Positions 1 through 48,954 of a stretch of DNA of 48,954 nt are shown here, one piece after another; within the stretch, counting starts at the first letter, position 1, and every line of letters begins with the position of its first letter. The translations under genes and the position numbers were made by a program. The notes below the pieces were generated by a model. It worked only from the letters and a program-made list of their open reading frames with translations. It was not told the origin of the DNA and did no database searches. The DNA comes from Octopus bimaculoides (Eukaryota). The stretch lies in contig NC_068984.1 of assembly GCF_001194135.2 (NCBI RefSeq), positions 144,144,556 through 144,193,509 of the forward strand, written 5' to 3'.

Positions 1-889
1 TTATCATGTCTGCTTTTCAATGGGGGACATAAATGTAATCAGTACCTTTACGAAAGCCTCCTCTTACTACTACCGTTTCCAGTAGATGCCAAATTCACGA
101 ACGTATTGTTCAAATATCTGCAATAAAAATGCAATCACGATGTAAAGTCTCTTTCACACCCAAACGGTGGCGGTGAGGGGAGGAGGGGGAGGAGGCAGAT
201 AAGTTGAAAAGGCGTCTCGCTTTTCTACGAAACGACTCCACACAAAGATGACACGACAAACGTCCATTTTGGAAAGTAACCCAATATTTTTTACGAAACA
301 CCCGAGCTCGCCAAAAGTCACGTCCCTTCGACTCAAAGCACAACCGTAAGAGCAACAACAATAACGACGACGATGATGTTGATGATGATGATGATGATGA
401 TGTTGATGGTTTCTTTTATTTACCAACAAGGCGAATGATTAAGGATGACTCAATAACAAAGACAGACACAAGGGGCTGTGGGGGGAAGGAGCGGGGGTGT
501 TTACATTGCAAAATGAATAAGAAACACGTGGAATATAAATATGAATGGAATAAGTAATAAAGCGAAGTTGTATAACCTCGTGGTTGGAGTGTTGTTCGCA
601 AGATCGCAGTTTCGATTCCCGGTTGGGCAGCGCGTTAAGTTCTTGAGCAAGACACTTCATTTCACGTTGCTCCAGTCCACTCAGCTGTAAACGGATAGCC
701 CTGCGACGGACTGGCGTTCCGTTCAGGAGGGAAGGTCGTGATCTCGGTCATGAAAACAAGGTTACTGGCATTATGAGTCCTGGAACTTGAGACTGCAATA
801 TATCCAAAACATTTGAAGAAGGAACTGCACAGGTTCAAGAGTCCGTGAACGCCAGGAGCAAGTCTCCTCTTCAACAGACGGTCTCCAGC

Positions 890-1030
890 CAATAACTGTA
901 TTTCGTATATTTAGAACTATTCCTTCCACTCCTGCTATTTTTCGCTTATAGCACCATGTTTCAATAAATACCCTTGAGAACACCAATTCCTTCCATTTCA
1001 ACCGAAACTGAAAAAAGTCGACGATGAGAG
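890..1030 (-). mobile_element. Possible C-terminal remnant of a Tx1-like ORF2
   Basis: FFQFRLKWKELVFSRVFIETW...GIVLNI resembles recalled Tx1-type ORF2 tails. Recognition from memory only. Confidence 0.3.
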
Positions 1031-1056
1031 AGGAGGAAGAGGAGGAAGAGGAGATG

Positions 1057-1977
1057 GCGGAATGCTTGAAGAAGATAGACAAGGCTTTGGAGGAAAGAAG
1101 CTTTGCTGCGGCGACGGAAGAAGAGTGCGTAGACGTAAGGCTGGAGGACATAAAATAAGTTTAAAGGAATGCTTGAAGGAGAAGGGAACGAAGTGAAGGT
1201 GCCCCCTCCCCTGCCCAAAGAAGTTTTGAAAGAAACTGCGGAAAAAAAATAGTAATATATCGAATTTACTCAGTGGAAGCCAGAAAAGTTGAAAATACGT
1301 CAATGGTACAAGTAGAAAAGGCGTTGAGACCAGTCTAGCAAGGGATTTTGTACCTTGCCAGAGGAAAGAAAATTGGAATGGTAGAGGTGCGGTTTCGGGA
1401 AGTAGTTACCGGCAGGGTGCATTCAGCAACACCGCTGAAAACTAATGAGGTAGTTCTTCTGTCCGTTTACCTTGGCAGAAGTAGAGGGAATACTCCCAGA
1501 GGTTGATGTAGCCTGGCTGCTAGGCGTGAAGGAGAAGGTGGTGGTCCTCCAAGCCACCAGAACTCCCCCATAGGAATTGGCAGGGACAAACCCTGGATAT
1601 GGTAGTGCAAGTCGCTGAAGAAGATTTGGAAAAGACGGTCGAGAATATAGCAGTTGGAAACACAACGTTGAAAGTTAGTGGATGGAAGGATACCGAGATG
1701 CTACAAATGTGGACTGAAAGGCCACATTAGATCGGAGTGCCCTCCACCAACAGAAAAGACTAAAGAGCATGAAAAAGTGGTGGATGCCCCAAAGCCCGTG
1801 GAGGAGGAGGTAAGAGATGTGGCACTGCAGAGTACCAGTATCGAAGAAGAGGAGACAAGCACCAACTGGGAGATAGCAGGAAAGAAGAGGAAAAAAAGGA
1901 AGCCACATGCCTACCCGGCCCTCACCCACACCCACTCCCTACAGACACCAACCCTCTCCATGCCCCACTTGACATGA
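1057..1977 (+). mobile_element. Decayed gag-like ORF1 of a non-LTR retrotransposon (Tx1/L1-like) with CCHC zinc knuckle
   Basis: CYKCGLKGHIRSEC (CX2CX4HX4C) at about 1699-1740, preceded by frameshifted and stop-containing coding-like sequence (VEVRFREV..., NWQGQTLDMVVQV...). Confidence 0.65.
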
Positions 1978-2149
1978 AGACAAGCACACAGGAGCCCCAA
2001 ATTTCCCCACCCTCGCCCTTGAAAAAACATGATATATTGTATAGTTGAGAAAAGGAAGAACTATGACAAAACAGACTTGTGGGACAATGCTATAAAAGTG
2101 GGTGTATTATAACCTCGGACCAACCAAAGACATGTGACAGGATATAGTA

Positions 2150-2390
2150 GAGGGAAACTGAAAGAAGCCCGTCGTGTGTGTGTGTGTGTGTGTGTGCGCG
2201 CCTTTGTCCCCCACCACCGCTTAACAACCGGTGCTGGTGTGTTTACTTTCCCGTAACCTAGCGATTCGGCAAAAGAACCGATAGAATGAGTATCTGGCTA
2301 AACAAATAAACAGTTCTGGGATCGATTTATTCAACTAAAAAAATCTCCCAGCATGGCCGCAGTCTAATGACTGAAACAAGTAAAGGCTAA
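2150..2390 (+). mobile_element. Family B SINE, 3' half
   Basis: GAAACTGAAAGAAGCCCGTCG-(GT)n...CCAGCATGGCCGCAGTCTAATGACTGAAACAAG. Confidence 0.8.
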
Positions 2391-2639
2391 ATATTTTAAA
2401 GAAATTCGTCTCAAAGTGAAAAACGAGGGATCGAATCACTGAAGCAAATTTAATAAACAGTTTTTACCCCCAATTAGACAGACACTCCTCTGGTATATTA
2501 TATTAACCAGGTGAAGTGGGACACACATCCTCCTGGCTATTCAAACAACTTCCTTGTTGCTCTTTTTCTTAATATATTCGTTTATAATTTAATTTTTGTC
2601 CTCTTTTAGATTAAACCACCTGCCACAGGAATTTCGGCT

Positions 2640-3080
2640 GCCTTTGTGTGCATGTGTGTGTGGGTGTTTGCAGACGTATATATGTGTATATGTTTGAGTG
2701 CGTGTATGTGTGCGTGCGGATGTGTGTATGTGTGTATCTGTGTATATGTTAGTGTGAATGTTAGTGCGTGTATGCATGTGTGCATGCGGATATGTGTGCA
2801 TGTGCAAGTGTGTGTATATGTGTTTATGTGTGAATGTTAGCGCGTGTATGTGTGCGTGCGGATATGTGTATGTAAGTGCGTGTATCTGTGTATATGCGTT
2901 TGTGTGTATATGTTTGAGTACGTGCGGATATGTGTATGTATGCAAATGTATCTGTGTATATGTGCTTATGTTTGTGTGCGTATGTGTGCGTGCGTGTGAA
3001 TGTATGTGTTTGCGTGTTGCCGTGCATGTTTGTGCGCGTGTATGTGTTTGTGTGCGTGTGTGAGCTGTGTGTGCGTGTGC
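2640..3080. repeat. Compound degenerate (TG)/(TGCG)/(TATG) microsatellite with higher-order units
   Basis: Recurrent GTTAGTGCGTGTATGTGTGCGTGCGGATATGTG blocks. Explains the spurious His/Thr and Val/Cys ORFs. Confidence 0.95.
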
Positions 3081-4139
3081 GCGTACCTGACTGCATGTGC
3101 TATTGTTAGTGGTATGTAGCCCAAGGTGAACCGTCGCCATCCCATCTGTTTGTGTATCAGACACTACACACAGACAGACAGACAGACAGACAAGTTGTAG
3201 GTACGTCTGTTTGTCTGCCTGCCTGTTTATGTGTCAGCATGTTGTTGTTGTTGTTTTTTAACCCCTGGCAGACCTGTATTAAGACCCATAGAGGCCTTAA
3301 AGCCCTAAACACTTAAGATCTTGGTGACCCTGTGTATATGTAATTCAAAATATAAGCAACAATAATCCACAAAATAAATTATTTTTCAAAATGAAACAAA
3401 ACAATGACAGAAAAATAATCTTTATTTTTGTATAAACTTCCACTTTTTATTAGAAAAATTTTCTATTTTATTTTATTTGACACCATGAACACTTCGAGAT
3501 TATATTCCCGATCATACAAACCATTTTGAATATTACTTTAGCAAATTTAAGGTGATTTCTTTTGTGCCGTAAACCATCTACCATTTCTGTGGTGCCCCAC
3601 CCCACACACATGCACACTTTCCTTGATGAATTAAATACACGCTTATTTTGCTTAATGGTTAATCCAGCGCTGACTACAGGCCGCTGATGATCATCTTATT
3701 AGGTTGTATATATATATATATATATATATCGTGTACGATATTATCCAAGTTGTTTGCATTTTTTTCAGAGTGCATGATTGACTTCAAAGAGATTTAACTA
3801 CTGATTCTAGCAAGTCGAGGACCGCATTGTCAAATGCGCGCGCGAGCGTGCGTGTGTTTGTGTCGCAGGAACGTTAATTACTTCATTCATTCTTTCATTA
3901 TGGCTGACTTCTATAGCCTAAAAGTTTTGAGATGGAATTGACACAAAATTCCTCTTAATGAAAACTCTTATAAGGTGGGCAACTTTGGAGCGACCTCAGC
4001 GAAAATTTAGTTTATATAAATAAGACCCCGACACGTTACAGCAGCATAATTTGCTGCTGTAACGTGTCTAGGAAAGAGATGATGATTTGGTTTAATCCAT
4101 CGTATAAATTTGCAGTCACCACGAACACAGGCGAGAATT

Positions 4140-4310
4140 TTCAACTTGAACGAGATCTTCCGGAGGCTTGTGTAAAATCTGTAAAATTGGTCTTCAATGG
4201 GATATTCCACATAAAGTATTGTCCGATAATGTTCCTGGGATCAATTGTCTGATCAATACATCCTTTACCTGTCCTGAATCCTGCTTTCTTTTCCCTCGGT
4301 TTTTTGACCG
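4140..4310 (-). mobile_element. LINE reverse-transcriptase fragment (RTE/CR1-type)
   Basis: KAGFRTGKGCIDQ...RNIIGQYFMWNIPLKTNFTDFTQA matches the RT consensus QAGFR.GRSC.DQ...R.IIE....W..PL...F.DF.KAFD. Confidence 0.75.
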
Positions 4311-5434
4311 AGGCTGATTCAATCCATTTAACTCTTTTTTGTCTTTTACTTGTTTCATTCATTTGGTTGTGGCCATGCTGGGGCACCACCTTGAAGTTTT
4401 GGCCGAATGAGTCCGCCTTAGTTCTTATTTTTGTTAAGCCTGGTACTTATTCTATCGGTCTCTTTGCTTTGAATTTGCTTCAGAAAGAGGTCTATGTTTG
4501 TGATGGTTAGTTAAGGTGTTTGTGATGGTTAGTTGGGGTGGGGGCGTTAGGAGTGTGGCTTGGATGTCAAGGGGGCGGCAACTCGAAAGAGTTTGGGAAC
4601 CACTGCTGCACTAGGCCATGTGCTTCCACGCAAATCAATCTTGCTAATTTGGCTGAATATTAGTTTGTCAATAATTTAAAGAGATTGATGTGGTGAGCAG
4701 GCAGAATCGTTAACACGTCAGACAAAATGTTTAACAGCATTTCGTCCGACTTTACACTCTGTGTTCAAATTCTGCCGAGGTTGACTTTGCTTTTCATTGT
4801 TTCGTGGTCGATAAAATAAATACCAGTTGTCTAATGGGTCAATATTATCGACTTAACCATTCCCCGAAATTGCTAGTCTTGTACCTAAATTTGAAACCGA
4901 TTTAAGGAGAGATTAGTATGAAGTTATATTTTTAAGCAGGCTGTCAGAGCAATCTCCTTATTTTTCTGTGCGCCAAGAGAATAAGATATATTCAAACACA
5001 AACACGTTACAACTTAGTCTAACTCGATTAAGTTGTGTGTCTGCAACAGCAAAATAGCCCTGGTTTGCTTGTTACCACGGTGTAAGGACACAAGGCTATA
5101 TATGTAACCAACTTTTACAATGATATAAATCAAATTGAAAAGATAGAACAAGATTAGGATTTTGGGGTGGTTTCACCTGACAAATTATCAAAGGAACTTG
5201 TAAAATATTGCTTATGTCATTCCAGATGGCATGAAGGAGAGTGGGACATGGTAGGAGAAGGCAACAGTGTTTAAAACGAATGACAATCAAGGTGAAGATC
5301 CGGTTGACTTACTAAGTCACCAATTAAAACCCAGAATAGAAAATCTAATGAAAAGTAAATAGAAAATAGACACAATATAATACCCTGAAATAAGATCGAA
5401 TTGAATGATATTTTGTGAAATGTTTAAACATATA

Positions 5435-5600
5435 GGCGTTGGCGTGACTGAGGTAAGGGGCTTACTTCTCAACTAAATGGTTCTGGGTTCAATCCTATGC
5501 GTGGAACTTTGGGCGTCTTCTATAGCCTCCGACCAATTAACGCCTTGTGAGTGAACTTGGTAGATGGAAACTGAAAGAAGCCTGTCGTATATGTATATAT
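5435..5600 (+). mobile_element. Family B SINE, 5' half
   Basis: GGCGTGACTG...GGTTCAATCC...GCCTTGTGAGTGAACTTGGTAGATGGAAACTGAAAGAAG. Confidence 0.7.
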
Positions 5601-5889
5601 ATATGTTTATATATTCTGTGTGAAGGCGCATGTTTCTAATTTTCCTTCGATTTTTTCTTTCTGTAAATCTATGTTGTTAATAAAATGTCCATTTTGAAAG
5701 CAAACACATAAAAATAATAAATCAAAATCGATATATTGCTAAAACGAACCCGTTTCGTTTTTGTATCCCGAAGACAAAATTAAAATTTGAAAAATTCAAC
5801 TTGATAACAAAGAATGTGTTTTTTTATATTTATAATTTACTTTTTCTCAATGAAAAAAATTATAACAACAATAATATCAATGATTTCAA

Positions 5890-6125
5890 GTTTTGGCACA
5901 AGGCCAGCAACTTCGTGGATGGGGGTTAAGTCGATTACATCGACGCCAGTACTCAACTGATGGTTATTTTATCGACCCCGAGAGGGTGGAAAACAAAGTT
6001 AACCTCGGAGGGATTGCCTTCCATCCGTTGGAGATCGATTAAATGAAACACCAGTCAAGTATTTGCAGGTCCCGTGGTATCGACTTATTCCCCGCCTCAA
6101 AATTACTGCCCTTATGCCTAAATAA
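5890..6125. mobile_element. Two abutting, oppositely oriented partial family C SINEs
   Basis: 5890-6015 is a minus-strand copy and 6016-6125 is a plus-strand copy of the same 3' region. Confidence 0.7.
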
Positions 6126-6222
6126 GAAATGAGTATTATTTTTAATAATAATAATGGTAATAATAATGATAAACAAGCATGTTTCAAAACAAAACGCGAA
6201 GGAGGACGCCCCATGAAAAACT

Positions 6223-6876
6223 CTACTCGTTTTTTTTACAAAGTCCACACATTTCCATGGAAACGTCCCACATTTTCTGGGCTAGTTGTTTGTCTTTCGC
6301 ATAAGGACTCAAATTTTGAGAAATTTTCATGTTTTCAAAATATTGACCAGACATGTCCTCCAAGTTGGGATCCATAGCCAAATAGGCAACAGTCAAAGCG
6401 GCATCTCTAGGTAACATGTTAAATTTTCTAGATATCAAATCGAAAAAACGGGAGACTATCTTCGCCAGCATCTTCTGATCTGTTGTTATCTTGGAACCAG
6501 ACCCAGTGTGAACACTGATTGTGCTCACTTGATAATCTTTCAGTTTTTCGCTTAAGATTTTAGCGTGCCAAATCTGAGCCAACTTGCTCATGTTATAACC
6601 AAACAGGTTTGGATATTTGATGTCTGATTCTTGTGTTAGTTGTCGTGAAAAATCTGGTTCTTCTTTGAGGAACGTGTCACCACACGGAATAACGTTGATA
6701 ACTCGGCTGGGAGAAGATTTCTTCAGTAGATCGATCAGTAAATAGGTTAACAGAAATGGTCCCACGTAATTAACGCCAAATACATAATCGTACCCTTGTT
6801 TCGTTAATTTAAAAGGACTTAGTCCTAATCCAGCGTTGTTGAACAATACATCAATTCGATCTTCCGATGCAGTGAT
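6223..6876 (-). CDS. SDR coding exon 2 (ITASEDRIDVLFNNAG...YNMSK...CKKNE*)
   Basis: Acceptor ttgttttgtttctgttttcAG (phase 0). NNAG, FGVNYVGPFLLT, YxxxK (YNMSK), SGQYF and A.KLW..S motifs. Spliced product is about 350 aa; intron is 2021 bp. Confidence 0.92.
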   Translation of the reverse strand: MTASEDRIDVLFNNAGLGLSPFKLTKQGYDYVFGVNYVGPFLLTYLLIDLLKKSSPSRVINVIPCGDTFLKEEPDFSRQLTQESDIKYPNLFGYNMSKLAQIWHAKILSEKLKDYQVSTISVHTGSGSKITTDQKMLAKIVSRFFDLISRKFNMLPRDAALTVAYLAMDPNLEDMSGQYFENMKISQNLSPYAKDKQLAQKMWDVSMEMCGLCKKNE

Positions 6877-6980
6877 CTGAAAACAGAAACAAAACAACAA
6901 AGCTAACAACAAATTCCGAATACAAATGACTAACTCTTTGAATTAACGTTTGATGGGGTTGTGTATACCGCAGTCATATG

Positions 6981-7127
6981 CACTAGCGTAGCCAGAGGGG
7001 GTGATAGGGTCGGTCCACCCCGGGCGGCACTTTTGGGTCAACTGTCAGCAATATGTTATTTCGGTTAATATCTAGATCCGCACCCGGATGGGGTCTGGGA
7101 GCGGCACACACTCTAGCTACGTTAGTG
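6981..7127. mobile_element. hAT-type MITE (147 bp) in the SDR intron
   Basis: TIRs CACTAGCGTAGCCAGAG / CTCTAGCTACGTTAGTG with an exact 8-bp TSD GTCATATG (6973-6980 and 7128-7135). Confidence 0.9.
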
Positions 7128-8897
7128 GTCATATGTACCCTTAATGTAATTCTCAAGGACCATCAGCCTAACACGTTATGTGAACATGGTAGATCTTTCA
7201 ATTGCAAGTGTAATCCACCCGACAGACTTCTAAACACTTTCTGCCCACCCAAATCCACCCAAAGTTTGTTGATACCTGGAGTTGTGATAAAATACCTAAG
7301 ATACTTAGCTGTATGATCGAACCCGGAACCTCGTGATTACCAAACGAACTTCTTAACTAGTCGATATGCTGCATTTGTCTTTAGCGCGATTACTTACAAT
7401 ATTTATATCGCCTCGCTATTTCCATCGGTTTGATCTCCGATTGTCCTCAGGCAACAATTAATCAGAGGACAAATATCCGTCGAATGTAAATAATCTAGAT
7501 AAAACGAGTCTGACAAAATGGTGGCGTTTTATTAAGATTATAAGCCAAGGAGACAACGTTCCTCACGGTCAATTAGCAGGGGTGGTGGTCAGAGCGTCTT
7601 TGCGATATTTGTTCTAGCTGTTATTTGAGAGAAGCTTATCAGCTATTTCTAGCGGTGCAGAGGTTGCCTCGACAGCCAGAACTTACAGTGTGTCAGGGAA
7701 TGGGTATCAATGAGATAGGCTTCTTTTGGATATTGCCCGTGGTGGATATGATGTCTCGCAAGAACGATATCGTAACAAATGTAAAATTAGTACCAGATTG
7801 TGACTTTTACTTAAAAATAAACGATCAGAAATTGTTCCAATCTTGATGTCCTGACGCTAAAGAAAGGGGCTCAGTTATGGGTCTTACATAAGTTTTGTGG
7901 AGGGGTCAGCAATTGATCAAAGCTGACATGTGATGCTACGTTGTCATCAACCAGCCCCATTAAGGGACATTTTCAAAATGCATTTCTATAGAAGTGACGC
8001 ACGTTTTAACATGAGGGTGTAAATTGCGTGTGGCTGACATCCGAATATAGAATATTAAGAAGTATTGAACAGTAATATGATCTATGAAGCAGCATGTTTG
8101 ATCGAAAGCGATAAGAAATAGATCATGAATGTACAAAGTGTGGCAGACACCAGTGAGCCTTGAAGCAAACACACTTCTGTCGTGATTATTCTATCCTAAT
8201 TTTCATACATAATGTATCAATGACTACATTATCCAATGTATTCTTCCTTGAGGAAGATTTGGTTGTTATTTCTAGCAAGCTGAGCGATCACATAGAGGCT
8301 TCCTTATAGGATTATCATTCAGGTGTCAATTTTCAACTGTTTAAAGGAAATATTAACCACATTGATCCCATTGTTTCTGAGGACATGTGAAGGCCATGGG
8401 CAGTTTCTCTGTAAGTCAAGGGAACAACTTTCCTCACTGGACAAGGGCACAGCTTTCCTCACTGGTCAAGAAGACAGCCTCTCGTTACAAGCCATGGAAT
8501 CGGCCATTCCTATGGGCCATGGATATAGCTCCTTCCTAAAGACCGACCCTTTTAAAAAATAACAAAATTATCATCTAAATAAGAGGTGAATGGGGTTCAT
8601 AGTTGCAGAACTTGAGGGACCCGTGCCAAACTAGGTTCAAAGCAATCTGAATTCACTTGATAACCTTTTATCTTTCAACAAGACATTTTATTTTTAAAGA
8701 AGAAATGAGATGTAGTGACATTCATGCCTTTCTCAGAAGTTCAGTGGTTCAGTAGCTTACTTGAAATGGATAAACATAATAAATCAGGAATGGAAACCAA
8801 TCGAACAGTTCGATTTACAATGAGTTTAGCTCCATCTCATGACAGTTTAACGTAAATGAATAAAACCGAATACACAAAGAATATTTTAAAAACTCAC

Positions 8898-9296
8898 TTT
8901 TTTAGCACATTCTCGGACGCTGTTGAGGTCTATAAAATCCAAATGGACAACGCTTAACATTTTAGGGTCTATACCGGTTGAATTTCGAATTTCATCGGCG
9001 ACTTCCTCCGCTTTAGATATATTCCTACAGGCCATGATTACTTTGGCACCCTGCGCAACAAGATACTCGGCAATGGATCTACCTGTACCCGAAGTAGCTT
9101 CAGTAATAAGTATCGTTTTCCCATCCATTCGGAAGTAGTTTTTATGGCACTTGAAATGATAATGATATCGGATTTTCATCGCAATTTTGGAGAGAATATA
9201 CAAGCAACACGTTGTGACTATACACAACAATATCGTGTAGAAAAGCATCGTAAAGATTTTTCCGTTTCTATCGAAATAATTCACTGCAAGTGACAT
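8898..9296 (-). CDS. Short-chain dehydrogenase/reductase (RDH11-14/WWOX-like classical SDR), coding exon 1
   Basis: N-terminal hydrophobic anchor (MLFYTILLCIVTTCCLYIL), KTILITEATSGTG, KVIMACRN, VHLD. Donor AAA|GTGAGT at 8897 (phase 0). The start could instead be the ATG at 9248. Confidence 0.9.
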
Positions 9297-9609
9297 TATT
9301 ACTTTTTAAAAAATGTTGCAAGCGCCGTATATTAATATATCGAACTAATAACTCTCTCCGTCTCTCCTTTAGCTAATTCGAACGTCTGCTTCAGACAATA
9401 TCAAAAACACAAATGTCTTAACGGATGAGGAAATGTTTTCTTTTTTTAAAAAATGGAAGAGAAAGTATTTAAATTCTGTTTCAGTTGTAGAGACGCAGCA
9501 GAGTGAAACATGTTTGGAACGTGACGATCTTCCACTCGGTATGCATCATCATCATCATTTACGTCCGTTTTTCTATGCTTTGTACGTATTTGTGTGTCAA
9601 CAACGAAAC

Positions 9610-10090
9610 AAAACTATCTGTTTATAAATCTGTTGTGTTATACTTCTCTGAAACTTGGACACGTCACAAACATCACTTTGAACTCTTGAGACGATTCTAT
9701 CAAACATGTTTACGTCATATGCTGAAAATAAAATGGAAACCTTTCAAACCTGACTCCGATGTTCCAGCTACATCTGGTCGCTTCCAAGCAATAAATTTGA
9801 AAAATCAACTGCGGTGATCTGGAAATATTGTCTGCACGGAGGACGAGCCAACCTTAAAGCAATTGTTCTCTGGTGAAATTGTTCAGGAAAATAAAGTGTG
9901 TGATATAAAGAAAAGGTTCAGGCAATGGATCGCCCAGCCTGGTGTTGAAAAATATAGAATGGTGTGGAAACGTTTGAGCAAAACAGGATAATACAAGGAA
10001 AATAAGAGAAAAAACAACCAGTTAGGAAACATGAACTTGATTGACGTTTTTTCAATTTGTACATATTGTGATAAAACCTGTCTGTTTGGA
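9610..10090 (+). mobile_element. RTE-clade LINE fragment (post-RT C-terminal region), frameshifted
   Basis: KLSVYKSVVLYFSETWTRHKHH...RFYQTCLRHMLKIKW...NQLR, followed by KQLFSGE..., matches the RTE pattern K..VY...V...LLY..ETW......L..F...CLR.IL.I.W. Confidence 0.8.
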
Positions 10091-12779
10091 GCTGGACTTA
10101 AATCTCTATACCAAAGCATTATATCGTGTATGTATGTATGTATGTATGTATGTACATCAGATTACTAGTGCTTCTGGTAACATGTAACGCAGTACAACCT
10201 GCCGCATGATCGAGCTGTCAGCGACTAAACCGGCAACCCTATCGAGCCTGCTTGGTAAGGTGGAGGATTTTCGTTGGACACCCAGCAGGACGAAAAGGAA
10301 AACTAAAAAAAAAACAAAAACGGATGAACTCAATAGAGTCAACGGCTAAACAACAGCTGGGGGTGAGAGACCCCTTAGTTTCTTCTTGGACAAGGAAAAC
10401 ACTGATACGACACCTGCAACTTTGTTTGTATCACTGTCCCCCGCTTCCGTTCGGGGACATAGAAATACCGGATGTAACGCCCAGGCGCGCGATAAACCGG
10501 GGGAAATGTCATTGCCTAAACATCCGTTGAAGCAAATATCAATAATGAAATTCCGAAATAACAGCCACCTCGTTGTAAAACCGGAGACGTTGGTCTTACT
10601 TGTTTCTGGACTCTCACCTGGCTTTGTAGGTGAGAGTCTTAGCGACGTTGTGCAAGCTGTTAGTGACTTAAAACTTCAGCACGGCCATTGCTAACCGCCA
10701 TTGTCTTAAACATCCAGGATAAATTGTCAGTGACGATCATGCTCGTCTAACGAGTTGACAGCCACTATGTATGTATGTATGTATGTATGTGTGTGTGTGT
10801 GTGTGTGTCCACTCGTGTGTGTGAGAATATATTCGCCTGTCTATATCGATACTTCAGTTTACAGCATCGCTTTCACATTGATTGAAGCCAAGCAATATCA
10901 CCGTAATAAACCTTCAATCAGAGCCATGATGTTTATTGTTTTAATTTTTTTTTTTTTGCCTTTCCTCTTATCTTTAATGCTTTCAATTAAGAAGCTTGTT
11001 GTTATTGTCGTTGTCCTAATGATCTTAAAATACGTGATTCGATTTTTTTTGTAAAGGACTCACAACAGAGACACTAGCAAGTATGACACAAAGTTCGCTC
11101 GTCACACTTTAAAAGCGAAAACAAAAAGATAAATAATTCTAATAAATTTGGAATAATTACGAAGATATATATATATACACACACATAGATAGATAGATAG
11201 ATAGATAGATAGACAGGTAAAACTTACTTGGAAATGGATGCGTGGCGTTCGATCATATATAAATAATATATATGCATATATACATACATATATGTACATA
11301 CCTACATAAGTATATATACATGCATATATAGGTACAGGACGTCAAAAAAACGTGAACAAAATGAGAAACGAGAACATAAAAAACAAAAACATGGAAAACG
11401 AACAACGAAAGAAACGAGACAGACAACATAAAGAACAATCCCTTCATCACATATGTGTGTGTGAGAGAGAGAGAGAGAGAGNNNNNNNNNNNNNNNNNNN
11501 NNNNNNNNNNNNNNNNNNNNNNNNNNNNNNNNNNNNNNNNNNNNNNNNNNNNNNNNNNNNNNNNNNNNNNNNNNNNNNNNNNNNNNNNNNNAAAATGATT
11601 TTTTTATAATTATTATATTTAAAGATTTAACCGGTTTCACAGTTTACGCTGATTTTCAAAAAGTTGAAATAGAAAGACGTGGCTTCTGTCGTAGCTGTCC
11701 GGTTTCTGGGTAGTGCTTGAAGCTTGCCCCTTTTTTATAGGGAGTTCATGACTCAAATCGATACGTTTTGAATAGGACCTGATTGGTAGAGGATAGTTGC
11801 ATGACTGGTCTTAGAAATTTTTATAGGTTCCCCGCTACGTCCGTGTGTTAGTATCAAGTGACAATGTTTGGCGTCGTAAGTTAAGGCTGACACGGTTGAC
11901 TGAACATGTTTGTAGAGGGACTGAACCCAGGACCATGTGGTTGGGAAAGATGCCTCCTACCACACACCCACGCCAGGAACATTAATCATAACTACCAAAC
12001 GAAAAATTGGATAAAGTTATATTTTTGACGAATTAGCAAGCGTTACTGAAATTTTCCCCAGTAAGTTCTGGGGATAGGGTTAAGTCGATTACATCAATCC
12101 CTCTGTTCAAATGGTACTTATTTTTATTGACCCCGAAAGCATGAAAGGCGAAGTCGACCTCGGAGGAGTTCGAACTTAGAACGTAAAGACGGACGATATA
12201 TTGCAAACGATTTTACCCAGCGATCTAACGAGTCTCTGCCAGTTCGCTGCCTTTGTCACAATTATAACATTGGTGAACTTATATCATCTCAGCTCAAACA
12301 TTTCGACAGATGAGTTTACTGAAAGATTGCTCGTTTTTTTGGGGTTTTTTTTTGTTTTTTGTTATCATATTTATCTCAGCTGAGTAGGAACGAATGAGTT
12401 ATTTTACGATGTTATAAAACTACAGCTGTGTGTTGACTATGTGTTGGGGGTGTTTGAAAATGAAGTCTTTTCTTATGTAGTGACAGGAACTATGTGAGTT
12501 GTAGCTTAAAATGTATCCGTTGCATGTCCAAGTGGTCTTTTATTTGTTTGCATTTTGGTTTCGTTGTGTAACTAGTCAGTATATCCAGTGGTCAGTGTAT
12601 GCAGTGGTCAGTGTATCGGGTCTGTGCATGTGGTCTCTTATATTCAACATGTTACGATGTTTAGTGCACCGGTTTGTATTCGTCGTTGTTTATTTCTGTT
12701 GGCTGAATGTTGGTCTTGTGGTCGTTCTCAGTATATCTCTGTACCGTTTATTAAATGTGATGTTTTGTAGTATTTGATG

Positions 12780-13000
12780 CTTTATGTTGTAGTTTTTGTT
12801 AATAAGGAGGGAAACACTGGATTCGTTGTGGTGGAATCAGATTTTTCGGGTTTCTTGGGGATAAATGTAGACCTGGAATCATTGTGTAGCAGTGCCTGGA
12901 GAATTAATGATCGAGATGTGATTGTGATGTCATCTGTATGGTGTAATGAGGTCGGCTGTGTATTTCGTGGAGATGTGGAAATGTCCCGGAAGCAAAAGAT
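12780..13000 (-). mobile_element. Heavily decayed LINE RT remnant
   Basis: HHTDDITITS resembles YADDITI, with PEKS-like sequence downstream. Weak. Confidence 0.35.
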
Positions 13001-13612
13001 TGAAAACAAAATGGGCGAAAGGATGGATCCCGGAAGTATTCCATTCGGGATATTTCAAGCATTTCTTTCGGCTCTTTGCGTTCTGAGTTCAAACCCCACC
13101 GAGGTCAACTTTGCCTTTTATGAGTTTGGGATCAATAAAATAGTCAAGTGCTGGGGTCGCTGTAATCACCAGATCCCCTCCCCTCAAAACTGCTTACTTT
13201 GGACCTTGCAATAGACTGACGTCCAATTCAGCGAGGAGTTGTGACTTTGGTCACTTCTAAGCCATGGAAATCGGGTAATTGGCACAATGAGTGCAAGGGC
13301 TCAAGAAGAAATTTTGTATACACTGTATAAGGAAAACGAAGCAAAAACAAAGATGGTCACGGCTGGAAAGCCTTTTGATCATGGATCCATTTGATCAGAA
13401 CTGGTCTGAAGCTAAACAACATCCGCAGCATCTTCAGAGAAGATGAGATAAAGTGAGATGTCATCAATGGATCAAATGAAATGAATTGATGAGTTATTTG
13501 GTGGAACTGAAGAGAACGATGGAAATGAGAATGGAAAGCGTTGAAATGGAGGAGGCAGAAGTGGAACAACATGGCCTCCAGCGTTGTCCGTGTTTACAGA
13601 AAGTGTCGGAGA

Positions 13613-13792
13613 TGCAGACGTGGCTGTGTGATAAGAAGTTTGCTTCGCAACCACATGGTTCCGGGTTCAGTCCCACTGTGTGGGTGACACCTTGGGCAAG
13701 TGTCTTCTACTTTAGCCTCGGGCAGACGAAAACCTTTTCAGTGGATTTGGCAGACGGAAACGGAAAGAAGCCCATTGGATGTGTGTACGTTT

Positions 13793-13828
<36 letters not shown>

Positions 13829-14030
13829 TATGTATTTGTCTTCCATCACCATTTGACAACCGGTTTTGGTGTGTTTGCATCCCTGTAACTTAGCAGTTCA
13901 GCAAAAGAAACCAACAGAATAAGAAGCAGGCTTAAAAAATAAGTCTCGAGGTCGATTTGTTTGACTAAAAGATTCTTGAAGGCGCTGCCCCAGCATGGCC
14001 GCAGTCTAATGACAAACAAATAAAAGATAA
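13613..14030 (+). mobile_element. Full-length tRNA-derived SINE with internal (GT)n (family B here)
   Basis: Head GTGGCTGTGTG...GGTTCAGTCCC, body CACCTTGGGCAAGTGTCTTCTACT, internal (GT)n, tail CCAGCATGGCCGCAGTCTAATGAC. The family recurs at least 8 times in the window. Confidence 0.85.
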
Positions 14031-15720
14031 AAGCTTATCCCACGGCCATCACCATGGAAAGGCGTCTCCATAGTTTCAGCTGATTTGGGGCAACATCGAG
14101 GCCCACATTCTGGAAGCTGCATCTTAATATGTATCTTATAATATATCAAGATGTGTTGATGAGAGAGAGAGGGGGGAGAGAAAGAGCGGGAGGGAAGGGG
14201 AGGAGGGGTAGGGAGAGACAGAGGGAGGTGAGAGGAAAGTAAGAGGAGGATATGAGAAAGAGAGAGTAAGAAAGTGGTAATCGACAAGGAGCGTCGATAT
14301 TCGATATTCGTTATCGATTCTCTCTCTCTCTCTCTTTCTCTCTTTCAACACTGAACTATAGATTGTAGATTGGACAGCAAGGAGGGAGGTAAGAAGTGGA
14401 GGATGAGGGGGAAGTTAGAGAGAAATGATTGATTTTTATCTTTTACTTGTTTCGATTAACCCCATGGCAACGGGGTTTTTTTTTTATCAGGTAACTAAGT
14501 TGCACTGACGGTAATCATCTCGGCTGAGATCAGCAATTAGTGCACGGCATTGCTTCGGTGTATATTTACGTTAACCCCTTTAAACTATGCACTGTTTAAG
14601 TAAATTGTCATCACTGAGAAGACCGTAAATTCAACGAACCTGGCGTAGCAGGATGCGATTGTTAATTCCGTGAAGGAGAAGAAGAATTTGCTGAACCTGT
14701 ACGAATTTGATAGGAAGTCGTAGTGGAAATGGTGGTTGAACCACCTAAACTGCTGCTGCTTTAAAAAAACAGGAAATTTGGTACAGTTTATTAACCCATT
14801 ACCTCCCATAATTCTATTAACTGGAATTTTTTTTATGAAACTTTGATTTCTAGCATAAAACAGCCTTAGAAACACACTGGAATGATCACAATAACATTTC
14901 AAAATAACATTTTAAATAGAAATAAGCAAGATATTGGGTGAAAAATTAGCAAACCTCATTTGAATATCAGAGAAATATACCTAGTAGATATAGCAAAAAG
15001 GTTACAAAGCGAACTCCTTCACCACACACCCATACNNNNNNNNNNNNNNNNNNNNNNNNNNNNNNNNNNNNNNNNNNNNNNNNNNNNNNNNNNNNNNNNN
15101 NNNNNNNNNNNNNNNNNNNNNNNNNNNNNNNNNNNNNNNNNNNNNNNGACTTGTCTGTCGGAAGGAACATTCCTCATCGCCTCACCGATCCTCTCAGACC
15201 TGCCAGATGACTGCAGGAATTGTAGAGAATCAAACATTCTGGTGAGGAAAAAAGGAAAAAAAAAACTGGGTGAATTGATTAGGGAGAGGAGGGATATGGG
15301 GGGAGGTGAGCAGAATATGATGACGGGAAGAGAGACCGATAATTACGAAATTTGTAATTTTTAAGTGATCTCATATGAGATCACTGGTAGGTAACGGGTT
15401 ATATTGTTGGAAACAAAAAACAGATGTTAAAAGAAACAGTTGTTAAAACAGAACAAAAACATGAATGTTAGATGTTGTGCTCAAACTGCTTTCCGTGGGC
15501 AGCTACACAACGACGTAGATTGTCAAGCTAAGCTGACCTCCAGTTGCCCTTTGGATGACTGCAAGCGGGATATTGTTCTGAGTTTCCACCAACACAGTTT
15601 TTAACGATCGTATGTCTATGACTTTTCCCCTCTGTAATTGAAGCTGATGTAACAGTAAAGCCCACATGGTAAAATCCATTACGTTATGGTAGTCAATTTT
15701 TTTAGTTAATTGATAAAGTA

Positions 15721-15860
15721 AAATACGGTAGAATACATGGTAGAATATATGGTAGAATATATGGTAAAATACATGTGTAGAATACATGTGTAAAATATAT
15801 GGTAAAATACATGTGTAGAATACATGTGTAAAATATATGGTAAAATACATGTGTAAAATA
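15721..15860. repeat. Minisatellite of 12-13-bp units (GGTAGAATATAT / GTGTAAAATACAT)
   Basis: About 11 tandem units visible directly. Confidence 0.9.
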
Positions 15861-16149
15861 CATTATGTAAATCTAAAATTTCCTGTTTTTTTGTGGGGCA
15901 CTCTGTATTATGGTGATGAAGTCTCGGAACTGAGTTGGAAATATTTACATGAAGAGTCTAAGAAACCTATCAGATTCTTTGAAATCTGTGCGGTGGCCTC
16001 TATTATCGATTCCGTTAGTGGTAGCGGATATTTATATCAACCGATACACAAACGGGTACAAAACCGCAGCAGACAGGGCTTTGCGTATATTTTCGTCATC
16101 TCATTCAAAGTGAGGATACAGCGCACATAAATTGACGTCAAATGATGTT

Positions 16150-16350
16150 ATGGGGTTAATGAAACGTGGCCATACTGGAGCACTCTATTTGAAGGCTTTT
16201 AGTCGAACAAATCGACCTTAGAACATATTTTTCATTTTTTAATCAGATACTTATTCTATCGGTCGCTTTTGCTGAACCGCTATGTTATGGGAATGCAAAC
16301 AAACCAACACTGGCTGTCAAGCGGAGAAGGGGTCACATACACATGCACAG

Positions 16351-16386
<36 letters not shown>

Positions 16387-16542
16387 CAGGTTTCTACACA
16401 GTTTCCGTCTACCGAATTCACTCACAAGCCATTGATTAGTCCAAGGGCTATAGTAACAGACACTCGCCCGAGGTGCTGTGCAGTGGGACTGAACCCAAAA
16501 CCACGAGATCACAAAGCGAACTCCTTCACCACACATCCATAC
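16150..16542 (-). mobile_element. Family B SINE
   Basis: Reverse complement of the family B head, (CA)n and tail. Confidence 0.8.
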
Positions 16543-17899
16543 CTCATGTAGCTTTTTTTTTTTTTTTTACTTATGTCTGTCGGAAGGAACATTCCTCATC
16601 GCCTCACCGATCCTCTCAGACCTGCCAGATGACTGCAGGGATTGCAGGGAACCAAACATTCTGGTGAGGAAAAAAGGAAAAAAAAAACTGGGTGAATTGA
16701 TTAGGGAGAGGAGGGATATGGGGGGGGGGAGCAGAATATGATGACGAGAAGAGAGACAAGTGGAATGGGATACAAAACTCGCCAGTTCTGCAGAGCAGAG
16801 GCCGTTGTAGTAGCAGTACGGTATAATCCTTTCTAATCTAGGCACAAGGCCTGAAATTTAGGGGGCGTGGTAAGTCGATTACATCGGCACAAGTACTCAA
16901 CTGGTACTTAATTTATCGATCCCGAAAGGATGAAAGGCAAAGTCGACCTCAACGAAATTTGAACTCAGAACGTAGCGGCTGTAGAAAATAATATGTAGAC
17001 GTCAGTATGTCTGTGGGTCAGAGACTGAAGCCTGTGAGTGAGTGATTTTATATCAGTCAGTCGGGTGACCCTTTTGGGGTGGATGTCGTCAAGGATGTCT
17101 CTGTGTACAGTAACAGCACTGCCCTTAATGTCGAGCGGTGTTGTGACTGTACAATGGACCTTGGCTGCGTTTCGTAGAAGGTCGGTAATTGTTAAAGAGT
17201 TGAAGAATATTCTAACATTGAAAAGAAAAGCCATTCTTTCAGGATGGTTCTAAGGATGTGTGCTCGCCTGGAGAAACCCTCGGTGATAATGAGGCCCGAC
17301 TTTTGGAAAGATTGTGAGTAAAACTGTGACTAGACATCTTGGAGGAATTGAATGGTTACGGTTTTGTTGTGTGGGGGATGTGAAGAGACTTGTCTAAGAG
17401 AAAAGTTTCAAACACAAACTTGTTTCTAGTAAATCAAAAATGAAGTATATGAAAATTCCGGTGCATCGAACAATCAGCTAATTGCCATAAGGCTTGGAGT
17501 GGTGGGTGGGGACCGTTGTGTTGAATAGTTGTGATAAGGCAGTGGTCGAACGAAGGCGGCAGAGGGCTGGCAAAATCGTTAGCAGGTCGGACAAATTGCA
17601 TAGTTGCATTTCTTCCGGCATGTTGCGATGTGAGTTCAAATCTCGCCGCAGTCAACTTTACTTTTCAGGGGAGATAAAATAAAGCAGCAGTCAAGTATTG
17701 CGATTGGTATAATCGATTTGTCACTCGACCCTCAAAATTACTGGCCTTGGATCTTGCGACGAATCGGCGTCCTATTCAGGGAGATGGGTGTTGTGGTCTC
17801 TGTCACTTCTACATCAGGGAAACCGAGTGACCACCGTTATGAGCCCTGAAGCTCAAGAAAATAAGGGATCGGACAACCCCTTATAAGGTGCAGCAACTG

Positions 17900-18170
17900 T
17901 TATGGTCTGGCGTAGAGTGGGTTTGGAGGTGAAAAAGAGATCGCGTGTGTTTAGGGTATTCGTGCATCTGCCAAGGGTGAAGCAAAATGATGGCAGAAGT
18001 TTGAAAATGGTAAAAATATTCCACTTCTGCACCAGCGGTATTAGTATGGGGTGAGTGTGGAATCCCAGAGGAGTTGACTGGGTTGTCGTGATCGACGATG
18101 ATGAGACAGGAGAGAGGTGAAGTGAGGCCTATGTCCTCGATCAGGAGGAGATGTGATCGGAAGGCTTTCG
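17900..18170 (-). mobile_element. Possible decayed AP-endonuclease region of a LINE
   Basis: IIVDHDN....G..SPHTNTAGAEVE resembles II.GDFN.H...WGS..TN.RG..LE. Weak. Confidence 0.3.
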
Positions 18171-18419
18171 GTGATTGGAAGACTTCCAAGAGCAACGGAG
18201 GAAAGAAATGCGTTTGGATGGTGGAGTTGCGAGTCTTGCGAGCTGCATGGTGACCTCATAAGAGCTGGTGGCACGTAAAAAAAAAGCACCCAGTACTCGC
18301 TGTAAAGTGGTTGACATTAGGAAGGGCATCCAGCCGTAGAAAACCATACCAGAGCAAAAACTGGAGCGTAGGTCCATCAGATCCTGTCAAACCATCCAAC
18401 TTGTGCCAGTATGGAACAT

Positions 18420-18764
18420 GGACGGGATCTATTTCAAAACGGGGGCACCAGTTTTCATTTATGTTTTATGTAGTGTTTTTGGTACCGAAAGACTTTCAAA
18501 CTTCGTATACTTATTTATTTTGTTATAGAACAGAAAAAATTTTTGTATTCGAATTTATTTCATGTAAAAAATTGTTTTATTTCGATAATTTCTACTAATC
18601 ACTGACGTCTATTCAGTTGAAAACAGTTAGCGCTGTAACGGTGTATATCGTATTAATCCCCTAACCCTAACCCTAACTAGACTGTTAACCCTAACCCTAA
18701 CTCTAGAATCCGAACTCTAAAATTGTTACACACATAGATACGCACAGCGTAATTTATTATATAA
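18420..18764 (-). mobile_element. Interspersed element with internal (CCCTAA)n, possibly a non-autonomous Helitron-like element
   Basis: CCCTAACCCTAACCCTAAC at about 18659-18700 in an interstitial position. The minus-strand start next to the gap reads TTATATAATAAATTACGC. Confidence 0.35.
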
Positions 18765-19421
18765 NNNNNNNNNNNNNNNNNNNNNNNNNNNNNNNNNNNN
18801 NNNNNNNNNNNNNNNNNNNNNNNNNNNNNNNNNNNNNNNNNNNNNNNNNNNNNNNNNNNNNNNNNNNNNNNNNNNNNNNNNNNNNNNNNNNNNNNNNNNN
18901 NNNNNNNNNNNNNNNNNNNNNNNNNNNNNNNNNNNNNNNNNNNNNNNNNNNNNNNNNNNNNNNNNNNNNNNNNNNNNNNNNNNNNNNNNNNNNNNNNNNN
19001 NNNNNNNNNNNNNNNNNNNNNNNNNNNNNNNNNNNNNNNNNNNNNNNNNNNNNNNNNNNNNNNNNNNNNNNNNNNNNNNNNNNNNNNNNNNNNNNNNNNN
19101 NNNNNNNNNNNNNNNNNNNNNNNNNNNNNNNNNNNNNNNNNNNNNNNNNNNNNNNNNNNNNNNNNNNNNNNNNNNNNNNNNNNNNNNNNNNNNNNNNNNN
19201 NNNNNNNNNNNNNNNNNNNNNNNNNNNNNNNNNNNNNNNNNNNNNNNNNNNNNNNNNNNNNNNNNNNNNNNNNNNNNNNNNNNNNNNNNNNNNNNNNNNN
19301 NNNNNNNNNNNNNNNNNNNNNNNNNNNNNNNNNNNNNNNNNNNNNNNNNNNNNNNNNNNNNNNNNNNNNNNNNNNNNNNNNNNNNNNNNNNNNNNNNNNN
19401 NNNNNNNNNNNNNNNNNNNNN
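18765..19421. other. Assembly gap (N run). Other gaps: 11482-11591, 15036-15147, 31598-31607, 34256-34684, 39294-39303, 41708-41717
   Basis: Runs of n in the sequence. Confidence 1.
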
Positions 19422-20012
19422 GGGGGTTGAGAAATATGTGCCTTAGAAAGGGAGAGGGTGGGGGCTCATGTGTTACTAAGAAAGAGTGTGGCGTGTAAGG
19501 GTCATATGGAGCCTTACAGGAAAGGGAGAATAAACAGCGGGTTTCTTTGTAGGTTTAAGGGAAAGATAAAGGATAATGATGGGTCGAGAGGTCGTGCAAA
19601 CACCCTGTAAGGGTGTTTAAGGGGTATGTGGATAGTGTTAAACCGAAGCAGTATGTTGTTGAACCCCAGGTCAGCACTGATCGACAAAACCCGTAATCAA
19701 CGACAATCAAGCCGTGGCCACACCACCTTTCATTTTATACTCCGGACTCGATCATCCAAGTACCTCTTTATAAGATGGTCGGGCATGGTTGGAAGGAAAA
19801 TGACAGGGGCTGTTGCTGTCGTCGTTGTTTAAGCTCGGCCGGTCCAGCCTTAATCGGGTGGACCTATGATCGAAGAGTTCTAACCATGACCATCCCAACT
19901 GTTAAAGAAGGTGTCTGACTACACTGTCTAAGGTGTTCTCTCATTTTTCTAAGGCAGTGTGGTTTAGTTTGAGAGATTTGGCTGCTATTATGTGTTGAAT
20001 GACCGTATAGAG

Positions 20013-20769
20013 CAGGGGTCACCAAAGAATGTCCGAGGGAACCCCTGGGGATCGGTGAACAATTACAGGGAGGTCGATGATAGCCAAGGGGTCGAATGGG
20101 GGTCGGCGTTCTAAAGACCAGCTCACCCAGATGAACTTCTTGAAATGCTTAGTCAGCGCCATGAAACGTAGGAAAACCTGATAAATGTCCACTGCAGCGA
20201 GAAGTCTGCTGTTGCTAACGTTCGAGGCCTGATATCGCAATCTGTCTCGTAATCGAAGATTGAAGGGATGCGGACTGTCAAGTGTTTGCTTATAGAAATT
20301 TCTCGAACCTGGAGGAACGAGGTGATTCGAGAGTGAAACTGACCAGCATTCAGCCTGATGTCAATGCCTTGATTCAGGATCGCCATGCCCATCCCTCACA
20401 TTGATGTTGTCAATTTTAATAAAAGATATTCCAGCAATATGAGGCATTTTTCACATTTTCGAACCGTGAAAACAATTTCATAAAAATCTAAAGTTTAATA
20501 CTGTAGACTCATACATGTAATTTTAAATGTAAGAAGTGTGACATCTTCAACAGAATTTCTTAATTTGTCATACGTGTATATTTTAGCTAAGATTTTAATT
20601 GCCAGCATCAGCACCCGGTACGCATTTAAGATATGGTATGGTAAGGTAGGTCATTAGGGTATTTTAAATGAGGAGGGTGGTTGATGCAGAAGGAGAAGTG
20701 GTTAAAGGGGGTCGATGTTGGAGAAGTGGATAAAGGGGGCCGATGGTCGAAATAGCTTGGCGACCCCTG
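20013..20769. mobile_element. Non-autonomous hAT (Charlie-like) DNA transposon
   Basis: TIRs CAGGGGTCACCAA / TTGGCGACCCCTG (12 of 13 match). 8-bp TSD GTATAGAG / GTACAGAG (7 of 8 match). Confidence 0.85.
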
Positions 20770-21124
20770 GTACAGAGTTTCCTTGATGAGCTGTTATTTC
20801 TAGCTATGTTGGTAAAAGGCGGAAGGAAGGAAGGAAGGTGCGATTTGGAGCAATGTCCAGAGCAATCACCTGATCACTGTTGAGATTGAGTGTTCTTATG
20901 GAAAGAGAAGAGAAAAACCAAAGATCATGAATTGTGTTGGCACTCTACATGCTTCCGTTTCTATAAATCGGCCAGTTTTAGAGACCTTGCAAGGAGTAAA
21001 GAAAAAGGCGACCCCAACTGGTATTGACCTCGAAACACAGAGGGGTCTAATCACATACACTCTACTTACACAGCCAACTGTATAAGAGGAATGTTTTCCT
21101 AAATAGACTTTAGTTCATGACTGG

Positions 21125-21247
21125 GTTAATGGCCATGTTATGTTGAAAACACTGGTTCTCGTCCGATCACTGAAGATGAGCGACGTCGAGCCGAGTTCGT
21201 ACTCAGATGGGTGACCTCTTGGGGTGACCTTTTGGGGCTGTAAACTT
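21125..21247 (+). pseudogene. 5S rRNA-derived pseudogene (or 5S head of a SINE3-like element)
   Basis: GGCCATGTTATGTTGAAAACACTGGTTCTCGTCCGATCACTGAAG...GCGACGTCGAGCC..GTT.GTACTCAGATGGGTGACC aligns by eye with invertebrate 5S rRNA over about 120 nt. It has many substitutions and a duplicated GGGTGACCTyTTGGG near the 3' end, and is isolated rather than arrayed. Confidence 0.85.
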
Positions 21248-21272
21248 ATTGCCCTTGTGGACAATAAAGAAA

Positions 21273-21404
21273 TAAGCTTGCTTCCCAACCACACGGTTCC
21301 AAGTTCACTCCCACTGCGTGGCACGTTGGGCACTTGTCTCCTACTGTAGCCTTTGGCCGACCAAAGCCTTGTGAGTAGATTTGGTAGACAAAAACTGAAG
21401 CCCG

Positions 21405-21501
<97 letters not shown>

Positions 21502-21710
21502 TTTGTATTTGTCCTCCACCTAACTGCTTGACAACCGGTGTTGGTGTATTTACATCCCCATAACTTAGCGGTTCGACAAAAAAAAACGATAGATTAAATA
21601 CCAGGCTTTAAGAAACGAAGTACTAGGTTCGATTCATTCGACTAAAAATTCTTCAAGGCGGTACTCCAGAACGGCCGCAGTCTAATGACTGAAACAAGTA
21701 AAAAAAAAAA
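21273..21710 (+). mobile_element. Family B SINE with a long (GT)n, directly downstream of the 5S-like sequence
   Basis: Same motifs as other family B copies; the first bases of the tRNA head are missing. Confidence 0.85.
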
Positions 21711-22011
21711 GAAATTGATAATTAGAAAAAGGAAATTATAACAGGTTAACATGCAGTTGACGGCCATAAAAAAGTGAAAGTAAATTGTCCTAAAAATAAT
21801 GAAAATTTCGATAGAAACCGGAAGGGACGATAGTGTCACCGGAAATTTCATAAAAGAACAAAGATGTCTCCCATTATGCTTCATCCACAGGCATTGACAT
21901 GGATCATAAATTCTAGTGATGTGTTCAGCATTTCAAAAGTAATGACTGTGGCACACCGTTCAAACTACACCGCAGAGATGTAAGATTAATTTCAGCTTAG
22001 ATATATATTTA

Positions 22012-22275
22012 TGTCTGGGGAAAATCATTATAAGCCTTATAATTTAACATACTCACCGGTAAAATTTCCACTTATTTCTTATTTTCATTTTCCTAGAATT
22101 TTCGTTGCGTCTTGCAGCCTTTTCAATAGTCGGCCCAAGGCTACAGTAGGAGACAGGACTATTGAAAAGGCTGCAAGACGCAACGAAAATTCTAGGAAAA
22201 TGAAAATAAGTGGAAATTTTACCAGTAAGTGTGTTAAATTATAAGGCATAAAAAGAGAATGACTCTCCCCAGACA
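22012..22275. mobile_element. Long palindromic (foldback/MITE-like) element
   Basis: Left arm 22012-22131 and right arm 22157-22275 are inverted copies, with the inner ~55 bp essentially perfect. Spacer is 25 nt; termini are TGTCTGGGGA / TCCCCAGACA. Confidence 0.9.
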
Positions 22276-22674
22276 CAACAGAATATGCTTCAACACACGA
22301 ACTCACATAAAGAATCTTGCAAACCAAATCCAAAACGAAATATAATTTTATGATTTTCATATTATATTAAATACAAAGGTGGGCACCGTTAATCAAAAAG
22401 TTAACTCCGTTAACCGTTAACCGTTAACCAAAAAATTAAATTCGATAAATGTTATCAATTCTTTAAAAATGTGACGGAAGTTATCGATAAACCGTTAACG
22501 TTAATTTTTATTATAGAAAAAAAATTAGTTTTTGCTCTAAAACCACCTAAAAAAGCATTTAAAAAGTGTCGGATTACCGTTTTATACGTCACATTGTTTA
22601 CATAGAATTATGAAATGTCACAGTCATCACTTCCGGTCTGTGTCGCTATTTACTTTCGATATTCTTGCGACAAT

Positions 22675-22890
22675 ATGGTGGTGAGTTGGCAGAATCGTTA
22701 GCAGACTGGACGAAATGCTTAGCGGTATTTCGCCCGTTGCTACTTTCACAGATCAAATTCTACCGAGGTCGACTTTGCCTTTCATCCTTTCGGGGGTCGA
22801 TAAATTAAGTACCAGAGAAACACTGGGGTCGTTATAATCGACTGGTCCACCCAACTACAAATTTCAGACCTTGTGCCTATAATAGAAAGG
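22675..22890 (+). mobile_element. SINE family C
   Basis: GAGTTGGCAGAATCGTTAGC...CAAATTCTACCGAGGTCGACTTTGCCTTTCATCCTTTCGGGGGTCGATAAATTAAGTACCAG. Homologues at about 4695-4905(+), 12070-12280(-), 13040-13170(+), 16835-16985(-), 17555-17750(+), 31630-31800(-), 47120-47300(-) and 47345-47560(-). Confidence 0.85.
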
Positions 22891-23163
22891 GTTATTTTTA
22901 GGACAATTTATTTTCACTTTTTTTTTTATACCTTAATATTAAATGTTCTATTTTTTGTGTCTTGTGATTTTGGGGGACGGAGAAAAGGCTTTCGAAATAC
23001 TTGAATTTGTACTGGTACTTTTGATTCTCTAAAGAGTGCAAAGTGATTTAACTGTTATTTCTAGCAGCAAACGAACGCGTAGAGGCTTCCTAGCCGAAAG
23101 ATTTGATTTGATATGTTTTGATGATACGAATTCCGTTTCTATTGAAACGGTGAAATACTAAGT

Positions 23164-23586
23164 GCACTACTTAAATGCAGAGGTCCCGTAGGGTTAAGGT
23201 TAGTTTTTAGGGTTTGTTAGAGTTAGGATGGAGGCGCAATGGCCCAGTGGTTAGGGCAGCGGACTCGCGGTAATAGGATCGCAGTTTCGATTCCCAGACC
23301 GGGCGTCGAGTGCTTATTGAGTGAAAACACCTAAAGTTCCACGAGGTTCTGGCAGGGGTCGGTGGCAAACCCTGCTGTACTCTTTCATCACAACTTTCTC
23401 TCAGTCTTTCTTCCTGTTTCTGTTGTACCCGTCACAGCCAGTGAGGGTACATGTGTCTGTGGAGTGCTCAGCCACTTGCACGTTAATTACACGAGCAGGC
23501 TGTTCCGTGTAACTGACGGAGTTAGGTTAGTTTTCCCTAAAACTGATTAGGGTTAGTTTTTAGGGACCTCTGTATTTAAATAGTGC
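23164..23586. mobile_element. MITE with TTAGGG-like interior, interrupted by a SINE
   Basis: TIRs GCACTACTTAAATGCAGAGGTCCC / GGGACCTCTGTATTTAAATAGTGC. Interior of gttagg/ttaggg-like units. Confidence 0.8.
23228..23518 (+). mobile_element. tRNA-derived SINE (family E here) inserted in the MITE
   Basis: tRNA-like head with A box (TGGCCCAGTGG) and B box (GTTTCGATTCC), flanked by the TSD GAGTTAGG (23220-23227, 23519-23526). Related partial copies at about 30280-30470 (-) and 47660-47860 (-). Confidence 0.85.
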
Positions 23587-24547
23587 CATAATAAGTCTCA
23601 GTCTGACCACAAACTACCCATCTTTACCATCAACCAGCCATCTTAATACCAAACTAGTCAACTTCACCCTAAACTACCTCATGATATGTTCCCACGCATT
23701 ACACTTTATACAAGAACTCGGAAGCAAATGCGTGGAGAACAAAAGAAAATAAGGAATCCCTATAGATTGGAACGTAACACTATAATGAGGATTAGGAATT
23801 TTGTAGGATTCGGTCGGCTGAGCTGCATTTCCTCGCAACATTCTCTGTAAATGGCCGATAGTGCAGTAAAGGTGGGTACACTGCCTCAACGATAATTTGA
23901 TTTCAAATCGCCACCTCCTTACTTTTATACTTTTGGAATCGATTTTTAAAATATCGGAAATCAACTGGAGTAAATTCAATTGATAATTTCTTTCTGCAAT
24001 ATTTGAATTTGTGTTAGTGAAAAAATGTTGGCCTGGCATCTCGGAATAAACAGGTTAGTATTTTGTCAATGATTAGATTATGGTTAATTAAAAGATTAGC
24101 TTGTAATTAGTCAGAAATTGGTTTTGTGCTTAGTCAAGTATTGGTGTATGCCTTGTCAAGGTTTAGCCTATACCTTCTCAAGACTTGGCATGTGTTTAGT
24201 CAAATGTTGATATGCGCCTAGACAAAACCAGGCGTTATCTAGCAATGCTGCTTCTTGGAAGTAAGTGTTAATTCAGGTAATAAGGAACAAGAAAATCTTC
24301 AAACGTCGTATGAGATAACGAGAATGGGAACAGTCATTAGGGGGAGAAAATCAACACTCGCATCTTTCTTCAGATCATCGAACCTAGTGATAGAAAGATA
24401 TCCTCAGACCCAAGACATGACCCGAATGCTTGCAACAGTATGAACTCAATAAAAGCAAGTGAGGGCCGATGGCATTAAATCGTGCCGGGCTAAGGCCGCC
24501 ACCCATATTAGCAAAAGAAAAGACAATCCATTATCTGTGTGTGTATG

Positions 24548-24584
<37 letters not shown>

Positions 24585-24748
24585 GTATCCCATCTAATAG
24601 AATTTTATTTTGAATTGAAGGATGTTTAGTAAGAATTGATGGAAGATGTCAATAAGTAAATATAGCTGCACAAGAGAACCTGTGCCAGCAAGAATGTCAG
24701 GCGGAAGCCTACAACTTTAATGCCATTGACCATTTTTTTCAAATGCTG

Positions 24749-27391
24749 TTAGTTAGTACGGGAAGATTTAAATTCGCAAATAAACGAATGTTCCACGCTT
24801 TTCTTCGAATTCCAACAATACTTATCCAACCATTTAAAGCCCCAAGCTTTTTTGATTTGATTACATCGTGTTTTTCTGAGAGTGTCAGGTCGGCCGGGGA
24901 AATAATTGGTATAAACAACAGCTTCGTTTGTACTTGCCCATTTCCACAGGCCATCATTATCCAGAAAGGTCGGTGACAACCATACAGTATTAGGGGTCCC
25001 TATGGTAACCAGAAAGTTCTCCAACATAAGTTCCTTTTGAAGATCTTTAACCGTGACTAGATTAGCTCCAAGACGCTTGCAGGTCTCTATGGCTCTTTTG
25101 TTCGACTGTTTCACAGGAATGTATTTAAAACAATAACCACCAATTTCTTTGGCAAATGCCGGGCATATCTGGCTGTGCATTGAAGAGTTTTTCCAGTGTG
25201 AAGGCAGGGTATTTTCACTCATAGCATTGCTAGGGTTCTCGTTGATCATCCTTATGTGTATTGTCACATTAACTGGATTTCTGTTTTCGTGCGTGGATAA
25301 AGGAAGTTCACATATGGTCCCATAACGGTTATTAGAATTACAAGAAACTAGCGACAATTTAAAATTATTGCTGGGATCCAAAACTAAACAATTTTCGTCG
25401 TATTTTCGCGACAAGTCCTTTGAATTGAACGGCATAATCATATGTGCTTTAAATTCTTTCGGGTTCAACGAAGCAATGCTGTCTTTTGACAGCCAGAGCG
25501 GGATATTGAGATCAGAGTATATTGCCAAAAATATTTTCATATCAGTCCATTCTTCTAATGAAAACAGGCTAGCAACTCGTGCGTCAATATTTTGGCAATC
25601 CGATACCGCTCCTTTCCAAGAAACACGCCTCGGCATGTAATGTAAACAGCGACGAACAGATTTAAACCAATTCTCTGGGCAAAATTTCACAGGTTTGACA
25701 TTCGGTTTGGCAGTAGCAGAAAATGAAGGTTTCAAGAAAGCATGATAATTGCTGGAGGAGGCCGCTTCCTTTTTGGCTCCTTGATTTTTAAAAGTAACTT
25801 CTGGTGGGTTAATCATATCCATTCGGACGATGGTGTGAGGAATATTCCCGTTTTTTTTTTTGCTTTGCAATTCAATAAAATTGGGGCTACTACGGTTAAT
25901 GTTTATGTGGAAAGTGTTCGAAGGTTTTGCTGTACTTGAAGGCACATTGCCCTTGGCACCTAGTCTATTATTTCTAAATAGGTTCTGCGCTCTTTTAATT
26001 TCCGACTTAAATCTTTCTTCCTCGTTGCAGCTGGTACAATTTATACGTACTGCCTTCATGTCAGTTACTTTGTCTTTAAGTCGAGCAATTTGATTTTCAT
26101 GAGAATTCCGACTGTCTTCGACACTTTTGAGTCTTAACTTAATTTTCTCTTGCTCTGTTTCTAGATTTTTCATTTTGGAATGAGTATTAAGGTCCTTTAA
26201 TCCATCGAGTTCCTTCTTAAAAGATTTTAGAGTCGATCGAAGATCTCCAATTTCTCTCACGGAATCTTTGTAAGCTTCAGACAGTGACACCATTTTATCT
26301 GAACATGTTTTGAACTTTAAACTTTGTTGTGTTAACATATTTCCAAACTCTCGTTGTGTGTTCTTCAGCTCGCTCAAACTCTGACGGGAATAATTTAGTC
26401 TGCTCTCAATGGTTTTTAATTTTAAGCCTGTGTCAGACACATGGGATTCATTTTGTGGATGGAAATGGTTCTTACCTTGTGTCATTACTTCAGAGAAATT
26501 GCTATTCATTTCAGTAATCGCGGATTTAACTTCTTCCATTTCTTCCTTCAGTTCATCCACAGTTAAAACAAGGCCTTGCAGTTCTGGGTTGTCCTCCGTT
26601 GGCGTCCATGATGTTACCGTATTCTCGTCACCTTTTGTTTCCTGTTCGTGTACGTCACCATTACAAGATGGTTTGCATTCTTCTTTTCTATTAAGGATCA
26701 ACATTCTTAAATTCTCGGCGGATTTCTTTAAATTCTTCACCTGAAGCGACAAAGATGTTAGTTCGCTTGATGAATCTTTTACTTCCAGGGAGATAATGTC
26801 AAACAGGTTCTTCATGCCAGCCAGCTGCCTCAGAAACTGGTGTATTTGGGCCTTCACCGTAGCAAAGTCCGCCTTTCCTTGATTTTCTTTAAATTCCAAT
26901 TCTTTTACTTTACGGTCAAGAGCAGCGACGGAAAGTTCTTGACGCATAACCGTTTCTTTAAATTGTTTCCCTGTCATCAGAAGAGACTTCGATTCTTTGT
27001 TTGCTTTCACTTTCAGCTCTGCAATGCTATCACTTATTTCATCTAGATAGGAATATTTTCTGTACAGTTTATCGATCGACTCCTTTAAGTTCGATATTTC
27101 CTTAAACAATGCTCTTTCTATAGACTTGCTGGTGTATTTCTTGATCACCTCCATGTCATCGCCGGATATTAAACAAATGCCATTATTGTCAACGTATTTA
27201 TAATATTTACACTCAAACTCTGTCTCCGACCGACAAGCATCGGAACATGCCCTTCGGGTGAGACCAAATTTCTTTTTAAGTTTCGGATCAGCTTGGATCG
27301 AAGAAGTCAAGTAAGGAAATACGATATGTACAAAAACGGATTCATAGATGAGGCAGAGAAGCAAAACCCTCTGACTGTGAGAGAAATACAT
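24749..27391 (-). CDS. 880-aa protein: putative signal peptide, PAN/apple domain (aa ~19-80), long coiled coil (aa ~81-470), low-complexity linker, two C-type lectin-like domains (aa ~571-694 and ~743-872)
   Basis: Uninterrupted 2643-nt ORF. CxxxC..C..C PAN core (ACSDACRSETEFECKYYKYVDNNGICLIS). Heptad-rich L/E/K segment. Two CTLD Cys patterns (CPENW..C..W...C...W.....C...C...ICE and CPAF..C..A...C...W.....W.W.....YTNY..G.PD...C...W.D..C...FICE). The start is ambiguous because a phase-1 acceptor (tccaAG) also exists near 27292. Confidence 0.9.
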   Translation of the reverse strand: MYFSHSQRVLLLCLIYESVFVHIVFPYLTSSIQADPKLKKKFGLTRRACSDACRSETEFECKYYKYVDNNGICLISGDDMEVIKKYTSKSIERALFKEISNLKESIDKLYRKYSYLDEISDSIAELKVKANKESKSLLMTGKQFKETVMRQELSVAALDRKVKELEFKENQGKADFATVKAQIHQFLRQLAGMKNLFDIISLEVKDSSSELTSLSLQVKNLKKSAENLRMLILNRKEECKPSCNGDVHEQETKGDENTVTSWTPTEDNPELQGLVLTVDELKEEMEEVKSAITEMNSNFSEVMTQGKNHFHPQNESHVSDTGLKLKTIESRLNYSRQSLSELKNTQREFGNMLTQQSLKFKTCSDKMVSLSEAYKDSVREIGDLRSTLKSFKKELDGLKDLNTHSKMKNLETEQEKIKLRLKSVEDSRNSHENQIARLKDKVTDMKAVRINCTSCNEEERFKSEIKRAQNLFRNNRLGAKGNVPSSTAKPSNTFHININRSSPNFIELQSKKKNGNIPHTIVRMDMINPPEVTFKNQGAKKEAASSSNYHAFLKPSFSATAKPNVKPVKFCPENWFKSVRRCLHYMPRRVSWKGAVSDCQNIDARVASLFSLEEWTDMKIFLAIYSDLNIPLWLSKDSIASLNPKEFKAHMIMPFNSKDLSRKYDENCLVLDPSNNFKLSLVSCNSNNRYGTICELPLSTHENRNPVNVTIHIRMINENPSNAMSENTLPSHWKNSSMHSQICPAFAKEIGGYCFKYIPVKQSNKRAIETCKRLGANLVTVKDLQKELMLENFLVTIGTPNTVWLSPTFLDNDGLWKWASTNEAVVYTNYFPGRPDTLRKTRCNQIKKAWGFKWLDKYCWNSKKSVEHSFICEFKSSRTN

Positions 27392-27498
27392 ACGTTACAG
27401 AATGTATATTGATTACCACAATATTGTAAAGGCATTCACTTAGTTAAATCGTTGCCAGAGGAGAAATTTAAACTTGACACACAAAACGCTACTTGCTG

Positions 27499-27506
27499 TG
27501 ACGTCA
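27499..27506. promoter_or_regulatory. Perfect CRE palindrome TGACGTCA about 110 bp upstream of the lectin ORF ATG
   Basis: Motif visible directly; function untested. Confidence 0.3.
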
Positions 27507-27854
27507 TCTCAATCTAAACACTTTCATAGGAAAGAGTGTTTTTGTTTGTTTATTTTAGTTAATAGCGGAGCGTTGGAGAGAGAGTTGCTTCCGTCGTTGG
27601 ACAGATGTAGAGGAAAAATTATGGCGTGTGTGTGTGTGTCCCCTTCAGCCAGTTTGGCTAGACCGATGAGACAGTAAAAGGCCTGACGGTATGACAACTT
27701 CCCCGTTTCGTGAGGGCAGGCCTCTCATCTGGTATTTCATATACTGTGACACCTTCTTCGCAGCTCGTCAAGCCGAGAAAGGGCAAACTGTCCAAGTATC
27801 GGCCGTTCTCTGACAAGTTTAAGGTCGGGCCTGTGGCAATGGAGACGTCCGGCG

Positions 27855-27960
27855 TTGTCGGACGTCTGTCCCACAGAACAATATCAGGTCTGTTATGTTT
27901 GCACCGAATTAAGGTTTTCATTGATATGTTCCACCAGTATCCCTTGTTCATAAAGGTGTG
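27855..27960 (-). mobile_element. Fragment of the restriction-like endonuclease (RLE) domain of an R4/Dong/NeSL-type non-LTR element
   Basis: YWWNISMKTLIRCKHNRPDIVLWDR contains the NRPDIV motif carrying the catalytic PD of RLE domains. Confidence 0.65.
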
Positions 27961-28208
27961 GATACCTGCTGGTTCTGACATGCTTTTGATGTCAGGGTAA
28001 TCCTTCCCGCCGATAACATTCTATATAGAATTTGCAACTGTTTGTTCTTTTTTTAATTCAATTCCTCTTTGATTTAGGTGACCGGTGAACCTTTACCGGC
28101 CACCTACTTGGTAGCAAGGATGTGAATCTGCATCCTCTCCCCATGATCCCAGTTTCAGCCATACTCTTCTCCAGACGGGTTGGTATGTACCCCGTTGTTC
28201 TAATTATC

Positions 28209-28240
<32 letters not shown>

Positions 28241-28599
28241 TGTATGTATGTATGCATGCATATTTGAGAGACGGTAGCTATGATGTAATACATTTGTCAG
28301 TAGTCTTGATCTGCTAAGACTTCGATAACTATGAAAAAAGCTACTTCAATGAGAAGGAATCTGCATCGTTGAATGAGTGCTAGAAATAGCAGCCAAATCA
28401 TCTTCAACTCTCACTTCACCGTTTTAGGTAGAAAGATATAAAAAAAAAGTTCAGCGCAGAATTGAATACTGTAATCCTAGATACACCACACCTGAAAAAT
28501 AAATGACGAGATGGTCACAACTAGAACGCCTGTCACCATATCGATAACTACCTCTACGCAGGGTCAAAATCGTTTACAAGCACGAATTAAGTCATATCG

Positions 28600-29420
28600 G
28601 ACATGACTCAAACTATGGCGGCTTTCAAAGAATCTTTGGTGCTATGGAGGTGTTCACTGACATTTTCCTCAATGCTGCTCTATGTATAGTAGTCCAGTGG
28701 ATTGAGATCTGGAGAATTAGGGGGCCATATGTTGGGGGGTGATGTGATCATGCAAATTGTCGGCCATCCTTTCTTGAGCTTTGTGTGATGGTGCAGAATC
28801 CTGTTGAAAGACATAAGGCCTTCCATTGCATACACTATTGAGCTAAGGCTTAATAACTTGATCCAGACCCTCAATATACACAGCAGCATTCACCCTTAGG
28901 CCTCGTGGGAAAAAAAGTGAGGAGTCATCACATGTCCTTCATTGCTAACAACACCCAAAACCACGACACTTGCAGGAAATTTTGTGTGCATTACTCTTGG
29001 AACCTCACAAGGGTCTGCAACATAGCCATCTGTCATTCCTTCAAGTTTTCTGGTCTTGGTCAAGGTTTTTCTCATCTGAGAAAGACCAAATCACACCATC
29101 TTCTGGTGGATTTTTAAGTTTGTTCAGAAGTCTTTTGGATCTGATTAAACGGTTTTCTTTTGTTTTTTCCTGATATGAATCGACCTCTCCTCATCACATA
29201 AGACTTGTATCTCTCGTCTTCCTGCACAACATTTCTGATAGATTTTTCTGACACACGAACTTTTTTGGGGTGATTGACCTTATTGATTTTCTTGGATTGT
29301 CTTCAGTGTTTTGTTTAACTTCCTGAATAAATTCAGGTGCCTTGATAGAATCAGAGCGTTTAGAATGTTGTTTTACATTTCGATACAGGTAATACACTTC
29401 CATCTTCTTTCTCTAACTCA
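28600..29420 (-). mobile_element. Degenerate Tc1/mariner-superfamily transposase remnant
   Basis: WPPNSPDLNPLDYY at about 28725-28683. RPYVFQQDSAP in an adjacent frame at about 28795-28830. An HTH-like segment (NPRKSIRSI) at about 29270-29310. Multiple stops and frameshifts. Confidence 0.85.
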
Positions 29421-30469
29421 CACTGAATCTTGAGGACAAAAGATCTTGCAGAAATTTCTAAATCACCATGCTAAGCCTTCAAGGCCACAATCACGTCATG
29501 GCTTTTCAGTTCATTAGGAAGCATAGAGCCTGTCATTGTTCTTTTCTGAAATAGAAGTTCAATAAAAAAATTAGTCAAATAAAATAATGACCAAAAATGC
29601 ACGTGTCCTCAAATACCATCCACACCCTGTACCTGTGCTTACACACACACAGACACAGAAATAAATTGGAAGATAGAAAAATATGCGCCAAGTCGATATA
29701 TGCAAGGTGATCTACGTGTGTTGTTCTTTGGATGTGTGTGTGTGGTTTTACAGATGCATAAATGTAAATGTGACAGAAGTGTGTGTGTATTGACACTCAT
29801 AAACATGTATACAAAATGAGCGCTAGGCAATAAGGGAGCCTCTAATGGTCGTCCAGCCTGCAAAAAATAGCAGCCAATTCTTCCTCAAAATCCCAATGTG
29901 TTAAAAAGCAGGGAAATATATTGGACAATATAACCTTCAATATACAAAAAGTATGGATGGCCACAGCTGGAACACCTCTGATGATATCAGAGATGACATC
30001 AACAACAACAGTGCCATCAGGTTGGGTTGGCAGGGGTCAGTTTTTTGCAGTACTTTCATCTGTTGTTGGCAGTTTTATACTGAGTGGCATGTCAATTCCC
30101 GGTGACAGAGAGATTTGTCTTTTTCACCTGAAGAGAAATAAAGAACAAAAACAGAATGTTCTGTTGCAAAGCCAGATCAAGTATTTCTTTTATATTGTGT
30201 ATCATAAATTAACTCTTTCAGTCTGTTCTTTCATTGCAGCCCGAAATAATAACTGGTACTCTGCCGATTATGGCAACAAGTGCTCCAATTGATCTGATCA
30301 ATGAAAGAGGCTGCTTGTGAAATTAACGTGCAAGTGGCTGAGCACTCCACAGACATGTGTACTCTTAACGTGGTTCTCGGGGAGATTCAGCATGACACAG
30401 AGTGTGACAAGGCTGGCCCCTTTGAATTACAGGTACAACAGAAACAGGAAGAAAGAGTACAGCAAGAGT

Positions 30470-30700
30470 ACTGAAAGAAACCAGTCGTATATATGTCATA
30501 TATATATGTGTTTGTCCCCCCCCCCAACTTTGTCTGACAACCAATGCTGGTATGTTTCTGCCCCCGTAACTTAGCGGTTCGGCAAAGTAGACCGATAGAA
30601 TAAGTACTAGGCTTACAAAGAATAAGTCCTGGGGTCAATTTGCTCGACTAAAGGCAGTGCTCCAGCATGGCCGCAGTCAAATGACTGAAACAAGTAAAAG
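30470..30700 (+). mobile_element. Family B SINE, 3' half
   Basis: CCCCGTAACTTAGCGGTTCGGCAAA...CCAGCATGGCCGCAGTCAAATGACTGAAACAAG. Confidence 0.8.
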
Positions 30701-31452
30701 AATATTTGTATGAAAAGAAAGTTGGATACAAAGCTGGTGTCTATATGTATCAGTGAGTATACAGAAAAGAAGTATTTTAAGGTGTGTGTGTGCACGCACA
30801 CACTAATACATAAATGTATGTACAAATAAAGCAGAAAATTGTATTCAGAGAGTAAAGCCGTACTCACAGTAAGCACTCTCACAAGGAATTGGCTATCAGT
30901 TCACAGAGTAATTAAATTACAAAGTAGTTTAACTTCATCCATGCAATCAGAACTCCAGGTTCATACAAATAATATTTTCACGAGTTGCAAGTAATAATCA
31001 TGAAATCAGAACATGTATATATGTATGGACGTCTGTGATTATGGGGCTGTATATAATGCACGGACAATTGAGGCGCATGTGCACATATGCATGCAAACAG
31101 AGAAAATAAGAAACTAAATGTATATGAAGTTGGCCAATATATTTTATTGCAATTTAATTTGTCATATCTTTAAAATCCATCGTCAGTTTATCAGAAATGG
31201 AATGGAACATGGTTAAGAAGCAACGCCAGCCTGACAGCTAGAAGAGCTCCTCTCACATACAGAACATATAGACGGACGGACAGACAGACAGACACAGACC
31301 AGAGAACAAGGGGCTTGGAGAGAAGACAGACAGACAGACAGACAGCTAGCAATAGCCATCACAGGATACAGTGTGAAGATAAAATCAGACATTTTGCTAT
31401 CAAATATAAGCTGCAGAGTTTCACTCCAGAGAAGGAACTGTACTAGTGGAAG

Positions 31453-31492
<40 letters not shown>

Positions 31493-32349
31493 TGTTTGTT
31501 AGAGCTGAGAGATGTCTTGCCATTGAAGCAGTCCTAGTCGTAGTAGCACAGAAGGAATGCGCACGCACACAAGCTACAGTCAGTGTCTGAGTTCACCNNN
31601 NNNNNNNACAATAATAATTAAAATAATAATAATAATGGTTAATTTTCGTCACAAAGCCAGCATTTTTGAAGGGAGCGGGAGGTCATTTCATACCATCGAC
31701 CCCCCCCCACCACCACCACCACTGGTTCCTTATTTCATCAATCCCAGAAGGGATGACCAGGCAAAGTTGACCATGACAGGATTTGAGCTCAGAATGTAAT
31801 AAACCTTAATAATAATAATAATAATAATAATATTGCTGATGACTATGATGATGATGATGAAAGTGTTTAGGGGTGGGGGGCAGTAGAGGAGTCAGTCCAC
31901 AGATAGAAGTCTGTGGTATTGTTAAGGGATTGGTAAACTCAAGATGAAGACCCATTAAAAACTAAATTTATTATTATTTTTATTATTAAGCACACAGCAA
32001 CAATAGTCACTGCTGCTGCTGCTGTTGTTACTGTTTTAAATTAAAACGTAAAAATGTACAAAAGAATGGAGCACCCAGTCTATTGGGCTTCATTACTGAA
32101 ATAGTTTCCATTTCAATTATTAATATTATTATTATTGTAATTATTAACAAAGTGCTCCCAAGGAATGATGGCGTAAGACAGCATATCAAGAAAGCTACAC
32201 ATGAAAATTTTGCAGATTTAAAAAGAAAAAACATCTCAACATGCTACAGTAGCAGGTTCAAATAACAGTGGAAGTGGCAAATGAGATGATTTACCCTTTT
32301 TTTTTTTTTAAATAAATATGGAAGGCTATGGCAGAATCTTTTAAAAAAA

Positions 32350-32408
32350 ATGAAATGGAAATGAAATGAAATGGAAATGAAATGAAATGGAAATGAAATG
32401 AAATGAAA
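32350..32408. repeat. (GAAAT)n pentanucleotide repeat
   Basis: Visible directly. Confidence 0.95.
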
Positions 32409-33428
32409 GACTTTCCTCGAAAAAGGGAGAGAAAAAATGAAATGCAAAATAATGAGCAAATAAAGAACACTAAGAAAAGAACTGTAGAAGCAGCAAGATG
32501 CAACTATATATGATAGGAGAGGATATGCTCTTAGGCAAGAGAAGGGTTCTTGCATGAAGAGATGTGTCATCATACACCAGAAGTTATATCTTCATACAAT
32601 AGAGAGTGTTACTACAAGTCCATCAGACAAGTGAGGAGGTTTAATGAAATCTTTGGTTAATACAATGGAGGGGGAGTCAGGATTTTTTTTCAATAGATGT
32701 CAGTTTAGTCCAAGTTTATGTCAGATATTATCAATGGCTTGATCTAACATAGGGAGAGAAAGAGAGGCGGGGACAACTACAAGACTCAATTTAAAGAACT
32801 GCTACTCTTTTCTTGCGATTCTAATACTTTCGGTCATTGGACTGTGGCCATGTCACAGCACTGCCTTCCATTGAGGATTTCATAACCTAAAACACTGCCA
32901 TTTATTCCCAGAAATTTAAGGGTCATGCATGCATGTATGTTTGTGTGTGTAATGTTTGTTTTTATGTCAGCTTATAATAAAAACAATTTCATTATTAAAC
33001 TGAAGGATCATTCAGTATATAATTGTTATATTTTAACAAGAAGAGGTGGGCGACAGTGACTTCAAAGTTTCAACCTGCTTGCCCTCATCAGGCAGTCCGA
33101 CAAAGGTGAGCAGACTGCAAAGTCACTATCACTCCTCTTCTTGTACAAGTACAATAAATATGTTTGTGTGTGTGTGTGTGATACACATAAAGAAATGAAG
33201 TGCAATTTTATGTTTGAAGTTCCAATGAAGCTATAGAGCATTCAACTACGAGTGCCTTATATTCAACTGTAGCAGAAACAACTGTAAGCTAATGAAATTC
33301 ATGACAATTTCTTATTCCCTTGTCATTTTTAACTCATTACTGCTCTGTACTCGACTGACATCTTGAAGCATATGGGTATTGAGTCCTAACACCAGGATAT
33401 CATTATGCTGTAGCAAAATAATAATAAT

Positions 33429-33467
<39 letters not shown>

Positions 33468-34063
33468 CACACACACACACACACAAATACAAAAATTGTC
33501 CCTCTTCCTATTTTGCTTTCATGTCTGTTTATAAAAGTGGATTTGTATGATGACAGACTTAAGTCAAACTGAGACTGCCAGGGCAAGAGACAGAGAAAGC
33601 AAAAGAGATGATGATGATGATGAAGTTCTGCAGGAAGTGGAGGGGGAGGGGGGAATACATGGAGATGATGAATTGGTGATTGTGGTCACATGGTCGTTTG
33701 AACATTTGTCAAGTCAAACTGACCACTTCTAGAAAAGACGGAAAAGAAAAAAAAAGAAAAAATATGTATATATATTTACAGAAATTTACATAAATAAGCT
33801 GAATTTATAATTTAATTTTAAACGAAAAGAAATGAAAATAAAAACAACAAATTGATAAGAAGTGAGAAATTACAAAAGTTAATTAAGAACAGCTATATTT
33901 ATAATATAAACGAGACAACAACAACAACAAGTTCAATGACAGTATCACAATTACAGGAGGAGAAAAAAAAAAACCATTCGAAGCAGAAAACATTAGGGTC
34001 TCTGTTTAAAAGTAGTTGAAGCTATGTACATATCGACAGAATTAGGGACCAGAGAAAGAAAGC

Positions 34064-34111
<48 letters not shown>

Positions 34112-34982
34112 AAGTTACCTTCCTTGGGAGGCAAGGTGAAGAAAGGAACTAAGAAAATTAGTTGTATTACTGTTGTTGTTGCTATTGTTGTTGTTTTTAA
34201 AATATTAAAATAATCGACAATATCAAGGAAGAAGAAAGAGTCAACAGCCCCTCCCNNNNNNNNNNNNNNNNNNNNNNNNNNNNNNNNNNNNNNNNNNNNN
34301 NNNNNNNNNNNNNNNNNNNNNNNNNNNNNNNNNNNNNNNNNNNNNNNNNNNNNNNNNNNNNNNNNNNNNNNNNNNNNNNNNNNNNNNNNNNNNNNNNNNN
34401 NNNNNNNNNNNNNNNNNNNNNNNNNNNNNNNNNNNNNNNNNNNNNNNNNNNNNNNNNNNNNNNNNNNNNNNNNNNNNNNNNNNNNNNNNNNNNNNNNNNN
34501 NNNNNNNNNNNNNNNNNNNNNNNNNNNNNNNNNNNNNNNNNNNNNNNNNNNNNNNNNNNNNNNNNNNNNNNNNNNNNNNNNNNNNNNNNNNNNNNNNNNN
34601 NNNNNNNNNNNNNNNNNNNNNNNNNNNNNNNNNNNNNNNNNNNNNNNNNNNNNNNNNNNNNNNNNNNNNNNNNNNNNNNNNNNNTATGTGAAAGGGGAGG
34701 GGCGACATTTGTTAACGAGCCGATTTAGCTCAGTGGTAAATGTCGACAGTGTGTGGCAGCTAAATTTAATAGCCTTCAGATCCCCCCCCCCCTCCTCCTC
34801 CTCCCTCAGAGACAACCTCCACCAAAAGCCGACAGCACAGCTGACCATTCTCAGATGCTCACGTATTAGTCCCAAGTCCCTAATACTTCAGCACTTGCCG
34901 TTATAAATACAAAGAGGTTGGTTATAGAGAGAGGGAGAGAGATAGGTCAGCACTGAGAAAGGCTCCCCTCTGCTTGGTATCA

Positions 34983-35109
34983 TTATCGTCGGCCCGTAGG
35001 CGTCCGGGAACTTTTCCACAAACTGCCATTGATAACGATAGCATCAATAGACACAGATAAATGCTTCGTAGATGTCACTTCAGCAAAACTTTTACCACCA
35101 GAGTTGTAC
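34983..35109 (-). CDS. CAMSAP: CAMSAP/Patronin last coding exon: YNSGGKSFAEVTSTKHLSVSIDAIVINGSLWKSSRTPTGRR*
   Basis: Acceptor gttccAG, phase 2 (AA+G = Lys). KYNS..K.F...K.LS.S.DAI.I...LW ends the CKK domain; TAA at 34985-34983. Absent from the ORF track. The 5' part of the gene lies beyond the window. Confidence 0.93.
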
Positions 35110-35317
35110 CTGGAACAACCGAATACAAAAAGAAATTGTTAATTAGAGAAACTAACAGGTTCAAAAATTTAAGCAGAGCAATTATAAGCTTAGTTTAACG
35201 AATATATCATAACCAACACTACTAAACAATCACCATCAAGCGACTGAACACATCAAACAAATAATCACCATCAAACGTTCAAGATATTATTCAACAATCA
35301 TTAAAGAATTGCCATCA

Positions 35318-35705
35318 GGCATGGCTGGGTGGTAAGAAGTTTGATTCCAAACTACACAGTTCTGGGTTCAGTCCCACAGCATGGAACGCTGGGCAAGTGT
35401 TTTCCTTTAACAGCCTCAGGTTGACCAAAGCCTTGCGAGTGGATTTGGTAGAGAGAAACTGAAAGAAGCCCGTCGTCTATATATAGACAGATATATTCTA
35501 CAAGTGTGACTGAGTCTGTATTTGTACCCATCACTGCTTAATAACCAGTGTTGGTTCGTTTATATCCCCGTAACTGAGTGGTTCTGCAAAAGGGACTAAT
35601 AGAATAAATACCAGGTTTAAAAAAAAATAATAAGTACTAGGGTCAGTTCAGACAAGAATTCTTCAAAGCATTGCTCCAGCATGGCCGCAGTCTAATGACT
35701 GAAAG
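35318..35705 (+). mobile_element. Family B SINE in the last CAMSAP intron
   Basis: Same head, body and tail motifs as 13613-14030. Confidence 0.85.
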
Positions 35706-36064
35706 ACCTAACGGCCAACTGTAAAACAGAGTTATGTGTCCCAACCCCTGACATCTTCCCATTTGGTCAACAGGGGCCTTTCCTTCGGTTACTTGGCAAC
35801 CTCACTAGTGCTGGTGCTATATCTAAAAGATACCCAGTACATTCTGTAAAATGGTAAATGTTAGAAAGAGCACCGAACCATAGAAACCATATCAAAGCAT
35901 GCACAGGAGCTTGAGACAGTCCTGCAGCTCACTGGATCCTCTGTAATCACCGAACCATGGAAAAAATTGACGCTAAATGATGATGGTAGATTAACTTCCT
36001 TATAACATTGTTATAAACTAATTTCATTTAAACACTGCAATTAACCAATTTAATTCGAACTTAC

Positions 36065-36228
36065 TTGTAATATTTTTCAATATTTTTGCTAGTCACCAAT
36101 TTTGGTCCAATTCCATGAATTTTAACAGCCTCTTCATGCTCTGGGTAATAGGCATATAGTGACCGAAATGCACAACCTGTGTCCCGGAATAATATCACAA
36201 AATGCTTTGCATCGGATTTCGCAATTTC
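36065..36228 (-). CDS. CAMSAP: CAMSAP/Patronin CKK exon 2: EIAKSDAKHFVILFRDTGCAFRSLYAYYPEHEEAVKIHGIGPKLVTSKNIEKYY(K)
   Basis: Acceptor tttgtattgcAG (phase 0), donor AA|GTAAGT (phase 2). CKK motifs ILFRD.GC.FR.LY and GIGPK. Confidence 0.95.
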
Positions 36229-37214
36229 CTGCAATACAAAACACACACACACACATATATTAGTTTATTCCTGACAAATTACGAATTAGTCCTGTTGGTT
36301 GTACAAAAATACTAATTGATCTGAGAGTTATACTCTCAGAAACAGACAGAACCCAAAACCAAACCATTTGTAAAATTATTTGAAGTCAAAGACGGTTTCT
36401 ATAAGAAGGGGGAAGGACCATTACCTAGCAGAGAGAAGCATCTACAGGAATTGCCAGCAAATAGTCAAAAATAATCCTTTAAGGATATGAAGACAAAATA
36501 AGCAGATTTAACCATCAGAGATGGTTGCTGACACACACAGAGAATACTTGACAATGAGGTAAGGCAGAACAGAGGTCATTCCGTACGACTGCCATAGTAG
36601 TATAATAATAATAATAATAATAATGATCATCATCATCATCATCAACTGGTAGAAGGACAAAGGAAAAACTCTGGAAAGATGCAGTTATAGAGATGATGAA
36701 ATATTAATCGCGGTTCTTAACCTGTGGTCCGCAAAGATAGTATTGGGTGGATCCTTGAACTAAATTTAAAATTATATATAAGCATATTAAAGGGGGTCCG
36801 TGGGAAAACTCATTTAAACACAAGAAGTCCTTAGTAATGAAAAGACTGGGAACTACCGTATTAGTTAATATTTTCCGTTTTGCCACTAAGTAGGGGAGAC
36901 AACCCTAGACATATTTCTGATTTCGTCTGACAGTTATAGCTTCCCCTTAGCTTACCAATGACGTAATCATGATTCAGCGGTTCTCAACCTATGTTGGCTC
37001 AGTGACCCTTTTTCACCGAATTGCATTTTACCAATGCACCCCTGTACCATGTTTTGCAAATATAAAAATAGCTTATTATCCCTATCCTATTATTATATAC
37101 CATTCAGCTTGAACCTCTTTTTAGACATTTGAGTGAACACGGAACCCTGCAATTATATCAGGTTTTCTTGCTTTACCAGGCATGTTTTTGCTTTCTCCTG
37201 TCACACAATGTCCA

Positions 37215-37725
37215 ATGCAGGGTTTTGTGGCTGAGAAGACCCGGCAAATAAAGTGAGATCACAGCTGTCACCTACACCAATGTTGTATAACCAGCCCACT
37301 CAAAAAGTACCCTTGGGTCGTAGGGTGACATGCTGTGCTTGAGGAGACCTATTGAGTCAAGTACATCAAAATAAAAATCAAATCAAATGGAAATTGTAGT
37401 TGTGGTCCCCGTGTAGGTGGCACGTAAAAAGCACCATCCAAACGTGGTCAATGCCAGCTCCCTCTCCCCGACTGGCTTCCGTGTTGGTGGCACATAAAAA
37501 GCACCGTCCAATTGTGGTTGATGCCAGCAACCTTCAGGCCCATGCCGGTTGCATGTAAAAATCACCCACTGCACTCTCAGAGTGGTTGGCGTTAGGAAGG
37601 GCATCCAGCTGCAGAAACTCTGCCAAATCAGATTGGTGTCTGGTGTAGCCTTCTGCCTTGCCAGTCCTCAGTCAAATCGTCCAACCCATGCTAGCATGGA
37701 AGGCAGACGTTAAACGATGATGACA
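37215..37725 (+). mobile_element. SINE-like repeat (family D here) with a (GAT)n tail
   Basis: GGTGGCACGTAAAAAGCACC repeats, GTTGGCGTTAGGAAGGGCATCCAGCTG, CCAACCCATGCTAGCATGGAA.GC.GACGTTAAACGATGATGA. Related copies at about 18210-18425(+), 35710-35990(+) and 43485-43680(-). Confidence 0.8.
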
Positions 37726-37902
37726 ATATTTATTAACCTGGAAAAATAGAGGAAACGATAACAGCAGGAATGCCTATGGCTCTAGTAGGTCTGCTTAGTG
37801 ACATGTACTGCTGGGTGGAAGTTGACCTAGGGCTAAAGAACAATAACAACAACAGATAGACAAGGGTGGAACTGTAAAAACAAAAAAAATGATATGACTA
37901 AC

Positions 37903-38021
37903 CTCTAAGACTTTATTTTTCAGATCTAAGTTCACACATCCTGCTAAACAACAATGACTAATGGCATTAATTATAATGTGACGGTTTGACTTGGAGCTTG
38001 GTTTCACAAAGAGTTTGGGAC
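37903..38021 (-). CDS. CAMSAP: CAMSAP/Patronin CKK exon 1: GPKLFVKPSSKSNRHIIINAISHCCLAGCVNLDLKNKVLE
   Basis: Acceptor cttttccAG (phase 1), donor GAG|GTTAGT (phase 0). Motif GPKL..PS.KSN..II.NA..HCCLAG.VN is characteristic of the CKK domain. Confidence 0.95.
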
Positions 38022-38209
38022 CTGGAAAAGAGTCAAGAGGCACACGTGTGTGTGTATAAGCAGAACAACAACAACAACAACATCGTTTGGGGATTTGAAC
38101 AGAAAGAAAAGAAGTCAAGTTTTGTAGGAGACACATTGTACTAAACACACACACACACACACATATATATATACACACACACACATAAGGAGTAAGGGAG
38201 TAAAGAACC

Positions 38210-38660
38210 CCTTCAGTCACAAATGACCATGAGATTGCACCTAGAAAGGTCTCCTCCAAGGAACAAGTACGAGCAAGTTTGTTTTTTATGGAAGACCAGC
38301 AGTCCCCCATGCATACCAGCCTCCCCTCTCCACACCACTGATGTTATCCAAGGGAAAGGCAAAGGAATCGACACAGCTTGGCACCAGTGGCATTGGAACC
38401 CATTTCTACAGCTAAGTGAACTGGAACAACGTGAAATAAAGTGTCTTACTCAAGAACACAACACACAGCCTGGTCCGGGAATCGAACTCACTACCTCATG
38501 ATTGTGAGCCCGATGTTGTAACCAATACGCCACACACACACACACACTCGCACATACATACAAATAAAGTGTCTTGCTCAAGAAGACAACACAACTCAGT
38601 CCAAGAATCGAACTCACTACCTCGTGATTGTGAGCCTGATGCTCTAACCAATAAGCCACA
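38210..38660 (-). mobile_element. tRNA-derived SINE with a duplicated head (family A/F here) in a CAMSAP intron
   Basis: The head GGCTC(A)CAATCA(T/C)GAGGTAGTGAGTTCGATTC..GTGTTG..TTCTTGAG.AAGACACTTTATTT occurs twice (about 38440-38530 and 38555-38660), separated by (CA)n. Related copies at about 578-790(+), 46620-46740(-) and 48380-48500(-). Confidence 0.8.
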
Positions 38661-38739
38661 CACACACACACACACACACACGTATATATACACACACATA
38701 CACACACACTCGCACACACAGACAGAACCAACACAATAC

Positions 38740-38823
38740 CTGTATAGTCCGAACCAGCAGTTGAACCTGCATCACTGCTACTCTCAGTACTCTTACCACT
38801 CTTCCTACCAAATCGGTACAAGT
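38740..38823 (-). CDS. CAMSAP: CAMSAP/Patronin exon (84 nt, phase 1-1): DLYRFGRKSGKSTESSSDAGSTAGSDYT, Ser-rich linker before CKK
   Basis: Acceptor ttttccAG, donor G|GTATTG. Ends in DYT-G, matching the EYTGPKL context at the start of CAMSAP CKK domains. Confidence 0.85.
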
Positions 38824-39254
38824 CTGGAAAACGGTAACAGAAATGCCAACATGAGCCGACAGACAAAACAGAGACAACAACAACAACAACAATTAATAAT
38901 AATCAAAGACACTTTAATAAACAGCTAATTAACAATTGGACAGCAGAAAATATCATCTGAAATGATATGCATGGTTGCTGCCATGCAAAATTAGTTTTAG
39001 AATTTGGTAGCAAGGAACTCTTGTCATGACTCAACTATGGTACTGTGATGCTGAGATTAGAGCACAGCACTTGCAGGGCAGACCAACAGCGCCACAGAGT
39101 GTCCCAAACCGAAACGGATGCAAAGTGAGAAGCAGAGATGTCCAACAGATTATCTCTTTTGATGTTTATACTAATGTTCACAAGCACTGCCATTTTATCT
39201 ACTCACAATGTGAACACTGCCAGAGTCTACACTCATTATTATTATATACCCTCA

Positions 39255-39293
<39 letters not shown>

Positions 39294-40722
39294 NNNNNNN
39301 NNNTATATATATATACTGCCAGCGTCTATACTTACCAAATAAACGCTGCCAGTTCTTGCATTCACTCCAAAAACACTTCCAATCTGTACTCATCATATAA
39401 ACATTGTGAACCAAGAACTCTTAGGTAAGATTTCTTAATTTAGTTTCAAGACATTATAGCAATGTGCCTTGAGTCAAATAAAGAACAGAATAAAAGACAT
39501 CTTGAAGGAAGAAAAACATCTAATTTTTTCTGCAATTGAGTGGGGAGGGGGTCAGAGAGAGAGAGAGAGAGTATAAAAGCATGTTTGATAATGATAATTA
39601 TAATAATATCAAAATTAAAAGAAGAAGGGTGCCATTGTCGTCTAGTGAATGCTATTTCGACATTCCATGTGTCTTCAACAGGTTCAAAAAATAATTTTGT
39701 CAATCTACTTCATTTTGGTTAATATATAAAGGATTGAGGTAACCCCTCCAGTTGACAATGGCATGCTTCTTCTAATTTTGACTCTATATCTTCTGGAGGA
39801 ATTACCTCAATCCTTTATATATCAATAATAAAAATAATAATAATAATACTGAAATACAAAAAGGATAGTTCCTCACAAAACTTTCAAAGGTAATTCTTAT
39901 AAGAAGCAGTAAAAAAACTCTCAGTTCTGAGGGTTAACTGAAATTATTGAAGTTTCTTGTGGTTCCATGCTGCTGGCTGCCAAAATGACAACTAAATAGC
40001 AGGATTTTTATTTGGGAAGTTCTTAGAGACTACTGGGCATATCCTAGAGATTTGTCTCTCATCACCTCTTAATTACAAAAACTAAACCACATCTAATATC
40101 ACTGGGTATGAGCAAATGTGGGAGGCCCTAAATTGTCAGTGAACCTGCTAGAAATAACAGCTACATCTCCTGCAAATCATACTCGTTTAATGTAGTTCTA
40201 AATACACAATGTCTGAATTATCTTTGAAATAACTCGGCCAGATCAGTGCCGATTTACAGGCTACAACAACAACAACAGGAATCCTGGAGGTACAGGAGTT
40301 TATAAACTTCCAGACAAGATTCAGTGCTACAAGACATGTTAGCAGTCACAGAAGATAGAGATTCCGGTAAAAGGAACCATGGGCTACAAAGATGCAAGAG
40401 ATCGCTTCATTAGAACACTACAGCCAGAGGTTAGCCTGGCTGCTATGAACTGAGGCGGCACAGTTTACGGTGACTGGTAAGGATATTAGGGTTCAATTGC
40501 AGAGGGAAGACATGAATGATAGAGGAGGAGATGGTTCAACGAATGATACAAGAAGATGTGGTTGTTGGATTTTAGGTTGAGGGCAGAAGATGCAAAAGTC
40601 ATAAGAAGAAATGATGTTATTCTATTATGATCGATTACAATGAGAGATGAACTTAAAGAGCATGAGGTTGGCCTCAGGTCAGCTCTGATGAACAAAAACA
40701 TTCCAGGCATGACCATCTGGCC

Positions 40723-40919
40723 CAGTGGTTCTCAACGAGGGTCTATACAGAATTTTGTTGTTAAAATTTATCTGAAAATGGTTTACACTTCTACATAAAA
40801 CATTTTAATGGATTTTTTTAAAATTAAATTCTTAATATTTAATTCTAAAGATATATGATTTTTATCTAAACAATGGAATAAAAGGGAACCATACAGAAAA
40901 AAATGATTGAAAACCACTG
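40723..40919. mobile_element. hAT/Charlie-like MITE
   Basis: TIRs CAGTGGTTCTCAA / TTGAAAACCACTG. Decayed 8-bp TSD ATCTGGCC / ACCTGGAC. Confidence 0.7.
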
Positions 40920-40934
40920 ACCTGGACCTTTCAC

Positions 40935-41163
40935 AGACAGGGTTGGCCAAAAGTCACCCGACAGTAAATCAAAAATCCCATAAATACTTAATATTCAATT
41001 TTATTTATTCATTCCAATTATGAATCTTTAATAATTGAATGCTGCAAGTTAAAATCACCATTTTATTTTCTTCAACATTTTGTCTATAAAATATTTTTTT
41101 GTTTTAATCTAGGAATTAAATGGTTTTGATTTACTGTCAGGTGACTTTTGGCCAACCCTGTCT
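40935..41163. mobile_element. MITE with about 40-bp TIRs (Tc1/mariner-like CAGGG termini)
   Basis: AGACAGGGTTGGCCAAAAGTCACCCGACAGTAAATCAAAA is almost perfectly inverted at 41124-41163. No TA TSD is visible. Confidence 0.8.
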
Positions 41164-41651
41164 ATCTTGGAATGCATTCACCTTTTCGTACCTTGTTTTG
41201 ACGCAATTTAAAGGAATTTAGTTGCATCATTTGTTAAAAGTAAACATTGTAAACAGATGAGAGAGAGAGAGAGAAAGAGGTGGAGAGAGAGAGAGAGATA
41301 CCAGAGAGAGAGAAAGAGGGAGAGAGAGAGATTACTGAAGTGAAATGTTACCATGCAGTCAATCATCAGCTGACGTTCATTACATAACGAAGAACAGGTG
41401 AGAGGACAGTAATGAAGATGACCATGCAATGTGTATACTTTACAGATCCAATGTAGGCAGGATCAACAACAAAAAGTTATTCCATCCAGTGAGAGATAAA
41501 TATCAATTTAACATACACAATAACAGAAGAGCTAGTTTCATGCTTTAGAGATACATCAAATTAGCAGGTACACATAACCTTCTTGGAGATACAAGGCATG
41601 TTATATATACCTGCCAATTTAATTTATCTTAACACATGAAACTATAAGTAG

Positions 41652-41707
<56 letters not shown>

Positions 41708-41852
41708 NNNNNNNNNNCCATTCGTTGAGGTAACAACTTATGGAAAATTTGGGGTCACATTTTATAGCAGGAGTATCAGACAGCAGCCTGTTTTGCTGAA
41801 AGAGGTTATTTGCTTTGCCTGAAGGTTAAAAGGTCTTCTTATATGCCAGCAT

Positions 41853-41892
<40 letters not shown>

Positions 41893-44366
41893 TGTGTGTG
41901 TGTTTGTGTGTGTGTGTGGAGAGAGCAGGGGGAGGGGCAGCACCGATGTCTATAAATGTGTAGTCAGAGAGACAATCACAATGAAATTTTGGAACCCTTA
42001 ACAACCAAATTCATTGCATCCCTAACATTTGTAACCTGGACAAGAGAGCATTTTAAGGAGAGACACAGTAATAATTTTCATTTGAATGTACAAGAGACAA
42101 ACAGACAGACGAAAACAGAGAACCATACTCTAAAAAGGTGTTTAGATTTCAATTTCCTCTTCACCAATATTCAATACCCAGCTACAGTCTATGAGTCTCT
42201 GTCATCCCAGAGCTGTTTTCTAAATACTAAGTATTCCAAGGAATCCAGGGAGTTATTTTGGTAAAACTTTACAAAAATACAATAAAATTCGTAATGAGAA
42301 AACAAAAACACAAAAAAAAGAATTCTTTTAATCTTCTTCCTTTTTCTTAAATTTCAAATTCAAACTTGTATCCCTGCCAAGATTTATCTAGAAATGATTA
42401 TCTCCCTTACAACAACGGCTTACCAAAGCGGATCAGTGTTTGTGGCGAATTTTTAAAAGCTTTTATTTGTCTACTAAATTCTATGAATGTTCGAGACTAG
42501 GTTTGCATCTGCTCATCAAAATTTGTGAAATAACTAAGTTTGAGGGATTTTCTTAGCAAAAAAAACTTAAGTATCTTGCAAGGCTTCCTAAAACCTTATC
42601 AATTAGTTTGGACTCTTTGAAGATCATTAACTGTTAGAAACTCATAAAATCTTCAAAATATGAAAAAAAAATATTTGAAGACCAAATGGGTTTCAAAAAT
42701 TGTTGTTTAGCATCAGAGTGGCAGGTATATGAACAAAGCTAGTCCAGCCATGACCATCCTGTTGTCTTCGTACATAAAACTAACCTAAGACAGAAATTAT
42801 CTTTATATGAAAGGTGGAGAAGACACCAACAGGCCAAGCTAATTACTCATTAGCAATACTACAACAACTTGGTCAATTATCAGCTCTAGTTCTGAAAGAA
42901 AGTATCACTAAACTAGCAGAACAGCATTTCAGATAAAGCTTTAATTAATTTGTGATTTAATTAAAAACTTGTCCCGAAAATTCCATACTTATATTCAGAT
43001 AAAAAGGTGCATCATTAATTAGTAGTAATGAGGAAAAGATAATTTTTTTTTTTAAGACTGTTGCTTATGAGAAGTGTCTATATTTTAAGGGTTGTAGAAA
43101 CATGCCCCAGGCCCTACGGTAAACATGTGCAGAGTTATGGTGAAACTTGAGGAGAGGGACCCTTAACTAGAAACATGCACAGATGTAACATGCAATCCAA
43201 TAACATTTTAGTGGTTGATGTAGTGTTGTCAATGATATCTGCAGAGGACTACTGTTGAACACACACTCAACACCCACCACCCTTGCCATCCCCACGTTTG
43301 GGGTCTCATTTTTCTTGGGTTCAATGGACTCATAAAACCGGTCACACAGTTTCTATGACACGTGAGTGATCAAGATCACAACAATCTCCCCTCAAGTCAG
43401 CATTTCAGAGGGAAGAGAGGAGCGGGGGACAAGTTGACTGCATGACCCCCTGCACCTGACTGGCATTTTCACCATCATCATCATCATCATCGTTTAACGT
43501 CCGCTTTCCATGCTAGCATGGGTTGGACAATTTGACTGAGGACTGGTGAGCCAGATGGCTACACCAGGCTCCAATCTGATTTGGCAGAGTTTCTACAGTT
43601 GGATGCCCTTCCTAACACCAACCACTCCAAGAATATAGTGGGTGCTTTTACGTGCCACCGGCACAAGGGCCAGTCAGGCAATGCTGAAATACATTTTTTC
43701 CAACATGTTAACGATTCTGCCAGTGTACCAACTTCTTCCCTAAATGGAACTGTGATTATTTCTCAACGACTCCATTGTCGGCGTAAACATGGCATTTGTA
43801 ATATATCCTCAATTCTGATTTTTACTGAAGGTTTTACAGTAAAAATATTCTTCTTAAATCTGAAATAATTTCAACGTCAACCATAAGTCAAACGTCTTGA
43901 CTGGGTGAAATGAGTTGTAGAACAAGACTTGTACAGACAGACACTGCCGTGAATAAATACTAGAGATATCAGCAGTTAATGTTGTCAAACTGCAATATCA
44001 AATTTCAAGACAATTCATAGAACTACAGAACCATATATAGAATGGAAGAAGGGATTCCTGATAAATGGTCAACTCTGATCAATTACAGAATCACACTGAC
44101 ACAAACATTCAGAGCTCCCAATCAACCAATTCTTTCAAAGTAAAGACTAAAAATATGGTGAAAAGTGTGTAAAAAGAATACTACAGAACTAAAAGTGATG
44201 TAAAGTTGCTAGCTCCCATCAGCACCACCACCATCTACAGCAACACTAGCTTTGTCACTACACCCACCACCACCACCACCACAACCACCATTTCTATCAT
44301 GCCAAGAGTCAGTCACCAACTAGAATCTACAGAGATGTTTATATGTTGGAAGCAGTAAAACTGCAA

Positions 44367-44372
44367 CATGCA
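44367..44372 (-). promoter_or_regulatory. UGCAUG (Rbfox) element about 25-30 nt downstream of the exon B donor
   Basis: Plus-strand CATGCA is sense TGCATG. The position is typical of Rbfox-enhanced exons; function is inferred. Confidence 0.45.
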
Positions 44373-44397
44373 GTCGGATGAACAAAGGAATATTTAC

Positions 44398-44469
44398 CTG
44401 GGGATGGTGGCCGTCTGCCAGTTCCGTAACGACCAGAGTGATTTTGTTGTGTGAATAGGCTCATCATCA
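44398..44469 (-). CDS. CAMSAP: CAMSAP/Patronin internal exon B (72 nt, phase 1-1): xMMSLFTQQNHSGRYGTGRRPPSP
   Basis: Acceptor ttcttcctcttcctctAG, donor G|GTAAAT. In frame with the downstream exons (G+AC = Asp). 13 of 23 full codons encode the same residue as exon A. Confidence 0.75.
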
Positions 44470-45064
44470 CTAGAGGAAGAGGAAGAACAATCAAAACAGC
44501 CCCTCCTAGAACTCCATCTTCAGGCTCGGTCACTTTACCGACAGCCTGTGTCAGGGAGTTGTCGCAAGACTTACAATGATATTTGGAAGGTTTACTTCAT
44601 GCAAATAATTATTGTTTCACGGGAAGAGGGAGAAAAATTATGATTTTTATTTAATATTATCCAGGAACAAGGAGGTGACAGAATGGACAATTTTTGAATT
44701 TATACAAAAATTTATTCTATCTGCAACTCACTAAAGTTTAAAATATAAACTTAAAACTTAAAGTTCTTAAATTTATCGGATAAGATGAGTGAGGTTTAAT
44801 TTCTTTGCTTACACATTATATATAATTAACAAATGTTTAATTAATATCTGTAATTTATTTTTATATACTTCATAACAATATATAACCCCTACTCTCCCTG
44901 CTGTCAAGGTTGATTCTAACATCCAAGCGTTTGTTAATTTACCATTTCAATGTTGGTGCAATTAATCTGTAAGACCAAATCCCCATTCTTCAATCCAAAT
45001 TAATTTCAAAAATTAAAAAAAAATTACGATTACAGACCATTTGGTAATTTACAGTCAATACCCA

Positions 45065-45200
45065 TGACTTTCAGAAACATTTTTTCAAGCTCAGAATTGC
45101 TGAAGCATGGAATAAACCACCCACCTCAGTTGTTAGCGGTTGGGATGCTATGTCCTTCAAAACTTCCTGAAATTCACCAACAACAGTACCCCTGATGTCC
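45065..45200 (+). mobile_element. CR1-type LINE 3' end remnant inside the intron between CAMSAP exons A and B
   Basis: FQKHFFKLRIAEAWNKPPTSVVSGWDAMSFK matches the CR1 ORF2 tail R.HFF..RV...WN.LP..VV......FK. Confidence 0.7.
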
Positions 45201-45657
45201 CCCAACCTTTACTTTTTTTTTTTTTGTTTTAACGATTCATTTACTGTCCATGCACTTTTGGTTACTTTGTTGTGATGGGTTGTAGTGCACCTGAGCACTG
45301 TAAACAATAAGTTCATTGTTATTATTATTATTATTATTACTACTACATAAAGTTGTAGAAGGAGGACAAAACTAGAGAAACCTTGTTTATAACAAAAGAA
45401 TTTAATGACTCGTCCAGTATTATTTCAGCACAATTTTACTAATCAAATTCAGCTCTGAACTGAGCGGAACTGGACTGGACTGGTTTCAACTGGTCTGGAC
45501 TAAATGCTAATTCCATTCAAGTAAAGAATTTCAAATTTAAAAAAGAAAAAGAAAAAAAAAACAGTTCAGATGAATTATTAAGATAAAATTTTTATCCAAC
45601 GCGAGAAGCAGGTGAGAAATGATAGGAGTTAATTAGATTAATTCTAAAGTAGTTTAC

Positions 45658-45729
45658 CTGGAGATGGAGGTCTTCTGCCAAAGTTAGTGCGCCCCGAGTT
45701 GCCTTGATTTGCCAGTAAGTTCATTGACA
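45658..45729 (-). CDS. CAMSAP: CAMSAP/Patronin internal exon A (72 nt, phase 1-1): xSMNLLANQGNSGRTNFGRRPPSP
   Basis: Minus strand: pyrimidine tract ttttcttttctttgtAG, open 72-nt exon, donor G|GTAAAC. Splices in frame to exon B or to the 38823 exon. Paralogous to exon B. Confidence 0.75.
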
Positions 45730-47119
45730 CTACAAAGAAAAGAAAAATTATATCAAACATTAGTTTCAAAAGTAACAGTTTTATTGGAAATTAAATATAT
45801 ACATTTATGCTAATTAATTTATTTAATTAGAATCAGTGTCATTTTAAATATTGCACTAATTTCCTAAGTACACTAAGAAGAGTAAAATTAAACATTTCAA
45901 ATAACGACAACTGGCTACAAAAATATAAAGTCACAGGGTTTATAAAATAGTTTTAATGTTTAATTAAGGTTTACAGAGAATTTATAAAACAATTAAGATA
46001 TAAATAACAGCAAGAAAAAGACACCTTTTGCATTCATAGGCTTCAAGTGGTGACAGTAAAATTCAATATTCTTAGAAATATACAAAACCCCACATCAAAT
46101 ATAAAAGCAAGACCAATGGTTTGGCAATTAGGCATGCAGATGTAATTAAATCTTAATTAATCTTTTAAAATTATCCAGAGAAACTTTAAGACATGACTAC
46201 TTTAACACATTAACCACATGTCTCCAATGGTGCTTCATTGCAAACTTCACACAACCATCATATGCACCACCAGTGGTACAATTTTCAGAATTTGATAAAC
46301 TATTTTCATTCTGTATCTTTGACATGCATTCCAGGCTATTTAAACTAACATGAATGCTAAATATTGAAGTTTAATTATGAAATATCGTAAAAATGCAAAA
46401 AAAAAAAAAAAAAAAAAAAATCACATTTCCTTGTAATTAAACTAATCAGTTTGATTGGAAATATGTGGTGTCACCAGTAAGGTCCAGTAACAGGCTGCAG
46501 TGATTAATGTGTTAATGTATATAAACCGTCTACATTATTGTGTTGAGTCCGAAGACTCATAGCATTGGTCAGCTAGTATCCAGAGTTATAAATAACCAAA
46601 ACCACAACGTTGACCCTCAACGCAACACCAGACCATTACAGTTGAGTGGACTGAAGTAACGTTAAATAAAGTGTCTTGCTCAAATAAACCTTGACCGTAC
46701 AATCATGAGGGGCAACACCCTGACCAAAAGGCCTTAAATACATATTTTTGCTTATACTTATACAAACAGAATAAAACAATTAACAATTCATAACGAAGGG
46801 ATTGTTAAAACAAAGCTATACAGTTTATATCTATTCTATTTTTATAAAAAAAAAAAAAGAAAGGCTGTTAGACTAAAAATTAGTAAATTCCAGTTTAATT
46901 ATTTTACTGATACCAGTCATTAAGTTGGAGTATCACCCTCTATGAAATGATGAATACATCTTTGGGAAAACTTAAATCAATTATAATCACAAAGCTCTCT
47001 ATATTCAACTGGTTCCACAAACTGCCAGTTTCGTAGTGAATTACATCTACAGTCAGTGTTGGTGGCGCCACTGTTGTCCATCCATCTGTATTAGCCTCAC
47101 AACTGGCAGAGATAAGAAA

Positions 47120-47560
47120 CCTTTCTACAAGGCCTGGAGTTTCGGTGGGAGGTGGGACACTCAATTACACCAATTTTATCAACCCAAAGAGGATGAAAGG
47201 TAAAGTCCATCTTGGCCGAATTTGAACTTAGAACGTAAAGCCAGAAGACATGCAGCTGAGCATCTTGTCCAACATGCTTATGATTCTGTTGTGCTCACTG
47301 CCTTAACTGGACAACACAATAATAATTATAATTATAATATTAATCCTTTCTACTGGAAGTACAAGGCCTGAAATTTGGGAGAGGGGCTAGTCGATTAGAT
47401 TCCCCCACCCCCGTATGCAACTGGTACTTAATTTATTGACTCTGCAAAGATGAAAGGCAAAGTCGACCTCGGCGGAATTTGAACTCAGAACGTAGTGACA
47501 AGTGAAATACTGCTAAGCATTTCATCAAGCATGCTAACGATTCTGCCAGCTCACCGCCTT
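47120..47560 (-). mobile_element. Two tandem family C SINEs separated by an (AAT)n tract
   Basis: Both copies contain GATGAAAGG.AAAGTC.A.CT.GGC.GAATTTGAACT.AGAACGTA. Confidence 0.8.
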
Positions 47561-47569
47561 TGGCATAAT

Positions 47570-47608
<39 letters not shown>

Positions 47609-48504
47609 CTGTTGTTGTTGATCAATGGAAGTTCACTGAGGATTCAGTTGTTTAATCAAATTAATTGTTCATCCAATTAGCACGTAAGTGGCTGAGTATT
47701 CCATAGTCATGTGTACTCTTAACTTAATTCCCAATCAGAATCAGTACGACAGAGTGTACAACAAGGTTGTACCTTTGAATTACAGGTACAATCGATTACA
47801 GGTAAGAGGATCTCCACCAAATGTTATTTCAAATAATATTTAGAAGAGAGAAAACAGACAGAAAGATGTAACCCATGGTTGTCATAAGAAACCTGTGCAG
47901 TGGTGTGTGTGGGGTCTGAAGGGTCAAGTGAAAGAGTCAAGGATACAGAGCTGAAACCTGAAGTGCTGGGTTTATAGCAACAACAGAGAACGAAACACCA
48001 CAGACAATTGCCAAGTTGATAGTGAGAGGAACACTAAGAAACTATCAGACCAGTTATAAAATTACAGTCTGCAAATGGAAACTTTGGTATATTAAAGAAC
48101 TGTGCCAAGAGGAAGGTAGGAGGAAGGATAGGTTAGTATACCTACAGTGGAAATGCCTGAGATTTGACGCAGACTCTTCTACTGTTACTAGAAAAGCAAC
48201 TAAGGTGCTATATTAAGCCTAGCACAGACAAGGATTAAAGGGTTTTTCTAGATTGTATATATTACATCATAAGAATTCAGTAACTTCCAAAGATGTAAAA
48301 TAATTTATTTTTAATAATGTAAAGCTTTCCGGTAGCCTTCATGATCCAAAGGGGTTTTTAGCACAACATTTACTTGCTATTACTAACTGAAGCTATGTGA
48401 AATGAAGTACCTTGCTCAAGAACCCAATAACCTGGCCCAGGAATTGAACCCACAGCCTTACAATTGCAAGTCCAACAACCTAACCACTAGGTCACACAAG
48501 TTCA

Positions 48505-48650
48505 CATTATGTACATTATTTACATTTGGCGGATATTTGTCCTCATCTTGTTTGTTGTTAACATGTTTCGGCTGATATACCCTCCAACCTTCATCAGTTG
48601 TCTTGGGGAAACTTCAAACCTGGGTTCTCATTCCTAAGGTATTTTTCAAT
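48505..48650 (-). repeat. Interspersed repeat carrying a minimal hammerhead-ribozyme-like core
   Basis: Minus strand CTGATGA-a-GGTTG-gagggtatat-CAGCC-GAAAC. The same repeat tail (gaggacaaatatccg..aatgtaaataat) recurs at about 7465-7494. Confidence 0.6.
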
Positions 48651-48652
48651 GC

Positions 48653-48683
<31 letters not shown>

Positions 48684-48954
48684 GTTCAGTTGTTTTATTT
48701 TTATAACGTGCTTTCACTTCACTACCGAGCGCAGCTCTGTGCGCCTTGGGTATGTGCTGTGGTGCTCTTATGTTTACTGTATTGAAAGTGTTTTGCGTAG
48801 AATGTGTGCAGTACCCAGTAGTGCAATTTTCTGTATGTTATATATATTTGTAAGTCCTGGTGTTTTTGTTATGTATTTGTCTGAATATTTTTTTTATTAT
48901 ACCTAAGGCACCTACTATGATAGGAATTGTTTCTGTTTTTAGATTCCACATTCG
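48653..48954 (-). mobile_element. 3' end of an RLE-type (R4/Dong-like) non-LTR retrotransposon with 3' UTR and (TAA)n tail
   Basis: RMWNLKTETIPIIVGALGII-(+1 frameshift in an A8 run)-KKYSDKYITKTPGLTNIYNIQKIALLGTAHILRKTLSIQ*, stop at 48776-48774. IP...GALG and QK..LLGTA.ILR are R4/Dong C-terminal motifs. (TAA)n at 48653-48683. Confidence 0.85.

What the first reader, a model, noticed from the sequence alone, without database searches (positions are those of the whole stretch)
24749..27391. Apparently intronless gene with an unusual signal peptide-PAN-coiled coil-CTLD-CTLD architecture
Seen: one 2643-nt ORF in a region where the neighbouring CAMSAP gene has small exons and long introns. It contains a PAN/apple Cys core, about 390 aa of heptad-rich sequence and two divergent C-type lectin folds. 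Known: coiled coil plus CTLD defines collectin- and scavenger-receptor-like oligomers, and PAN domains mediate protein or glycan binding. I do not recognise this combination as a named family. Inference: a lineage-specific secreted oligomeric recognition or matrix protein (immune, mucus, egg-coat or salivary). This is the best candidate in the window for an undescribed protein family.
Basis: partly seen in the sequence, partly recalled or inferred. Interest (0 to 1): 0.7.

Follow-up and report, generated by a model that had tools for sequence, protein, structure and literature searches.

The report
Intronless cephalopod PAN–coiled-coil–lectin gene
This is a real, strongly conserved single-exon octopus gene for a probably secreted rod-shaped protein with one PAN domain and two non-sugar-type C-type lectin domains; it occurs in octopuses, argonauts and cuttlefish, has an intron-rich relative in a scallop, and has never been studied.

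Summary
Window 24749-27391 (minus strand) is one 880-codon ORF in Octopus bimaculoides. Chance expectation for an ORF this long is about 3e-26.

- **Architecture:** hydrophobic leader, PAN domain with two core disulfides, about 390 aa of heptad-rich helix in two blocks, a disordered linker, then two long-form CTLDs.
- **Sugar site:** CTLD2 carries RPD and WLD where sugar-binding lectins have EPN/QPD and WND. Both motifs are invariant in all homologues aligned. The classical Ca2+/sugar site is therefore lost.
- **Distribution:** same-architecture, single-exon orthologues exist in O. sinensis, O. vulgaris, Argonauta hians, the cuttlefish Acanthosepion esculentum and one unidentified contig.
- **Selection:** dN/dS is 0.25 between Octopus and Argonauta, and about 0.1 in PAN, coil 1 and CTLD2. 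The gene is functional.
- **New here:** a scallop relative (signal peptide, PAN, coil, Lys-rich repeats, one CTLD) has at least 13 exons. This points to wholesale intron loss, probably by retroposition, before octopods and decapods split.

No member is characterised. The best reading is a secreted coiled-coil oligomer that bridges ligands without calcium. The function is inferred, and expression was not tested. This is a new domain arrangement within a known superfamily, of moderate interest.

The parts
24749..27391 (-). Complete single-exon CDS, 880 aa plus stop (O. bimaculoides; orthologue of O. sinensis LOC118763081)
   Evidence: ORF listing. The gene range equals the CDS length. 91% identical 880-aa orthologues exist in O. 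sinensis and O. vulgaris. dN/dS against Argonauta is 0.25.
27290..27391 (-). N-terminal hydrophobic leader, residues 1-34. Presumed signal peptide. Cleavage site uncertain: about residue 18 by alignment to the scallop and decapod proteins, or after A34 by the -3/-1 rule.
   Evidence: It is the only segment with Kyte-Doolittle (KD) hydropathy above 1.6. No signal-peptide predictor was available, so this is an inference.
27128..27274 (-). PAN/apple domain core, residues 40-88. Invariant C49, C53, C61 and C73, with inferred pairs C49-C73 and C53-C61.
   Evidence: PAN_1 scores 23.5 bits on the isolated segment, above the cut-off of 21.4, and all 4 homologues hit. Plasminogen PAp is the only PDB hit and has the same Cys spacing. 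dN/dS 0.10.
26690..27124 (-). Coiled-coil block 1, residues 90-234: two long helices with a short break at about 169-173. This is the conserved part of the rod.
   Evidence: AF2 helices 90-168 and 174-234, pLDDT 70-76 in the fragment model. Hydrophobic a/d occupancy is 68% and 94%. dN/dS 0.12.
26588..26689 (-). Non-helical hinge, residues 235-268, containing C239-x3-C243. Variable between lineages.
   Evidence: AF2 secondary structure. Alignments.
25955..26587 (-). Coiled-coil block 2, residues 269-479. Fast-evolving helical rod.
   Evidence: AF2 helices 269-309, 319-400, 407-447 and 456-479. Heptad score above the 99th percentile of shuffles. dN/dS 0.44.
25697..25954 (-). Disordered N/S/K/P-rich linker, residues 480-565. 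Largely absent in the decapod homologues.
   Evidence: No secondary structure and pLDDT 21-27. Composition. Alignment gaps.
25292..25696 (-). CTLD1, residues 566-700. Long form with six invariant Cys (571, 582, 599, 668, 684, 694). Compact, NK-receptor-like, with no Ca2+/sugar motifs.
   Evidence: PDB sequence hits to NKR-P1B and CD23. AF2 core pLDDT 74-86. Foldseek hit to NKR-P1B with TM 0.73. dN/dS 0.18.
25169..25291 (-). Inter-CTLD linker, residues 701-741. Variable.
   Evidence: AF2 gives no structure here. dN/dS 0.61.
24767..25168 (-). CTLD2, residues 742-875. Long form with six invariant Cys (743, 754, 771, 843, 859, 872). Invariant GRPD and FKWLDKYC replace EPN/QPD and WND.
   Evidence: Lectin_C match over 762-865. 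Alignment to Endo180 CTLD2 places RPD under EPN and WLD under WND. The motifs are invariant. dN/dS 0.10. It is the closest counterpart of the single scallop CTLD.
27392..27509 (-). Conserved upstream block of 117 nt: likely core promoter and short 5'UTR. It holds an ACGTCA half-CRE (cAMP response element) and TTTAAAT (27466-27472, about -81 to -75 from the ATG).
   Evidence: BLASTN and MAFFT against Argonauta hians. Conservation stops abruptly about 120 nt upstream. Promoter function is inferred.
24558..24748 (-). Conserved 3'UTR of about 190 nt, with AATAAA at 24604-24609 (140 nt after the stop).
   Evidence: BLASTN and MAFFT against Argonauta. Motif positions.

Best explanation
The ORF is a functional, compact, single-exon gene of coleoid cephalopods. 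It has its own TATA-type promoter block and a poly(A) signal.

The encoded protein enters the secretory pathway through an N-terminal signal peptide. It folds into a two-disulfide PAN domain, a long alpha-helical rod of about 390 aa, a flexible linker and two disulfide-locked C-type lectin-like domains.

Inferred mechanism:
- The rod zips chains together into a parallel dimer or trimer.
- PAN domains therefore cluster at one end, and two to three pairs of CTLDs hang on flexible tethers at the other.
- Both CTLDs lack the Ca2+/sugar site, so they most likely bind a protein or other non-classical ligand without calcium, as NK-receptor-type CTLDs do.
- The assembly works as a multivalent extracellular bridge or adaptor between two kinds of ligand (matrix, cell surface or particle).

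Evolution:
- The gene descends from an intron-rich molluscan gene of the form signal peptide, PAN, coil, CTLD. A scallop relative is still like this.
- It lost all CDS introns, probably by retroposition.
- It gained a second CTLD before octopods and decapods diverged.

Shown: gene reality, architecture, loss of the sugar-site motifs, purifying selection, taxonomic spread, and introns in the scallop relative.

Inferred: secretion, oligomeric state and orientation, ligand class, bridging role, and retroposition as the route of intron loss.
For: - ORF and chance expectation.
- Domains.
- Helical heptad rod.
- All 4 PAN Cys and all 12 CTLD Cys are invariant across octopus, argonaut, cuttlefish and the P0155 contig. 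GRPD and FKWLDKYC are invariant too.
- Alignment to Endo180 CTLD2 places RPD under EPN and WLD under WND.
- dN/dS is 0.25 overall at dS 1.2, and 0.08-0.12 in the leader, PAN, coil 1 and CTLD2. It is 0.18 for the cuttlefish/P0155 pair.
- The only hydrophobic segment is N-terminal. No internal TM segment and no collagen-like G-X-Y run exists. In P0155 no 19-residue window, the leader included, reaches TM-strength hydrophobicity.
- Single-exon CDS in five taxa.
- Cuttlefish identity: run ERR12945500 is Acanthosepion esculentum genomic reads.
- Conserved promoter block and 3'UTR.
- Scallop relative: PAN_1 at 29.2 bits plus Lectin_C. hhalign gives 97.4% probability over PAN and the start of the coil. 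It has at least 13 exons over 25 kb.
- The scallop CTLD is closest to cephalopod CTLD2.
Against: - There is no expression or protein evidence for any member. Accession searches in the paper library were empty.
- No signal-peptide predictor was run. The octopus leader is atypical: E17 and H22 sit inside the hydrophobic stretch, and the -3 residue is poor if cleavage follows S18.
- Oligomeric state and orientation are not modelled. The monomer AF2 models are low confidence (pLDDT 45 and 62).
- No ligand is known.
- Retroposition is not demonstrated. No poly(A) remnant, target-site duplication or intron-bearing parent copy was seen in cephalopods.
- Scallop homology outside the domains rests on a short PAN/coil alignment. 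The N-terminal score alone would be borderline when scaled to the full database.
Confidence: 0.55

Rival explanations
1. It is a type II membrane receptor. The N-terminal hydrophobic stretch is an uncleaved signal anchor, leaving an 8-residue cytoplasmic tail. PAN, rod and CTLDs project from the cell surface like a scavenger receptor (SRCL/CL-P1, LOX-1 or CD23 type).
For: - The octopus and argonaut leader has a 20-residue hydrophobic run, with KD 1.97-2.18 over 19 residues.
- Residues 1-46 are almost invariant between Octopus and Argonauta (dN/dS 0.08). That is unusual for a cleaved signal peptide.
- Many coiled-coil CTLD receptors are type II. This is established knowledge.
Against: - In the decapod homologues the hydrophobic run is only about 11-12 residues. 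In P0155 no 19-residue window, the leader included, exceeds KD 1.27, which is too weak for a membrane span.
- The scallop relative has a canonical cleavable signal peptide on its own exon.
- The second half of the octopus stretch aligns with the first strand of the PAN domain.
- E17 and H22 lie in the putative span.
Confidence: 0.15
2. It is a classical collectin-like pattern-recognition lectin. The coil trimerises the CTLDs, which then bind microbial sugars through Ca2+, giving opsonisation or agglutination.
For: - The coil-plus-CTLD layout resembles collectins, tetranectin and shrimp MjCC-CL (PMC5645147).
- CTLD2's best sequence matches include the sugar-binding Endo180 CTLD2 and DC-SIGN.
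Against: - EPN/QPD is replaced by RPD, WND by WLD, and the third acidic ligand by Thr. All three are invariant in every homologue aligned.
- CTLD1 lacks the long loop region altogether.
- There is no collagen region.
- An 86-residue disordered linker separates the coil from CTLD1, so the coil cannot fix CRD geometry as a collectin neck does.
Confidence: 0.1
3. It is mainly a structural matrix component, for example of mucus, egg coat, statocyst or cuticle-like material. The rod and its disulfides build a polymer, and the PAN and CTLD domains serve as cross-linking ends rather than as recognition modules.
For: - The scallop relative carries long Lys-rich tandem repeats and was auto-named 'Mucin-19'.
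- CTLDs without sugar sites occur in biomineral and matrix proteins. Struthiocalcin, lithostathine and antifreeze protein II are among the fold and sequence hits.
- Extra Cys in the hinge and rod (239, 243, 363, 452, 455) could form interchain bonds.
Against: - The rod Cys are not conserved in decapods.
- The gene appears single-copy, and the cephalopod proteins contain no repeats.
- Nothing ties it to any tissue.
- This rival overlaps the best explanation and differs only in the biological role.
Confidence: 0.15
4. It is a dead retrocopy, a chance ORF or an annotation artefact with no function.
For: - The gene is intronless in an intron-rich genome.
- A transposase-like remnant lies just upstream.
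- No expression data exist.
Against: - The chance of such an ORF is about 3e-26.
- The frame is intact in at least six taxa across both coleoid superorders.
- dN/dS is 0.18-0.25 with saturated dS, and every structural Cys is invariant.
Confidence: 0.02

Closest known systems
Mizuhopecten yessoensis LOC110440600 (XP_021339426.1) and OWF37128.1, auto-named 'Mucin-19'; uncharacterised
   Same: Same module order: signal peptide, two-disulfide PAN with identical Cys spacing, a coiled coil of about 500 aa, a low-complexity linker and a C-terminal long-form CTLD without EPN/WND. hhalign gives 97.4% probability on PAN plus the start of the coil. Its CTLD is closest to cephalopod CTLD2.
   Different: It has one CTLD, not two. 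It has Lys-rich tandem repeats with small Cys loops in place of the N/S-rich linker. It has at least 13 exons over 25 kb against a single exon. Identity is only 26-31% within the domains.
Vertebrate coiled-coil CTLD proteins: collectins (MBL, SP-D), tetranectin, CD23, DC-SIGN, langerin, SRCL/CL-P1
   Same: [quoted passage not shown] CTLD2 aligns to SP-D, tetranectin, DC-SIGN and CD23 CRDs.
   Different: There is no collagen region, no PAN in those families, and no canonical Ca2+/sugar motifs. The rod is far longer. It is separated from the CTLDs by a disordered linker rather than abutting them. There are two tandem CTLDs per chain.
Mannose-receptor family (MRC1, Endo180/MRC2, DEC205, PLA2R)
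   Same: These are the best sequence and fold matches. The tandem CTLD pair aligns over about 330 columns.
   Different: There is no ricin-type Cys-rich domain, no FNII domain, only two CTLDs, no C-terminal TM segment or tail, and a coiled coil that the mannose-receptor family lacks.
Shrimp MjCC-CL (Marsupenaeus japonicus coiled-coil C-type lectin; PMC5645147)
   Same: It is an invertebrate secreted protein with a coiled-coil domain plus a CTLD. It acts as a bridge between a target and a cell-surface receptor.
   Different: MjCC-CL is described with a canonical CTLD that recognises bacterial glycans and a coiled-coil domain, and no PAN domain is reported. No sequence relationship was tested here.
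Nematode CTLD + PAN/CW proteins (C. elegans class IV CLECs; PMC5297725)
   Same: A PAN-type module and a CTLD co-occur in one secreted protein. Deuterostome 'mannose receptor-like' proteins with internal PAN modules also turned up.
   Different: They have no long coiled coil and a different domain order and number. The PAN subtype is the nematode CW/PAN_3 type. No specific similarity was detected.
Plasminogen PAp / HGF N-domain (PAN module)
   Same: The same C-x3-C-x7-C-x11-C core is present, and plasminogen is the only PDB sequence hit for the N-terminal module.
   Different: The hit is weak (E=0.04). The AF2 model of this module is low confidence. The protein context is unrelated.

Membership tests
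C-type lectin-like domain superfamily (Pfam PF00059) | Profile match above the curated cut-off | tested here: met
   Lectin_C scores 39.1 bits against a cut-off of 22.6, with two stretches. The cuttlefish, P0155 and scallop relatives score 35-53 bits.
C-type lectin-like domain superfamily (Pfam PF00059) | Four core Cys, plus the two extra N-terminal Cys of long-form CTLDs | tested here: met
   Each domain has six Cys (571, 582, 599, 668, 684, 694 and 743, 754, 771, 843, 859, 872). All are invariant in four divergent homologues.
C-type lectin-like domain superfamily (Pfam PF00059) | CTLD fold | tested here: met
   Foldseek hits to tandem and single CTLDs, with E down to 2e-9 and TM up to 0.73 normalised to the target. 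The model is only moderately confident: CTLD1 core pLDDT 74-86, and the second half of CTLD2 below 50.
Ca2+-dependent carbohydrate-recognition domains (true C-type lectins) | EPN or QPD motif plus WND motif, which form Ca2+ site 2 | tested here: not met
   CTLD2 has RPD and WLD. By position count against remembered DC-SIGN numbering (not a tool alignment), a Thr sits where the third acidic ligand would be. The alignment to Endo180 CTLD2 shows the RPD and WLD substitutions, and they are invariant. CTLD1 has no equivalent loop.
Collectins (CTLD group III) | Collagen-like Gly-X-Y repeat region | tested here: not met
   No run of three or more G-X-Y triplets. Pro plus Gly make up 3.9% of the rod.
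Collectins (CTLD group III) | Short coiled-coil neck directly abutting a single CRD | tested here: not met
   An 86-residue disordered linker lies between the last helix (ends at 479) and CTLD1 (starts at about 566). There are two CTLDs.
Mannose-receptor family (CTLD group VI) | N-terminal ricin-type domain, FNII domain, 8-10 CTLDs and a C-terminal TM segment | tested here: not met
   Pfam finds only PAN_1 and Lectin_C. There is no internal or C-terminal hydrophobic segment.
PAN/apple module (Pfam PF00024) | Profile match above the curated cut-off | tested here: met
   It scores 18.3 bits in the whole protein, which is below the cut-off. The isolated segment scores 23.5 bits against the cut-off of 21.4, and all four homologues hit. 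Within whole proteins, cuttlefish scores 23.5, P0155 21.5 and scallop 29.2 bits.
PAN/apple module (Pfam PF00024) | Core disulfide pattern: a helix carrying C-x3-C pinned to a hairpin | tested here: inconclusive
   The four invariant Cys have the plasminogen spacing. AF2 places a helix on C49-C53 and two short strands, but pLDDT is only about 40-50. The third, apple-type disulfide is absent.
Processed retrogene | Intronless CDS while relatives carry introns at many positions | tested here: met
   The CDS is single-exon in Octopus, Argonauta, cuttlefish and P0155. The scallop relative has at least 13 coding exons.
Processed retrogene | Poly(A) remnant, target-site duplications, and an intron-bearing parent copy in the same genome | tested here: not met
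   There is no A-run after the poly(A) signal. No second cephalopod paralogue appears among the 150 best representatives. Erosion of these marks is expected for an insertion that predates the octopod/decapod split, so their absence does not exclude retroposition.
Secreted protein | Cleavable N-terminal signal peptide | not testable with these tools
   No SignalP or DeepTMHMM was available. Indirect support: the only hydrophobic segment is N-terminal, the disulfide-rich extracellular domain types are conserved, and the scallop relative has a canonical signal peptide on its own exon.

The most novel reading that the evidence does not exclude
The gene defines an undescribed molluscan group of CTLD proteins with the layout signal peptide, PAN, long coiled coil, CTLD. 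Its coleoid branch arose from one ancient retroposition before the octopod/decapod split. That copy acquired its own TATA promoter and a second CTLD, and it replaced the intron-bearing parent. The product would be a calcium-independent, rod-shaped oligomeric adaptor with a cephalopod-specific extracellular role, for example in haemocyte recognition or in a secreted matrix.
Probability: 0.4. Interest if true: 0.5.

Novelty: new variant of a known kind. Interest (0 to 1): 0.38.

Why it matters
Invertebrate CTLD proteins are numerous, but few have defined architectures or roles. This one has several features that make it tractable.

- It appears single-copy and is deeply conserved, under strong purifying selection.
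- It combines three well-understood modules in an arrangement not reported in the papers I could search.
- It is conserved across both coleoid superorders.
- It is compact and intronless, so it is easy to clone and express.

It also gives a clean example of wholesale intron loss, probably by retroposition, in otherwise intron-rich cephalopod genomes. An intron-rich bivalve relative serves as the outgroup.

If it proves to be a calcium-independent oligomeric adaptor, it would add a molluscan counterpart to the collectin and scavenger-receptor design. It remains a domain-shuffled member of a very large superfamily with no functional data, so the likely impact is moderate.

Tried and rejected
1. 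The profile-based homologous-protein search with the C-terminal alignment returned nothing, not even the query's own cluster. I treated this as a tool or word-index failure, not as evidence.
2. Single-sequence word-indexed searches were swamped by coiled-coil words and found only close orthologues. The exhaustive representative search was what revealed the cuttlefish and scallop relatives.
3. The full-length AF2 model was low confidence (pLDDT 45). I used it only for secondary structure and the CTLD cores. The PAN+coil fragment model did not resolve the PAN fold.
4. I searched for synteny by looking for CAMSAP CKK or SDR exons within 10 kb of the Argonauta and P0155 genes. None was found, so synteny is undetermined.
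5. The transposase-like remnant upstream was seen by eye. Pfam gave no hit on three separate pieces or on four pieces joined.
6. Literature searches for the accessions, the locus name and the architecture found no characterisation.
7. A chance ORF or dead retrocopy is rejected on conservation.
8. Collectin or mannose-receptor membership is rejected on missing defining features.
9. The antisense 111-aa ORF at 26409-26744 (+) is unsupported and was not pursued.


Full report
**The observation**

The window is Octopus bimaculoides chromosome CM046604.1, from assembly GCA_001194135.2. An ATG-to-stop ORF of 880 codons occupies exactly 24749-27391, on the minus strand. At 39% GC, the chance that 880 codons stay open is about 3e-26. 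No other real ORF in the window exceeds 229 aa. The annotated gene range equals the CDS length, so the coding region has no intron.

**Domain architecture**

*C-type lectin-like domains (CTLDs)*
- Pfam finds Lectin_C at E=1.4e-9 with two stretches.
- PDB sequence search matches CTLD2 (about 742-875) to Endo180, type II antifreeze proteins, mosquito GCTLs, lithostathine and DC-SIGN. CTLD1 (about 566-700) matches NKR-P1 and CD23 more weakly.
- A Foldseek search with the AlphaFold model aligns both CTLDs together to the tandem CTLDs of the mannose receptor, Endo180, DEC205 and PLA2R. E reaches 2e-9. Single CTLDs match with TM up to 0.73.
- Each CTLD has the six cysteines of the long form.

*PAN domain*
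- The N-terminal Cys module scores below the PAN_1 cut-off inside the whole protein: 18.3 bits against 21.4. As an isolated segment it scores above it, at 23.5 bits.
- All four divergent homologues hit PAN_1. Within whole proteins, the cuttlefish, P0155 and scallop relatives pass the cut-off.
- The only PDB hit is the plasminogen PAp domain. It shares the exact spacing C-x3-C-x7-C-x11-C.
- Alignment to homologues suggests the PAN domain starts near residue 24. The apparently over-long hydrophobic leader is then probably a signal peptide of about 18 residues followed by the first hydrophobic PAN strand.

*Rod and linkers*
- AlphaFold predicts long helices at 90-168, 174-234, 269-309, 319-400, 407-447 and 456-479. 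A non-helical hinge lies at 235-268. Unstructured linkers lie at 480-565 and 701-741.
- A fragment model gives pLDDT 70-76 for the first two helices.
- A simple heptad score exceeds the 99th percentile of shuffles in six segments.
- In a single register per helix, 68-94% of a/d positions are hydrophobic in the five helices tested.
- There is no collagen-like G-X-Y run and no internal hydrophobic segment.

**The sugar site**

The alignment to the sugar-binding Endo180 CTLD2 places RPD under EPN and WLD under WND. By position count against remembered DC-SIGN numbering, not a tool alignment, a Thr sits where the third acidic Ca2+ ligand would be. GRPD and FKWLDKYC are invariant in all homologues aligned. 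CTLD1 lacks the loop altogether. The classical Ca2+/carbohydrate site is therefore absent, and this state is conserved, not decayed.

**Relatives and selection**

*Orthologues*

| Taxon | Protein | Length | Identity |
|---|---|---|---|
| O. sinensis | XP_036358255.1, 'uncharacterized LOC118763081' | 880 aa | 91% to window |
| O. vulgaris | CAI9721023.1 | 880 aa | 91% to window |
| Argonauta hians | GAB1597926.1 | 853 aa | 58-61% to window |
| Cuttlefish | P0005/P0154 (ORF 806 aa, 785 aa called) | see left | 32-35% to window in the domains |
| Unidentified ENA contig | P0155 | 796 aa | 65% to cuttlefish |

- All of these have a single-exon CDS and the same architecture.
- The cuttlefish homologue came from the exhaustive representative search. 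It sits on contigs from nine sequencing runs.
- One of those runs, ERR12945500, is cited as Acanthosepion (Sepia) esculentum short reads by bioRxiv 10.1101/2025.04.22.649952. The contigs look genomic, since they end in microsatellites and show no poly(A).
- The family therefore spans both coleoid superorders.

*Selection*
- All 4 PAN and 12 CTLD cysteines are invariant.
- Nei-Gojobori dN/dS between Octopus and Argonauta is 0.25, at saturated dS of about 1.2.
- By region it is 0.08 (residues 1-46), 0.10 (PAN), 0.12 (coil 1), 0.44 (coil 2), 0.18 (CTLD1) and 0.10 (CTLD2).
- The cuttlefish/P0155 pair gives 0.18.
- This is a functional gene, not a dead retrocopy.

**A scallop relative with introns**

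I rescanned the 150 best representatives with the N-terminal 240 residues. This picked out two isoforms of one Mizuhopecten yessoensis gene: XP_021339426.1, 'uncharacterized LOC110440600', and OWF37128.1, auto-named 'Mucin-19'.
- Module order: a canonical signal peptide, a PAN domain with the same Cys spacing (PAN_1 at 29.2 bits), about 500 aa of coil, Lys-rich tandem repeats, and one long-form CTLD without EPN/WND.
- hhalign of the cephalopod N-terminal profile against it gives 97.4% probability over PAN and the start of the coil.
- Its CTLD is closer to cephalopod CTLD2 (E 1e-16 to 1e-19) than to CTLD1.
- The gene spans 25 kb with at least 13 coding exons. The signal peptide and PAN each sit on their own exon.

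The cephalopod genes thus look like the intronless derivative of an intron-rich molluscan gene. Retroposition is the simplest route. However, no poly(A) remnant or parent copy was found, so it remains an inference.

**Transcription unit and context**

- Octopus and Argonauta share a 117-nt block directly upstream of the ATG. It contains ACGTCA and TTTAAAT at about -81 to -75. Similarity ends abruptly beyond it.
- Downstream, about 190 nt are conserved, including AATAAA 140 nt after the stop.
- This fits a compact mRNA of about 2.9 kb with its own promoter.
- The gene lies 7.6 kb downstream of the last coding exon of a CAMSAP gene on the same strand. Three CKK-domain exons are confirmed by Pfam.
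- It lies upstream of a two-exon short-chain dehydrogenase.
- No CAMSAP or SDR exon lies within 10 kb of the Argonauta or P0155 genes.

**How it most likely works**

*Shown*
- A conserved protein with extracellular-type, disulfide-rich modules at both ends of a long heptad rod.
- CTLDs that cannot bind Ca2+ and sugar in the classical way.
- Flexible tethers between the rod and the CTLDs.

*Inferred*
- Secretion through a cleaved leader.
- Parallel oligomerisation of the rod into a dimer or trimer.
- The result is a multivalent bridge, with clustered PAN domains at one end and several tethered CTLD pairs at the other.
- Those CTLDs would bind protein or other non-classical ligands without calcium.

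*Rivals*
- A type II membrane-anchored receptor. This is weakened by the short, weak hydrophobic leader in decapods and by the cleavable signal peptide in scallop.
- A classical sugar-binding collectin-like lectin. This is contradicted by the motifs, the absence of collagen and the long linker.
- A primarily structural matrix protein. This is compatible with the data and differs only in biological role.
- A non-functional ORF, which is rejected.

**Comparison with known families**

The protein belongs to the CTLD superfamily and carries a PAN module. It fails the defining features of true C-type lectin CRDs, collectins and the mannose-receptor family.

Pairs of its modules are known elsewhere:
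- Coil plus CTLD occurs in collectins, tetranectin, CD23, DC-SIGN and shrimp MjCC-CL (PMC5645147).
- PAN plus CTLD occurs in nematode CLECs (PMC5297725) and in deuterostome mannose-receptor-like proteins.

I found no description of the three-part arrangement and no characterised member.

**Verdict**

This is a new domain arrangement within a known superfamily. It is already present in databases as an uncharacterised protein. It has an interesting evolutionary history: ancient wholesale intron loss and the gain of a second CTLD. Expression, secretion, oligomeric state and ligand remain untested. Interest is moderate.

Noticed in passing
window 34983-38343, minus strand: This is the 3' end of a CAMSAP gene. 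Three CKK-domain exons lie within 37798-38343, at 36064-36264 and at 34986-35138 (Pfam CAMSAP_CKK E=1.4e-13, 3.5e-21 and 1.6e-5). The called gene ends at 34983, which is 7.6 kb upstream of the lectin gene's ATG on the same strand.
   Followed up: yes
window 6226-6912 and 8889-9296, minus strand: A two-exon short-chain dehydrogenase/reductase gene. adh_short profile positions 1-71 and 72-134 fall on the two exons, and the first exon has an N-terminal hydrophobic segment.
   Followed up: partly
window about 28450-29300, minus strand: A frameshifted Tc1/mariner-like transposase remnant, seen by eye about 1-2 kb upstream of the lectin gene (FSDEKN..., QQDSAPSHKA, WPPNSPDLNPLDYY). Pfam gave no hit on three separate pieces or on four pieces joined, so it is unconfirmed.
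   Followed up: partly
window 27250-27509, minus strand (codons 1-46 plus 117 nt upstream): Synonymous divergence between Octopus and Argonauta is much lower in the first 46 codons (dS 0.38 against about 1.2 elsewhere). Among identical amino acids, 72-80% keep the same codon against 60% overall. This stretch is contiguous with the conserved upstream block. The nucleotide-level constraint is unexplained. It could be promoter-proximal elements, translation initiation, RNA structure or RNA editing.
   Followed up: partly
L013 3001-28376 (Mizuhopecten yessoensis NEDP02005595.1): The scallop relative has at least 13 coding exons. It has a Lys-rich tandem repeat region (KHVKGTKGKKK units interspersed with KCPSGTRLRGNKCHPKTYSW loops) whose copy number differs between the two deposited models (957 aa against 1314 aa).
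   Followed up: partly
window 11482-11591, 15036-15147, 18765-19421, 31598-31607, 34256-34684, 39294-39303, 41708-41717: These are assembly gaps (runs of N). Several 'ORFs' listed across them are artefacts. The window also holds many CA/TA/CT microsatellites, for example just after the lectin gene's poly(A) signal.
   Followed up: no
window 26409-26744, plus strand: A 111-aa ORF lies antisense to the coiled-coil region of the lectin gene. Nothing supports it, and it is most likely a chance by-product of the biased codon content of the sense strand.
   Followed up: no
L012 (ENA ERZ21867824, contig ctg107077l): A 99.7-kb contig in an ENA assembly carries a full-length family member that is 65% identical to the cuttlefish protein. 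It is probably from a decapodiform cephalopod, but the source organism was not identified.
   Followed up: no

Follow-up and report, generated by a model that had tools for sequence, protein, structure and literature searches.

The 3′ end of a CAMSAP/Patronin gene

The window analysed here, a stretch of 48,954 nucleotides, contains the 3′ end of the Octopus bimaculoides CAMSAP/Patronin gene. Two observations lead to this assignment, which an earlier note on the same DNA had already proposed: the Pfam family CAMSAP_CKK (PF08683) matches residues 77-196 of the spliced product with an E-value of 3.2e-52, and the translation is 100% identical to the O. bimaculoides entry A0A0L8HL32 in UniProt. The solved CKK structures of CAMSAP1 and CAMSAP3 match the spliced product as well (E 5e-46 for the CAMSAP1 CKK chain 6qus_I in the PDB), and the orthologues carry CH, CC1 and CKK domains. 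The part of the gene for the N-terminal CH domain and the CC1 region is outside the window; in the full-length orthologues P0044, P0193 and P0194, PF11971, PF17095 and PF25532 are present. The features that matter for what follows are given below in window coordinates and in the order of transcription.

Exon A, 45658..45729, minus strand: 72 nt, phase 1-1, encoding xSMNLLANQGNSGRTNFGRRPPSP; read here as the constitutive copy of the motif exon, from its sequence, its splice sites and 25 of 25 orthologous proteins and transcripts
A-B intron, 44470..45657, minus strand: 1188 nt, GT..AG, with a run of (AAU)n, as read in the RNA, at 45310-45352
Exon B, 44398..44469, minus strand: 72 nt, phase 1-1, encoding V-MMSLFTQQNHSGRYGTGRRPPSP when joined to A; read here as a cassette exon, paralogue of A
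Exon C, 38740..38823, minus strand: 84 nt, phase 1-1, encoding DLYRFGRKSGKSTESSSDAGSTAGSDYT (DLYRFGRK...SDYT); acceptor for both A and B
Exon D, 37903..38021, minus strand: start of the CKK domain (GPKLFVKPSSKSNRHII...)
Exon E, 36065..36228, minus strand: middle of the CKK domain
Exon F, 34983..35109, minus strand: end of the CKK domain, with the stop codon TAA at 34985..34983

The exon preceding A falls outside the window, as do the alternative exons of the orthologue P0192. A protein search with the read-through open reading frames around A and B returned P0001 as its sole match. Exon D is also carried by a separate 1.1-kb contig (P0013).

The assembly contains runs of N, 1338 in all, at 11482-11591, 15036-15147, 18765-19421, 31598-31607, 34256-34684, 39294-39303 and 41708-41717. 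With the gap at 34256-34684 located some 300 nt past the CAMSAP stop codon, the 3′ UTR is incomplete here. Further downstream, about 26 kb past this stop codon, a second gene lies on the minus strand at 6226-9305; two or more of its exons encode a short-chain dehydrogenase/reductase (Pfam adh_short, E 2.5e-9 and 6.8e-9).

Two related exons upstream of the CKK domain

Exons A and B are each built of two bases, 23 codons and one base, which gives phase 1-1. Their splice sites are alike, with a pyrimidine tract and AG acceptor on one side and a CCAG/GTAAA donor on the other (the slash marking the exon end), and both exons finish in GRRPPSP-G/GTAAA. Identity between them amounts to 13 of 23 residues and 43 of 72 nucleotides, and seven of the 13 common residues are written with different codons. 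The earlier note had described the pair as 72-nt exons of phase 1-1 lying 1188 nt apart, with 13 of 23 residues in common, and had placed the start of the next exon at 38823; all of this is confirmed, the next exon being C.

The likeness between the two peptides is far beyond chance. Aligned without gaps, they reach a BLOSUM62 score of 67, while the next best score is 22 among the 94,152 six-frame 23-mers of the window (mean -27, SD 10.5). GRRPPSP occurs at exons A and B only, and the window holds no third copy of either the exon or the motif. At the DNA level the similarity is confined to the 3′ end of the exon and five nucleotides of the donor, and the introns flanking A in the window do not align with those flanking B. 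So restricted a likeness, set between unrelated introns, fits an old duplication.

One exon always used, the other optional

How the two exons are used was assessed in a census of 25 sequences that cover the region, both annotated proteins and RNA contigs assembled de novo, the species being O. sinensis, O. vulgaris, O. bimaculoides and Argonauta hians, together with cuttlefish. With the full-length A. hians protein P0044 as query, two clusters were obtained, one of O. vulgaris and O. sinensis proteins and one of Sepia (Acanthosepion) pharaonis proteins together with de novo RNA contigs. The census was drawn from the matches listed, with eight further members of the Octopus cluster left out. 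Among the 25, many of which are pipeline gene models and able to combine exons that never occur together, 14 have A only, spliced to C, and 11 have A followed by B.

O. sinensis RefSeq: A only in X3, X6, X8, X9 and X10; A+B in X1, X2 and X4
O. vulgaris: A only in 3; A+B in 3
Sepia (Acanthosepion) pharaonis: A only in 1; A+B in 3
Argonauta hians: A only in 0; A+B in 1
O. bimaculoides: A only in 2; A+B in 0
Cuttlefish RNA contigs: A only in 3; A+B in 1

None of the 25 sequences has B only, and none lacks both exons. Exon C, like A, is found in all 25, so that the exons flanking B are constitutive. The A-C junction is present in P0001 and P0192, and the B-C junction in P0044 and the RNA contig L002. 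In Argonauta the full-length A. hians protein GAB1597927.1, obtained by exhaustive profile-free search, reads ...SMNLLANQGNSGRTNFGRRPPSP-V-MMNLFTQHNNSGRYGTGRRPPSP-DLYRF..., which is A and B in tandem. The gene extends over more than 100 kb at the Argonauta locus, and the A. hians gene models rest on combined ab initio, RNA-seq and homology evidence (vampire-squid paper). The two O. bimaculoides models, A0A0L8HL32 and RefSeq XP_014771440.1, were built by different pipelines and both join A straight to C.

The RNA contigs come from four separate cuttlefish RNA-seq runs (SRR25097173, SRR9970006, SRR8281691 and SRR8281664), measure 6-7.8 kb and contain single open reading frames of 1761-1862 aa, and they are therefore spliced mRNAs. 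L002 (SRR25097173, 7.5 kb, one ORF of 1785 aa) shows CCATCTCCAG joined to TGATGATGAAC, which is the A-B junction, and CCGTCACCAG joined to ATCTTTACCG, which is the B-C junction. L003 shows CCATCTCCAG joined directly to ATCTTTACCG at the DNA level, that is, A to C, and L004 and L005 encode A-only products (P0242 and P0243).

These transcripts bear directly on the proposal of the earlier note that A and B are a mutually exclusive pair, in which each mRNA would have A or B, never both and never neither. The anatomy invites such a reading, as the exons are adjacent and homologous and agree in length, phase and splice-site type. These are the criteria by which mutually exclusive exons have been predicted (PMC3228551), and the resemblance to known mutually exclusive pairs of tandem-duplicate exons extends to age and selection (PMC3228551, PMC5740500). 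What sets A and B apart from such pairs is that inclusion of exactly one exon is not what is found: forms with both are common, one of them a cuttlefish RNA contig assembled de novo, and B alone is absent. Nor does the exon and intron anatomy offer anything that would prevent double inclusion, be it a frame shift followed by decay, steric hindrance or incompatible U2/U12 sites; the exon length of 72 nt is a multiple of three, the intron between the copies has 1188 nt, and both introns are GT-AG. Since A-B junctions exist, the pair is not mutually exclusive, and we give this reading hardly any weight.

The earlier note had itself set constitutive A-B junctions, as the mark of an internal repeat, against mutual exclusion. 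The junctions do exist, which makes the pair an internal repeat and not an either/or choice, and the second unit of this repeat is optional and not constitutive. Were both exons always included, the A-only forms would have to be errors of annotation or assembly. A+B is indeed annotated in four genera, and COE transcription factor genes provide a precedent in which a duplicated exon, kept in frame beside its parent as here, has become mandatory (PMC2394523). Against a constitutive repeat stand the A-only products of three independent RNA contigs, each assembled de novo from a run of its own and one of them with its A-C junction seen in the DNA, as well as the A-only forms among five O. sinensis RefSeq isoforms, three O. 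vulgaris models and both models of O. bimaculoides. We therefore judge it extremely improbable that, as in the COE genes, the second copy is mandatory in CAMSAP.

The remaining reading is the one that we prefer. A is present in every form and B in some, whatever the upstream exons, as B is included alongside every combination of upstream alternative exons; this pattern is that of a constitutive exon followed by a cassette exon. Transcripts with and without B, both in frame, are found in O. sinensis, O. vulgaris and S. pharaonis, and also among the cuttlefish RNA contigs. It is very probable that A is constitutive and B a cassette exon, the two being paralogues that arose by tandem duplication before octopods and cuttlefish separated. 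The spliceosome joins A either directly to C or to B and then C, and both products stay in frame because each exon has 72 nt and is symmetric. The four in-frame combinations that the earlier note had listed are thus realised in part: 72 is divisible by three, as stated, and A-only and A+B are seen, and B-only and the skipping of both have a count of zero among the 25. A rare B-only form may occur in some other tissue, the census carrying no tissue information. In O. bimaculoides itself, inclusion of B would be expected, as its exon B is identical (23/23) to that of O. sinensis and O. vulgaris, two species with annotated A+B isoforms.

Age of the duplication and selection on the copies

Both copies can be followed in octopods and cuttlefish. 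Relative to octopus, exon A is identical at 23/23 positions in Argonauta and at 20/23 in cuttlefish; relative to O. bimaculoides, exon B is identical at 23/23 in O. sinensis and O. vulgaris, at 20/23 in Argonauta and at 16/23 in cuttlefish. Octopus A is nearer to cuttlefish A than to cuttlefish B (pN 0.12 versus 0.27), and octopus B is nearer to cuttlefish B than to cuttlefish A (pN 0.19 versus 0.28). Since A thus groups with A and B with B across the two animals, the duplication is older than the split between Octopodiformes and Decapodiformes, which dates back roughly 250 million years. For the split between Argonauta and Octopus, a fossil lower bound of about 29 Ma is available (vampire-squid paper); the argonaut genome paper gives no divergence date. 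The earlier note's suggestion of an old, selected exon duplication is thus upheld, with both copies present and orthologous in octopods and cuttlefish.

Comparison of octopus and cuttlefish gives pN 0.12 and pS 0.71 for exon A, pN 0.19 and pS 0.48 for exon B, and pN 0.055 and pS 0.64 for exons C-F, values that are rough because each of the two exons has 23 codons and synonymous sites are near saturation (pS 0.5-0.7). They indicate purifying selection on both copies, with B evolving faster than A.

The faster change of B could be taken as a sign that this exon is a tolerated, low-level by-product of splicing without a function of its own. B differs from its counterpart at 7 of 23 residues between octopus and cuttlefish and at 3 between octopus and Argonauta, against 3 and 0 for A, and it is skipped in both O. 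bimaculoides models. However, its length, phase, open frame and invariant GRRPPSP end have been kept in Octopus, Argonauta and cuttlefish, over a span in which synonymous sites have come near saturation; the introns beside the two copies in the window have diverged beyond alignment, and pN is below pS. A neutral pseudo-exon could not have lasted through this. Faster change combined with a preserved length, frame and GRRPPSP end is the usual picture of a functional alternative exon and argues against noise, and we consider it very improbable that B is such a by-product.

Haliotis, Patella, Aplysia and other molluscs outside the cephalopods have the motif exon as a single copy. Gastropods and bivalves read ...RKAV SCNTL...TYRRPPSP DLYR..., and arthropod Patronins have S(L)MNL...PPRRAPSP at the same place. 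The RR(P/A)PSP motif is absent from the vertebrate-CAMSAP-like sequences in the sample. The most probable course of events is the following: an ancestral molluscan exon of 72 nt and phase 1-1, encoding a conserved protostome linear motif that ends in RR(P/A)PSP, was duplicated in tandem before octopods and cuttlefish diverged, the upstream copy A keeping the constitutive role and the downstream copy B turning into a cassette exon.

Two further sequences in the sample touch on this region. The arthropod-like protein P0147 (1410 aa) has the homologous block GSGSDQEGMAFRHADTDSGLGRATPPRRAPSPGMGPHGRHLPSPS twice, as an exact tandem repeat; this could reflect an error of assembly or else a separate, recent duplication. 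In P0055 (Littorina saxatilis, 2146 aa), RRPPSPRGRPPSP directly precedes GPKLF.

Relation to known systems

The arrangement fits best among the cassette exons that have arisen by tandem exon duplication. With other such exons, which lead to variable repeat numbers, B has in common that it is symmetric, that it is included or skipped in frame, that its neighbouring copy is constitutive, and that it encodes a short motif in a region predicted to be disordered. The CAMSAP case differs in being conserved across octopods and cuttlefish and undescribed in the literature searched. Within the CAMSAP/Patronin family, the gene is typical in its C-terminal CKK, in the domains of its orthologues and in an RR(P/A)PSP upstream of CKK, which other molluscs and arthropods have as well; it departs from the other molluscs examined, which have one copy of the motif exon, and from the vertebrate-CAMSAP-like sequences of the sample, which have no such motif.

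The A-only and A+B isoforms are already known from RefSeq and GenBank annotation, and a constitutive A with an optional B is an ordinary kind of alternative splicing. The literature searched contained no paper on this duplication and nothing relevant on mutually exclusive exons in CAMSAP, on Patronin splicing, on CAMSAP in cephalopods, on phosphorylation of the Patronin linker or on the RRPPSP motif. What is gained is, in part, the correction of an attractive call: equal length, equal phase and homology are insufficient for mutual exclusivity when the length divides by three. The remaining yield is modest, namely an exon duplication in octopods and cuttlefish that varies the copy number of a conserved linear motif beside CKK. 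The RR[P/A]PSP motif, common to molluscs and arthropods, may merit attention from researchers working on Patronin regulation.

A variable linker and its possible function

The earlier note had assigned A and B to the linker next to CKK, on its upstream side, and this location is borne out: exon B ends about 29 residues before GPKLF, where CKK starts. AlphaFold2 predicts a confident CKK fold for residues ~80 to 204. Over most of the stretch from residue 1 to 74, which corresponds to exons A, B and C, it gives a pLDDT below 50 and no secondary structure; the solved CKK structures cover query residues 66-206 only. Each copy of the motif has three arginines and a single SP site and lacks acidic residues. 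When B is included, the linker gains 24 residues, three positive charges and a second RRPPSP motif. The gene thereby yields a protein with one or two basic Ser-Pro motifs in a predicted-disordered linker before the CKK domain, which binds microtubule minus ends.

Further variation lies close by. In the coleoid orthologues P0229, P0220, P0224 and P0192, three more in-frame cassette exons are found just upstream of A, encoding SKSGPLLSTSWPAGPSQLEVIKMGLQHGICCCK, (G/W)ISLSSPAPAR and SRIPHYSRSGLRKA. All three lie beyond the window end at 48954 and occur in many combinations; the last of them, SRIPHYSRSGLRKA, is conserved in gastropods and bivalves (...GK[LM]RKAV). With at least four cassette exons in the coleoid orthologues, the linker before CKK appears to be a hot spot of alternative splicing.

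Inclusion of B may alter the electrostatic contact with the microtubule, the length of the tether or proline-directed phosphoregulation. We infer that the copy number of the motif may tune binding of CKK to microtubules or the control of this binding by phosphorylation, and that inclusion of B may be regulated by tissue. A fuller version of this idea, which we regard as rather doubtful, is that inclusion of B is a regulated switch older than the octopod/cuttlefish split, which doubles RRPPSP in the CKK tether and could shift the binding strength of CAMSAP or its control by kinases at minus ends or along the lattice, with intronic (AAU)n/(AUU)n pairing as a possible influence on inclusion.

Intron repeats and possible RNA pairing

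Complementary AU trinucleotide repeats are present in three introns around A and B, at 48642-48686, 47565-47610, 45310-45352 and 39813-39862. In the pre-mRNA, the (AAU)n run of the A-B intron could pair with (AUU)n upstream of A at -33.8 kcal/mol, in which case A would be looped out, or with (AUU)n downstream of B at -28.3 kcal/mol, and B would then form the loop. The two runs upstream of A could also pair with each other (-30.0). These pairings are the best partners among the 860 intron windows tested, and the 49-kb window contains seven perfect runs of at least 15 nt. The arrangement may be due to chance, as A is never skipped. A search of the three introns for complementarity of the docking/selector type gave AU microsatellites and repeat elements only.

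The introns also harbour other repeats. In the B-C intron, arms of 40 nt at 40935-40974 and 41124-41163, 98% complementary and 149 nt apart, make up an inverted repeat that resembles a small foldback (MITE-like) element. Several copies of an interspersed repeat (families D3 and D11), which have translated fragments and DNA similarity in common, lie at 43562-43762, 37386-37667, 47100-47294 and 47436-47621; these positions are all within CAMSAP introns, before and after exon A as well as downstream of B.
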